Under the pieces are notes generated by a model. That model saw only the letters and a program-made list of their open reading frames with translations. It was not told the origin of the DNA and made no database searches. A stretch of 35,726 nucleotides of DNA, taken from IMG/VR virus record IMGVR_UViG_3300028189_000002; one strand, given 5' to 3'. This document shows, in pieces, positions 1-35,726 of the stretch; positions within the stretch are counted from its first letter, which is position 1, and each line of letters opens with the position of its first letter. Both the position numbers and the translations under genes were made by a program. This DNA is from a virus.

Positions 1-127
1 ATTAAATTAAACCCTACACACGTTTCATACATACCGTCAGTACCTAAAGACTTTATAATTTCCGTTGATACTCGTGAGCAGAAGCCTTATAAATTTGGGA
101 AGATCCCGGTAATTGTGAAGACTATCA
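1..127. repeat. Terminal direct repeat, copy 1 (identical to 35600..35726); circularisation overlap of a complete genome
   Basis: Bases 1-127 (attaaattaaaccctacacacg...gtgaagactatca) recur base for base at 35600-35726. An ORF reads straight through the join. Confidence 0.95.
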
Positions 128-498
128 ATGCTGGTGATTACTCAATTAACGGTATGGAGCATTTAGTATCTATTGAGCGTAAGTCTCAAGCTGATTTCTA
201 TGGTACAATAACCGGCCATGCACGAGCAAGGTTCTACCGGATGCTTGACCGCCTGGACTCTCATTTATTCAAAGGTCTTATAATTGAATGCGAAGAAATT
301 GAATTACTATCACCTGAAACCTCATTCTCTGAAATACACAAGAACTCTGTCTATTCAACAATCATTTCATTTGAGATAAAAAGAGGCTTGCATGTATATT
401 ATGGAAACCGCCGGTCCTGTGCGATTAAAATTGCCAACTGGTTATTGGTCTTTTATAAGAATTACTTAGAAAATAACAAAAATGATATATTATCTTAA
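1..498 (+). CDS. ERCC4/XPF-Mus81-type nuclease, 3' part (gene starts at 35567 and crosses the circular junction; about 176 aa joined)
   Basis: The frame is open from base 1. The joined protein MKNTDEFCAPPIKLNPTH..SVDTREQKPY..NAGDYSI..VSIERKSQADF carries the D-x-R-E / GDY / ERK-x3-D signature of ERCC4-fold nucleases. Track ORF 115..498 is only its internal-Met tail. Confidence 0.6.
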   Translation: MKLNPTHVSYIPSVPKDFIISVDTREQKPYKFGKIPVIVKTINAGDYSINGMEHLVSIERKSQADFYGTITGHARARFYRMLDRLDSHLFKGLIIECEEIELLSPETSFSEIHKNSVYSTIISFEIKRGLHVYYGNRRSCAIKIANWLLVFYKNYLENNKNDILS

Positions 499-802
499 CA
501 GCAAGGGAAAAAAGATTGAGATTATTATTAAGCGCCATGCTGTCTTTTCTTTCCGGGATAGATATGAAAAACTATTTGGTACTGTTTTGACCTCAACTGA
601 AGCTGAAGGTAAGATAATAGCATTATTCCCTTTGGCCTCTCGTGTGAAGAACTATAACTCTCGTGAGAAGATCCGTATTAAAAGGCATGGGCATTCTTTA
701 TACTTCCGAGATCCGAACTTTACCTATGTAATACATAATGGTGTTATGATCACTGTAGAAATAAGCAAGAAAGGCTTTCGTAAATTAAATAAGGAGATAT
801 GA
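482..802 (+). CDS. hypothetical protein (106 aa)
   Basis: Track ORF with an ATG start, overlapping the upstream gene end within a co-directional operon. No motif recognised. Confidence 0.5.
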   Translation: MIYYLNSKGKKIEIIIKRHAVFSFRDRYEKLFGTVLTSTEAEGKIIALFPLASRVKNYNSREKIRIKRHGHSLYFRDPNFTYVIHNGVMITVEISKKGFRKLNKEI

Positions 803-1704
803 TGGCGAAAATTCGTGACGATGAAGAAATTGGCGCAACAGATGGCAGTATGATTGATGATGAAATTGTATTCCAAACCAGCAAAACACAATATTTGAAG
901 CTAGAAGACAAGATTCAACCTGAATCCTTCTATGATTTATCTACATTATCCCTTGCAGACAGGTTCCGGCCTGTGAAGCTTCAGGCGCGAATAGGTATTA
1001 TACCATACTCTTTGATGTCCGCGTTCCGTATGCAAGCGATGAAGATGTCTGAGGCTGATTTTATCCGCGGTGTTATTAGTATAGGGATTATCTCATTATG
1101 TAGGCAGAAGAATATAAACACAGATTTGATTGATCCAACTATAGATTTGTATAGTGGTCAAAGATCCCTTTCTATGGATAAGAGATTCAACGTAACCCTA
1201 GAACTGCTTGATTTTCACAACACAGGCACCATTTCCGTTGTTGATGGTATCGTATGCGGAAGACCTCGTAACGACAAGTACGGCGTTCTCCTGTGGAATA
1301 AACTGCATCCTGTCTGGTCCAAACAGATACCGGATTATCATAAACCAAAGAAATGGTTGGTTTGTCCTGAGTTATTGAAGATGTGCCGGTCCTTTGTTAA
1401 AGATGGATTGACTGATAAGATGTATGCTTTGAGTGCAAAGGTGAAAAACTCGCAGGTAGACTCGCAAAATCCATCAATTACAATCCGTATAAGTCGCAGG
1501 TTTACAATATTGTCGTATGAATATAGTAAATATTATGGATCTGGTAAATTGCCAGGGCAGTTATATAGAGGGTATTTTGTTGCAGGGTTGTACATATTAT
1601 CTAAATGGGCTATTCAAAAGAAGCTGAGTAATTATGAATATTTCTTTAAACAGATGATACATGATCTTGAAATTCAGGCTTGTACGAGGCAATCTACTAC
1701 ATGA
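799..1704 (+). CDS. hypothetical protein (301 aa), replication-module gene of unknown function
   Basis: Track ORF. AAGGAG lies upstream of ATGATG at 799, with a 4-nt overlap to the upstream stop. No motif recognised. Confidence 0.6.
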   Translation: MMAKIRDDEEIGATDGSMIDDEIVFQTSKTQYLKLEDKIQPESFYDLSTLSLADRFRPVKLQARIGIIPYSLMSAFRMQAMKMSEADFIRGVISIGIISLCRQKNINTDLIDPTIDLYSGQRSLSMDKRFNVTLELLDFHNTGTISVVDGIVCGRPRNDKYGVLLWNKLHPVWSKQIPDYHKPKKWLVCPELLKMCRSFVKDGLTDKMYALSAKVKNSQVDSQNPSITIRISRRFTILSYEYSKYYGSGKLPGQLYRGYFVAGLYILSKWAIQKKLSNYEYFFKQMIHDLEIQACTRQSTT

Positions 1705-2129
1705 ATACTAAAACTATCACTGACAGAAACAACCAACCAACTCACGATAATTGGAAGACTCCTTCATATTTGTATGACGAACTTGATCGGGAGTTTCATT
1801 TTAACTTTGATCCATGTCCTTTGAATGCAGATTTTAATGGCCTTGAAATAGAATGGGGTACTTCTAACTTTATCAATCCACCTTATAATAAGATTGATAA
1901 GCCAAGGTTTATACAAAAAGCATGGGATGAATGGCAGTCTGGAAAGACCTGTGTTCTCTTGTTGCCTGTCGCTACTTCCACTATTATCTTTCATAAATTA
2001 ATATATCCTTATGCCGAAATACGGTTCTTAAAAGGTCGTGTTGCTTTTGAAGGATTTAATTCAAATGGCAAATATGTCACTAAAAAGAAGGGCAAGCATG
2101 ATTCGATGATTGTAGTCTATGAGCATTAG
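1701..2129 (+). CDS. DNA N6-adenine methyltransferase, phage Dam family
   Basis: Motifs W-K-TP..LYDELDREFHFNFDPCP, catalytic NPPY (FINPPYNK) and C-terminal FLKGRVAF..MIVVY are typical of the phage N6A-MTase family. ATG 1701 forms an ATGA overlap with the upstream stop. The track start at 1680 is a TTG. Confidence 0.8.
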   Translation: MNTKTITDRNNQPTHDNWKTPSYLYDELDREFHFNFDPCPLNADFNGLEIEWGTSNFINPPYNKIDKPRFIQKAWDEWQSGKTCVLLLPVATSTIIFHKLIYPYAEIRFLKGRVAFEGFNSNGKYVTKKKGKHDSMIVVYEH

Positions 2130-2133
2130 CACC

Positions 2134-2276
2134 TGTAGCTCCAGACCCGGCGCCATTGCTTTTCGAGCTACAAACAATCCTTTATTTCTGTAGCTCTGTA
2201 GCTTGTAGCTCTGTAGCTCGGTAGCTCCAAAATCGCAAGAGCTATCCTTTATGTATTAATAGGCAGGTTTGTAGAG
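2134..2276. repeat. Iteron-like array of the 8-mer TGTAGCTC (five tandem copies at 2189-2227 plus dispersed and inverted copies)
   Basis: TGTAGCTC at 2134, 2189, 2204 and 2212. TGTAGCT at 2197 and GGTAGCTC at 2220. Inverted GAGCTACA at 2165 and GAGCTAT at 2239. TGTAGAGC at 2269. The array lies in the 215-bp gap between the MTase and helicase genes. Confidence 0.85.
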
Positions 2277-2344
2277 CGTTTTTAAAAAACTGAAAAATTC
2301 ATTTACTCGAAATCACTCACTTTTGAAAATAGGAGAAATTCAAA

Positions 2345-3961
2345 TTGCAAAAAGAATTTAAAATTGTCAACCTGAACACAAATGAAATACCCTTCCGTAA
2401 TTTCAATAATCCATCATCGCTCAATCGGTACAATAAAACACAGAAACCGATTACTGATTTAATAACAGAATCAAAGAAGTCATTTATTATGTTATCGGCG
2501 CCAACTGGTTTGGGCAAATCTTTAATCTGTGCGATGTCTGCATATACTCTATCAAATAAAATCAATTACGTTTGTTCTGATAAACAATTACAGGACCAGT
2601 TATTAAATGATTTCCCTGAAGCTGTGGTACTCAAGGGTAGAGGAAATTACACCTGTAACCTATTCCCCCATTTAAACGCCGATACCTGTGTCGGGCAATG
2701 TGCGGAATATAAAGCCAAAGAGATCCAGTGTAATTATTATGATAAAAAGGCTGAACTCCTAAATGCAGACTTCCGTATCCTAAATACATTCTACCTGTTA
2801 TTTGAAATGAATTATGCCGGGCAGTTAAAAGGGCAGGATTTAATCATAATTGACGAGGCTGATACCCTGGACCTTAATTTCATATCGTTTGTGTCCTTGC
2901 AAGTATCAGATTCGCTTATAAGGAAATATGATCTCGGATACCCGAAACTAACCGTAGTCGAATCATGGATTGATTGGGCCGGTGATTCTATAATCAAGCT
3001 GGAAAAATCCTACAATTCAGAAAATTGCAAGAATTCCTTAGATCCTGAATTCGTAAAAGCTGATAAATTAATCAAAAAGTTGAAACTGTTCATACTTTTG
3101 GTTGAGGATGATTGGATTTATAATCGGCATAATACTTATTCTGAATTCAAACCTGTATGGATTACTAAGGAATTGATACAAAAGTACCTGTTTTCTCATG
3201 CTGACCGGTTTATTCTCTGTTCTGCTTCACTTCCTCCGAAAGCAACTATATGTAATACCTTGATGATTGATCCTGCAGATTGTGATTATATTGAAGTCGG
3301 GTCCAGCTTTTTACCGGAAAACCGTAAAGTGATATACGAACCTGTTATGGATATGAGTTTCAAGAATAAAGAAAAGTATATGACTATGATCGATTATGTA
3401 GGAATTGTCCTTGATCGCCATGCCACTGAAAAAGGGATTATACATTGTCAGTCCTATGCGCTCCGGGATCTGATTATGGAGATCGGCGGCAATCGATTGA
3501 TTACACATGAGTCGAAAGATAAACAGAAACAATTGCATATCTTCTATAATTCCACAGAGCCCCTTGTATTTGTTTCCCCTTCTTGTGTGCGAGGATTGTC
3601 GTTAAACGATGATAAAGCGCGATTTGGTATCTGTGTAAAGATGCCGTTCCCGAATCTCGGTGACAAGGCTATATCGAAGCGTTGCTATGGATCAGGTAAT
3701 AAAGGCAAGATGTGGTATAATTCCGAAACGGCGCAAGCTGTGTTGCAAATGTCCGGTAGGCATGTAAGATCTCATACTGATTGGGGTGTTATGTATATAT
3801 TGGATAGTTGTTTTGAGCGTGTCCGTAAGTGTTTGCCGAAATGGTTTAACGATGATATTGTAGAAGACTTTGATTATGGAGAGGAAGAAGATCAGGCCAA
3901 GTGTCCTGAATTAGTGAATGCCGGGATCACTCAGCCTGACGAAGATGATTTTGATTATTGA
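2345..3961 (+). CDS. DinG/XPD(Rad3)-like superfamily-2 DNA helicase with a Fe-S cluster Cys motif
   Basis: Walker A MLSAPTGLGKS and DEAD box IIIDEADTLD. Four-Cys insert C-NLFPHLNADT-C-VGQ-C-AEYKAKEIQ-C between them. C-terminal SGRHVRS motif VI-like. TTG start 9 nt after AGGAG. Confidence 0.8.
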   Translation: MQKEFKIVNLNTNEIPFRNFNNPSSLNRYNKTQKPITDLITESKKSFIMLSAPTGLGKSLICAMSAYTLSNKINYVCSDKQLQDQLLNDFPEAVVLKGRGNYTCNLFPHLNADTCVGQCAEYKAKEIQCNYYDKKAELLNADFRILNTFYLLFEMNYAGQLKGQDLIIIDEADTLDLNFISFVSLQVSDSLIRKYDLGYPKLTVVESWIDWAGDSIIKLEKSYNSENCKNSLDPEFVKADKLIKKLKLFILLVEDDWIYNRHNTYSEFKPVWITKELIQKYLFSHADRFILCSASLPPKATICNTLMIDPADCDYIEVGSSFLPENRKVIYEPVMDMSFKNKEKYMTMIDYVGIVLDRHATEKGIIHCQSYALRDLIMEIGGNRLITHESKDKQKQLHIFYNSTEPLVFVSPSCVRGLSLNDDKARFGICVKMPFPNLGDKAISKRCYGSGNKGKMWYNSETAQAVLQMSGRHVRSHTDWGVMYILDSCFERVRKCLPKWFNDDIVEDFDYGEEEDQAKCPELVNAGITQPDEDDFDY

Positions 3962-3963
3962 TT

Positions 3964-4416
3964 CTACCAAAGGTCCTGGCTGTATAGTTTACTTGAAAGC
4001 ATTAATGTCTCGTCTTGTTTTACCTGTTTGATCTTGATTGCGTGTTTCGCGGCTTCTATCCGGTTTAAAAATGTACCGTTCTTCAATATAAATCCTTCTA
4101 TCATTTCACTTGATCGAATTGGGATGCCCTGAATTATCAGCGCTTTTGCTAAATCTTTATGACATCCCTTTAACATGCTGTGTGTTTCACCTGCAAATCT
4201 AATTACTACTCCGGTTATAAAGCTATCATCTTCCTTGACGTTCTTGATTGAATATTCATAACTACTCGTCTTAGTATTTCCCTTATTGCAATAATCTTCA
4301 TGGAATGTTATTACTCCCTCATAACTTCTTTGCTCTATTAATGATTTCACCATACTTAAATGTTGTGCCAGTTCTTCAATTGTTTCGCCTTTTGCTTCAA
4401 ACTTAATTTCTATCAT
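3964..4416 (-). CDS. hypothetical protein (150 aa), last gene of the accessory operon
   Basis: Track ORF 3964..4449. The internal ATG at 4416 is preceded by AAAGGCAGGTGG (conserved 14-mer plus SD). The C-terminal GF.L.NG.F..R.EA...A...Q...L.S.DLW pattern looks familiar from phage proteins, but I cannot name the family. Confidence 0.55.
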   Translation of the reverse strand: MIEIKFEAKGETIEELAQHLSMVKSLIEQRSYEGVITFHEDYCNKGNTKTSSYEYSIKNVKEDDSFITGVVIRFAGETHSMLKGCHKDLAKALIIQGIPIRSSEMIEGFILKNGTFLNRIEAAKHAIKIKQVKQDETLMLSSKLYSQDLW

Positions 4417-4609
4417 AATGCAATCCACCTGCCTTTCTATAAGTTTCAATAGTAGATTCTATATCTTTTTCCAGTTTCTTGTATGCCAGGAACAAAACTG
4501 TCTTTATCTTTTCATCGTTCTTCATGTCAACTTGATGTACTTTTCCTACAATCTTAAACTTCTTATTATATGCAATCCGTTCAATGTTTAGAATTATATC
4601 TACTTTCAT
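4403..4609 (-). CDS. hypothetical protein (68 aa)
   Basis: Track ORF with a 4-nt overlap to the upstream gene stop (4606). Confidence 0.5.
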   Translation of the reverse strand: MKVDIILNIERIAYNKKFKIVGKVHQVDMKNDEKIKTVLFLAYKKLEKDIESTIETYRKAGGLHYDRN

Positions 4610-4752
4610 TTTCCCTCTGTCATAAATCTATAATGTTTATTTAAAAAGTAACAAAGACTTTTACGTTCATTTCCTTCTGGATACAGGTTCATTGCTATAT
4701 TGATTAAGCAATCACCAATTATTAATCTAAGATTATTTATTATTATTTTCAT
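4606..4752 (-). CDS. hypothetical small protein (48 aa)
   Basis: ATG at 4752 preceded by TTAGAAAGGCGATTT. The track start at 4800 is a TTG that is part of a TTGACA box, so I trimmed it. Confidence 0.4.
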   Translation of the reverse strand: MKIIINNLRLIIGDCLINIAMNLYPEGNERKSLCYFLNKHYRFMTEGK

Positions 4753-4865
4753 AAATCGCCTTTCTAATCGGGTAAGTGTTCCTTGTAGGCCAAGTGTCAA
4801 AATCAGCGGTTAAATTATGCGAAGCATTCCTATGATGTTTTGTTATGCCCCGGTAGGGGTAAATT

Positions 4866-5039
4866 TTATTTCCGCTTATTCTTTCCGTCAATGAATGTTA
4901 GGAAGTTTATACCTGTGTTGTATCTTCTCAGGGCTTCATCTATCAATGGCGGTGAGTTTTTAACTTCTTCTATTGAGATTGATTTCTGTATTGCTAGTTT
5001 TCGTATGGCTTTTTTAGTTGGGCTTTTAAATGTTATCAT
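4866..5039 (-). CDS. hypothetical small protein (57 aa, below the track cutoff)
   Basis: Hand translation gives MITFKSPTKKAIRKLAIQKSISIEEVKNSPPLIDEALRRYNTGINFLTFIDGKNKRK. ATGA start/stop overlap with 5036..5245. It displaces the antisense track ORF 4840..5115. Confidence 0.5.
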   Translation of the reverse strand: MITFKSPTKKAIRKLAIQKSISIEEVKNSPPLIDEALRRYNTGINFLTFIDGKNKRK

Positions 5040-5245
5040 ATTATTCCTTTCCTTTTTAGATTCAGTCTATGTGTTTTATTATTCTCTTTCCTTCTTTCTT
5101 TTGTCCTCGCGATGATATTATACTTCTTGTAATATTCATCTAAATAACTATAAGATGATTTCGTAATATCGTCAGCGTACATTTGATTGTAGTTTTTGTC
5201 AATCGCTACTTGGTGGAGTGTTGTTACTTTGGTTTCTATTAACAT
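5036..5245 (-). CDS. hypothetical protein (69 aa, basic C-terminus)
   Basis: Track ORF with AAGGAG 7 nt upstream of the ATG. Confidence 0.55.
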   Translation of the reverse strand: MLIETKVTTLHQVAIDKNYNQMYADDITKSSYSYLDEYYKKYNIIARTKERRKENNKTHRLNLKRKGII

Positions 5246-5258
5246 CGTGTCTCCTTAT

Positions 5259-5381
5259 TTAATACCCTGTTAAATATCTAAACACTGTCACGATAATTGC
5301 AGTAACTATGAATCTATAAAACCACTTGACATGGTTCTTCCTGTTCCTGAGTCTGATGTATATTTGATTGTATGTCAGCAT
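5259..5381 (-). CDS. hypothetical small membrane peptide (40 aa, below the track cutoff)
   Basis: Hand translation gives MLTYNQIYIRLRNRKNHVKWFYRFIVTAIIVTVFRYLTGY. ATGcTGA overlap with the RadC-like stop. It fills the 5246-5374 gap. Confidence 0.35.
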   Translation of the reverse strand: MLTYNQIYIRLRNRKNHVKWFYRFIVTAIIVTVFRYLTGY

Positions 5382-5848
5382 GATTCCCCTTTTCTGTTAT
5401 ATGTTTCAATTAAACCCTCATCTGCATAGCTGTAATATTCACCATTCCCTAGAATTAAATGGTCTAGTAATTTGATATTCAGCAACTTTCCTGCGTTTAT
5501 TATCTCCTGTGTTATCTTGTCATCTTCACCTGATCTTTTAAGTGATCCGGCAGGGTGGTTATGAATTGCTATTATCGCGCTCGCTCCAAATTGTAATGCG
5601 TTTCGATATATAATCTTTAAATCTACTGTCGCGAAACTTTGCCCACCCGAGAATAATGTTTTAAATCCGTTTATCTCATTCTGTGAGTTTAGGAAAAATA
5701 CTGTAAAGTGTTCCTGATCGTCATCAAGGGTTTTATATATCTCCTTTGCTATCCTGAAACATTGTCTACTATTTAACGTTGTTTCCTTTTCTGCTTCTGG
5801 TTCTGATATTTTCAATGAGATTGTTTTCAGAGTCTTTGTGTAGTACAT
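5375..5848 (-). CDS. RadC-like JAB/MPN-domain protein
   Basis: IAIHNHPAGSLKRSGEDDKIT matches the HNHPSG..PS..D JAB metal-binding signature, followed by LLDHLILG, as in RadC-family proteins. Confidence 0.75.
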   Translation of the reverse strand: MYYTKTLKTISLKISEPEAEKETTLNSRQCFRIAKEIYKTLDDDQEHFTVFFLNSQNEINGFKTLFSGGQSFATVDLKIIYRNALQFGASAIIAIHNHPAGSLKRSGEDDKITQEIINAGKLLNIKLLDHLILGNGEYYSYADEGLIETYNRKGESC

Positions 5849-5857
5849 GATTCCCCT

Positions 5858-6058
5858 TTATAAATTGTAGTTTGTATCAAAATTAAAACAGTTTAACTTC
5901 TCTGCAACTTCATCCTCGCAAGTATCACAGATCCACCAACAATTCTCATGTTCTGGAATGGTGTTATCTTCTCCTTGTTTTACTGTGTCGCATTGTAAGC
6001 ATGTTATTTTTTTTGTTTTGGTCTGTGGTTTGATTGTGGTTGTTATTGTACTATTCAT
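5858..6058 (-). CDS. small Cys-rich (zinc-finger-like) protein (66 aa)
   Basis: Track ORF with C-LQ-C ... C-WWI-C-DT-C spacing. Confidence 0.5.
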   Translation of the reverse strand: MNSTITTTIKPQTKTKKITCLQCDTVKQGEDNTIPEHENCWWICDTCEDEVAEKLNCFNFDTNYNL

Positions 6059-6115
6059 TTTATCCCCTGTCTGCGCGTGTCATCGGTATGCGCGCCCCAC
6101 CATTTAAGATATAAA

Positions 6116-6400
6116 TTAATTCTGTTTCATTTTTAAGCCGGTTAAAATTCCTTTTATCTTTTCGTATAAATCTTTCTTTGTATTGAATCCTGATGTTATA
6201 TCTGATTGACCACTACAACCTTTAGTCAATGACATTCTCACCAGTTTTACTCCACCATAAGCGGAGTCAATCAGATATGTTCCTGTGTTTGGATTGCATC
6301 CTTTTTTGCTGTGGTCGTATGGATCTTTGTCGTGTCCTGTTATATCGTTTATCTGGTCAACCATTTCTTGCAGGTCCTTTATTGATATTCTGGTACTCAT
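6116..6400 (-). CDS. hypothetical protein (94 aa)
   Basis: Track ORF 6116..6460 trimmed to the ATG at 6400, which is preceded by AAAGGAG at 8 nt. The protein starts MSTRISIKDLQEMV. Confidence 0.55.
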   Translation of the reverse strand: MSTRISIKDLQEMVDQINDITGHDKDPYDHSKKGCNPNTGTYLIDSAYGGVKLVRMSLTKGCSGQSDITSGFNTKKDLYEKIKGILTGLKMKQN

Positions 6401-6469
6401 TGTCTCAACTCCTTTGTATATAATATTAAAAAGATATAGTTGTATCGCGTGGGCGATCACTTGTCTTTT

Positions 6470-6682
6470 CTACTTATACATTTTTAATAATGCCTCTTTG
6501 AATTTTATGTCTAATCTCTTTGCTAGGTATCTTACAATGTCTGCCTGTTTTGCTTGCCTCTCTGATATTTCAAATTTTATTTCTTTCATTTGGTTTTTCA
6601 GATTTGTGATTGAATCTCTCTCTTTTAAGAAATCCTCTTTTGAATTTTGGAATATTACTTTTTCTCCTATCGTTGCTGTCAT
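6470..6682 (-). CDS. hypothetical coiled-coil protein (70 aa)
   Basis: Track ORF. The start is preceded by the conserved TTATAGAAAGGCAG 14-mer (6690-6703). Confidence 0.55.
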   Translation of the reverse strand: MTATIGEKVIFQNSKEDFLKERDSITNLKNQMKEIKFEISERQAKQADIVRYLAKRLDIKFKEALLKMYK

Positions 6683-6703
6683 AATTTCCCTGCCTTTCTA
6701 TAA

Positions 6704-6910
6704 TTAATTTTCGTATGGAGATAATATTTCTGTTATGTGTTCGTCAATTTCTGCTTCTGTTCCTGTGAAGAATGGCCTTTGTCCTATTCTTGTTTCGGAT
6801 GGCTCTGCCCCATCTTTTAAACTGTCATGGTCTATGATAAAAATAGAAATTGAATCTTCTGCTTCTAGGTTTGTTACTACTCCGCCTCTTATTTCAACAA
6901 TCATTTTCAT
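6704..6910 (-). CDS. hypothetical protein (68 aa)
   Basis: Track ORF. The start is preceded by the conserved TTATAGAAAGGCAG 14-mer (6920-6933). Confidence 0.55.
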   Translation of the reverse strand: MKMIVEIRGGVVTNLEAEDSISIFIIDHDSLKDGAEPSETRIGQRPFFTGTEAEIDEHITEILSPYEN

Positions 6911-6998
6911 ATTATCAATCTGCCTTTCTATAATCTACAGCCCATTAAAAATCTTGTTAAATTAATATCATTCCTTGCAATAACTCCACCCGAAATAA

Positions 6999-7355
6999 TC
7001 AACCTGCACCAACAACGCGATAGTCCATTACCGTAATCCCTTCTTCCTTGGCGCACTTATGCATATTCTGCGTACCTCTGCCACCAGTGAACAATAACAC
7101 AGCATCGCCATATACCGCCATTTGTTTATTCCTGACTACACCGGCAGACTTGCCCAGGCGCGACCACTCAGCCGGAAATTGTTTCACTGGGATGTCATTA
7201 GCAACTGCCCACAAAACGCCCTCGGAATCTGCACCTGTCGCACCGCCCGTCACGATCTCGGTTATCGTGTGTTTTATACTATCTAACAATTCAATATCGT
7301 CTGCTGTAAATTTATACTGGCGTCCACCTGAAATAATCAGCTTCAAGATTGACAC
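6999..7355 (-). CDS. SLOG-superfamily DUF2493 (YspA-like) protein
   Basis: IISGGR..VTGGATGADSEGVLWA...FPAEW...GKSAGVVRNKQM...LLFTGGRGTQNM matches the DUF2493 pattern GGA.GAD..A..WA / AG..RN..M / G..GT. GTG start overlapping the upstream micro-ORF. Confidence 0.7.
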   Translation of the reverse strand: MSILKLIISGGRQYKFTADDIELLDSIKHTITEIVTGGATGADSEGVLWAVANDIPVKQFPAEWSRLGKSAGVVRNKQMAVYGDAVLLFTGGRGTQNMHKCAKEEGITVMDYRVVGAG

Positions 7356-7474
7356 CGTTTTTTATCTGCTAACGCTTCCTTGTGGCACTTCGGACACATG
7401 CTGTAACCGCTGATAAATATTAAACGCTGACCTTCTGCACCGCATCCATCACATTGACTCTCTGTATTATCCAT
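7343..7474 (-). CDS. zinc-ribbon micro-protein (43 aa, below the track cutoff), first gene of the accessory operon
   Basis: Hand translation gives MDNTESQCDGCGAEGQRLIFISGYSMCPKCHKEALADKKRCQS, with CxxC..CxxC spacing. It overlaps the start of 6999..7355 by 13 nt. Confidence 0.45.
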   Translation of the reverse strand: MDNTESQCDGCGAEGQRLIFISGYSMCPKCHKEALADKKRCQS

Positions 7475-7516
7475 AATAAAAACCTGCCCTTTCTTTAAAA
7501 TCCTCTATAAAAAAAA

Positions 7517-7552
7517 CCGGAAAAATCACTTTCCCTTTTTCCGGCTTTTTTT
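7517..7552. terminator. Strong bidirectional intrinsic terminator
   Basis: CCGGAAAAA (7517-7525) pairs with TTTTTCCGG (7536-7544). It is flanked by A7 upstream and CT7 downstream, so the - strand reads hairpin + T8 and the + strand reads hairpin + CTTTTTTT. Confidence 0.7.
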
Positions 7553-7742
7553 CTTTAGTTAAAAACTCTTTTATTCCTATAGTCTGTTTTGTATTTATCT
7601 TGCGAATATTAAATCTCACCCTAGTTGGACCATACTGGTAGATTCAATCCTCACATGAAGCAAGAGAAATATACTAAAGATAAGTGACGATTAGGTAGTT
7701 GGTTTTTTAGTTAATATTCGTGATAGCTTGAGGGAATATTCA

Positions 7743-7771
7743 TCTAAAAACTGTATAAGTTAATAGCTCAA
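7743..7771 (-). promoter_or_regulatory. Candidate sigma70-like promoter for the leader and accessory operon
   Basis: The - strand reads TTGAGC (7771-7766), 17 nt, then TTTAGA (7748-7743). The -10 is weak and this is the only passable match in 7553-7790. Confidence 0.2.
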
Positions 7772-7790
7772 TATTAATCTTTTTGAAAAT

Positions 7791-7810
7791 AAGTTTCGCG
7801 AAACTTTTTT
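7791..7810. terminator. Palindromic terminator downstream of the PKD gene
   Basis: Perfect 16-bp palindrome AAGTTTCGCGAAACTT (7791-7806) with T-runs on both strands, about 105 nt after the stop at 7917. Confidence 0.55.
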
Positions 7811-7916
7811 CTAAGCAGAGCGTAAAGATTTAAAGCTGTTAGATTTTAAATACCTTTAAGCTGAGTGAAGCGAAGTAGGAAATTTTTTATGAGGGTTGTG
7901 CAATTAGAAATGATTG

Positions 7917-8855
7917 TTATGGTGTTGGGTCTGTAACATCAAAGTTTTCTGTAGGGTTTTCAGCCGTGGAGAATTCTACATAGGGTGCGTTTATACCAGA
8001 TGGCCTACGTTTCCAGCTCCATGCAGTAGAAGCACCTGATAAATCCGTGAAGGTACTATCAATATCATCTAATCCTTTGCGTAGATCTGCGGAGAAATCT
8101 GCTTCGGGGTCGTTTACTGTGATGTAACTTGCTTTAGTTTCAACGTCATTATTACCTGCCGCAAATGTGTGTTTATATATTCGTGGTGCTGATGCAATAT
8201 CCCATCCATTTTTATTTGGACTACTTGGTGAGCTTAGTATTGTTGGCGCACTTTCACCGCCACCTGATGGTTCAAAGGTTCTTGTTATACTTGTTCCTGC
8301 AAAAGCTGTAACATCTTCAACGAATAAATCTGTGAAGAATGGCGCACCTGTAGAGGGTAATATCATTCCTGATTCAATAAACTTTATACCGTTTTCTGGT
8401 CCTTGTACTGTAGAAAAAGGAATTCTAAATTCAATTATATGAGAAGTAAAAGATGTTAAGTCGAGTCCTAGTGTTGATTTTGCTTGTCTGTATGTGTATG
8501 TTCCTGATAGATTCCTTACATCGTATCTACCTTGAACTGAAGAAGCTCCAAAACTTGCCGCTAGTAATGCTACATGTGCGGCCGCGTTTGATCCTGCTGA
8601 TCCTGTTCTTTGTAATCTACTTACACTTGTGCCATTTGTAACGGTTTCTCCTGATGATGTGAATGCTCTCAATGTTACAGTGTAAGTACCTGCCACTGTA
8701 TAGACATGAACAGGGTTTTGTACGTTAGAAGATCCACCGTCACCGAAATTCCATAGCCAGTTTGTGGGAGATCCGGTAGAAGTATCAGTAAATGTAACCG
8801 TTAAATCTCTTGCACCTGTTTGAACATCTGAAGTGAATGCCGCGACTACTGCCAT
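7917..8855 (-). CDS. PKD/Ig-like domain virion surface protein (312 aa)
   Basis: The N-terminus LTVTFTDTSTGSPTNWLWNFGDGGSSNVQNPVHVYTVAGTYTVTLRA is a canonical PKD repeat. A second degenerate PKD-like segment lies at the C-terminus (DFSADL..STFTDLS..WSW). Confidence 0.7.
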   Translation of the reverse strand: MAVVAAFTSDVQTGARDLTVTFTDTSTGSPTNWLWNFGDGGSSNVQNPVHVYTVAGTYTVTLRAFTSSGETVTNGTSVSRLQRTGSAGSNAAAHVALLAASFGASSVQGRYDVRNLSGTYTYRQAKSTLGLDLTSFTSHIIEFRIPFSTVQGPENGIKFIESGMILPSTGAPFFTDLFVEDVTAFAGTSITRTFEPSGGGESAPTILSSPSSPNKNGWDIASAPRIYKHTFAAGNNDVETKASYITVNDPEADFSADLRKGLDDIDSTFTDLSGASTAWSWKRRPSGINAPYVEFSTAENPTENFDVTDPTP

Positions 8856-8864
8856 ATTATTATC

Positions 8865-9764
8865 CTATAAGTAAGGGCTGATACTAACTGAAATAAAATT
8901 CCGCTTCTCTCCGACAAATTCTTCACCGTCAATAGTAACCGTCAATTGTATATCCCATTCTTGAATTGCCCATTCTGGTGTCCGTCTACGGTAAAATGCG
9001 CTCAAGGTTTTCTGCATGAATGCTTGATACGCTCCCATCGGTGGGAACAGAGCCAAGTACCAGTGTTCTTTCTTTGGTCTTGGCCCAATGCCAATAGGTA
9101 TTTCTCCGGTAGCTGGTTGAATGTTCCAGGTTGCAACCGCTTTATCTTTGAAGATCCTCTTAGTTTCATCACTTCCGATTAATAAACTTGCCCAATCGAT
9201 TGCGGCTGAATGTTTTTCTATGAGATTTGCCCGGTCAATCTTTAATCGTTCTGATGTTTTACTCGGTTGGTTATTAGCATTATCAATTTCATAATCCCTG
9301 AATCTTCTTCTGAATCTTGTCCTCGGGGTTTTCCCTTTCCTGAATCGTTCTTTCTTTACTTTAGATTCTTTCTTTCTGGTTGAAGTATTACTGACTCCAT
9401 CTTTCTTTTTCTTCTTCCCCTTGTTATTATCAATCCGCTTCTGTTTCTTATTAAACTTCTCTAATCTAAAGTCTTCGTCAGCCTCTAAATCAAAGGGCCA
9501 TTTTATATTACTTGGTGTGAAGAAATCTGGATCTGTATCATAATGCTCAATTTCCCTTAACTCCATTTCCATGAATAGATTAGTGTGTGCTATCTGTAAT
9601 CGTTTATTCTTTGGATCTATGAGATGTTGAAGCTCAACTCTATTGTGGGCTCGTATTAATAATATGGTTGGGAGTGAATGAACGTATGATTTATTTAACA
9701 AACTGGTAGAAAGCGTACCGATGTCTGCTGAAGTAATAGTTTGCGTTGTTTTATTTTCTGCCAT
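8865..9764 (-). CDS. hypothetical protein with an extremely basic central segment (299 aa)
   Basis: Track ORF. Central segment KKQKRIDNNKGKKKKKDG..RKKESKVKKERFRKGKTPRTRFRRRFR. It sits between connector-like and PKD genes. Confidence 0.6.
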   Translation of the reverse strand: MAENKTTQTITSADIGTLSTSLLNKSYVHSLPTILLIRAHNRVELQHLIDPKNKRLQIAHTNLFMEMELREIEHYDTDPDFFTPSNIKWPFDLEADEDFRLEKFNKKQKRIDNNKGKKKKKDGVSNTSTRKKESKVKKERFRKGKTPRTRFRRRFRDYEIDNANNQPSKTSERLKIDRANLIEKHSAAIDWASLLIGSDETKRIFKDKAVATWNIQPATGEIPIGIGPRPKKEHWYLALFPPMGAYQAFMQKTLSAFYRRRTPEWAIQEWDIQLTVTIDGEEFVGEKRNFISVSISPYL

Positions 9765-9776
9765 GATTAAGGATTA

Positions 9777-10238
9777 TCAATAAAAGTCCATTTTCCTGAA
9801 AGCCTTACTCGGATTCAATCGATTACCGTCACGATCTTTCTTAGATAAAGCAACTGTTGGCTCGACTCCTGCGTTGGTTGAAGTAATCTTGTCTAATTCT
9901 GTCGAACTGTCCGGACCTGTAGCCATGATACGTAACTTGTTTATCAAACTCTTAGCTTCCTGAAAGAACGGATTGTATGTAGCGAACTCGAAACCTGCTG
10001 TAGTTGAATTAGATTTCAGTATCATACCAACAGCATAATTCGCTTCAGCCATTACAATGGTCTTAGATACAGTGCCGGTAAATGGAACAGTGTACCTATC
10101 TCTGAGGTTGTCATTCACCCAATCGTATGCTAAGGCACGTTCAAGTGCAAAGTCGCTTAGAGAGAGCGAATACCCGGGCGTTGTAGCTATGCCATGAAAC
10201 AACTGGTCAAGCTCCGCGTCTGTACTATATGTCGCCAT
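9777..10238 (-). CDS. head-tail connector/adaptor-like protein (gp6/DUF1320-like)
   Basis: MATYSTDAELDQL..ALERALAYDWVNDNLRDRYTVPF resembles the Y-t-aDl ... RY.vP N-terminal pattern of Mu gp36/DUF1320-type adaptors. AGGAGGA SD at 10246-10252. Confidence 0.4.
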   Translation of the reverse strand: MATYSTDAELDQLFHGIATTPGYSLSLSDFALERALAYDWVNDNLRDRYTVPFTGTVSKTIVMAEANYAVGMILKSNSTTAGFEFATYNPFFQEAKSLINKLRIMATGPDSSTELDKITSTNAGVEPTVALSKKDRDGNRLNPSKAFRKMDFY

Positions 10239-10277
10239 TTACTTATCCTCCTGAATAATTGATGTAATTTCTCTGTG

Positions 10278-10306
10278 ATTTAATACGAAATAATATAGAT
10301 TGTCAA
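10278..10306 (-). promoter_or_regulatory. Candidate promoter of the - strand structural unit
   Basis: The - strand reads TTGACA (10306-10301), 17 nt, then TTAAAT (10283-10278), about 35 nt upstream of the SD and ATG at 10238. Confidence 0.35.
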
Positions 10307-10358
10307 TGTTAAAACGGTATAACTGTACGTAATATATAATGGTTGTTGATTAGATAGG

Positions 10359-10423
10359 TGTGACAAAATGTCAAAAAGATGTAAGTCCTTGTGACAAAAT
10401 GTCAAAGAGTGTGTCAATGTCAC
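10359..10423. promoter_or_regulatory. Operator-like palindromes (TGACA-AAA-TGTCA)
   Basis: The identical 17-mer TGTGACAAAATGTCAAA occurs at 10359-10375 and 10390-10406, a 31-bp spacing. A related GTGTCAATGTCAC lies at 10411-10423. Confidence 0.5.
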
Positions 10424-10554
10424 GTTTGGATAGGTAAACAGTGGGTGCAGGAAATTTGCTGCGCACTTTGGCCTTGCCTACACTGCGTGCGAACACTTCT
10501 GTTCGGAATATTCTTGCGCAGGAATTTCGCAAAAAACATTAAAAAAGCTCTTTT

Positions 10555-10583
10555 TTGACCCTTTTTGGCCCTTTTGTGATCAT
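10555..10583 (+). promoter_or_regulatory. Candidate extended -10 promoter reading into the structured non-coding block
   Basis: TTGACC (10555-10560), 17 nt, then TGt-GATCAT (10575-10583). Confidence 0.3.
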
Positions 10584-10589
10584 GTCCAA

Positions 10590-10831
10590 AATCGTAGTTT
10601 TTGAGGGGTGGTGGTCGGGATAAGGAGCGTAGTAATAGAGAGGTCATTAATAAAATGTGAAGATAACATAAAGCACATTATGTTAGGCTGTAAGCCGGTA
10701 TCAATAAGAGTAGCTTTCTGTCAGATAACTAGTTAGTTATCGGATGGCAAGCGTTGGAAGGTTCAATTGATGGTAGGAATACCGCTTCACATTTTATTAG
10801 TGGGCGAACGCCTCCGCTGGCTTTTGTTTTT
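10590..10831 (+). ncRNA. Candidate ~240-nt structured RNA (unknown class)
   Basis: A 15-bp perfect closing helix pairs 10648-10662 with 10785-10799, extendable to 19 bp with G-U pairs. It encloses three local hairpins: 10664-10685, 10686-10696 and 10724-10741. An upstream promoter-like site and the downstream T-tract TTTTGTTTTT (10822-10831) flank it. No ORF is present. Confidence 0.3.
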
Positions 10832-10900
10832 AAATAGATTGGTTCATTTGAGCCGTTGCTTCTGGTAAATAAAAACGTGTCGTTTTTTATTTATAATGTA

Positions 10901-11023
10901 TGCCGGCTACTCCCTGCCAGCCCAGAGGAAAGTAACCTCAACAAACAAAGAAAATAATACCTTTAATAATAATATATACTTTTGAATAGAATGGGTGGGG
11001 CTGGCCGAGGGAGGGGGATGGCA
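10901..11023. other. GC-rich long-range helix (second candidate structured element)
   Basis: 10901-10905 pairs with 11019-11023. CTCCCT 10910-10915 pairs with AGGGAG 11008-11013. GCCAGCCC 10916-10923 pairs with GGGCTGGC 10998-11005. Together these are about 19 bp closing a 74-nt AT-rich loop. TATAAT lies just upstream at 10892-10897. Confidence 0.3.
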
Positions 11024-11343
11024 TATAAGAAATAACATTGAGCGTTTAGCGAACACCATATTGTAGTTCTTCGTATAAAATGATTAACATAGTATGTTCA
11101 TCTTTTTATATATTAAACAACAATGAGCCTGTCGAGGATTCAGTCTTTATCGAATCCAGGCGAATACTTTTATCAATCTTCCTTCCAAATAAACCATCCA
11201 CACTAATCAAGCTGAGAGTAATCGAAGCGTAGCAAATCATTCATCCAATATAAATCCACCTCACTAATATAAACATGCATCCGAATTCTTTTAATTAAAG
11301 AACAATGAGCTATCCTTATTTTTTTTATTAATAGCGAATTCAT

Positions 11344-11387
11344 CTAAGTAAAAATTTTTATACCTAAGTATAAAAAAAATTTTTATA
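11344..11387. repeat. Tandem A/T-tract direct repeat inside a very AT-rich 340-bp block (11320-11660)
   Basis: CTAAGTAAAAATTTTTATA (11344-11362) and CTAAGTATAAAAAAAATTTTTATA (11364-11387). The surrounding sequence has A8/T6-8 tracts (11496-11550). Confidence 0.7.
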
Positions 11388-11665
11388 GAAAAATATTTTA
11401 AAGGAACACCAATGACGTATTCTTTTTTTCTTATAGTAGAAGAAAGATAAGGTAGAAAGATTGTAGATCCTACTTCCGAATGCTATGTGATTATCAATCA
11501 ATCAAAAAAAAATTTAAAAAAAATCAAAAATAAATTTTTTACTTTTAAAAAATTAATATACTGACTCACATAAATATACTTCCGTGTAAGACTCATTTAA
11601 AATTATTGATAATCTATATATATCTATTTAATCAACTCACCCTCCAAAATAACACTTTTTTTATA

Positions 11666-11694
11666 TTGACTTGCGTAAGCTGTTATGATAAGAT
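11666..11694 (+). promoter_or_regulatory. Near-consensus sigma70-type promoter of the long + strand operon
   Basis: TTGACT (11666-11671), 17 nt, then TGa-TAAGAT (11686-11694). The ATG at 11702 begins 8 nt after the -10. Confidence 0.55.
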
Positions 11695-11701
11695 ATGCAT
11701 T

Positions 11702-11926
11702 ATGAAAATGATTGATACTATACAGGAAATGATTTATGGATTTGAAAGGGATAAAGGGGTTGTGCCGACTGAGATATTTATACCTGTCCTTGATTATCTA
11801 ATTTTAAAAGAAGAAGCTGAACCATTTCTTTTAAATGAGAAGCCACAAGATAGGGAATTAATGAAGATATGCGGATTGGCAATTGAACAAACCTACTCTG
11901 AATTGGGTGTGTACTTAGAATCTTAA
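11702..11926 (+). CDS. hypothetical protein (74 aa), probably translated from a leaderless mRNA
   Basis: Track ORF 11606..11926 trimmed to the in-frame ATG at 11702 (MKMIDTIQEMIYGF..). The upstream part runs over the promoter and is low-complexity. There is no SD. Confidence 0.5.
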   Translation: MKMIDTIQEMIYGFERDKGVVPTEIFIPVLDYLILKEEAEPFLLNEKPQDRELMKICGLAIEQTYSELGVYLES

Positions 11927-11992
11927 TTTTGCGGTTATGATATAGTTGTTGTTAATTGTTACTGGTGTTTAATCTTTTTTGGAGAATGTAAT

Positions 11993-12361
11993 ATGAATTG
12001 TGATACTGGTAGATTTGAGAATTTTAATAGTGGTGATGATATTAAGCCTCCGTGGAGAGAGTGGTCGGTTGACGAGTTGATTGTGGTTAAGGATGAAAAT
12101 ACGAAGAAGTTGGTTATGTCCAGGTTGCTGGTTGGTAATCGTAGCGGTGGGGTGTTGGTACATAAGAACCAGATTGACATATTATCTGCAGGTAGGATTA
12201 AGGCTATGCAGGGTAGAAGGCACCGAAGACTTATACTAATATTTATGTTGATGAACCGATTATATGTTTTGATTCAAAGAGTCTGTTTGATTTGTATGCG
12301 CTGGTTGCTGATAGGAAGGTTGAGCAGACTTTTATATTTTTGGGGTTATAGGTATGGATAA
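11993..12361 (+). CDS. hypothetical protein (122 aa as written; the 3' third may be frameshifted)
   Basis: GGAG lies 8 nt upstream. The N-terminal 75 aa look protein-like. The C-terminal RRHRRLILIFMLMNRLYVLIQRVCLICMRWLL looks like off-frame sequence, while the -1 frame reads KTYTNIYVDEPIICFDSKSLFDLYALVADRKVEQTFIFLGL. Confidence 0.45.
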   Translation: MNCDTGRFENFNSGDDIKPPWREWSVDELIVVKDENTKKLVMSRLLVGNRSGGVLVHKNQIDILSAGRIKAMQGRRHRRLILIFMLMNRLYVLIQRVCLICMRWLLIGRLSRLLYFWGYRYG

Positions 12362-12461
12362 GGAATTTATAATTATGGTGTTGAGGTATGTGATCCCGGG
12401 TGTGTGCTTGGTTGTAATGGTGGGGTTGGGTGTTTTGTTTGTGAAGGGTAGGGGGGAATGA
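12354..12461 (+). CDS. putative membrane micro-peptide (35 aa)
   Basis: Hand translation gives MDKEFIIMVLRYVIPGVCLVVMVGLGVLFVKGRGE. It links the neighbouring ORFs through overlapping start and stop codons. Confidence 0.3.
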   Translation: MDKEFIIMVLRYVIPGVCLVVMVGLGVLFVKGRGE

Positions 12462-12634
12462 GATACTACAAAATATCATTCAGGATGTTTAAGAAGAATT
12501 GTGCGCATAGGTTGTATGTTAAAGGTAATTGTGCTGAACTATATGAATATGATGTCCGTATTAGAGTAGATGTTCATACTAAATGCACCGAGGCTAATTG
12601 CCCTGTGTTAAAGAAATTGGAGGAAGTGAAATGA
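12458..12634 (+). CDS. putative 4-Cys small protein (58 aa, below the track cutoff)
   Basis: Hand translation gives MRYYKISFRMFKKNCAHRLYVKGNCAELYEYDVRIRVDVHTKCTEANCPVLKKLEEVK. ATGA overlaps occur at both ends. Confidence 0.4.
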   Translation: MRYYKISFRMFKKNCAHRLYVKGNCAELYEYDVRIRVDVHTKCTEANCPVLKKLEEVK

Positions 12635-12933
12635 GTGATGCACCTGAGAGGATATGGGTTGAGAATCTAAATGCAAATTACAGACATTCGAGTAATTGTT
12701 CTTTGACTGACCCTAAATTAGATCCACAAGATCATAGGGTTATGGATGAATATATAATCAAAGATACTGCGGATAAAGAGATGGAGAAAATCTTACAGCC
12801 GATAAGGGATGTGATGAAAATAAGATACGTTGATTCAGGAAATACTTTAGATCAATGTAATGATAAACGTACAGAACTTCTTAATATCAAACAGGCTGTA
12901 TATGCAACTATTTCAATTGCGGATAATAAATAA
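12631..12933 (+). CDS. hypothetical protein (100 aa)
   Basis: Track ORF 12598..12933 (TTG start) trimmed to ATG 12631, 7 nt after GGAGG. The protein starts MSDAPERIWVENL. Confidence 0.55.
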   Translation: MSDAPERIWVENLNANYRHSSNCSLTDPKLDPQDHRVMDEYIIKDTADKEMEKILQPIRDVMKIRYVDSGNTLDQCNDKRTELLNIKQAVYATISIADNK

Positions 12934-12997
12934 GTACCATCCATTCAAGGCGTATATGCGAGCAATCGCTTGATTCGAGAAAGGGAGTCGATGGGGT

Positions 12998-13195
12998 ATG
13001 TGCCTTGAGTTGATAGTATTTATGAGCGATAAGAAAGAAAAATTTACGGAAGAAGATATAGTTGATTGTTGGGATGCTCATGTGTTTTACTTGATGGGTA
13101 TACTGAACGGTGATTATAATATTGATGAAGCTCGGGAAGACCTAAGAAGTTTGATTGGTAGTAAATACGATCCTAGATTAATTGTGGGGAAATAG
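12998..13195 (+). CDS. hypothetical protein (65 aa)
   Basis: Track ORF with GGGAG about 9 nt upstream. Confidence 0.45.
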   Translation: MCLELIVFMSDKKEKFTEEDIVDCWDAHVFYLMGILNGDYNIDEAREDLRSLIGSKYDPRLIVGK

Positions 13196-13198
13196 ATA

Positions 13199-13354
13199 AT
13201 GATATGTCCTAATTGTTTGAAGAATATAAGTGATAAGGTGGTTGGTCGGTATTGGGGCGCGAAGGGTGGTAGTAAGTCTAAGCGTGTGATTACTCCGGAA
13301 CAACAAGTTAAAATGCAGGAGGGTAGGAACGATGCGAAACAGAGAAGAAGTTAA
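13199..13354 (+). CDS. hypothetical small basic protein (51 aa, below the track cutoff)
   Basis: Hand translation gives MICPNCLKNISDKVVGRYWGAKGGSKSKRVITPEQQVKMQEGRNDAKQRRS. Confidence 0.4.
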   Translation: MICPNCLKNISDKVVGRYWGAKGGSKSKRVITPEQQVKMQEGRNDAKQRRS

Positions 13355-13359
13355 GTATA

Positions 13360-13485
13360 ATGAAAGGCATCAGTGTAATAAGTGGGTTGGTGTTGCGTTT
13401 TGGGTGTGTGTGTTTATTGTTACTTTGTATTTGTGTTGTGATTGATTATGGAAAGGAAGGGCGATATGAATGTAGAGGCGTTTGA
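13360..13485 (+). CDS. putative Cys/Val-rich membrane micro-peptide (41 aa)
   Basis: Hand translation gives MKGISVISGLVLRFGCVCLLLLCICVVIDYGKEGRYECRGV. Confidence 0.25.
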   Translation: MKGISVISGLVLRFGCVCLLLLCICVVIDYGKEGRYECRGV

Positions 13486-13657
13486 TTCAGTAAAGTGGAC
13501 AGGGCAAATGAGAGTGGAGTATAAGAATAAGATTTATGATGTAGCCTCTGTCGATTTTGAAGAAAGACTTATCGGTATTAGCGGTTATTGTGATGGTGGC
13601 GATGAAAGCGATGTGCAATGGATAAGATGTGAAAATGCTGTAATAAACAAATTATAA
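13466..13657 (+). CDS. hypothetical protein (63 aa)
   Basis: Track ORF 13442..13657 (TTG start) trimmed to ATG 13466, which follows AAGGAAGG. Confidence 0.45.
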   Translation: MNVEAFDSVKWTGQMRVEYKNKIYDVASVDFEERLIGISGYCDGGDESDVQWIRCENAVINKL

Positions 13658-13664
13658 AATAACT

Positions 13665-15194
13665 ATGGAAACTGAAACGAAAATAGACTTACTTGAACTT
13701 CTTCCGAAAAACTTCCTGCAGATAATCAAGGAACATATATTCGAGTACAATCTATACCCATATCAATTGGCAGATCTATTAGTTGAGCTTGAAGATATAT
13801 TATTCGGACATGGGAATTCACTTACTCGTGAACGCGCCCGGCAAACTGGTAAAACTGCATCAATTACAATACTAACTCTATCCTGTATGACTCTATTCCC
13901 TGCACTTGCTCAATCGGAAAAGTATTTAAAGCTATTCCCGAGTTTACATTTATTCAAGGATGGGTTTAGTATTGTAATTGTGGCACCGAAAATTGATCAA
14001 GCGAAGATAACACTACGGAGATTAAAGGGTATATCGCAGAAAAAGAACTATAAGAAGCTTATGGCCGAGCTCGGTATTGAAGTTATAAACAAATCTCTGT
14101 TCTTATTCTCGCTATCTAACGGATCTTCTATCGTTGCGATGTCCGGGAACCCTAAATCGGTTACTGAGGGTGAATCCGCGCACCTTTTAATCTTTGACGA
14201 AGCACATCAGATAGTACCTTACTCATGGCATAAGGCGTATTCACCTATGGTATCGTCAACAAACGGAACTATTGTGTCATTTGGGATCTCCTGGACCGCG
14301 AAACTGTCATTCTACAATCAAATACAGATTAATAAGAAGCTTGGACTGCACTCAAGGATACCGTACATGGAAGCACAGAAGTATTCTAAGTATTACAAGA
14401 AGTGGATTATGAATGAATTGTCTCGAATCGGTAAGGATTCTATTGAATTCCAGTTAAATTTCCTTCTCGTTTGGCTATTAAAGACTACAAATCCGATTAC
14501 TCCGGAGCTTTGGGATGACATTGATATGCTTGGTGATTATAAACCGGGTGAAATTACTTCAGATAATCTATATGTTGGGATAGATTGGGGCAAAACTCAC
14601 AATAATACCTTTGTTACTGTGGTAGAAAAGGCTTTAAACTGCTTGAAAATGGTGGATTTACTTGAATTAACTGGTGATGATTACCCTCAACAGCATATTG
14701 CTATACAAGTTTTCCTGAATAAGTACCCGAGATTGAAGAAAATCTGGTCAGAATCTACCGGAGTCGGCGATACTAACACCGATTTCCTCATTGCGATCTT
14801 TGGAAGTAAGGTTCAGCCGGTCACAGCGTACAATTTACCTATGTTACATGATAAAATGCTGAACGAAATTAACTATAAACGGTTGATTCGGCCCAAAGTT
14901 AAGGATGCCGGTCCCTGGAAATCACTCACAAGGCAGTTTTTGAACTGCGAAAAGATATATCACGGATCATCTTTTAAACTTGTGGCGCCTCAAGGTGCGG
15001 ATGAACAGGATGATGCTATCGATTCGTGTGGGTTGGCAGTCGGTGCCGCACTGAATGACCAGTTATTTGATTTTGTTTACAGGAAATCTACTGCGATTAA
15101 TGAAAGATTGAATACTTTAGCGAATGATCGGGTGATTAAGAGTGGTGAAGGTAGGAGTCGGAGTGGTACTGAGAAGCATATTAGTAATTATTAA
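13665..15194 (+). CDS. terL: terminase large subunit
   Basis: 509 aa. Walker A-like RQTGKTAS and Walker B LLIFDEAH. C-terminal RNaseH-like nuclease segments YVGIDWGKTHNNTFVTVVE and DDAIDS. Typical size and position at the head of the morphogenesis genes. Confidence 0.85.
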   Translation: METETKIDLLELLPKNFLQIIKEHIFEYNLYPYQLADLLVELEDILFGHGNSLTRERARQTGKTASITILTLSCMTLFPALAQSEKYLKLFPSLHLFKDGFSIVIVAPKIDQAKITLRRLKGISQKKNYKKLMAELGIEVINKSLFLFSLSNGSSIVAMSGNPKSVTEGESAHLLIFDEAHQIVPYSWHKAYSPMVSSTNGTIVSFGISWTAKLSFYNQIQINKKLGLHSRIPYMEAQKYSKYYKKWIMNELSRIGKDSIEFQLNFLLVWLLKTTNPITPELWDDIDMLGDYKPGEITSDNLYVGIDWGKTHNNTFVTVVEKALNCLKMVDLLELTGDDYPQQHIAIQVFLNKYPRLKKIWSESTGVGDTNTDFLIAIFGSKVQPVTAYNLPMLHDKMLNEINYKRLIRPKVKDAGPWKSLTRQFLNCEKIYHGSSFKLVAPQGADEQDDAIDSCGLAVGAALNDQLFDFVYRKSTAINERLNTLANDRVIKSGEGRSRSGTEKHISNY

Positions 15195-15212
15195 TTTGGG
15201 AAGGTGGGTATT

Positions 15213-15398
15213 ATGAAAAAATATGAATTAGATTTTTGGTATTGGTTGGTTAAATATCTCATTCCGAATAAAGTAAAGTATTTTTGCTTTATGCATATCA
15301 TGGCTTATGCAACCACAGGGAAGTATGGTGATACGGTTGTGCCGGAACTTACTGGAATGGATGCGATTAAACGATATGGCGATGATAAGGGTATATGA
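15213..15398 (+). CDS. hypothetical protein (61 aa)
   Basis: Track ORF 15204..15398 (GTG start) trimmed to ATG 15213, which follows GGGAAGGTGGG. Confidence 0.45.
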   Translation: MKKYELDFWYWLVKYLIPNKVKYFCFMHIMAYATTGKYGDTVVPELTGMDAIKRYGDDKGI

Positions 15399-15426
15399 AA
15401 TAAAATTAATTGACAAAGGAGAAAGA

Positions 15427-15753
15427 ATGTTTATAAAAAGCTTTGAAGAAGTACAGAATGAAGTACATGAGATTGCAAAGGACAAAGGCTGGTGGGATCA
15501 AGACCGTAACGATGGTGAATTGATATGTTTAATGCACTCTGAGCTATCCGAGGCGCTTGAGGCTTTGAGAAAGGGTAATCCTGCTGATGAAAAGATACCG
15601 GAATTTACAAGTGAAGAAGCGGAATTGGCTGATACTATAATACGGATTATGGATTATGCCGGTAAAAAGAAGTTACGCCTTGCCGGTGCGATTATCGCAA
15701 AGAAGAATATGAATAAAACCCGGTCACATAAGCATGGCGGTAAATTGTTTTGA
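15427..15753 (+). CDS. MazG-like nucleotide pyrophosphohydrolase
   Basis: LMHSELSEALEALR ... EELADTIIRIMD ... NMNKTRSHKHGGKLF is the all-alpha MazG-like phage NTP-PPase pattern. ATG 15427 lies 6 nt after AGGAG. Confidence 0.7.
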   Translation: MFIKSFEEVQNEVHEIAKDKGWWDQDRNDGELICLMHSELSEALEALRKGNPADEKIPEFTSEEAELADTIIRIMDYAGKKKLRLAGAIIAKKNMNKTRSHKHGGKLF

Positions 15754-16133
15754 ATAATAAACTTGGTTATGGGTTTATATCTGACCTTGATCTTCGTCAT
15801 AGAGATTACCTGGTAGATGGAAAGTGGTTTATCACTCTTGCCCATTTAGATTATATCGCGAAAGACGGTGAGCCGTTCCGTGTACCCATAGGTATCAATA
15901 CAGATTTTGCTTCTATACCGCGTGGATTACGTTGGCTTATCCCTAGAGTTGGCAAACATGATAAGGCGGCTGTCTTGCACGATTGGCTTTGTGAGTTTAA
16001 AGTGATTCCTCGTGATCAAGCTGATAAAATATTCTTAGAGGCAATGGTTTCTCTTGGTGTTAATCGGGTTAAAAGAAGGGCTATGTATATAGGCGTTGCT
16101 GGATATACTAAACTTTTGAGAAATAAGAAATGA
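15750..16133 (+). CDS. DUF1353-domain protein
   Basis: TDFASIPRGLRWLIPRVGKHDKAAVLHDWLC matches the DUF1353 core (tD.aSiP ... aa.lHD.lY). TTG start in a TTGA overlap with the mazG-like stop. Confidence 0.6.
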   Translation: MNNKLGYGFISDLDLRHRDYLVDGKWFITLAHLDYIAKDGEPFRVPIGINTDFASIPRGLRWLIPRVGKHDKAAVLHDWLCEFKVIPRDQADKIFLEAMVSLGVNRVKRRAMYIGVAGYTKLLRNKK

Positions 16134-16393
16134 ACGAGTGGATAAAAGAAAAAGCGATTTGGTTGGCATTTGCATTTCTCCTATTTGTTGTTACGAGTAT
16201 GTCTGGATACATTATCACAGGTCTTCAGGCGGCAAAAGAAAGTGTTCATAAACTTGAAAACGCAGATAAGACAAATACAATACAGTGGAAGAAGATTTCG
16301 AGTCAACAAGAGCATCACTGGCAAGACGCAGTCAGTCAATCTTATATAAACGGTAATATCGAAGGTCGGCTTAAATGCCTGGAATCAAAATGA
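16130..16393 (+). CDS. N-terminally anchored membrane protein (87 aa)
   Basis: ATGA overlap with the upstream gene. One TM (AIWLAFAFLLFVVTSMSGYIITGL) followed by a polar/coiled tail. Confidence 0.55.
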   Translation: MNEWIKEKAIWLAFAFLLFVVTSMSGYIITGLQAAKESVHKLENADKTNTIQWKKISSQQEHHWQDAVSQSYINGNIEGRLKCLESK

Positions 16394-16599
16394 CAACTAG
16401 AAAATTCATATTATACTTATTCCTCTGCTGGATGGCCGGGTTATTATTCTACTGGTATTACATGATAGCTAGTATAAGCGAAACCGATATGCTCCGGTCA
16501 TTTCGTGAGGAAATATCTGAGTTGAAAACCGAGATTGAATTACTGAGATATATCAATAACCACTCTACCTCAAATAATTTACTTGAAATTACAGAATAA
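16390..16599 (+). CDS. N-terminally anchored membrane protein (69 aa)
   Basis: ATGA overlap at 16390. TM FILYLFLCWMAGLLFYWYYMIA followed by a coiled-coil tail. Confidence 0.5.
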   Translation: MTTRKFILYLFLCWMAGLLFYWYYMIASISETDMLRSFREEISELKTEIELLRYINNHSTSNNLLEITE

Positions 16600-16617
16600 T
16601 TTTATAATATAACTGGC

Positions 16618-17760
16618 ATGGCGCATAAAACACCAAAGACACCTGCGAGTAGTAGAAAAGCAGTAACGACAAAAGCTAAGAAGAAAAAAGGTGAGAAGTT
16701 TGAACCGTATATAACTAATAGTAAGATATTAGGGACCTTTGAATTTGATCTTCGCTCTCCTGATAAAGTCCTCGAACAGGAAGGGTTTAAATATTATAAT
16801 GAAATGCTGTCTACTGATGCTCATGTGTATAGTGTGATTAATACTCGTAAACTCGGTGCGGCTTCTATACCCTGGCAGATAATACCAAAGGATAGTTCGC
16901 CTGAAGCACTTCTTCAAGCAAACTTTATATCTTTCCTTTTAAACGAAATCCCCATTGAAAACCATTTCTATGATATTCTTGATGCGATCCCTATGGGATT
17001 TTCCATGCACGAGATAATACCTTCTGAAAATCTTCAACGCGGTGAGTTTAAAGGTAAGATAATAATTGATAAGTTGATATTTCATACTCAGGAGTTATTT
17101 GTATTCAAGGCTAATAAAAAAATCGGGTTTGAAATGTTCTACAAGCCGAGTACCTTTGGTCAAGAAAAACCTTTACCGGAAAGTAAGATACTCCATGCGA
17201 ACTTTGATTCAAATTCGCCATACGGAAAACCACTATTAGAGAAATTATATTGGTTTTATTGGTTTAAAAAGGAAACCGGGTTTAAATTTTGGGCCATATT
17301 CCTTGAAAAGTTTGGTGGTCCTACTGCCGTTATGAAATTTCCTTCTGGTGATACGTCATCTGCGTTACAAACTGCCGCGAATACCGCACTGGATGAATTA
17401 CAGAATAGTACCGGAATATCTATTCCAGATTCGTTCCAGCTTGACTTCGCCAAAGTATCTCAAGGTGATGTCAGTTACCCGACCATGATTGATTATTGTA
17501 ATGCGGAAATGTCCAAAGCTACATTAGGAGCCACGCAAACTGTGGAAGAAGGTAGACGAGGCTCATACGCATTGTCAAGGACTCATGCTGATGTTCGATC
17601 TGAATATAAGATCCATGATACCCGGGTACTTCGTAAAGCAATACAGACTCAAATTATTAACAGGTTTATAAATATGAATTTTGCCAATCCACTTCCTCCT
17701 TCAATCAAATTCCAATATCCAGAGTTACCAGTAGAAGCACCTATACGCGGTGAACGCTAA
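16618..17760 (+). CDS. portal protein (Mu gp29/DUF935-like), short form
   Basis: 380 aa, downstream of terL. YNEMLSTDAHVYSVINTRKLGAASIPWQIIP resembles the DUF935 portal N-terminal core. Lys-rich N-terminus. Confidence 0.55.
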   Translation: MAHKTPKTPASSRKAVTTKAKKKKGEKFEPYITNSKILGTFEFDLRSPDKVLEQEGFKYYNEMLSTDAHVYSVINTRKLGAASIPWQIIPKDSSPEALLQANFISFLLNEIPIENHFYDILDAIPMGFSMHEIIPSENLQRGEFKGKIIIDKLIFHTQELFVFKANKKIGFEMFYKPSTFGQEKPLPESKILHANFDSNSPYGKPLLEKLYWFYWFKKETGFKFWAIFLEKFGGPTAVMKFPSGDTSSALQTAANTALDELQNSTGISIPDSFQLDFAKVSQGDVSYPTMIDYCNAEMSKATLGATQTVEEGRRGSYALSRTHADVRSEYKIHDTRVLRKAIQTQIINRFINMNFANPLPPSIKFQYPELPVEAPIRGER

Positions 17761-18140
17761 TGGCTAATTACTCAATAGAGGAAATTGCCCAGGCCAAAGA
17801 TTATTACCTTCAAGGTTTTTCTATCCGTAAGATCGCTGAAATGATGAACATTCCTGCTCATTGTACGGTTGATCAGTGGAAGAAGAAATATAACTGGAAG
17901 AAATCTGCACCTGATTATCCTATCGTTTCACTCAAAGCGCAATTAACCCGAGTTACAAAGATGGTTGATGTGCTTGAACCTGCGCTGGAAAATACGGACA
18001 TATTAAAACCCACGCCTGAACAAAAAGAATTACTTGCGAATTTTCGTAGGCTCTCTGAGTTGCAACTCAAACTAATAAAACAACTTGGAGCCCTGCAACC
18101 TATTGACCGTAGAGCCGCGAAAAAGAACATATTCCTCTAA
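17760..18140 (+). CDS. HTH-domain protein, possible small terminase/DUF1804-like
   Basis: AKDYYLQGFSIRKIAEMMNIPAHCTVDQWKKKYNW is an N-terminal HTH of the kind seen in TerS and Mu gp27-like proteins. It is followed by a coiled-coil tail. TAATG junction with the portal gene. Confidence 0.4.
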   Translation: MANYSIEEIAQAKDYYLQGFSIRKIAEMMNIPAHCTVDQWKKKYNWKKSAPDYPIVSLKAQLTRVTKMVDVLEPALENTDILKPTPEQKELLANFRRLSELQLKLIKQLGALQPIDRRAAKKNIFL

Positions 18141-18178
18141 AAACCATGTAATTATTACACGGTTTTCGTATTATTTTC

Positions 18179-18207
18179 TTGACAAATCAGAACTGTTCGT
18201 CTTTATT
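18179..18207 (+). promoter_or_regulatory. Candidate internal promoter
   Basis: Consensus TTGACA (18179-18184), 17 nt, then TTTATT (18202-18207). It is preceded by an AT-rich hairpin at 18140-18166. The ATG at 18215 begins 8 nt after the -10. Confidence 0.4.
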
Positions 18208-18214
18208 CATATTT

Positions 18215-21200
18215 ATGAAGATGAATATTCCATTTCCTAAACACCGCGAACATCTAAATTTTTCCCACGGTAACAAGGGTACGCCCGATTATAAGAAGCT
18301 GATTAGTCAGTGTAAGAATAATGGGAAATGCCCTGTCTCTGAGGTCATTGATTATGGTGGTGCTGGAAGTGGTAATTTCGGACATAAAGGTAGACCCGGG
18401 ATAAGGGGTGGTTCTGTTAGTGTTGGCGGTGGTACTTCGGGTGGAAGTTCTGGTGGCGGTCAAAGTAGTGTTGGTACAGCACAGAGAACAGACAGCGGAA
18501 CTCAAAAGACTACTGATATTGAAAGATCCGGTAACACAACCGGTGGCGGTCCTGCAATAACAACTCAAACTATAAAACAAGTAGCTAATCAATTTCCCGG
18601 TGGTAGCGGAACGCCTATAGATGATTCAGATGTTACCGATGAAGAAGCAGAGGAAATATCTCGTCAAATAGAAGCTGGTGAAATTGAGCCTGATGATGGG
18701 TCTATCTCAGACGCTATTGAAGAATTAAGGAATGCAAGAGGTATTAGTGATCCTGATATTGTTGAGCGTGGGTCTTCCGGGGAAGGTGATGACTTTACTC
18801 CTGATGAACTTGGGGTTGTTCCGGAAATACTAGAAACACCTGAAACAAGTGATTCTGCTGACCAGGAATTCAACAATGGGATAAGCATTACAGGGAGTCC
18901 CACAATACCAGATTTCTTCCCTTCTTCTCCACAAGAAGAAACAGTTGTAAGGAAAATGATAAATAATGGCGATGTTGAAGATAGTGAGGAATCAATCAAG
19001 CAAACTGTTCGCGATATGAGGGGAATCAGAAAGCAATTATTACAAATCCCTACTGATATACCGGGCAAGAATTCTGTAGGAACGGATATTATGCTCGGAG
19101 ATACCCTTTCTAACGATGAAGCAGGTATTCTTACAGGGCAGATAAATAGTGGTGAAATTAAATCTGATACAAATTCTATAATTGAAGCACTTGGGAATAT
19201 TCGTGGTGAGGCTATATCAATACCTGCTATTCCTGAAAATACAAAGTTAAATGAATTATCTACCAGTATTGAAACTGGCGATATAGATACAAAATCATTG
19301 GCGAAAACGCTTCGTGATGTAACTATGAATGCACTTGCTACCGGTCCGGGCTTGGCGATTGATGCAATTAGGAAGAAAAGTGATAGTGGAATTGCGGAAA
19401 AACTTGATAATGCGATAAATTCTGCTGATGTACCGGCAGAAACCTTGATAACTCTTGAATTAATGAAGGGCTCAGGTTTAACAAACGTACCTTTCTTTGC
19501 AAATATGACTGAAGGGTTACTTGAAGCGGCTTTGAGTAAAGCTCCAGATAAGATAAAAGATATTAAAAAGCAGTATAAAAGTATGATTGGTGATTTAAAA
19601 GGCGCAAATGAAACATTTATTAAACAAGTTAAAAAAGATATTGATGTTGTAAAAAAAGATATAGATGATCCTGAAGGGTTTAAAGATAGGATGCTAAAAG
19701 AGGCAAATGAGATAAAGGCTAAAGCTGCGGAATTCTTGTCAAATATGAAGGATGTGTTTACTGGTGATCAATCCCTTTCTGCTGTTATGAATGACTTAAT
19801 GACGAATGAATTGACCACATCACAGTTAAAAAGGCCAACGCCATTGCCTGACACAGAAGATAGAATGTCAATCCTTGAGACGTCTTTAGCTCCTACCGAG
19901 AAATTAACTAAAGCAGAAAGTAACTTTTTACGCAATATGGTAGATGGTGGCGAAATCGCTCCTGGAAATGATGCATTTAAAGAAATATTAGATATTCTTC
20001 GTCAAGCAGTAGAGGATAATGTAAATAATGGTGGCATAGAAGATACTGAAAAGGCGAGGGAAATATATATAGACCTACTAGATAATAGGAATATAGGGCC
20101 TGATGGTAGATTAGGGTCTCCGGGCAATCCTAGAAGTACCGTTCCATTCAATAACACTGAGAATTTATACAAACTTGCTGAATCCTGCCCGGTAACTGCA
20201 GATAGTGGTTGCCCTTTGTTCCTTTCAACATTTGCAGAAAACGAAAACAAAGACATTGGCTGGATGGAAGTATTTGAATTTGATGATTCTAATGTTCTCG
20301 GCATGTTGGTTAAGAATTTCAAGAAACTTAAATCAAAATTATCGCCACCAATTAAACTTGGGCATGATGAAAGTCAGAAATTGGTACAAAACTCCGGATT
20401 CCCTTCTGCAGGATGGATTACAGGGCTGAAACGTAAGGGAACTACCAATAAATTACTTGCATATTTCTCAAACGTACCGAATCCTATAGTTAAATTAATT
20501 GAATCCGGGGCGTATAAAAGAATATCCGCAGAGATCTATAATAATTATGTAGATCCTGATACACATAAAGCTTTTGGTCCTACAATGAGGGCTGTTAGTA
20601 TATTGGGCGCAGACGTACCGCGCATAAAGACTTTGAAAGACTTGGCAATTATCTATAATTCTGATGGATTGCCGTATAAAACTTTTCAGAAGGAGGAAAT
20701 CGGAATGGATGTAATAATGCAGATGATTGAAGCACTTAAAGAAGAACTTTCTAAACTTGCAGGACTCGACAAAGCAGAAGATACGGAACAGGTACAGGAA
20801 GCTGTTGAAGCATTGCAGGAAAAATTCGGTGAGGCGGCAGATGCCTTTACTGCGTTAAGCGAAAGTCAGAACAAGGAAATTAATAAGCTGTTAAAAGCTA
20901 ACAAGAAGAAGGTTACTCTTACTGGCAATGATCCTGACACCCTTAAACTGTCTGAAACGATAGATACTCAGGCAAGTTTGATCACTCAGCTATCCGAATC
21001 TGTGAAAACAATCGGATCTGAACTTAAAGGCGCACAGGATCACATACTTGAATCTAAAAAGGCTTCTGTTAAAGCTACTTTGAGCAAAAATTTCTCTCCT
21101 GCTCTTGTAGAAAAGGCAATGCCTCTTATCAATTTTTCTGAAGGTGAAGATAAAGTTGTTGATCTTCTTACCGCTATGCAAAAAATGCAGGAAGAATCAG

Positions 21201-21370
21201 CATTGTTCCTTAGTGAGCCGCTTGATATTGAACAGCAGGAATTCAATAGCTCAATGGGTAACGGTAACTCTGAAGATAAACTTCACAATGAGGTTACTGC
21301 TCTATCCGAAAAGGATAATTGCTCTTACAAAGTTGCATTTGATAAGTTGATGGTCCTAAAAAGCAAGTAA
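18215..21370 (+). CDS. Giant prohead protease-scaffold fusion with a ~690-aa N-terminal extension (1051 aa)
   Basis: The C-terminal third reads KLGHDESQ..GFPSAGWITGLKRKG..LLAYFSNVP..IESGAYKRISAEIY (Mu I-like prohead protease pattern), followed by an acidic coiled coil (scaffold-like). The N-terminus has GAGSGNFGHKGRPGIRGGS plus a Gly/Ser tract and five ~40-aa repeats. The track TTG start at 18179 is the -35 box, so I trimmed to ATG 18215. Confidence 0.6.
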   Translation: MKMNIPFPKHREHLNFSHGNKGTPDYKKLISQCKNNGKCPVSEVIDYGGAGSGNFGHKGRPGIRGGSVSVGGGTSGGSSGGGQSSVGTAQRTDSGTQKTTDIERSGNTTGGGPAITTQTIKQVANQFPGGSGTPIDDSDVTDEEAEEISRQIEAGEIEPDDGSISDAIEELRNARGISDPDIVERGSSGEGDDFTPDELGVVPEILETPETSDSADQEFNNGISITGSPTIPDFFPSSPQEETVVRKMINNGDVEDSEESIKQTVRDMRGIRKQLLQIPTDIPGKNSVGTDIMLGDTLSNDEAGILTGQINSGEIKSDTNSIIEALGNIRGEAISIPAIPENTKLNELSTSIETGDIDTKSLAKTLRDVTMNALATGPGLAIDAIRKKSDSGIAEKLDNAINSADVPAETLITLELMKGSGLTNVPFFANMTEGLLEAALSKAPDKIKDIKKQYKSMIGDLKGANETFIKQVKKDIDVVKKDIDDPEGFKDRMLKEANEIKAKAAEFLSNMKDVFTGDQSLSAVMNDLMTNELTTSQLKRPTPLPDTEDRMSILETSLAPTEKLTKAESNFLRNMVDGGEIAPGNDAFKEILDILRQAVEDNVNNGGIEDTEKAREIYIDLLDNRNIGPDGRLGSPGNPRSTVPFNNTENLYKLAESCPVTADSGCPLFLSTFAENENKDIGWMEVFEFDDSNVLGMLVKNFKKLKSKLSPPIKLGHDESQKLVQNSGFPSAGWITGLKRKGTTNKLLAYFSNVPNPIVKLIESGAYKRISAEIYNNYVDPDTHKAFGPTMRAVSILGADVPRIKTLKDLAIIYNSDGLPYKTFQKEEIGMDVIMQMIEALKEELSKLAGLDKAEDTEQVQEAVEALQEKFGEAADAFTALSESQNKEINKLLKANKKKVTLTGNDPDTLKLSETIDTQASLITQLSESVKTIGSELKGAQDHILESKKASVKATLSKNFSPALVEKAMPLINFSEGEDKVVDLLTAMQKMQEESALFLSEPLDIEQQEFNSSMGNGNSEDKLHNEVTALSEKDNCSYKVAFDKLMVLKSK

Positions 21371-21444
21371 GCCTTTTCAGATAAATAAAATAAGTATTAA
21401 TATAATTTTAGTTGTATAAAATTTAATTTCTAAGGAGTCCGATT

Positions 21445-21885
21445 ATGTCAGTATCAATACCAATCACTGAAAATATGATGTCTTCTATCGCAGAACAGCA
21501 AACTTCCGCTTCTGCAGTAGAGGTAAGAAAGGGCTTGCCGGTTATCGGTGGTACTGTAGATAATCAAGTCAAGCCAATTGCCACAGGAACTTCAACTATC
21601 CTCGATACGATTGAAGGTATTGCCCAGGATGATGCGAATGATGGCGCGACTACTCGTGTAGCGGTTGCAGGTCAGATTTGTATTGCTCGTGTAAAGGGAA
21701 CTGTTACTCGTGGTGATAGTCTTATCTGCAAGACAGGTTCAACTACAGATGCGGAAAACGGAAGTCTTGAGGCACAGGCTACCATTGTTAATGGTGATCT
21801 GATTGTAGCAAAGGCTCTTGAAGATGGAACAGACCAGAGTTACATAAAGGTTGTTGTTCAGTTGTACAGAGTTACAGCGGCGTAA
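21445..21885 (+). CDS. head decoration protein (DUF2190-like)
   Basis: 146 aa, located directly between the scaffold and the MCP (lambda D/E order). Gly/Val-rich beta pattern ..RVAVAGQICIARVKGTVTRGDSL..AKALEDGTDQSYIKVVV. AAGGAG SD. Confidence 0.5.
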   Translation: MSVSIPITENMMSSIAEQQTSASAVEVRKGLPVIGGTVDNQVKPIATGTSTILDTIEGIAQDDANDGATTRVAVAGQICIARVKGTVTRGDSLICKTGSTTDAENGSLEAQATIVNGDLIVAKALEDGTDQSYIKVVVQLYRVTAA

Positions 21886-21949
21886 ATACCGTTTTGTTGA
21901 ATATATTAAAAAGCTATATTTTAAGTTAATCTTTTCAAGGAGTTTTAAA

Positions 21950-22897
21950 ATGGGGTTTATTGCCGTTTCATCTACACCACAGACAAATAAGTTGTTATCG
22001 CAACTTTCTGTTGGCTTCCCTAACGGGGGCTTTGTCGCTGATGAACTATGCCCGGTTATCGATGTTGGGGCCGATGCGGAACAGGGAGTGTATTTTTCAT
22101 GGGATAAGTATTATCTGAATTCTACTGTTGAAGATGTAAGAACGATCAGAGGCCATTCAAATGAGCCTCAAGATCCAACGGTAAGCGAGAATACTTATAG
22201 CGCTGTAGCTCATTCACTTGCTAAACCTATCGATCCTCGTGAGTTTAAACAGCATAAGAATAAAGAATTGAAACTTGCTGAGTCTATTCAGGAAGGGTTA
22301 TTGTCTTTGCTGATGATCAAGAAAGAAAAAAGAGTTGCTGATTTGTTCACAACTGCAGGGAATTACGCTTCAGATCATAAATCTACGCTATCTGGTACAA
22401 GCCAGTGGAGTGATTTTGTTAATAGTGATCCAGAGGCCGCAATTGAAACCTCTCGTGAGGTTGTTGCTCTTGCAGGATTTGAGCCAAATACAATAATGAT
22501 TCCAATTACAACTTGGAGAAAAATCCGTCAGCATCCTCAAATCAGAGCGTTGATCAAATCACTTGATTCTAAGTTGCTTACAGATGATATGATTGTTCCT
22601 TCTCTGTTTGGCCTTGACCTTGTTGTTCCAGGTAGCCGTAATGTAACTTCTTTACCGGGTGCTACTGAAGCAATTGGCAGAATATGGGGTGATTATGTTT
22701 GGATAGGTTATGTAAACAAGAAATCCAATCCAGTTAAAATGGACCCTACGTTTGCGTATACGTTCCAGGCAGAAGGTCGAAAGACTGAAACATTCAAGGA
22801 CAGAAAGAATGAAATCATCGATGTTCAGTTTGATATTGCTGTTGAAAAAATAACTGCGGCCGCAAGTGGTTATCTTTATACAGATGTTATTGCTTAA
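21950..22897 (+). CDS. major capsid protein (lambda gpE/Phage_cap_E-like, HK97 fold)
   Basis: 315 aa, starting MGFIAVSS 7 nt after AAGGAG. LLSQLSVGFPNGGFVADELCPVIDV and SGTSQWSDFVNSDPEAAIE..EPNTIMIPITTWRKIRQHPQI match conserved MCP-E blocks. Gene order supports the call. Confidence 0.75.
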   Translation: MGFIAVSSTPQTNKLLSQLSVGFPNGGFVADELCPVIDVGADAEQGVYFSWDKYYLNSTVEDVRTIRGHSNEPQDPTVSENTYSAVAHSLAKPIDPREFKQHKNKELKLAESIQEGLLSLLMIKKEKRVADLFTTAGNYASDHKSTLSGTSQWSDFVNSDPEAAIETSREVVALAGFEPNTIMIPITTWRKIRQHPQIRALIKSLDSKLLTDDMIVPSLFGLDLVVPGSRNVTSLPGATEAIGRIWGDYVWIGYVNKKSNPVKMDPTFAYTFQAEGRKTETFKDRKNEIIDVQFDIAVEKITAAASGYLYTDVIA

Positions 22898-22952
22898 ATA
22901 ATTAAGTAATAATTTATAAGAGTTAATTCTAATTAAAACTTTGGGGGTTGAA

Positions 22953-23201
22953 ATGGTTGCGACTATAACAGATGACCGTAAACGAATTAATAGGAAACAC
23001 CGTGACAGGGATATTGCTATTAAAAAGAAAGATACAAATCAGCAGAGGGAAGCGATGGATAAGTTGTATTGCCGGGCTTGTCGTGCTGTAGATATGGTTA
23101 CGTTAAATTCTGTTCGCCGTGACAAACTCACCAAAGTTTTAATTCAGAAGAATTATGCAGACTTTATCCGTGTTGTTGATCGTTTAATGGAGTCATTCTA
23201 A
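22953..23201 (+). CDS. hypothetical protein (82 aa)
   Basis: Track ORF trimmed to ATG 22953. Confidence 0.5.
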   Translation: MVATITDDRKRINRKHRDRDIAIKKKDTNQQREAMDKLYCRACRAVDMVTLNSVRRDKLTKVLIQKNYADFIRVVDRLMESF

Positions 23202-23866
23202 TGTTTAAAAATTTAAAAATAGGTATGTGCGTACTTGCCTTTTCGATGTTTGCCTTTGCATCGACTTCATTTAGTGAAACTTGGCCTACGTTTCACAATG
23301 GCAACACGCTGATTAAAGGTAAGTTAAGGGTAACTGATCAGATTGTATTTACTGGTGGCCGAACAGTAATGAGCACGTTATTACCGGCAGATATTATTGA
23401 TGGAGCGTTGACATCACCGAACAGAACTATTACTGTTGGTAGCACTGGTAACGCATGGCAGTCGTTACAATTTGACGCGGATGGTGGGTCTACCGGCGAT
23501 GACCATATTATGTTCGCATGGGCTGTGCCTGATGGCTATGTGGCTGATTCTGGTAGAATGAATATATTCTGGTCCTGTGAATCTGCAGAAACCGCTCTCG
23601 ATACTGTCACATTCGATATGACGGTATTATCAATTACTGATTCAGAAACCGTTGATGCCGCTCCTACTGCATTTACCGCAGTAGAAGATATTACTTGGTC
23701 GGGTGAGGCAGATAAGGTTCAAATTACTCAATTGAATTTTGAAGTAACCACTATTGCTATTGACGATAATGTTTACTTTGATTTATGGGTAGATGAATCG
23801 GCTTCAATGTTTACTGATACTGTTGATATTCACGCTATAAAAATGGAATGGGAATCAACAGAGTAA
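23201..23866 (+). CDS. hypothetical protein with a Sec-type signal peptide (221 aa)
   Basis: MFKNLKIGMCVLAFSMFAFA|STS has n/h/c regions with A-F-A. TAATG junction with the upstream gene. Confidence 0.6.
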   Translation: MFKNLKIGMCVLAFSMFAFASTSFSETWPTFHNGNTLIKGKLRVTDQIVFTGGRTVMSTLLPADIIDGALTSPNRTITVGSTGNAWQSLQFDADGGSTGDDHIMFAWAVPDGYVADSGRMNIFWSCESAETALDTVTFDMTVLSITDSETVDAAPTAFTAVEDITWSGEADKVQITQLNFEVTTIAIDDNVYFDLWVDESASMFTDTVDIHAIKMEWESTE

Positions 23867-24999
23867 TATTTTATATATTAATATCTACGGTTTGCGCTGT
23901 GCTTGGATCTGTTTCTTTGTGGATCTCAGATACAACATTTGACAGCCCTAAATTACTGTTGATGTTTACAGGCGTTTCAATCGCTTGTATATTGTGGGCC
24001 GTAAAAGGATTCAAAGAAGGTTTTTTCAGGAAGACAAGTGGTGTTAATCTTGCGATTGGTACTTATTTGTCTTCCTGTATGCTTTCTTGCTTCTTCGGTA
24101 TGAATTGGGTTACTTCTTTTTTCGGTGCATATAAGCAACATGGTGGTGTTCTGGATTTAATAGCTTACCTGGCGTTGTTTTATTTGTCAGTGAATTATAT
24201 AAATAAGAATAATATCAGAATCGCCTTTCGCTTTTTAATTATTGCCGGGATTTACTGTTGCGTGCTTGGGGTAGGTCAGAAATTAGGAATAAGCAGATAT
24301 GTTTCACTCCCTATGTGGGGCCGGGTTTATTCAACATTCGGCCAGCCGGTTTTCTTCGGGTGTTTTATTGCAATGATGATACCGATAATTTTATATGAAA
24401 TGAATAGAACTATGAATATTTGGTTATTACCTGTATTGATTTTATTTGTTTTCTGCTTGTTTATTGCACAGGCAAGGTCCGGGTTAATCGCAACTATCTT
24501 GGTTTCTATTCCTCTGATGTATATGTATAGGGGTAATAAATTGTTTATGATTACCGTTTTATCCTTATTTATTATTGTTTTAATCTCGGGGATATTTATA
24601 AGTGCGAATACTCACGGAATTGTTAATCTATATTCTCGGTTTACTCACCATAATGACTATGCTCCTAGATTGAGCTTATATGCTGGTGGCTGGGGAGCGA
24701 TTAAAGCCTATCCATTTTTTGGTGTTGGGCTTGACAATGTAAGACCACACAATATATTTATAGGTCAATGTGCTAAGTTGGGCATAGTTGGCTTTTTATC
24801 ATTTATGTATCTTGGGTATTCAGTAATAAGAAGTTTTATATTTTCTGAATATCATGGTCTTAAATTATTCTATACATTGTTCGCCTCATGCTGTGCGTAT
24901 TTGATATTCCGCCAATTTAATCCCGGGTATATTCCGGTAACACTATTCTTCTCATTAATTGCCGGGTCGTTATATGGTATACAGAATAATAATAATTAA
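23848..24999 (+). CDS. O-antigen ligase/polymerase-family (Wzy_C) polytopic membrane protein
   Basis: About 10 TM segments. The conserved loop reads QARSGLIA..., RLSLYAGGWGAIKAYPFFGVGLDNV and PHNIFIGQCAKLGIVGFLSF, matching the RSG / R..w....P.fGvGl.n / HN.f....lGi.G pattern. Confidence 0.7.
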   Translation: MGINRVIFYILISTVCAVLGSVSLWISDTTFDSPKLLLMFTGVSIACILWAVKGFKEGFFRKTSGVNLAIGTYLSSCMLSCFFGMNWVTSFFGAYKQHGGVLDLIAYLALFYLSVNYINKNNIRIAFRFLIIAGIYCCVLGVGQKLGISRYVSLPMWGRVYSTFGQPVFFGCFIAMMIPIILYEMNRTMNIWLLPVLILFVFCLFIAQARSGLIATILVSIPLMYMYRGNKLFMITVLSLFIIVLISGIFISANTHGIVNLYSRFTHHNDYAPRLSLYAGGWGAIKAYPFFGVGLDNVRPHNIFIGQCAKLGIVGFLSFMYLGYSVIRSFIFSEYHGLKLFYTLFASCCAYLIFRQFNPGYIPVTLFFSLIAGSLYGIQNNNN

Positions 25000-25219
25000 T
25001 ATATGTGTTTGTTTAATAGTATTTTCCGGCTTCAGGTTTAAAGCTGATGCGGATATGCATACTGCGCGCAAATGGTTTGCTTCCAAGGATATAACAAACG
25101 CATTTATCTATACAAAAAAAGCAATAAAATATAATCCAACTGAACAAAAATATTATAAGAACTTAAGACAACTAGAACAATTTTATTTTGCTTTAACGAG
25201 TGAAACAGTAAAGAACTAA
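24974..25219 (+). CDS. TM-anchored TPR-like protein (81 aa)
   Basis: MVYRIIIINICVCLIVFSGF TM followed by ARKWFASKDITNAFIYTKKAIKYNPTEQKYYKNL (one TPR-like unit). It overlaps the Wzy_C gene end in another frame. Confidence 0.45.
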   Translation: MVYRIIIINICVCLIVFSGFRFKADADMHTARKWFASKDITNAFIYTKKAIKYNPTEQKYYKNLRQLEQFYFALTSETVKN

Positions 25220-25230
25220 GGAGAATTAAA

Positions 25231-25746
25231 ATGCCAAACTGGAAAAAGATTCTTTCACCGCGCATACTGCTGATGTCGATTGCCCTCTCACTCTCTATGT
25301 TGGCAGTATGCCCTTGCCCTTCTGATGCCCGTGATTCAAATGGAGTAACTGTGACTGATTTCACTACCGGTGCGGCTTATGGACTTCATATTGATCATTA
25401 TACTGCGTTTAATCCAACCTCTGCGACTTATATATATAATGAGGCTGGTGAGTCTGCCGCCGCTTCCGGCGAAGTTGACTTAACTGGACACTTTGGAAAA
25501 AAGACAGTTGCTATTTCCGTACCACAATTAGGATCTACAAGTTTAGATTTTAGGCTTGAAGGTCAAGTTGGTACAGCAATGACTACCTGGGGCTTGATTG
25601 AAACATTGACGATTGATGCAACTACCACAATTGACACCTTAATTGAAATATCTGAGTATATAACAGCATATAGACTTGGAGTTAAGGTGAATACCAACGG
25701 AACAGATGTAATTAACTGTAGCACTTCGGCTGTCAACGCAAGGTAA
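25231..25746 (+). CDS. hypothetical protein with a signal peptide (171 aa)
   Basis: MPNWKKILSPRILLMSIALSLSMLAVCPCPSDA|RD. AAGGAG SD. Confidence 0.6.
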   Translation: MPNWKKILSPRILLMSIALSLSMLAVCPCPSDARDSNGVTVTDFTTGAAYGLHIDHYTAFNPTSATYIYNEAGESAAASGEVDLTGHFGKKTVAISVPQLGSTSLDFRLEGQVGTAMTTWGLIETLTIDATTTIDTLIEISEYITAYRLGVKVNTNGTDVINCSTSAVNAR

Positions 25747-25765
25747 TTAATTATGGAGAGTTTGA

Positions 25766-26200
25766 ATGTCGCTTACAGATGCAGGATTAAGAAGATTACT
25801 TGTAGATCACACTCGCCATAAGCATTTCCTGGATTCATTGACCAGCAGGTATATTCTTGCAGTTGCAAATGTTGATGCAGATGGGGCAATTTTAACACCC
25901 TCTTTATCTTCGCCGCCTACTGCGTTTGAAATGACTGCGAATCTTACAGGCATAGGTGTTTCAGAGGTAGTCATACCAATAACAGCAACATCAACAAGAA
26001 GGTTAAGATTTAAAGGCCATAATGATAATGCTGGAAAACTGTATATTGGTACGACAGGTGTTCAGAATGACGGAACACTTGACTTTCTTGCTCTTGAATC
26101 CGGTGATGAATTAGAATTTGATTATAATATAGTTAGCGCGGATTTATATGTAATTGCTTCTGAGGTTAGTCAGATTTTAGAATATGGAGTTATGTTATAA
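25766..26200 (+). CDS. hypothetical protein (144 aa)
   Basis: Track ORF with GGAG 7 nt upstream. Confidence 0.6.
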   Translation: MSLTDAGLRRLLVDHTRHKHFLDSLTSRYILAVANVDADGAILTPSLSSPPTAFEMTANLTGIGVSEVVIPITATSTRRLRFKGHNDNAGKLYIGTTGVQNDGTLDFLALESGDELEFDYNIVSADLYVIASEVSQILEYGVML

Positions 26201-26613
26201 TGAAAAAGATATTATTAATACTGATATTTATATTATTCATAACTAATACTTCTTTTGCAAGTAGGCAAATCCGTGTTGGTTCCCGGATAAATAACAGCAC
26301 TCCCGATAGTTTATTATTTATCGATCTCAATAAAAGACTTGGAGAAGATAATACAAAATTATCATGGGATGATACGAATGATAGATTAACCACAGATAGT
26401 TTATTAATACAATCCTCAAACACTCCTTCAAGCGCAACAGATACCGGAATACAAGGCCAAATCGAATGGGATGGTAGTTATATATATGTATGCTCTGCCA
26501 CTAATACGTGGTTGCGAACTGCTTTGTCCACTTGGAGTGTCGGTGGTGCTTTACTGCTAGAAACAGGGTCTTATTTATTACTAGAAACAGGTAACAAACT
26601 ACTATTGGAGTAA
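26200..26613 (+). CDS. fibre-associated protein with a signal peptide and C-terminal LLLETG repeats (137 aa)
   Basis: MKKILLILIFILFITNTSFA|SRQ. The C-terminus reads GGALLLETGSYLLLETGNKLLLE. Confidence 0.6.
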   Translation: MKKILLILIFILFITNTSFASRQIRVGSRINNSTPDSLLFIDLNKRLGEDNTKLSWDDTNDRLTTDSLLIQSSNTPSSATDTGIQGQIEWDGSYIYVCSATNTWLRTALSTWSVGGALLLETGSYLLLETGNKLLLE

Positions 26614-26615
26614 CT

Positions 26616-29600
26616 ATGAAGAAACTATTAATTGTTTTATTGTTGATATTGTTTAGTGCTGATGTTTATGCACAAGATACAAAAGGTTCTGCTTTATCTG
26701 ATATATCAAGCCCAACTTCTGGTGATGATATGTATATTATTGACGATCCAGATGGAACGCCATTAAGTAAGAAAATAAATATTGGTGCTTTGCTTGGTGT
26801 TGCTACTGATTTAGATAGTGGTGGTGCTGTTTCTTCTAATGCAGTTGCATTGACTACCGATACCACTGGAAACTATGCGGCTGGTGATGCTGAAGCAGGG
26901 GCCGCGACAAATATACAAGATAATTTAATCCTTGCCGCAGATATGGCCGATGCAGATCATGGTGATGTTGCCTGGACCTCTAATGTTGCCGCTGTTGAGG
27001 GGGTTGCCGCCAATGCTGTTACACTTGGAACTGATACCACTGGAAATTACGCGGCTACGGTTGCGGATGCCGGTAATTCAACTATTACTGTAGCGAATTC
27101 TGGTGCCGAAACTGCCGCTATCACATTAGATTTAACCGCAAATGGTGTTGATGATACTCATATTGATTGGGGAACTGGCGCAAGTCAAGTTTCCCTTGAT
27201 GATATGACGGAAGGTACTTCTACAAATTACTATGTTCATAATGCTTGGAATGGTACGTTTAAAGAAGCGTTTGATGCTGATGTGACGAGTAATGGTTCTG
27301 TTGTTACGATGTCCATTGAGAAAACAGGTACAGGGGATTTGACCACACAATTTTCTTCTGGTATCGCTACCTATGATTGTACTCCTGCTGATACCATTGC
27401 TCTGACTGTGGGAAGTGATGCCTCACCGCAGGGTAATTGGATATACATTCTCCAATCAGCGCCATCTACACTCGTAAAATCAACGACAGCTTGGCCCGCA
27501 ACTGAACATATTAAGATAGGATTCTTTTTTGTGCAATCTGCGGCAACTGTTCAATCCGCTGGCGGCCCTATTATAAATCAAAACTGGAACAATGAACTAT
27601 TCACAACTGATAGCCAAGGCCATGTGTCTCATGTAGGCGAAAAGATAAGAGCGTTGGGGCCATCGTATTTTTCTGGAATCGATGGTAATGGCGCAACTGC
27701 AAGTTACTATACATTAGGGGCGAGTAATAGTGAGTTTATTTCAACTTCTGGTGTAATGTTTCAGATGCATAAGCAAACTTTCCCTGCTTTTGATACGTCA
27801 ACTGGAAGCACCATTCATGTTGTCAATTCTTCTGTAAGTGGATACCGGGCAATAACAGATTTGTTCAGTATAACAACTGATAGCACAGGTGCGACAATAA
27901 CAAATAATAAATATTTCAACCTTGTTCTATGGGGAGTGATAAATAAAACAGGAGAACATCAGGTAGTAATGTGTAATGTTCCTGGTGGCTTTTATAATTC
28001 ATCTGCTGATGCTCAAAACGATGTAAGTAGCTATGACGTATTTACAATTCCAAGAGAGTTTGCACTTGATAGCTCGAATGGTTTCTTGATATGTAGGACT
28101 ACGTTTCAGATGGGAACTACATGGTCCCATGTTGCTACTGTGGATTTAAGAGGTTCAACGCCACAATCAGCAACAGGTGGTGCGGCTGGCGTTGCGACTA
28201 CATTTGCTGATAATGTTTTTGATATATTCGATAACACTGATAATACAAAGGTGATGGCGTTTGATGTTGGAACAAATATAACTACAGGCACTACCAGAAC
28301 ACTAAAGCCTCTTGATAAGGATTACACTATTGGTGATTTACTTGCTGATGGTTCGGTTGCGCTTGCCGGTGCGTGGAGTATGGGTTCACAAGCAACCACT
28401 AATGTAAATATTGATACTGGTACAATCGCTGGCGCTGTGACAGGTACAACACAATCTGCTAGTGATAATTCAACAAAATTAGCGACAACCGCCTATGCGG
28501 ATGCGGCTGGTGGTGCATTTAGCGATGCATCAGATCCAATCGTACAAAACACAACAACTAAAGATACTGCGATTGGAACTACGCATAATAATACAGCTAA
28601 ATTAAGCGTTGATGGTGATGCAGACCAGATATTAGTTTCATTTCAAGGCAATGCAACTCAAACTTCTTCTTTGACTGTATGGGAACAATCTGATGGTACT
28701 GATTTAATTAAAATATCTAATTCGGGAGATATGGAGTTTGGCTCAAGTACGCATTTTTCAGAGGGGCAAATTACTCAAGATACAGGCCAACCTTTAGATA
28801 TTTCTCTTGGTTCGGCTACTGGTGATGATTTTACCATTGATACGAGTCGTTTGGTTGTCGCTGGCGATGATTTTGCTGTTGGCATTGGAACTGTGACTCC
28901 TAATAAAATTGCTACTTCTGGTTCGGTTATCACCATAGATTCTTCTCATACTGCAAATCAAATACCCTATGTGGAAATGGGCAAGGTTGAGGCACTTGTT
29001 GATACTGAAATAATTGGAAGTTTTTCTTGGTATGGCAATACTGGCCCTGAGCAGATGGCGTTTATTCGTGTTGATGCGGAGGGTACAGCAGGGGCGGCAG
29101 ACATGATAATAGGTGTGGGAAGTGGTGCGTCAGTTCCCACTCGGATGACTATTGACGGTACAAGCGGTCTTGTAAATGTTGTCAATGAATTTACAGCAGG
29201 AACAAAGACGTTTAAAATAGACCATCCTCTTGATCCTAATAATAAATTATTATATCACATGGCAATAGAAGGGCCGAGAATAGATTTAATATATAGAGGT
29301 AATGCCACTTTAGTTAATGGGAAAGCTACTGTTAATTTAGACATTGATTCTTGTGGTGGTGGAAATAGCATGATGGCCGGTACATTTGTAGCATTAACTC
29401 AAAATGCTGTTGTTACAAGTTTACACAACCAAGATGGGTTTTCCAGGGTAAAATCAAGTCCAGTTATTGGAGCGACTTTTGATATTGAATGTGAAGATAT
29501 TTTTTCTACTGATGTTGTTTCGTGGGTTGTGATGGCAGAAAGAAATGATCCGTTTGTAAGGGCTATGAGTAAGACAGATGCTAATGGCAGATTTATCCCT

Positions 29601-29792
29601 GAACATGATAAACCATTACCTGATATGTCACGATTAGAAACCGAGTATATTGATACGGATGATCCTTCTAGGGTTGGAGATGTTGTCGAAAGTGTCCAGA
29701 TGAATTCCAAGGGATATAAAATACATGCGTATGCCTATGGAGAAGAATTGCCTAAAAAAACAATTACAACAAGGCTACGGAAAAAGCCGTAG
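26616..29792 (+). CDS. tail fibre / receptor-binding-like protein with an N-terminal signal peptide (1058 aa)
   Basis: MKKLLIVLLLILFSADVYA|QD. Repeated TDTTGNYAA modules. SDNSTKLATTAYADAA fibre motif. C-terminal FKIDHPLDPNNKLLYHMAIEGPRIDLIYRG block, common in tail-fibre-domain proteins. Confidence 0.65.
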   Translation: MKKLLIVLLLILFSADVYAQDTKGSALSDISSPTSGDDMYIIDDPDGTPLSKKINIGALLGVATDLDSGGAVSSNAVALTTDTTGNYAAGDAEAGAATNIQDNLILAADMADADHGDVAWTSNVAAVEGVAANAVTLGTDTTGNYAATVADAGNSTITVANSGAETAAITLDLTANGVDDTHIDWGTGASQVSLDDMTEGTSTNYYVHNAWNGTFKEAFDADVTSNGSVVTMSIEKTGTGDLTTQFSSGIATYDCTPADTIALTVGSDASPQGNWIYILQSAPSTLVKSTTAWPATEHIKIGFFFVQSAATVQSAGGPIINQNWNNELFTTDSQGHVSHVGEKIRALGPSYFSGIDGNGATASYYTLGASNSEFISTSGVMFQMHKQTFPAFDTSTGSTIHVVNSSVSGYRAITDLFSITTDSTGATITNNKYFNLVLWGVINKTGEHQVVMCNVPGGFYNSSADAQNDVSSYDVFTIPREFALDSSNGFLICRTTFQMGTTWSHVATVDLRGSTPQSATGGAAGVATTFADNVFDIFDNTDNTKVMAFDVGTNITTGTTRTLKPLDKDYTIGDLLADGSVALAGAWSMGSQATTNVNIDTGTIAGAVTGTTQSASDNSTKLATTAYADAAGGAFSDASDPIVQNTTTKDTAIGTTHNNTAKLSVDGDADQILVSFQGNATQTSSLTVWEQSDGTDLIKISNSGDMEFGSSTHFSEGQITQDTGQPLDISLGSATGDDFTIDTSRLVVAGDDFAVGIGTVTPNKIATSGSVITIDSSHTANQIPYVEMGKVEALVDTEIIGSFSWYGNTGPEQMAFIRVDAEGTAGAADMIIGVGSGASVPTRMTIDGTSGLVNVVNEFTAGTKTFKIDHPLDPNNKLLYHMAIEGPRIDLIYRGNATLVNGKATVNLDIDSCGGGNSMMAGTFVALTQNAVVTSLHNQDGFSRVKSSPVIGATFDIECEDIFSTDVVSWVVMAERNDPFVRAMSKTDANGRFIPEHDKPLPDMSRLETEYIDTDDPSRVGDVVESVQMNSKGYKIHAYAYGEELPKKTITTRLRKKP

Positions 29793-29825
29793 TTAATGAT
29801 CCGAATTGGCCTTAATGGAGAAGAA

Positions 29826-30074
29826 ATGTCTATACAAAATTTAAGAGATTTTCAACGGCCTTATTTAACTATGCTATTTGCAACAAGTTATATAGCCTGT
29901 ATTATTATATTAATTTTGGCTGTGATCAAATGGTTCTTTGCGAATCCGGAAGATACGGATTTGTTAGAATTGGTGTCTGTCGTATTGGGTATTATAGGAT
30001 TAATAGGTACACCGCTTGGCGCGATCATGGGCTATCATTTTGCTAAATCAACTAAGAAGGACTCCTCTCCATGA
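29826..30074 (+). CDS. two-TMD small membrane protein (holin-like)
   Basis: Trimmed to ATG 29826, 5 nt after GGAG. Two hydrophobic helices and a charged C-terminus KSTKKDSSP. Confidence 0.45.
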   Translation: MSIQNLRDFQRPYLTMLFATSYIACIIILILAVIKWFFANPEDTDLLELVSVVLGIIGLIGTPLGAIMGYHFAKSTKKDSSP

Positions 30075-30334
30075 TAAAATTATTAATATTGATCATATGT
30101 TTACTGTTTTGCTCTGCTGGTTGTGCGCGTATCACCTGGAAGGAAGATGAATTCACTTATTCCCGATTAGGTAAGCAATCAATCGATGGGTTAGTGGTTG
30201 AAAAAGATAAATCCGGTGTTCTTAAAGTGAAAATAGGTAAACAGGTTGGTAGTTCAGGTGTAATGGCTAAAATATTAACTGATATTGCGAAAGTTTCTGC
30301 CGGTGCTACTGGTATGGAATTGATTGCTCATTAA
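30071..30334 (+). CDS. small lipoprotein (o-spanin-like position)
   Basis: MIKLLILIICLLFCSAG|C lipobox. ATGA overlap with the upstream gene. Confidence 0.5.
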   Translation: MIKLLILIICLLFCSAGCARITWKEDEFTYSRLGKQSIDGLVVEKDKSGVLKVKIGKQVGSSGVMAKILTDIAKVSAGATGMELIAH

Positions 30335-30336
30335 TA

Positions 30337-30633
30337 ATGAATAAAGAGTTAATAAAAGAAGCAATTAAGGAAACCTTTGAAGCTGAGATCAAGCCTTTTT
30401 ATGTTGAAAGGCAACAGCATTATGATGACCATCAAAAGTTACAGCGGTTAGATCATGTTGATATAGATTTTTTAGTTAATGCCCGGAAGTTTGTTGAAGC
30501 TATACGTGATACCTTTTGGAAGACTATATTTAGAGCGATTATACTTTTCTTCTTCTCTGTTTTAACTGGTGGCCTGATATTCTGGTATAAATATCACGAT
30601 AAAATACCGCCTGTACATAAGCACGGTCAGTAA
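30337..30633 (+). CDS. C-terminally anchored membrane protein (98 aa)
   Basis: Track ORF with TM IILFFFSVLTGGLIFWY near the C-terminus. It is the last gene of the + strand late operon. Confidence 0.5.
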   Translation: MNKELIKEAIKETFEAEIKPFYVERQQHYDDHQKLQRLDHVDIDFLVNARKFVEAIRDTFWKTIFRAIILFFFSVLTGGLIFWYKYHDKIPPVHKHGQ

Positions 30634-30711
30634 ATTTGTCATACATCTTGTACCCTCCCCCTTCTCCCTGTCTCATTTCACGAAAATAATCCAATTGTTT
30701 CAAAAATAAAA

Positions 30712-30741
30712 GTTGTGTATATGTTGTGTATGTGATATAAC
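30712..30741 (+). promoter_or_regulatory. Early promoter with an overlapping tandem direct-repeat operator
   Basis: GTTGTGTAT occurs twice (30712-30720 and 30723-30731), an 11-bp phase. TTGTGT (30713-30718), 17 nt, then TGa-TATAAC (30733-30741). Confidence 0.45.
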
Positions 30742-30780
30742 ACTCTCGTTATTTTAATTCACTAATAATTAATTAAAACT

Positions 30781-30936
30781 ATGAGTAAATTTAAGGTTGA
30801 AAAGAAGGAAAGGTTTAATGTTGCAATGAGGCCCTCTGTTCATAATAAGGCCCGGGATCATGCTAATAAAAAAGGCATGAGTTTGTCTGCATTTATTGAT
30901 TCTTTAATCGTATTGTTCTTTTGTAAGGATAAATAA
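30781..30936 (+). CDS. ribbon-helix-helix (CopG/Arc-like) transcriptional regulator (51 aa, below the track cutoff)
   Basis: Hand translation gives MSKFKVEKKERFNVAMRPSVHNKARDHANKKGMSLSAFIDSLIVLFFCKDK. It shows a beta-strand (RFNVAM), helix, G, helix (MSLSAFI) RHH layout. Confidence 0.6.
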   Translation: MSKFKVEKKERFNVAMRPSVHNKARDHANKKGMSLSAFIDSLIVLFFCKDK

Positions 30937-30937
30937 T

Positions 30938-31123
30938 ATGCCTATGACAGATACCGAACAGGTAAATGAATTCAGGATACACGCTTATGATCAATATCTT
31001 AAAGGTATGAATAAATCTGAATTGCTGGCTTACTTTAATGATATGAGTATGAAGGATATGATTGAGTGTGTTAAATTTACTTATGGGAATGATGGTAAGG
31101 ATGACGGAGTTTTTGAATACTAA
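30938..31123 (+). CDS. hypothetical protein (61 aa)
   Basis: Track ORF starting 2 nt after the RHH stop. Confidence 0.5.
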   Translation: MPMTDTEQVNEFRIHAYDQYLKGMNKSELLAYFNDMSMKDMIECVKFTYGNDGKDDGVFEY

Positions 31124-31128
31124 ATATT

Positions 31129-31281
31129 ATGGATGAATTAAACGAAAACATTAAAAGTATTGAAGATAGATTGAGGGCTCTTGAAACTGAAGAAAAGTAT
31201 TTATTGTATACTCTTGAGCTTCTATGTGAACTCCGTAAGGATATTTTATCCGGCAAGGTTGAACTACAAAGCAAAGACTAA
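31129..31281 (+). CDS. hypothetical coiled-coil protein (50 aa, below the track cutoff)
   Basis: Hand translation gives MDELNENIKSIEDRLRALETEEKYLLYTLELLCELRKDILSGKVELQSKD. It displaces the antisense ORF 31077..31274. Confidence 0.45.
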   Translation: MDELNENIKSIEDRLRALETEEKYLLYTLELLCELRKDILSGKVELQSKD

Positions 31282-31284
31282 ACT

Positions 31285-32238
31285 ATGACCTGCGAATATA
31301 AAGAAAACAAAAAGAAAAAATCCTGTGACTTCTACATTAAGTCCGGATTCTGTTCAAAGAAAACTATCTTCAGGTGTGTTGAATACATTGAACGGAATGA
31401 GCCTACGTTATCGCATTCAGGTATCATTAACTTCATCCGATGCCCGAAGATGTATTATTATGCTCAGATATGTGGCATACAGAAGAAAGAGACTTCCGAT
31501 CCTATAAAAATAGGTAGTGCTGTGGATAGTTACATTACTGAATATCTACTCACAGGTGCTAAGAACGAAGATTATTTGGATATAAACTCTGATATTGATT
31601 ATATGTGGCAAGCAAAGGCCATTGCGATCATGAAAGCGTTCCGGGATCTAATCGGTGTTGATAAGTATAAGGAAAAATATGTCGGCCAGTATAAATTTGT
31701 ACTCAATAATGATGGTCAGCCTCAAATACAAGGGTTTTTGGATCTTCACGCTAAGAATGATTCTGGATTTATTGAATTGAAAACTGGTCGTGACCCTGCT
31801 TATTACATAAACCTGTTTTATATCAAATACAAACTTGCAACTTACTTCATGTCTAATGATAAGTATAAAACTGGTACTGTTTGGGCTATTCGTGTACCTG
31901 ATTTGAAACGTACAGGGAAATTCAAGAACGAATCTTATCCTGATTATTCAAATAGGTGTCATCGTGATATGCTGGCTCGTGCGAAATTCTATTTTCCAGG
32001 GTATAATCCTGAGAAACGAAACTTTGGCGCGAAATTCGGCAGGGCTGAGATCGATGTTGATGAAATGGTGAGGTATTACCGGATGATTGCCGATAATATC
32101 AAAGGGTGTATTGAGAGAGATCTATGGATTCAGAACGGTACAGGGTGTTTGCATCCGTTTGAATGTAATTATTTGAGTATATGTAAGAATAACGGTGCGA
32201 TCAGTGAAGATGTATATGGTTATAGGGAGAAAAAATGA
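31285..32238 (+). CDS. Cas4/RecB-like PD-(D/E)XK exonuclease with Fe-S Cys ligands and an extra N-terminal Cys4 module
   Basis: LSHSGIINFIRCPKMYYY (Cas4 N-terminal Cys), GFLDLHAK..GFIELKTG (D...ExK), and C-terminal C-LHPFE-C-NYLSI-C. The N-terminus has C3/C14/C23/C31. Confidence 0.7.
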   Translation: MTCEYKENKKKKSCDFYIKSGFCSKKTIFRCVEYIERNEPTLSHSGIINFIRCPKMYYYAQICGIQKKETSDPIKIGSAVDSYITEYLLTGAKNEDYLDINSDIDYMWQAKAIAIMKAFRDLIGVDKYKEKYVGQYKFVLNNDGQPQIQGFLDLHAKNDSGFIELKTGRDPAYYINLFYIKYKLATYFMSNDKYKTGTVWAIRVPDLKRTGKFKNESYPDYSNRCHRDMLARAKFYFPGYNPEKRNFGAKFGRAEIDVDEMVRYYRMIADNIKGCIERDLWIQNGTGCLHPFECNYLSICKNNGAISEDVYGYREKK

Positions 32239-32354
32239 CTTTTGAAAATCAGATTATTGAACTCGGATTGCAATTATTACATATTAAGGCTCTTTTGTGC
32301 GGAATCCTTTTTATGAATGTTTGTTCTTATGTTCATAATTGTTATTTTAAATAG
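32235..32354 (+). CDS. putative micro-protein (39 aa)
   Basis: Hand translation gives MTFENQIIELGLQLLHIKALLCGILFMNVCSYVHNCYFK. ATGA overlap with the upstream stop. Its stop codon lies inside the long hairpin. Confidence 0.3.
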   Translation: MTFENQIIELGLQLLHIKALLCGILFMNVCSYVHNCYFK

Positions 32355-32420
32355 GACACGGTCCTTAACTTGGCTCTGCAGGAGTGCAACCAAATCAAGG
32401 GGCAAGCCGTGTCCTATTTA
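32348..32420 (+). other. 73-nt extended hairpin (14-bp perfect base helix)
   Basis: TAAATAGGACACGG (32348-32361) pairs with CCGTGTCCTATTTA (32407-32420). Inner helix 32363-32373/32390-32400 has 9 of 11 positions paired. An apical CTC/GAG pair tops it. Confidence 0.8.
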
Positions 32421-32557
32421 ACACCTAAAGACTCCAGCGCGGAGCGCAATAACGGAGTGTAGCGAAGCGGAACGAGTGTCTGCCTGTTGCCCCTGAAAAA
32501 CTCAGTGAGAGCGAAGCGAACATAACATTATAATTTAAACCTGTATTAGGAGAAAAG

Positions 32558-33787
32558 ATGAAAATCAGACAGTTGAAATTGAAAAACTTTGCACAATTTG
32601 AAGATTTTGAAATTGTATTCAATGATGACATTACCCATTTAGTTGGTATCAATGGCTCTGGTAAAACAACAGTGGGACTCAATGCTATATGGGCTGGATT
32701 TAAAGGTATTGCTGAGAAAAGTAAAGATGCGTTGATTGGTGAGAGGTATAGGTTTATCTCTCCTGGTAAGAAGTCTCTTGATATTGAGATAACTTTGCAT
32801 GATAACGCTACAGAGAAAGATATAATACTTAAACGCCATATCACCAAAGATGTAAATCAGATCTCAATTGAATCATCCGGTGACGATGCTCCTTTTGATA
32901 AGCAAACTGTTGAGAACCTTCTAAACGTAACATTTCTGTCAGCCTCACACTTCACTTCATTATCCGGCAAAGAACAGGCCCTCGCTCTTGGTATTGATAC
33001 TACTGGACATGATGAATCGATTGCGGATATTAAATCAGAGGCTCAGTTATTAAGAAAACAGATTAAGTCCATCGGTGATCTGCCTGAATTAGAAAAGGTT
33101 GATAAGGTATCTGTGTCTGATTTGATTGAAAAGCGTGATGAAATTGTTTCATTCAATAATTCGCAAAATGCAATTGCAACTGCACATGCACAGAAACGAA
33201 ATCAAATTGATGTCGTTAAGGCTGAAATGCAAAGTTTATCAAATATTTTAAAAGACCATGAGGATGAATTATCTACTATGGTAGATTCTTGTGAGCTAAA
33301 AGATACGGATGAACTCGATGAACAGATAGAAAATGCAGAAGAAACAAACGAACTTGCAGTAGCTTATGATTCTAATTTGCTAAAGGTCAATGAATTGAAA
33401 AAGTTTCATGATGACCTTGATTCCAATATTGAAACTCAGGACAAAAAGTATAAGGAGCGCCTTGAATACATCAAAACCTCTACATTCGGCATGAAAGGAT
33501 TATCTGTAGATGATACCGGCTCTCTCCTTTTAGACGAAAAGCCTATAAAATCACCATATTTTTCAAAGGGTGAGTTGGAAATGGCGATTGCGAACATATC
33601 ATCCGGGCTCAACCCTGATCTAAAGGTCCGGTTCATTGATGACTTCGAAGTATTAGACGAGGAAAATCAACGTAAGATAATCAAGGGCTTGACAAAGCGT
33701 GGATTCCAGATAATAACGGCTACTGTAGGCGATAAGAAAACTCGTGATAAGTCTGTATTATTACGCCAATGTAAAATTGTAGAATAA
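32558..33787 (+). CDS. Rad50/SbcC/SMC-like ABC ATPase with a short coiled coil
   Basis: MKIRQLKLKNFAQFEDFEIVF..LVGINGSGKTT (N-terminal Walker A head), central coiled coil, FSKGELEMA signature-like motif, and Walker B VRFIDDFEVLD. AGGAG SD. Confidence 0.7.
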   Translation: MKIRQLKLKNFAQFEDFEIVFNDDITHLVGINGSGKTTVGLNAIWAGFKGIAEKSKDALIGERYRFISPGKKSLDIEITLHDNATEKDIILKRHITKDVNQISIESSGDDAPFDKQTVENLLNVTFLSASHFTSLSGKEQALALGIDTTGHDESIADIKSEAQLLRKQIKSIGDLPELEKVDKVSVSDLIEKRDEIVSFNNSQNAIATAHAQKRNQIDVVKAEMQSLSNILKDHEDELSTMVDSCELKDTDELDEQIENAEETNELAVAYDSNLLKVNELKKFHDDLDSNIETQDKKYKERLEYIKTSTFGMKGLSVDDTGSLLLDEKPIKSPYFSKGELEMAIANISSGLNPDLKVRFIDDFEVLDEENQRKIIKGLTKRGFQIITATVGDKKTRDKSVLLRQCKIVE

Positions 33788-33808
33788 TTCTAACCTTTTG
33801 GGGTAAAT

Positions 33809-34567
33809 ATGAAAACTATTAAAAGAGAACATAACGCGCCATTTTTATTAGTCTACGGAGATACCAATTCAGGCAAGACAACCTCGATTGTCCGGACCGC
33901 ACCTGGATCAATACTCTATATTTCTGCAGAAGGTGATGCGTGGAAAAGTGTAGACGTCTGTGAAGCATTTAAAGAGAAGATTGATATTGAGATTGTCCAG
34001 CCTGAGTCACATGAAGATCTTATGGATTCACTTAACAAGATGATCGCTGAAGCAATTGCAGGAAAATTCCCACATAAGACCGTTGTATTTGATTCCGGTA
34101 CTTTCTGGATGAATGTCAAGCTCGCCATCCGTGTTGAAGATGATCGTAATGATGGCCGTACTGGTGTCGATGCTGGTAAGCTGTCCGCACAGTCTCAAAG
34201 TGATTGGACTGAGGTAAACACAGCTAATAGTCAAATGAGTCGTTTAACGGATCTCCTGAAGACTTTATCGCAATATGGTGTCATGGTCATTATGACTGCG
34301 CAGTTACAGGAAAACCCTAAGTGGAATCGTGAACTTGAAGCTGGTCCATGTTTCAATTACAAAGACTATAACAAAGCATTAAAGGGATATTTTGATTACA
34401 TTGGTTTTACAATCCCTAATCTTGATGAACATGGGACTGTTCAATATCCACCAAAATTGAGTTTTGATGATCAGCAGGGGTATTTAGTTAAGTGGCGTGG
34501 TGTTCAACCTAAGAAATTGACTACACCATTTGATTTAAGTAAAAGATTTGCATGGTTTTGCGCGTAG
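33809..34567 (+). CDS. AAA_24 / Sak4-like RecA-fold ATPase
   Basis: FLLVYGDTNSGKTTS P-loop, VVFDSGT Walker B-like. Size and position are typical of phage Sak4-type proteins. Confidence 0.6.
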   Translation: MKTIKREHNAPFLLVYGDTNSGKTTSIVRTAPGSILYISAEGDAWKSVDVCEAFKEKIDIEIVQPESHEDLMDSLNKMIAEAIAGKFPHKTVVFDSGTFWMNVKLAIRVEDDRNDGRTGVDAGKLSAQSQSDWTEVNTANSQMSRLTDLLKTLSQYGVMVIMTAQLQENPKWNRELEAGPCFNYKDYNKALKGYFDYIGFTIPNLDEHGTVQYPPKLSFDDQQGYLVKWRGVQPKKLTTPFDLSKRFAWFCA

Positions 34568-34615
34568 GTAGTGTGCCGGTTTCATACGTGAACGTAAGCG
34601 AAAGGCGTTATGTTT

Positions 34616-34644
34616 ATTGACGAACTGAGTAAGCCGGTATTTAT
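34616..34644 (+). promoter_or_regulatory. Candidate internal promoter
   Basis: TTGACG (34616-34621), 17 nt, then TTTATT (34639-34644). This is the same -10 as at 18202. Confidence 0.35.
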
Positions 34645-34680
34645 TCTAGTTTAATAATTTGTTTTAAGGAGGGTAGCTTT

Positions 34681-35280
34681 ATGAGTGAAAGCATTGATGA
34701 TAGTATGGAAATTAGTGGTACCGAGGATATGGGTGGATTCAGTATGCCACCTGAAGGTAACATAGCAAAGGGCACAGGCGTGGAAATGGAGTTTACCGGA
34801 GAGATTAAGATGTGTGGTGAAGATGAAGATTGCCTTATGTTTGCTTTAACCTATGTAGATGATCCATCTGCAAAGGCAAACATCTTCTGTAAGACCACAA
34901 CGCAATCCGGTTTGTCTAAGATTGTTGGAATCGGTAGAGATTCAGGTGTATTTGATAAGATTGACAAGGTGCGTATCAGTAAGAACAAACCACCGATTCA
35001 ATCTTCTCAGGGTGGTGTTAAGGTAAAGGTCCTGGCAGATCCTAAATTTCACAATCAACTACGCAAAGAGATTGAAGGTTGTACAATACTTTGTTCAATT
35101 TCTCATTCTGAGGCAAAGCCGTATGTGGATAAGGTAACTGGTGAGACTAAAGAAGGTTTCCCGAATGCCAATATCAGTAAGATTGCTTCTGCAAAGAAGG
35201 GTAAGGCAACCGCTGAGAAACCAGCAAAGGAAAGTAAACCAGCCGCGGCCGCTGAAGATGATTCCGATGACTTTGGCTGA
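34681..35280 (+). CDS. putative ssDNA-binding protein (DUF669-like) with an acidic C-terminal tail
   Basis: It lies directly downstream of the Sak4-like gene. It has a Lys/Ala-rich linker and an SSB-style acidic tip AAAEDDSDDFG. AAGGAGGG SD. Confidence 0.4.
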   Translation: MSESIDDSMEISGTEDMGGFSMPPEGNIAKGTGVEMEFTGEIKMCGEDEDCLMFALTYVDDPSAKANIFCKTTTQSGLSKIVGIGRDSGVFDKIDKVRISKNKPPIQSSQGGVKVKVLADPKFHNQLRKEIEGCTILCSISHSEAKPYVDKVTGETKEGFPNANISKIASAKKGKATAEKPAKESKPAAAAEDDSDDFG

Positions 35281-35330
35281 TCATTAATCTCTAACTTATT
35301 CTATATTATCTAACATTTACGGAGAGATAA

Positions 35331-35492
35331 ATGTCTGTAGAACTTGATTTAGCAAAGGAACTTGTTACCAACCGGGCAATGGTCCAAAAACAGCAAGATG
35401 AAATAAAACTTGCAAAGGGCATTATTAAGGATTGTACTGAAAGAGAAGACGAAATCGTTAAAGAACTTGAGGTTCGCTTCTCAGAAGAATAA
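35331..35492 (+). CDS. hypothetical coiled-coil protein (53 aa, below the track cutoff)
   Basis: Hand translation gives MSVELDLAKELVTNRAMVQKQQDEIKLAKGIIKDCTEREDEIVKELEVRFSEE. GGAGAG lies 5 nt upstream. It displaces the antisense ORF 35306..35497. Confidence 0.5.
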   Translation: MSVELDLAKELVTNRAMVQKQQDEIKLAKGIIKDCTEREDEIVKELEVRFSEE

Positions 35493-35524
35493 ATCATTAA
35501 CCTATTACGTTAATAATTAATTTG

Positions 35525-35556
35525 ATGGCCTGTAGCTTTAACCGGCTATGGGCCAT
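35525..35556 (+). promoter_or_regulatory. 12-bp hairpin containing a TGTAGCT iteron-type motif (terminator or attenuator-like)
   Basis: ATGGCCTGTAGC (35525-35536) pairs with GCTATGGGCCAT (35545-35556), including two G-U pairs. It is followed by TTTCT. Confidence 0.4.
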
Positions 35557-35566
35557 TTCTATATAC

Positions 35567-35726
35567 ATGAAAAATACTGATGAATTCTGCGCTCCACCTA
35601 TTAAATTAAACCCTACACACGTTTCATACATACCGTCAGTACCTAAAGACTTTATAATTTCCGTTGATACTCGTGAGCAGAAGCCTTATAAATTTGGGAA
35701 GATCCCGGTAATTGTGAAGACTATCA
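35567..35726 (+). CDS. ERCC4-type nuclease, 5' part (continues at base 128 of the circular map; bases 35600-35726 duplicate 1-127)
   Basis: ATG at 35567 is in frame with base 1. The protein starts MKNTDEFCAPP and continues IKLNPTHVSY... Confidence 0.6.
   Translation, partial: MKNTDEFCAPPIKLNPTHVSYIPSVPKDFIISVDTREQKPYKFGKIPVIVKTI
35600..35726. repeat. Terminal direct repeat, copy 2
   Basis: Identical to bases 1-127. Confidence 0.95.

Follow-up and report, generated by a model that had tools for sequence, protein, structure and literature searches.

Positions 10239 to 11701 of the window, by which we mean the whole 35,726-nt stretch of phage DNA analysed, hold no credible protein gene, are conserved in related phages and contain a 147-nt multi-helix fold, Element 1, whose pairing is kept through compensatory changes. 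We favour, as a probable though by no means secure reading, that they form a central non-coding control region with outward promoters, a rightward non-coding RNA unit and a platform for the rightward promoter P_R. The features from left to right are:

10278..10306, minus strand: P_L, predicted leftward promoter with -35 TTGACA (10301-10306), 17-nt spacer and -10 TTAAAT (10278-10283).
10359..10423, unstranded: operator-like sites, two copies of TGTGACAAAATGTCA (a TGACA-N3-TGTCA inverted repeat; 10359-10373 and 10390-10404) and the related GTGTCAATGTCAC (10411-10423).
10456..10484, plus strand: candidate promoter of the non-coding unit, TTGCTG-N17-TACACT.
10605..10627, plus strand: G-rich leader block GGGGTGGTGGTCGGGATAAGGAG, near-identical in the relatives L019, L023 and L032.
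10650..10796, plus strand: Element 1, 147-nt multi-helix fold supported by covariance models and compensatory changes.
10804..10831, plus strand: weak-terminator-like site, a conserved 14-nt GCGAACGCCTCCGC and then a T-run (CTTTTGTTTTT).
10867..10892, plus strand: T2, AU-rich hairpin AAATAAAAACG-TGT-CGTTTTTTATTT, resembling a bidirectional terminator.
10899..11028, plus strand: Element 2, 130-nt long hairpin; its 5' arm (10902-10924) is C-rich, its top variable and AT-rich, and its 3' arm (10994-11024) G-rich.
11035..11071, plus strand: conserved block AACATTGAGCGTTTAGCGAACACCATATTGTAGTTCTT, an empty small-ORF cassette site.
11112..11483, plus strand: degenerate array of short direct repeats, CGAATWC(TTTT) at 11151, 11161, 11282, 11335, 11416 and 11477 and AACAATGAGC at 11118 and 11300.
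11128..11160, plus strand: Element 3, hairpin with stem GGATTC/GAATCC and a conserved 10-nt loop AGTCTTTATC.
11320..11660, unstranded: most AT-rich segment of the genome, with A and T runs and an inverted GATTATCAAT pair (11489-11498 and 11605-11614).
11666..11704, plus strand: P_R, predicted rightward promoter with -35 TTGACT (11666-11671), 17-nt spacer and TG-extended -10 TAAGAT (11689-11694).

The two ends of the window share 127 nt, which indicates a circular assembly. An earlier note, made from the letters of the window, had described 10239-11701 as free of ORFs and as about 4% of the genome. Both statements hold: between the ATG codons at 10238 (minus strand) and 11702 (plus strand) lie 1463 of 35,599 nt (4.1%), the biggest gap of the 35.6-kb circular genome. 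Third-party gene calls for L020-L022, identical copies from other samples, leave precisely this interval empty, and the next gaps by size in these calls are 442 and 269 nt. The sole ORF of at least 60 aa inside it (10420..10647, minus strand, 75 aa) was rightly dismissed, as tblastx against relatives finds matches in all six frames, each with stops, and no frame-specific conservation. The longest open frames reach ~85 aa in code 11; reading TGA as sense gives 122 aa and reading TAG as sense 99 aa. None of them spans the region, codes 4 and 15 included. We rejected an alternative-code protein gene on the lack of a long frame with stop reassignment (codes 4, 15) and of single-frame conservation. 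No tRNA or tmRNA was found in the window.

A hidden or recoded gene, or small peptide genes, as the source of the conservation is hardly credible to us. What speaks for it are short ATG-started frames; in the one at 11122-11205 (27 codons), for example, L023 retains most of the first 13 residues. However, the nucleotides that L032 has in common with 11136-11157 fall in another frame, on which we rejected a small conserved peptide at 11122; codes 4 and 15 yield no long frame, conservation runs through six frames with stops, and independent gene callers are empty here. Element 3 retains an identical stem and a near-identical loop in L023, and in L032 a changed stem (GGGCTC/GAGCCT) around an identical loop. 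Since its shared nucleotides stand in differing reading frames, their conservation is not derived from a peptide. The gene-free state is not universal: L019 and L032 carry 2-3 small ORFs inserted among the conserved non-coding elements, with ribosome sites and oriented like the folds. Two copies of ..CCATATTGTAGTTCTT.. bracket one inserted ORF (63 or 53 aa) in both genomes.

Relatives align to the region at the nucleotide level, and L023 is colinear with all of it (65% identity over 1542 columns). Within Element 1, DNA identity is 82% for L019 and 75% for L032, compared with 74% and 72% for the DNA of the neighbouring protein gene. The earlier note had named a recoded gene or free deletion among relatives as findings that would speak against function. 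Neither is seen in close relatives, while L006, L008, L024, L028, L029 and L031 are without the elements. The phage itself recurs: the adjacent 153-aa gene is identical in at least 23 assemblies, and the region is 100% identical in the three assemblies compared. No cultured phage matches the window at the DNA level, and its terminase shares no more than 30% identity with any cultured counterpart, the nearest terminases being those of large Bacillus and Streptomyces phages. A search of GTDB genomes for host or prophage copies of the 153-aa protein found none. The one named copy of the phage clade was binned with an anammox bacterium (Candidatus Scalindua).

Element 1 consists of a closing helix P1 around hairpins P2 and P3 and helix P4, with the invariant hairpin P5 inside P4; in the window P1 can be extended to 10645-10802. 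The GC-rich blocks in which long-range complementarity had been noticed resolve into two folds, 10645-10802 (z -4.4) and 10899-11028 (z -4.25), both z-scores being computed against dinucleotide shuffles. With the covariance models R1 and R2, Element 1 of the window scores 138-143 bits, and 7 other distinct phages reach 107-139 bits. The family comprises 8 distinct genomes of one clade, and 5 of the 8 lay outside the building set of the first model. In the alignment of the 8 distinct sequences, which was itself fitted to the structure of the model, 94.5% of cells are paired and 23 of 48 pairs are changed on both sides. None of 500 shuffles is as good, and slid controls are 36-46% paired. The presence of 24 G-U cells versus 3 A-C cells identifies the plus strand as the folded one, and the models give 24-38 bits on the reverse strand versus 100-143 bits. 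A structured RNA was among the options offered by the earlier note, and the compensatory changes in eight distinct relatives together with the strand-specific G-U pairs support it.

The Rfam scan that had been suggested returned 0 matches over the whole window at the gathering thresholds of Rfam 15. With an E-value threshold the best match had E = 0.42 and 14 bits, far under gathering, and scans of L026 and L019 gave nothing relevant. The comparative data point to at least one folded RNA element, Element 1, that is previously undescribed when set against Rfam 15. Scanning IMG/VR twice and GTDB genomes once by pattern brought up no members beyond the two IMG/VR contigs already known.

In Element 1, P2 and P5 are near-invariant in sequence, with 14 of their 23 pairs never varying, and tandem G-U positions are conserved in P5. 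The other helices keep pairing only, and loops and junctions vary freely, leaving a single invariant unpaired column. This pattern makes a shaped duplex recognised by a protein more likely than a ligand sensor or loop-to-target pairing. A riboswitch-type reading was rejected, since there is no conserved unpaired pocket and a downstream ORF occurs only in L019 and L032. As DNA, the stems of P2 and P5 form palindromes too, and a binding site at the DNA level could account for part of their conservation. Element 1 is directed away from the leftward operon in all relatives examined, including those with an inverted or moved neighbour module.

Covariation and strand asymmetry would suit any single-stranded nucleic acid, and we therefore considered whether Element 1 folds in single-stranded DNA as a strand-specific priming signal, i.e. 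a single-strand origin or primosome assembly site as in rolling-circle replicons. Its invariant stems and orientation specificity fit such a signal, and AAGCGT past P5 weakly resembles the CS-6 motif TAGCGT of ssoA. Against this stand the conserved tandem G-U positions in P5, a common feature of RNA but a destabilising one in DNA, as well as the co-oriented small ORFs and terminator hairpins of relatives, which suggest transcription. A rolling-circle initiator was not recognised among the proteins scanned. We regard the DNA fold as very unlikely.

The surroundings of Element 1 are conserved in pieces. The G-rich leader block precedes it by ~25 nt in L019, L023 and L032, and has kin in L001, L018 and L026 (TTCGGGTGGGTGGG) and in L003 (GGGTGGGTGGG). 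On its 3' side, GCGARYGMCWCCGC is found in the window, L019, L023, L003 and L026, and L032 has the variant ...CCTCCGAT. The hairpin at 10804..10831 is not canonical as an intrinsic terminator; such a terminator 3' of Element 1 is not present in all members, and a T-run follows the element in 3 members. T2 is kept in L019, L023 and L032, with one pair changed from G-C to A-U in L032, and lies downstream of one inserted small ORF in L019 and L032.

Element 2 (MFE -43.6 kcal/mol) occurs in the window, L001, L018, L019, L023, L026 and L032, measuring 128-130 nt in six measured copies, and stands upstream of Element 1 in L001. All copies keep the middle stem complementary although its sequence differs (GCCAGCCC/GGGCTGGC, CTAGCTAC/GTAGCTAG and CTAGCTCCG/CGGAGCTAG). 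Among the window, L019, L023 and L032, the 3' arm is near-invariant, whereas the 5' arm drifts without clean compensation. This asymmetry argues for a sequence-specific role of the G-rich block and not for a simple hairpin. The 3' arm, GGGTGGGGCTGGCCGAGGGAGGGGGATGGCATA, contains four G-runs that could form a predicted G-quadruplex.

The predicted promoters at the two flanks face outwards. The hexamers of P_L are invariant in the window, L019, L023 and L032, with variable flanks, and a strong AGGAGG ribosome site lies between P_L and the 153-aa gene. P_R is conserved in L019 and L026, including ATGAA 5-7 nt past the -10. As ATG 11702 lies only 7 nt past the -10 of P_R, the first rightward gene is probably leaderless. 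The conserved hexamers suggest that P_L and P_R would be used as sigma-70-type promoters. The palindromes that had been noticed at 10301-10424 are the two TGTGACAAAATGTCA copies and GTGTCAATGTCAC. They are conserved in L019, and the operator function proposed for them fits the layout of conserved promoter and palindromes; L001 and L003 have other palindromes at the equivalent place. A weak candidate for the promoter of the RNA unit is TTGCTG-N17-TACACT; L019 and L023 preserve its hexamers and 17-nt spacing but diverge in the spacer sequence. The block 10455-10607 aligns to L001 (E = 4e-7), where the spacing deviates. An alternative candidate, TTGACC-17-GATCAT at 10555-10583, is found in the window only.

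The right third combines repeats and AT-rich DNA. The dispersed direct repeats of the earlier note are present, ATTAAASAACAATGAGC at 11112 and 11294 and CGAATWCTTTT at 11161, 11282 and 11416. They are short and gain meaning only because relatives share these motifs, and L023 carries them. The window array as a whole amounts to 5-7 weak copies, with repeats of 7-11 nt. At the equivalent position, (Y)AGGATTWYCATTM is present in 13 copies in L003, 11 in L001 and 10 in L019, with periods of 70-81, 91-96 and 80-99 nt, respectively. The repeat core in relatives is 13-16 nt, and the array repeats of L003 and L019 are GGATTACCATT. The relatives' motif GGATTAYCATTM itself is not above chance in the window, which has the variant CGAATWC. 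From this comparison we take the window array to be a degenerate remnant of an array that is regular in three relatives (10-13 copies). Comparing the array motif with the first rightward gene for co-variation is uninformative because these genes all differ. The block of last repeat, AAAAAAATTTAAAAAA and T-run (11489-11547) aligns to L001 7841-7790 and L003 3428-3371. The A/T-tract zone reported earlier is equally clear: the eight lowest-GC 200-nt windows of the genome all start at 11321-11501, and A/T runs of at least 5 reach 38 per kb versus 4.3 per kb genome-wide. Phasing of the A-tracts at 10-11 bp, as in curved DNA, was not significant in this zone.

We also rejected a CRISPR array or repeat mimic, as the cores measure 13-16 nt versus the ~28-37 nt expected of repeats. 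For the type III-E repeat of Ca. Scalindua brodae (10.1101/2022.08.22.504715), the 3' half gave no match within 3 mismatches. A 9-nt match, AATGTCACG at 10416-10424, lies within the chance estimate and is absent from L019, and a mimic of this repeat was rejected.

Repeats next to the most AT-rich segment of the genome raise the question of a replication origin, which the earlier note had listed along with a partition site and a packaging site. Here the array would supply initiator iterons, the AT-rich DNA the unwinding element, and G-rich transcripts (leader block, Element 2 arm) would prime or activate replication via an RNA-DNA hybrid. Stable hybrids of this kind prime or activate replication at ColE1 RNA II, the T7 primary origin and mitochondrial CSBII. 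Regular direct-repeat arrays of 10-13 copies adjoin AT-rich DNA in L001, L003 and L019, and the G-rich blocks are conserved on the rightward strand. The proteins scanned included no recognisable polymerase or primase, which makes host-dependent initiation at a defined site likely. However, DnaA-box matches are at chance (151 versus 154 expected) with none clustered in the region, the window array is degenerate, and the repeat periods (70-99 bp) depart from the ~22 bp of classical iterons. The region adjoins no initiator gene, and the flanking genes are without replication domains. A tighter iteron cluster (GTAGCTC x5 and AT-rich DNA) lies at 2187-2227, upstream of the helicase gene; it is conserved in relatives with a changed unit. 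We consider an origin at 10239-11701 unlikely, yet with an appreciable chance of being right, and it could coexist with the RNA reading. GC skew tracks the direction of transcription and is uninformative on the origin.

A packaging signal or physical genome end, with repeats and AT-rich DNA as terminase site or direct-terminal-repeat boundary, is doubtful and has a slim chance. The large terminase gene (13665-15194) does lie ~2 kb downstream of the region, which directly precedes a strong host-type promoter and small variable early-type genes. Against it, the circle closes with an assembler-sized 127-nt overlap only, other assemblies break at unrelated points, and no end is marked in the assembly. 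Moreover, the window array is poorly preserved and the covarying folds are left unexplained.

In the control-region reading that we prefer, P_L would drive the leftward operon of the 153-aa, 299-aa and PKD genes, with the operator palindromes of a putative regulator just inside it. P_R would drive the small variable genes rightward, then terminase, portal and other structural genes. Between the two promoters, a rightward non-coding transcription unit punctuated by terminator-like hairpins would yield at least one folded small RNA (Element 1), probably the Element 2 hairpin RNA with its G-rich arm, and the small hairpin of Element 3. The duplex of Element 1, if bound by a protein, may act as scaffold, decoy or processing substrate. 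The right third would be a decayed version of a tandem array whose short repeats bind protein; beyond it would come AT-rich DNA that melts readily and an UP-like element. We infer that this third is most likely a protein-DNA platform setting the activity of P_R.

Known phage control regions offer partial parallels. P4 CI RNA, P1/P7 c4 RNA and lambda OOP are small regulatory RNAs of such regions. They share with our region a small folded RNA in a non-coding switch region between divergent operons with adjoining operators. In contrast to them, Element 1 is a larger multi-helix junction of ~147 nt and matches no Rfam family, including C4. Because its loops are not conserved, loop-mediated antisense action is unlikely. 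HK022 put and EAR are processive antitermination RNAs that act in cis on the polymerase. Here too a folded RNA would follow soon after an early promoter and precede several terminator-like hairpins and genes, and it would likewise act in cis, with read-through of T2 and the elements behind it. This likeness is one of layout alone; HK022 put, with two stem-loops and ~70 nt in total, is smaller than Element 1.

On the DNA side, lambda ori, P1 oriR and F sopC resemble the arrays of relatives in their many direct copies of a short core, drifting spacers and adjoining AT-rich DNA. They differ in period (~22 or 43 bp versus 70-99 bp, with a core of 13-16 nt), in the degeneracy of the window array and in that no cognate initiator or partition gene was found here. 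Array copy number changes fast between relatives. The T7 left end is non-coding with short repeats and then strong early host promoters. Our region likewise places a long, repeat-bearing non-coding stretch immediately ahead of a strong promoter of host type and of small early genes. Unlike T7, it has no demonstrable terminal repeat or genome end, and T7 is not known to have covarying RNA folds there. The non-coding DNA of phages seldom receives attention, and a role is known for few of their small RNAs. In kind, Element 1 resembles the structured-RNA candidates of a bulk prediction from IMG/VR phage contigs (PMC10690425), being an intergenic, covariation-supported motif of uncultured phages.

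Element 1 is a compact and well-delimited RNA candidate with good comparative support, coordinates in eight genomes and a covariance model ready for broader searches, in a phage that recurs in many environmental samples. We give a small chance to the bolder idea that Element 1, perhaps jointly with Element 2, founds a new class of small RNAs in phages. Its invariant helices would bind and neutralise, or recruit, a host protein early in infection, and the regular arrays of relatives, with a 13-16-nt core at 77-92-bp periods, would be a coupled protein-DNA platform of a new kind. Candidate host targets would be a defence nuclease, an RNA chaperone or RNA polymerase itself. If it acts as an anti-defence decoy or polymerase-modifying RNA, it would provide a new class of tools and a handle on phages of hard-to-culture hosts. 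If it is a local regulator only, the 4% of seemingly empty DNA in this genome would still be functional and modular.

The 1,463 nt between the start (10238) of the minus-strand gene for a 153-aa protein and the plus-strand ATG at 11702 contain a single ORF of at least 60 aa (10420..10647, minus strand). Gene calls made by others for three identical copies leave exactly this stretch, 10239-11701, empty, the next gaps being 442 and 269 nt long. The earlier note had called it ORF-free and had raised recoded stops; no long frame appears in 10239-11701 when TGA or TAG is read as sense, and a recoded gene is not supported. In translated comparison with seven relatives all six frames match, each broken by stops, so the conservation is one of nucleotides and follows no reading frame. 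To the extent that sequence can decide, there is no hidden gene. The internal organisation proposed in the note also holds. Palindromes and short dispersed direct repeats are present, the complementary GC-rich blocks form two folds stabler than shuffles (z = -4.4 and -4.25), and nowhere in the genome is GC lower than in the A/T-run zone, where A or T runs are enriched nine-fold and show no helical phasing.

Loci of about 20 distinct related phages (L-numbers) were gathered via the neighbouring 299-aa and 153-aa proteins. Most close relatives (L001, L003, L018, L019, L023, L026, L032, and also L024 and L028) carry a gene-poor stretch of 1.5-2.5 kb. It keeps its place upstream of the leftward operon and in divergent orientation to it, even though in some genomes the 153-aa/299-aa/PKD module has been turned round or relocated. 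Across the whole region L023 aligns colinearly with the window at 65% identity, with conservation peaks at 10640-10740, 10940-11040 and 11490-11700. At the homologous place L029 and L031 have a short intergenic spacer alone, and the non-coding regions of the more distant L006, L008 and L010 are unrelated and located elsewhere. In the 1.3-kb region of L008 (13800-15250), ATTCCTTTAAGTCTTTAT(T)GACTTCCT is repeated five times with GC-rich hairpin-forming inserts between the copies, and several CTGTTCACGT repeats adjoin GCGCGTAAGCGCG hairpins; these CTGTTCACGT repeats resemble P4-type origin repeats. The module itself (7917-10238) is oriented in the window, L001 and L019 opposite to L003/L005, L011, L012 and L018; in L005, L011 and L012 it shares the strand of the terminase and immediately precedes it. 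In the distant L025 the 151-aa homologue stands within the head gene cluster, which makes a structural role probable for this protein. The second largest non-coding gap of the window, 7414-7916 (about 500 nt), contains at about 7506-7550 a terminator hairpin that is strong and bidirectional (AAAAAAACCGGAAAAA...TTTTTCCGGCTTTTTTT); in L003 the large non-coding region begins with a hairpin like it (5770-5720).

The region contains the following predicted or conserved features:

10278-10306, minus strand: predicted leftward promoter P_L, TTGACA-17-TTAAAT, kept in four genomes
10456-10484: promoter-like pair TTGCTG-N17-TACACT, spacing the same in L019 and L023
10605-10627: G-rich leader block
10650-10796: Element 1, conserved fold
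10804-10831: 14-nt motif and T-run after Element 1, not a canonical terminator
10867-10892: T2, AU-rich terminator-like hairpin, one compensatory change in L032
10899-11028: Element 2, hairpin of 128-130 nt
11128-11160: Element 3, hairpin with conserved 10-nt loop and covarying stem
11666-11694, plus strand: predicted rightward promoter P_R, TTGACT-17-TGaTAAGAT, kept in L019 and L026

The common fold of Element 1, with compensatory changes, was seen by eye in the window, L003 and L001, which made up the first covariance model. Five further independent members were found: L023 (117 bits), L026 (104.3 bits), L019 (102.6 bits) and L018 (67.4 bits) with this model, and L032 (111.6 bits) with the rebuilt model R2. 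In the alignment of these eight sequences, which belong to one clade and were fitted to the model, standard pairs make up 94.5% of cells and 23 of 48 pairs are changed on both sides. Pairing falls to 36-46% when partners are slid by 1-3 columns, and none of 500 column shuffles matches any of five measures. The closing helix P1 is the clearest compensatory case, reading AAAUGUGAAG/CUUCACAUUU in the window, GUGGCGGGGG/CCCCCGCCAU in L018, AAAGCCGAAG/CUUCGGCUUU in L026 and GGCAAAG/CUUUGCC in L001. Because G-U cells number 24 against 3 A-C cells, the plus strand of the window is the one that folds.

Helices P2 (ACAUAA/UUAUGU) and P5 (GCUUUCUGUCUGAUAA...UUAUCAGAUGGCAAGC, which contains two neighbouring G-U positions) hardly vary, and loops and junctions vary freely apart from one invariant unpaired column. 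This conservation pattern is unusual. Neither the window nor its relatives give an Rfam match. Since the invariant parts are helices, we favour an RNA that a protein would recognise as a scaffold, a decoy or a substrate for processing. A riboswitch role is unlikely, as a conserved pocket is absent and the downstream gene is not constant; a loop-pairing antisense RNA is likewise unlikely, the loops not being conserved. Cis-acting antitermination, as in HK022 put, would fit the position of Element 1 upstream of several terminator-like hairpins.

Every copy of Element 2 keeps its middle stem complementary, the stem sequence taking three different forms; the G-rich 3' arm, which has four G-runs, hardly changes, and the 5' arm drifts. 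As Element 2 lies on the opposite side of Element 1 in L001, the two are separate modules and not domains of one fixed large RNA. Between the conserved elements, L019 (8993-8826, 8529-8338) and L032 (about 1140-985, 886-704, 490-329) carry two or three small ORFs of 52-63 aa with ribosome sites, one Cys-rich, one hydrophobic and one common to both phages; T2 there lies downstream of an inserted ORF. All point rightward, as do the folds, which is indirect evidence for rightward transcription of the non-coding unit. Folding in single-stranded DNA is possible but less likely, given the tandem G-U positions of Element 1 and this shared orientation. Copies of CCATATTGTAGTTCTT stand on either side of one ORF cassette; the window has just one of them (11056-11071) as an empty site. 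The region is thus a landing pad for small accessory genes, with the window as the stripped-down version.

On the left side, operator-like TGTGACAAAATGTCA occurs twice in the window and is common to L019. L001 and L003 have other palindromes at this place, which would be the usual picture of exchangeable regulator/operator sets. Nine nucleotides of the Candidatus Scalindua brodae type III-E CRISPR repeat (10.1101/2022.08.22.504715) recur as AATGTCACG at 10416-10424. We discount this likeness: its length is within our own chance estimate for a genome as large as this one, it falls in the operator motif family, and L019 lacks it.

Between the folds and P_R, direct copies of (Y)AGGATTWYCATTM number 13 in L003, 11 in L001 and 10 in L019, at strikingly regular spacings of 70-81, 91-96 and 80-99 nt, respectively, and the spacers are diverged tandem duplicates. 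Such regular arrays are unusual. In their place the window and L023 have 5-7 looser copies of CGAATWC(TTTT), and the window has GATTATCAAT in two inverted copies only. The last repeat and the A-run/T-run block can be aligned among the window, L001 and L003. A selected short core, drifting spacers and fast-changing copy number would be the signature of a protein-binding array. ATGAA starts 5-7 nt past the -10 of P_R, also in L019 and L026, suggesting a leaderless first gene; the first rightward genes are all different among relatives. At about 11950-13500 the small rightward genes have a coding strand in which C is extremely scarce (GC skew 0.5-0.8 in 100-nt windows, far lower in the rest of the genome), and a similar G/T-rich stretch lies beyond the array of L003 (3270-3150, minus strand). 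The match of ORF 11993-12361 to the 149-aa protein that L023 and L019 encode is split into two pieces in different frames (12071-12247, 12220-12348); a frameshift, a programmed shift or a wrongly called ORF is suggested by this.

It is attractive to see a replication origin in the right third and the G-rich blocks. However, DnaA boxes are not enriched in the region and no initiator gene adjoins it, the array spacing is unlike classical iterons, and a neat iteron-like cluster by the helicase gene competes for this role. That cluster (2187-2227), in the intergenic DNA (2130-2344) that precedes the helicase gene (2345-3961), comprises five tandem 8-bp units (T)CTGTAGC and more GTAGCTC/AGCTAC copies, followed by AT-rich DNA. 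It is kept in L019 (18460-18410); L018 has it at about 14040-14010 with GTGGCTC as the altered unit. An origin, or an operator for the helicase operon, is what we propose as its candidate role.

The window holds an entire phage genome. Because an exact 127-nt direct repeat stands at both ends (1-127 and 35600-35726), the assembly closes into a circle of 35,599 bp, the repeat being assembler overlap and the genome a circle of this length or terminally redundant. We consider it improbable that the region under study is a packaging site or terminal repeat. The genome encodes a large terminase, a Mu-type portal, a head protein with protease, a DinG/XPD-like helicase and Sak4-type, nuclease and Dam functions. 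None of 50,697 deposited phage records matches the window at the DNA level, and terminase identity to any cultured phage is at most 30%. At least 23 public assemblies have contigs of about 35.7 kb that encode the exact 153-aa protein; a copy at NCBI is binned as Candidatus Scalindua sp., a weak hint at the host.

The best-supported picture of the region is a control hub. Divergent host-type promoters would be accompanied by operators on the left side, and by a protein-binding array and easily melted DNA upstream of the right promoter; between the promoters, a rightward non-coding unit would give rise to a new small RNA with a defined fold and to additional hairpin RNAs. Phage switch regions that contain small RNAs are a known kind of thing, and the RNA family of Element 1 appears to be undescribed. 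The earlier observation is solid and provides a new predicted RNA, of a narrow family, that is open to testing.

Follow-up and report, generated by a model that had tools for sequence, protein, structure and literature searches.

Does the long inverted repeat that lies in the noncoding gap between divergently read genes of a phage encode a structured RNA, does it fold as single-stranded DNA, or does it merely provide duplex sites for a protein? The window, i.e., the whole stretch of 35,726 nucleotides analyzed here (IMG/VR record IMGVR_UViG_3300028189_000002), looks like a complete tailed-phage genome of ~35.7 kb. It encodes TerL (13665-15194; PHROG 2/9) and a portal protein (16618-17760; Mu-type by Pfam in relatives) as well as an XPD-like helicase, Dam, RadC, ERCC4 and PD-(D/E)XK nucleases, and AAA_24. 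Pfam and PHROGs searches, which covered about half of the larger ORFs, revealed no domain of a reverse transcriptase, an integrase, a primase, or a DNA polymerase.

A folded element in the noncoding gap

The genes at 3964-10238 are read leftward and those from about 11703 rightward, behind a TTGACT-17-TAAGAT promoter. The 1.46-kb noncoding gap between these blocks holds, from left to right, twin operator-like palindromes (TGTGACAAAATGTCAAA), a conserved box, phased T-tracts, a G-rich stub, the element described here (element A), a hairpin with a T-run, a second element (element B), and a low-GC tract. On comparative grounds, element A (10644-10803, + strand, ~155 nt) is the window's copy of an uncatalogued structured noncoding element.

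The initial annotation had placed here a structured RNA closed by a perfect 15-bp helix, TAATAAAATGTGAAG (10648-10662) with CTTCACATTTTATTA (10785-10799), extendable to 19 bp by G-U pairs. The perfect helix is indeed present in the sequence, and RNAfold extends it to 10644-10662 (P1 5′ strand, +) with 10785-10803 (P1 3′ strand, +) through U10644-G10803 and U10647-G10800. The repeat finder, which along with RNAfold and covariation supports this helix, places its arms at 10645-10662 and 10785-10802 (18 nt, 94% complementary, 122 nt apart) and ranks no other inverted repeat in the 3.5-kb neighborhood above them. The three hairpins described as nested inside the helix all occur in the window's fold, and all of them have counterparts in the relatives.

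Such an arrangement had been called unlikely by chance, and folding of both strands against 200 dinucleotide shuffles agrees. For a 251-nt span, z was -3.0 on the + strand and -3.7 on the - strand. For the 164-nt domain, the values ranged from -6.5 to -7.7: -7.1 for + RNA (-55.6 kcal/mol) and -7.0 for - RNA (-42.7 kcal/mol), and, with DNA parameters, -7.7 (+) and -6.5 (-). None of the 200 shuffles matched the 164-nt domain on either strand or with either parameter set, and its + RNA fold was 13 kcal/mol better than that of the - strand. The minimum-energy fold of the 251-nt span also pairs the G-rich stub with the hairpin that follows P1, a pairing discarded as it is not kept in the relative L033.

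Conservation and covariation among nine copies

Relatives were reached through the synteny of neighboring genes (the neighboring 153-aa protein and TerL) and through a scan for the core TTTCYGTCnGATAA...TTATCnGAnnGCAA. The core scan gave four contigs in metagenomes and, in IMG/VR, only the L003/L010 contig and chance matches. A TerL-based locus search in IMG/VR yielded nothing; protein look-ups supplied useful contigs instead. A covariance model built from seven copies, which themselves score 121 to 147 bits, found two copies it had not seen, L030 (82.7 bits) and L033 (108.2 bits), and matched once in the window and once per contig. Nine distinct copies are thus at hand: those of the window, L003, L015, L016 (identical to L027), L025, L026, L028, L030, and L033. 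The eight others come from uncultured phage contigs of ~35 kb, each with a single copy, and every copy sits in an equivalent large noncoding gap beside divergent early promoters.

All nine copies share the order P1, H1, H2, P2 (5′), P3, a variable segment, P2 (3′), and P1 (3′). The P1 sequences of the relatives are wholly different and nevertheless paired (e.g., TGGCAAAG, GTGGCGGGGG, AGCTGAAG, ATCTGAAG, and AAGCCAAAG); the letters are unrelated from copy to copy (UAAUAAAAUGUGAAG, UGGCAAAG, GUGGCGGGGG, AGCUGAAG, AUCUGAAG, and again AAGCCAAAG) and the pairing is always kept, with double changes at 11 of 13 pairs in the nine-sequence alignment. Hairpin H1 (10664-10685, +; UAACAUAA-AGCACA-UUAUGUUA), whose stem arms TAACATAA and TTATGTTA lie at 10664-10671 and 10678-10685, retains the stem ACAUAA/UUAUGU in 9/9 copies around a varying loop. 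In this helix (helix 2 of the model), 98.8% of the cells are paired and three pairs are doubly changed; L028 has U-G in place of C-G. Hairpin H2 (10686-10696, +; GGCU-GUA-AGCC with arms at 10686-10689 and 10693-10696) is replaced at the same position by GGGC-GUA-GCCC in L033, UCC-GAA-GGA in L003, L025, and L028, and CCUUU-N6-AAAGG in L016, L026, and L030, a covariation judged by eye, since H2 lies outside the structure of the covariance model.

A fourth helix, P2, had escaped the initial annotation. It measures 8 to 17 bp in the relatives (e.g., GAAAUAUAUAUCCGGC, GAAAUUUC, and AAAAUAUUUAUGUGUGA), its sequences are unrelated between copies, and six of its nine modeled pairs are doubly changed. 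In the window and in L033, it has shrunk to a 6-bp alternative outside the minimum-energy fold, tentatively 10696-10701 (CGGUAU, +) with 10779-10784 (AUACCG). Forcing it in the window costs 3 to 5 kcal/mol relative to the minimum-energy fold, which has two local hairpins there instead; the window's copy is therefore somewhat atypical in this region. These hairpins (10753-10767 and 10772-10783, the latter with a GGAA loop) belong to the variable 3′ segment (10753-10784, +), which includes the P2 3′ strand; outside the window they are kept only in L033, and elsewhere the segment has 6 to 21 nt of unrelated sequence.

The core hairpin P3 (10713-10752, +) reads GCUU-U-CUGUC-A-GAUAACU...AGUUAUC-G-GAUGG-C-AAGC in the window. 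Its top is the GATAACT/AGTTATC hairpin (10724-10730 with 10735-10741, 7 bp and a 4-nt loop), and its lower segments pair 10713-10716 with 10749-10752 and 10718-10722 with 10743-10747. P3 is near-invariant across the nine contigs (AGCUUUCYGUCnGAUAAU...AUUAUCnGAYRGCAAGCG) and still shows compensatory change, from GCUU/AAGC to GUUU/AAAC in L016 and L026 and to GCUCU/AGAGC in L030. Conservation among the copies does not extend to any RNA-specific tertiary motif (GNRA or UNCG loops, K-turns). A 42-aa GTG ORF (10608-10736) that overlaps A was rejected as a coding explanation, since indels are not multiples of three, other copies carry stops, and the substitutions are compensatory.

The covariation expected of a real fold is abundant in the closing helix P1 and in the inner helices, on the basis of nine sequences from one narrow clade. 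In the model-fitted nine-sequence alignment, 96.5% of the cells form standard pairs, a proportion that falls to 38 to 47% when the 3′ partners are slid by one to three columns. Double changes occur in 25 of the 48 pairs, and no column shuffle out of 500 equaled the observed values. Fitting the alignments A3 and A6 to the model inflates these pairing counts somewhat; RNAalifold on an unfitted MAFFT alignment still gave 20/48 pairs with compensatory changes, so that the unfitted alignment and the two independently detected copies agree with the fitted result. In the eight-sequence alignment, G-U occurs in 22 cells at 12 pair positions, as against three A-C cells, all in the two outermost columns of P1. 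Since a fold of the - strand or a decaying palindrome of double-stranded DNA would give both classes about equally, it is the + strand that folds. Judged by these substitution patterns, element A is a genuine, evolutionarily maintained, strand-specific multi-helix fold.

The wobbles also bear on the nature of the molecule. The core wobble of P3 (G10720-U10745 in the window; pair 92-118 of the alignment) is G-U in 7/9 copies and G-C in the other two. It adjoins U10719-G10746 in the window, and this neighboring pair is U-G in L025 and L033 as well, with a tandem 5′-UG/3′-GU in the window and L025. Such tandems are stable and common in RNA and are destabilizing and costly in DNA. The retention of wobbles that would be costly in DNA favors RNA, and A's molecule is thus likely to be RNA rather than single-stranded DNA.

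Transcript limits and known families

Where a transcript carrying A would begin and end is less clearly marked than the fold. The site that the initial annotation took for its promoter, TTGACC-17-(TG)GATCAT (10555-10583, +), matches the consensus at 9/12 positions and lies in the phased T-tract segment. The consensus scan flagged 11 promoter-like sites in the region against 7.9 expected, and the match alone therefore means little. Furthermore, L033, the closest relative, with a copy of A almost the same as that of the window, lacks the site, and no sigma-70-type site occurs at a conserved distance upstream of A in the other eight contigs. With the promoter confined to the window, the proposed transcript limits of ~240 nt are left unsupported. 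The G-rich segment noted earlier for its SD-like TAAGGAG is not an SD-like remnant: the stub UUUUGAGGGGUGGUGGUCGGGAUAAGGAG (10599-10627, +) corresponds by homology to the opening motif of a larger G-rich domain that the relatives carry, a domain conserved in sequence that hardly covaries (2/24 pairs).

The only conserved upstream feature is the box TTGCTGCGCACTT (the TTGCTNCGCACTT box; 10456-10484, +), in which TACACT stands 17 nt past a TTGCTG hexamer. Its consensus, TT(G/A)CTnC(G/A)YACTT, is found upstream of A in 9/9 contigs, 112 to 570 nt away. The window has TTGCTG-17-TACACT and L033 TTGCTC-17-TACACT; outside these two, the -10-like hexamer is poor and variable. L030 has one additional match and L016 has two, all of them palindromic operator-like sites. 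The box is an alternative candidate for a rightward promoter, or for a protein-binding site, at the start of the noncoding unit.

Downstream of P1, a small hairpin, GGCG-AACGCCUC-CGCU, is followed by GGCUUUUGUUUUU (10804-10831, +), and the consensus scan flagged a terminator-like hairpin with T-run at 10797-10830. The GC hairpin and T-run noted earlier are kept in six more of the nine contigs (L033, L028, L030, L016, L026, and L025) as (A/G)GCG-N4-8-CGC(U/C), usually with a U-run, but the stem of only 4 bp would make a weak terminator. The motif may instead be a protein-binding motif of the AGCGAAC type. In L033, the insertion of a promoter-like site with a 55-aa gene directly after A's T-run suggests a unit boundary there. 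A transcript of about 240 to 340 nt is possible on these signals. An antisense promoter match inside A (TTGATA-16-CATAAT, - strand) was set aside as window-specific, being built from non-conserved P2 sequence.

In keeping with the initial annotation, which recognized no known RNA class here, A corresponds to no catalogued class. The window gave 0 matches at the gathering threshold of Rfam 15; at E<=10, the region 10200-13700 gave only chance-level matches to NEAT1_2 (14 bits against a threshold of 60) and EGFOA-assoc-1 (14 against 224). In six relatives at E<=1, neither A nor element B nor the G-rich domain was matched by any of the 4227 models. The lack of tRNA or tmRNA hallmarks was likewise borne out, with 0 genes by ARAGORN in the window.

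Element A lacks defining features of each known family that was testable. A riboswitch or other cis leader, which would sit in the 5′ UTR of a like-oriented gene downstream, does not suit the locus: in the window, ~900 nt separate A from the first + strand gene, which has a promoter of its own (TTGACT-17-TAAGAT), and genomes of the L016/L030 type have no coding sequence downstream in A's direction, so that A is neither a leader nor a riboswitch. A retron msr-msd would have the closing repeat that A has, but no reverse transcriptase domain was found in the screened ORFs of the window and no gene is consistently adjacent. For a bridge RNA or guide RNA, there is no recombinase or nuclease gene adjacent to A.

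In the phi29-family pRNA (~120-170 nt), a multi-helix junction is closed by a long helix between the 5′ and 3′ ends, and structure is conserved while sequence is poorly so. A resembles it in having a closing helix around a multi-helix fold and in keeping structure over sequence. It was nevertheless rejected as a pRNA: these phages have a TerL-type terminase and a Mu-type portal, A's loops are not conserved and include no complementary pairs that would suggest a ring, A does not lie at a genome end, and no Rfam pRNA model matches. A also resembles the orphan metagenomic phage RNA motifs of Rfam, which are confined to uncultured contigs, defined by covariation, and possibly RNA or single-stranded DNA, but none of the 4227 Rfam 15 models matches it. 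By analogy, A's function would be likened to origin-directed primer or activator RNAs or to ssi elements (single-strand initiation signals), whereas its structure recalls closed multi-helix phage RNAs such as pRNA.

Possible roles beside a probable origin

The orientation of A is constant: it diverges from the leftward operon, with the operators and the box behind it and a repeat array or AT-rich tract ahead. In five relatives, direct GATTACCATT-like repeats follow A in 10 to 13 copies at ~80-95-bp spacing. The window has no such array; an AT-rich tract (27-31% GC) follows A there, so that "origin" is inferred from the relatives and from AT-richness. Element B (10902-11022, +) is a second strand-specific long-range helix (10902-10923 with 10993-11022), whose 3′ arm is a conserved four-tract G-quadruplex-type motif; it may belong to the same transcript as its neighbor A, and the G-tract elements lie on A's strand. 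L003 has A and element B in the opposite order, which shows that the exact place of A relative to its neighbors is not fixed.

We give roughly even chances to the reading that A belongs, as an RNA domain, to a noncoding transcript running toward the adjacent repeat array or AT-rich tract, a probable origin. The transcript would start near the divergent control region and extend to that tract. P1, P2, H1, and H2 would act as a scaffold, and the invariant P3, with its internal loops and G-U pairs, would offer a recognition surface for a phage or host protein. This reading is weakened by the lack of a conserved promoter at a fixed distance, the 4-bp terminator stem, the lack of conserved RNA-specific motifs, and the weak P2 of the window.

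The mechanism that we consider most likely, at clearly less than even odds, is put forward by analogy: A would be a cis-acting origin RNA whose fold, with the flanking G-tract elements, controls activation or priming of the adjacent origin. Noncoding transcription directed at an origin has precedents in ColE1 RNA II and in lambda transcriptional activation (PMC5043065), and the control proposed for A would work like these. Such an RNA would fit this phage, whose screened ORFs yielded neither a primase nor a DNA polymerase gene. The likeness to ColE1/pMB1 RNA II and lambda would consist in an origin-aimed noncoding transcript, an outcome decided by its fold, G-rich segments for a hybrid, and the use of host polymerases. 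A ColE1-type primer RNA would call for a promoter upstream of the origin, a persistent RNA-DNA hybrid there, and a countertranscript (RNA I) from the opposite strand. What is seen here is a fold that points to the repeat array or AT-rich tract, G-tracts on its strand, and, in the box, a candidate promoter. Unlike these systems, A has no sequence or structural homology to them and no identifiable RNase H or primer site; unlike ColE1, it has no conserved RNA I-like antisense promoter, the single - strand match inside A being window-specific. The direct-repeat arrays on the origin side of the relatives suggest an initiator protein, whereas ColE1 has none.

It seems quite unlikely that A, the G-rich domain, and element B form one RNA of 0.5 to 0.9 kb that fires the origin through a hybrid stabilized by G-tracts or an R-loop. 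This would amount to an RNA-primed origin in the style of ColE1 or of mitochondria, built on an entirely new fold, in a tailed phage whose screened ORFs gave no primase or polymerase gene. In a less developed variant, P3, as RNA or single-stranded DNA, would mimic the origin repeats and titrate the initiator; ATTATCA is common to P3 and the GGATTATCATT repeat variant.

The main rival, which we consider rather unlikely, holds that the + strand folds as DNA at the origin when it becomes single-stranded, by unwinding or rolling-circle displacement, and then serves as an ssi signal, a primosome or helicase loading site, or a single-stranded DNA promoter. Its models are the ssi signals of the G4/phiX type, the single-strand origins of rolling-circle plasmids, and Frpo. 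In ssi and Frpo elements, which have been sought in regulatory regions of 50 to 350 bp, the bodies are folded DNA (PMC11541004). A shares with these and with the rolling-circle origins a folded, strand- and orientation-specific body near replication functions and stems that mimic a duplex (PMC11541004). The fold adjoins the repeat array or AT-rich tract, its + strand z of -7.7 was obtained with DNA parameters, and G-T is tolerated in DNA hairpins. Conserved stems (GATAAT/ATTATC and ACATAA/TTATGT) rather than loops would also fit protein recognition of duplex-like DNA. Furthermore, no conserved promoter precedes A, and an entry site for host primase or RNAP would be useful to a phage in which no primase was found among the screened ORFs.

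Against this stand the wobbles, one kept in 7/9 copies in the most conserved helix and 22 cells overall in the eight-sequence alignment, though G-T weakens DNA hairpins. Frpo is defined by a stem with -35-like and -10-like hexamers at promoter spacing (PMC11541004). No -35-like element is conserved in any stem of A: only the -10-like GATAAT in P3 is conserved, and P1 and P2, where the -35 site would be expected, are unrelated between copies; an Frpo-type promoter was rejected for this reason. These are, moreover, double-stranded DNA tailed phages, not conjugative or rolling-circle replicons; their terminase is of the TerL type, and no rolling-circle Rep turned up among the screened proteins. 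An ssi site or single-strand origin is defined by priming the complementary strand on single-stranded DNA in one orientation; what is seen for A is a fold specific to one orientation. Judged from Rfam, which has no match for A, there is no similarity to known ssi sequences.

Alternatively, the RNA could act in trans, as a stable small RNA with its ends protected by the long P1, serving as a protein sponge or decoy or as an anti-defense or regulatory RNA, with its proximity to the origin incidental. This is doubtful too, in our estimate slightly more so. Closed folds with paired ends characterize stable RNAs that bind proteins, e.g., 6S, Y RNA, and pRNA, and the compact closed fold of A with paired 5′ and 3′ ends is of this kind. 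Its invariant helical core suggests a protein partner. The variable place relative to element B in L003 and the gene inserted right after A in L033 point to an autonomous module, and the hairpin and U-run 3′ of P1 are conserved in 7/9 contigs, the window included. Against a trans-acting role, no conserved promoter lies directly 5′ of P1, and no gene for a partner protein is consistently adjacent.

It is very improbable that A is a feature of double-stranded DNA, i.e., palindromic operator(s) or a cruciform for a dimeric phage protein with the outer repeat as MITE-like ends: the L003 core CTGTCTGATAAT-N4-ATTATCAGACAG is a perfect 12-bp palindrome, other operator-like palindromes abound in the region, and A's position differs in L003, but binding sites or transposon ends should keep their sequence, whereas P1, P2, and H2 change sequence and keep complementarity, the asymmetries are almost always G-U-compatible on one strand (22 against 3), and with no transposase and a single covariance-model match per genome, MITE or transposon ends were rejected, so that covariation and strand asymmetry largely refute this reading.

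Within a small, narrow clade of tailed marine-sediment phages, uncultured and ~35 kb in size, element A is conserved and would represent a new family, solid in its structure and less so in its biology. If it is RNA, this would be a new covariation-supported family of phage noncoding RNA, located where replication and early transcription are controlled and forming a small defined module in which a covarying scaffold holds an invariant helix and its conserved G-U. It would give a handle on replication start in phages without a primase or polymerase of their own and on G-tract and R-loop chemistry at phage origins. If it is single-stranded DNA, ssi-type elements would extend to tailed double-stranded DNA phages. 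Whichever it is, the alignment and the model of the family can go to RNA-family databases as they stand.

Element A is lacking from more distant phages with a shared TerL or 153-aa protein (L018-L024, L032, and L034-L036), whose early or replication region differs. BLASTN of the window's gap and the L025 region against 50,697 GenBank phages gave no match, and the core-motif scan found none in GTDB genomes, which leaves no prophage or host clue. Against the same 50,697 phages, the best cultured match of TerL has <30% identity. An identical terminase carries the label Candidatus Scalindua in one bin.

G-rich sequences on either side of the conserved element

Upstream of element A, the conserved multi-helix element of about 155 nt (window 10644-10803, + strand), relatives have a G/T-rich domain of 110 to 500 nt, as at L003 3500-3641, L025 1700-1818 and L016 4183-4323 (all on the - strand) and at L028 2760-2945. 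The motifs AGCTT(T/A)CGGGTGGGTGGG and GCTGCTAC are repeated in this domain, and a UGAGCC/GGCUCA hairpin also lies within it. In the window and in its closest relative, L033, the domain is reduced to a stub, which in the window is G-rich and occupies 10599-10627. The sequence of the G/T-rich domain is conserved, with covariation nearly absent.

Downstream of A, element B (window 10902-11022, + strand) is a second long-range helix whose arms, at 10902-10923 and 10993-11022, enclose an A-rich loop of about 70 nt. Covariation between the window and its relatives was found in the middle part of this helix. The 3′ arm consists of a conserved four-tract motif of the G-quadruplex type, GGGTGGGG-N6-8-GGG-N-GGGGGATGGCATA, which is common to the window, L003, L015, L025 and L033 and takes a variant form in L028.

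Repeat arrays and an insertion downstream of element A

Five relatives carry 10 to 13 direct GATTACCATT-like repeats 3′ of A: L033 (~7440-8250, - strand), L003 (~2320-3070, - strand), L016, L026 and L030. Their spacing of about 80 to 95 bp is unusually wide compared with that of iterons. Such arrays are absent from the window, L015, L025 and L028, which have short repeats of other kinds or just an AT-rich tract. The stem of P3, the near-invariant core hairpin of A (window 10713-10752), reads TGATAAT/ATTATCA in most relatives, the same as the centre of the direct-repeat variant GGATTATCATT; the window stem (10724-10741) is AGATAAC, unlike that of most relatives. Since P3 does not co-vary with the downstream repeat type, this match may be a coincidence.

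Relative to the window, L033 has an insertion at ~8820-9075 (- strand) comprising a 55-aa gene and a promoter-like site, TTGCAA...TATAAG, of the same type as the early promoter. The insertion point lies exactly between the T-run that follows the small hairpin 3′ of A and the AU-rich hairpin preceding B.

Palindromes and gene order around the gap

A pair of operator-like palindromes, TGTGACAAAATGTCAAA, offset by 31 bp (window 10359-10375 and 10390-10406), lies beside the point where the leftward 153-aa gene starts, and each palindrome contains TTGACA on the - strand. At the equivalent place, relatives have other palindromes (ATATAGGGAATCTTTCC, GTGGCATATGCCAC and TGCAGGAAWTTWACTGCA). The block of 153-aa, ~300-aa and PKD-domain genes (window 7917-10238) runs leftward and adjoins the noncoding gap in L003 and L033 as it does in the window; L015 has the block in leftward orientation too, at a greater distance from the gap. 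The block lies just upstream of the terminase gene, and is co-directional with it, in L002, L016 and L030. Within the clade, this block is inverted or relocated.

Coding content and a possible host

The large terminase (TerL; window 13665-15194) is 100% identical to a deposited ‘MAG: hypothetical protein [Candidatus Scalindua sp.]’, and a host of the Candidatus Scalindua type would fit the 38% GC of the window, but a scan of a 185,579-species genome set for the conserved core of A and the G-rich arm of B revealed neither. The small rightward early genes at 12001-13500 show a very strong GC skew (+0.28 to +0.58), G greatly exceeding C on their coding strand. The window has no tRNA gene, unlike L026, which carries one at 3702-3776 (+ strand; Rfam tRNA, 68 bits). 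The ~350 C-terminal residues of a 1063-aa ORF (window 18179-21370) match PHROGs of head-maturation proteases, and the counterpart of this region in L015 is a separate 470-aa gene. The 1063-aa product is possibly a fusion or a large scaffold-protease protein.
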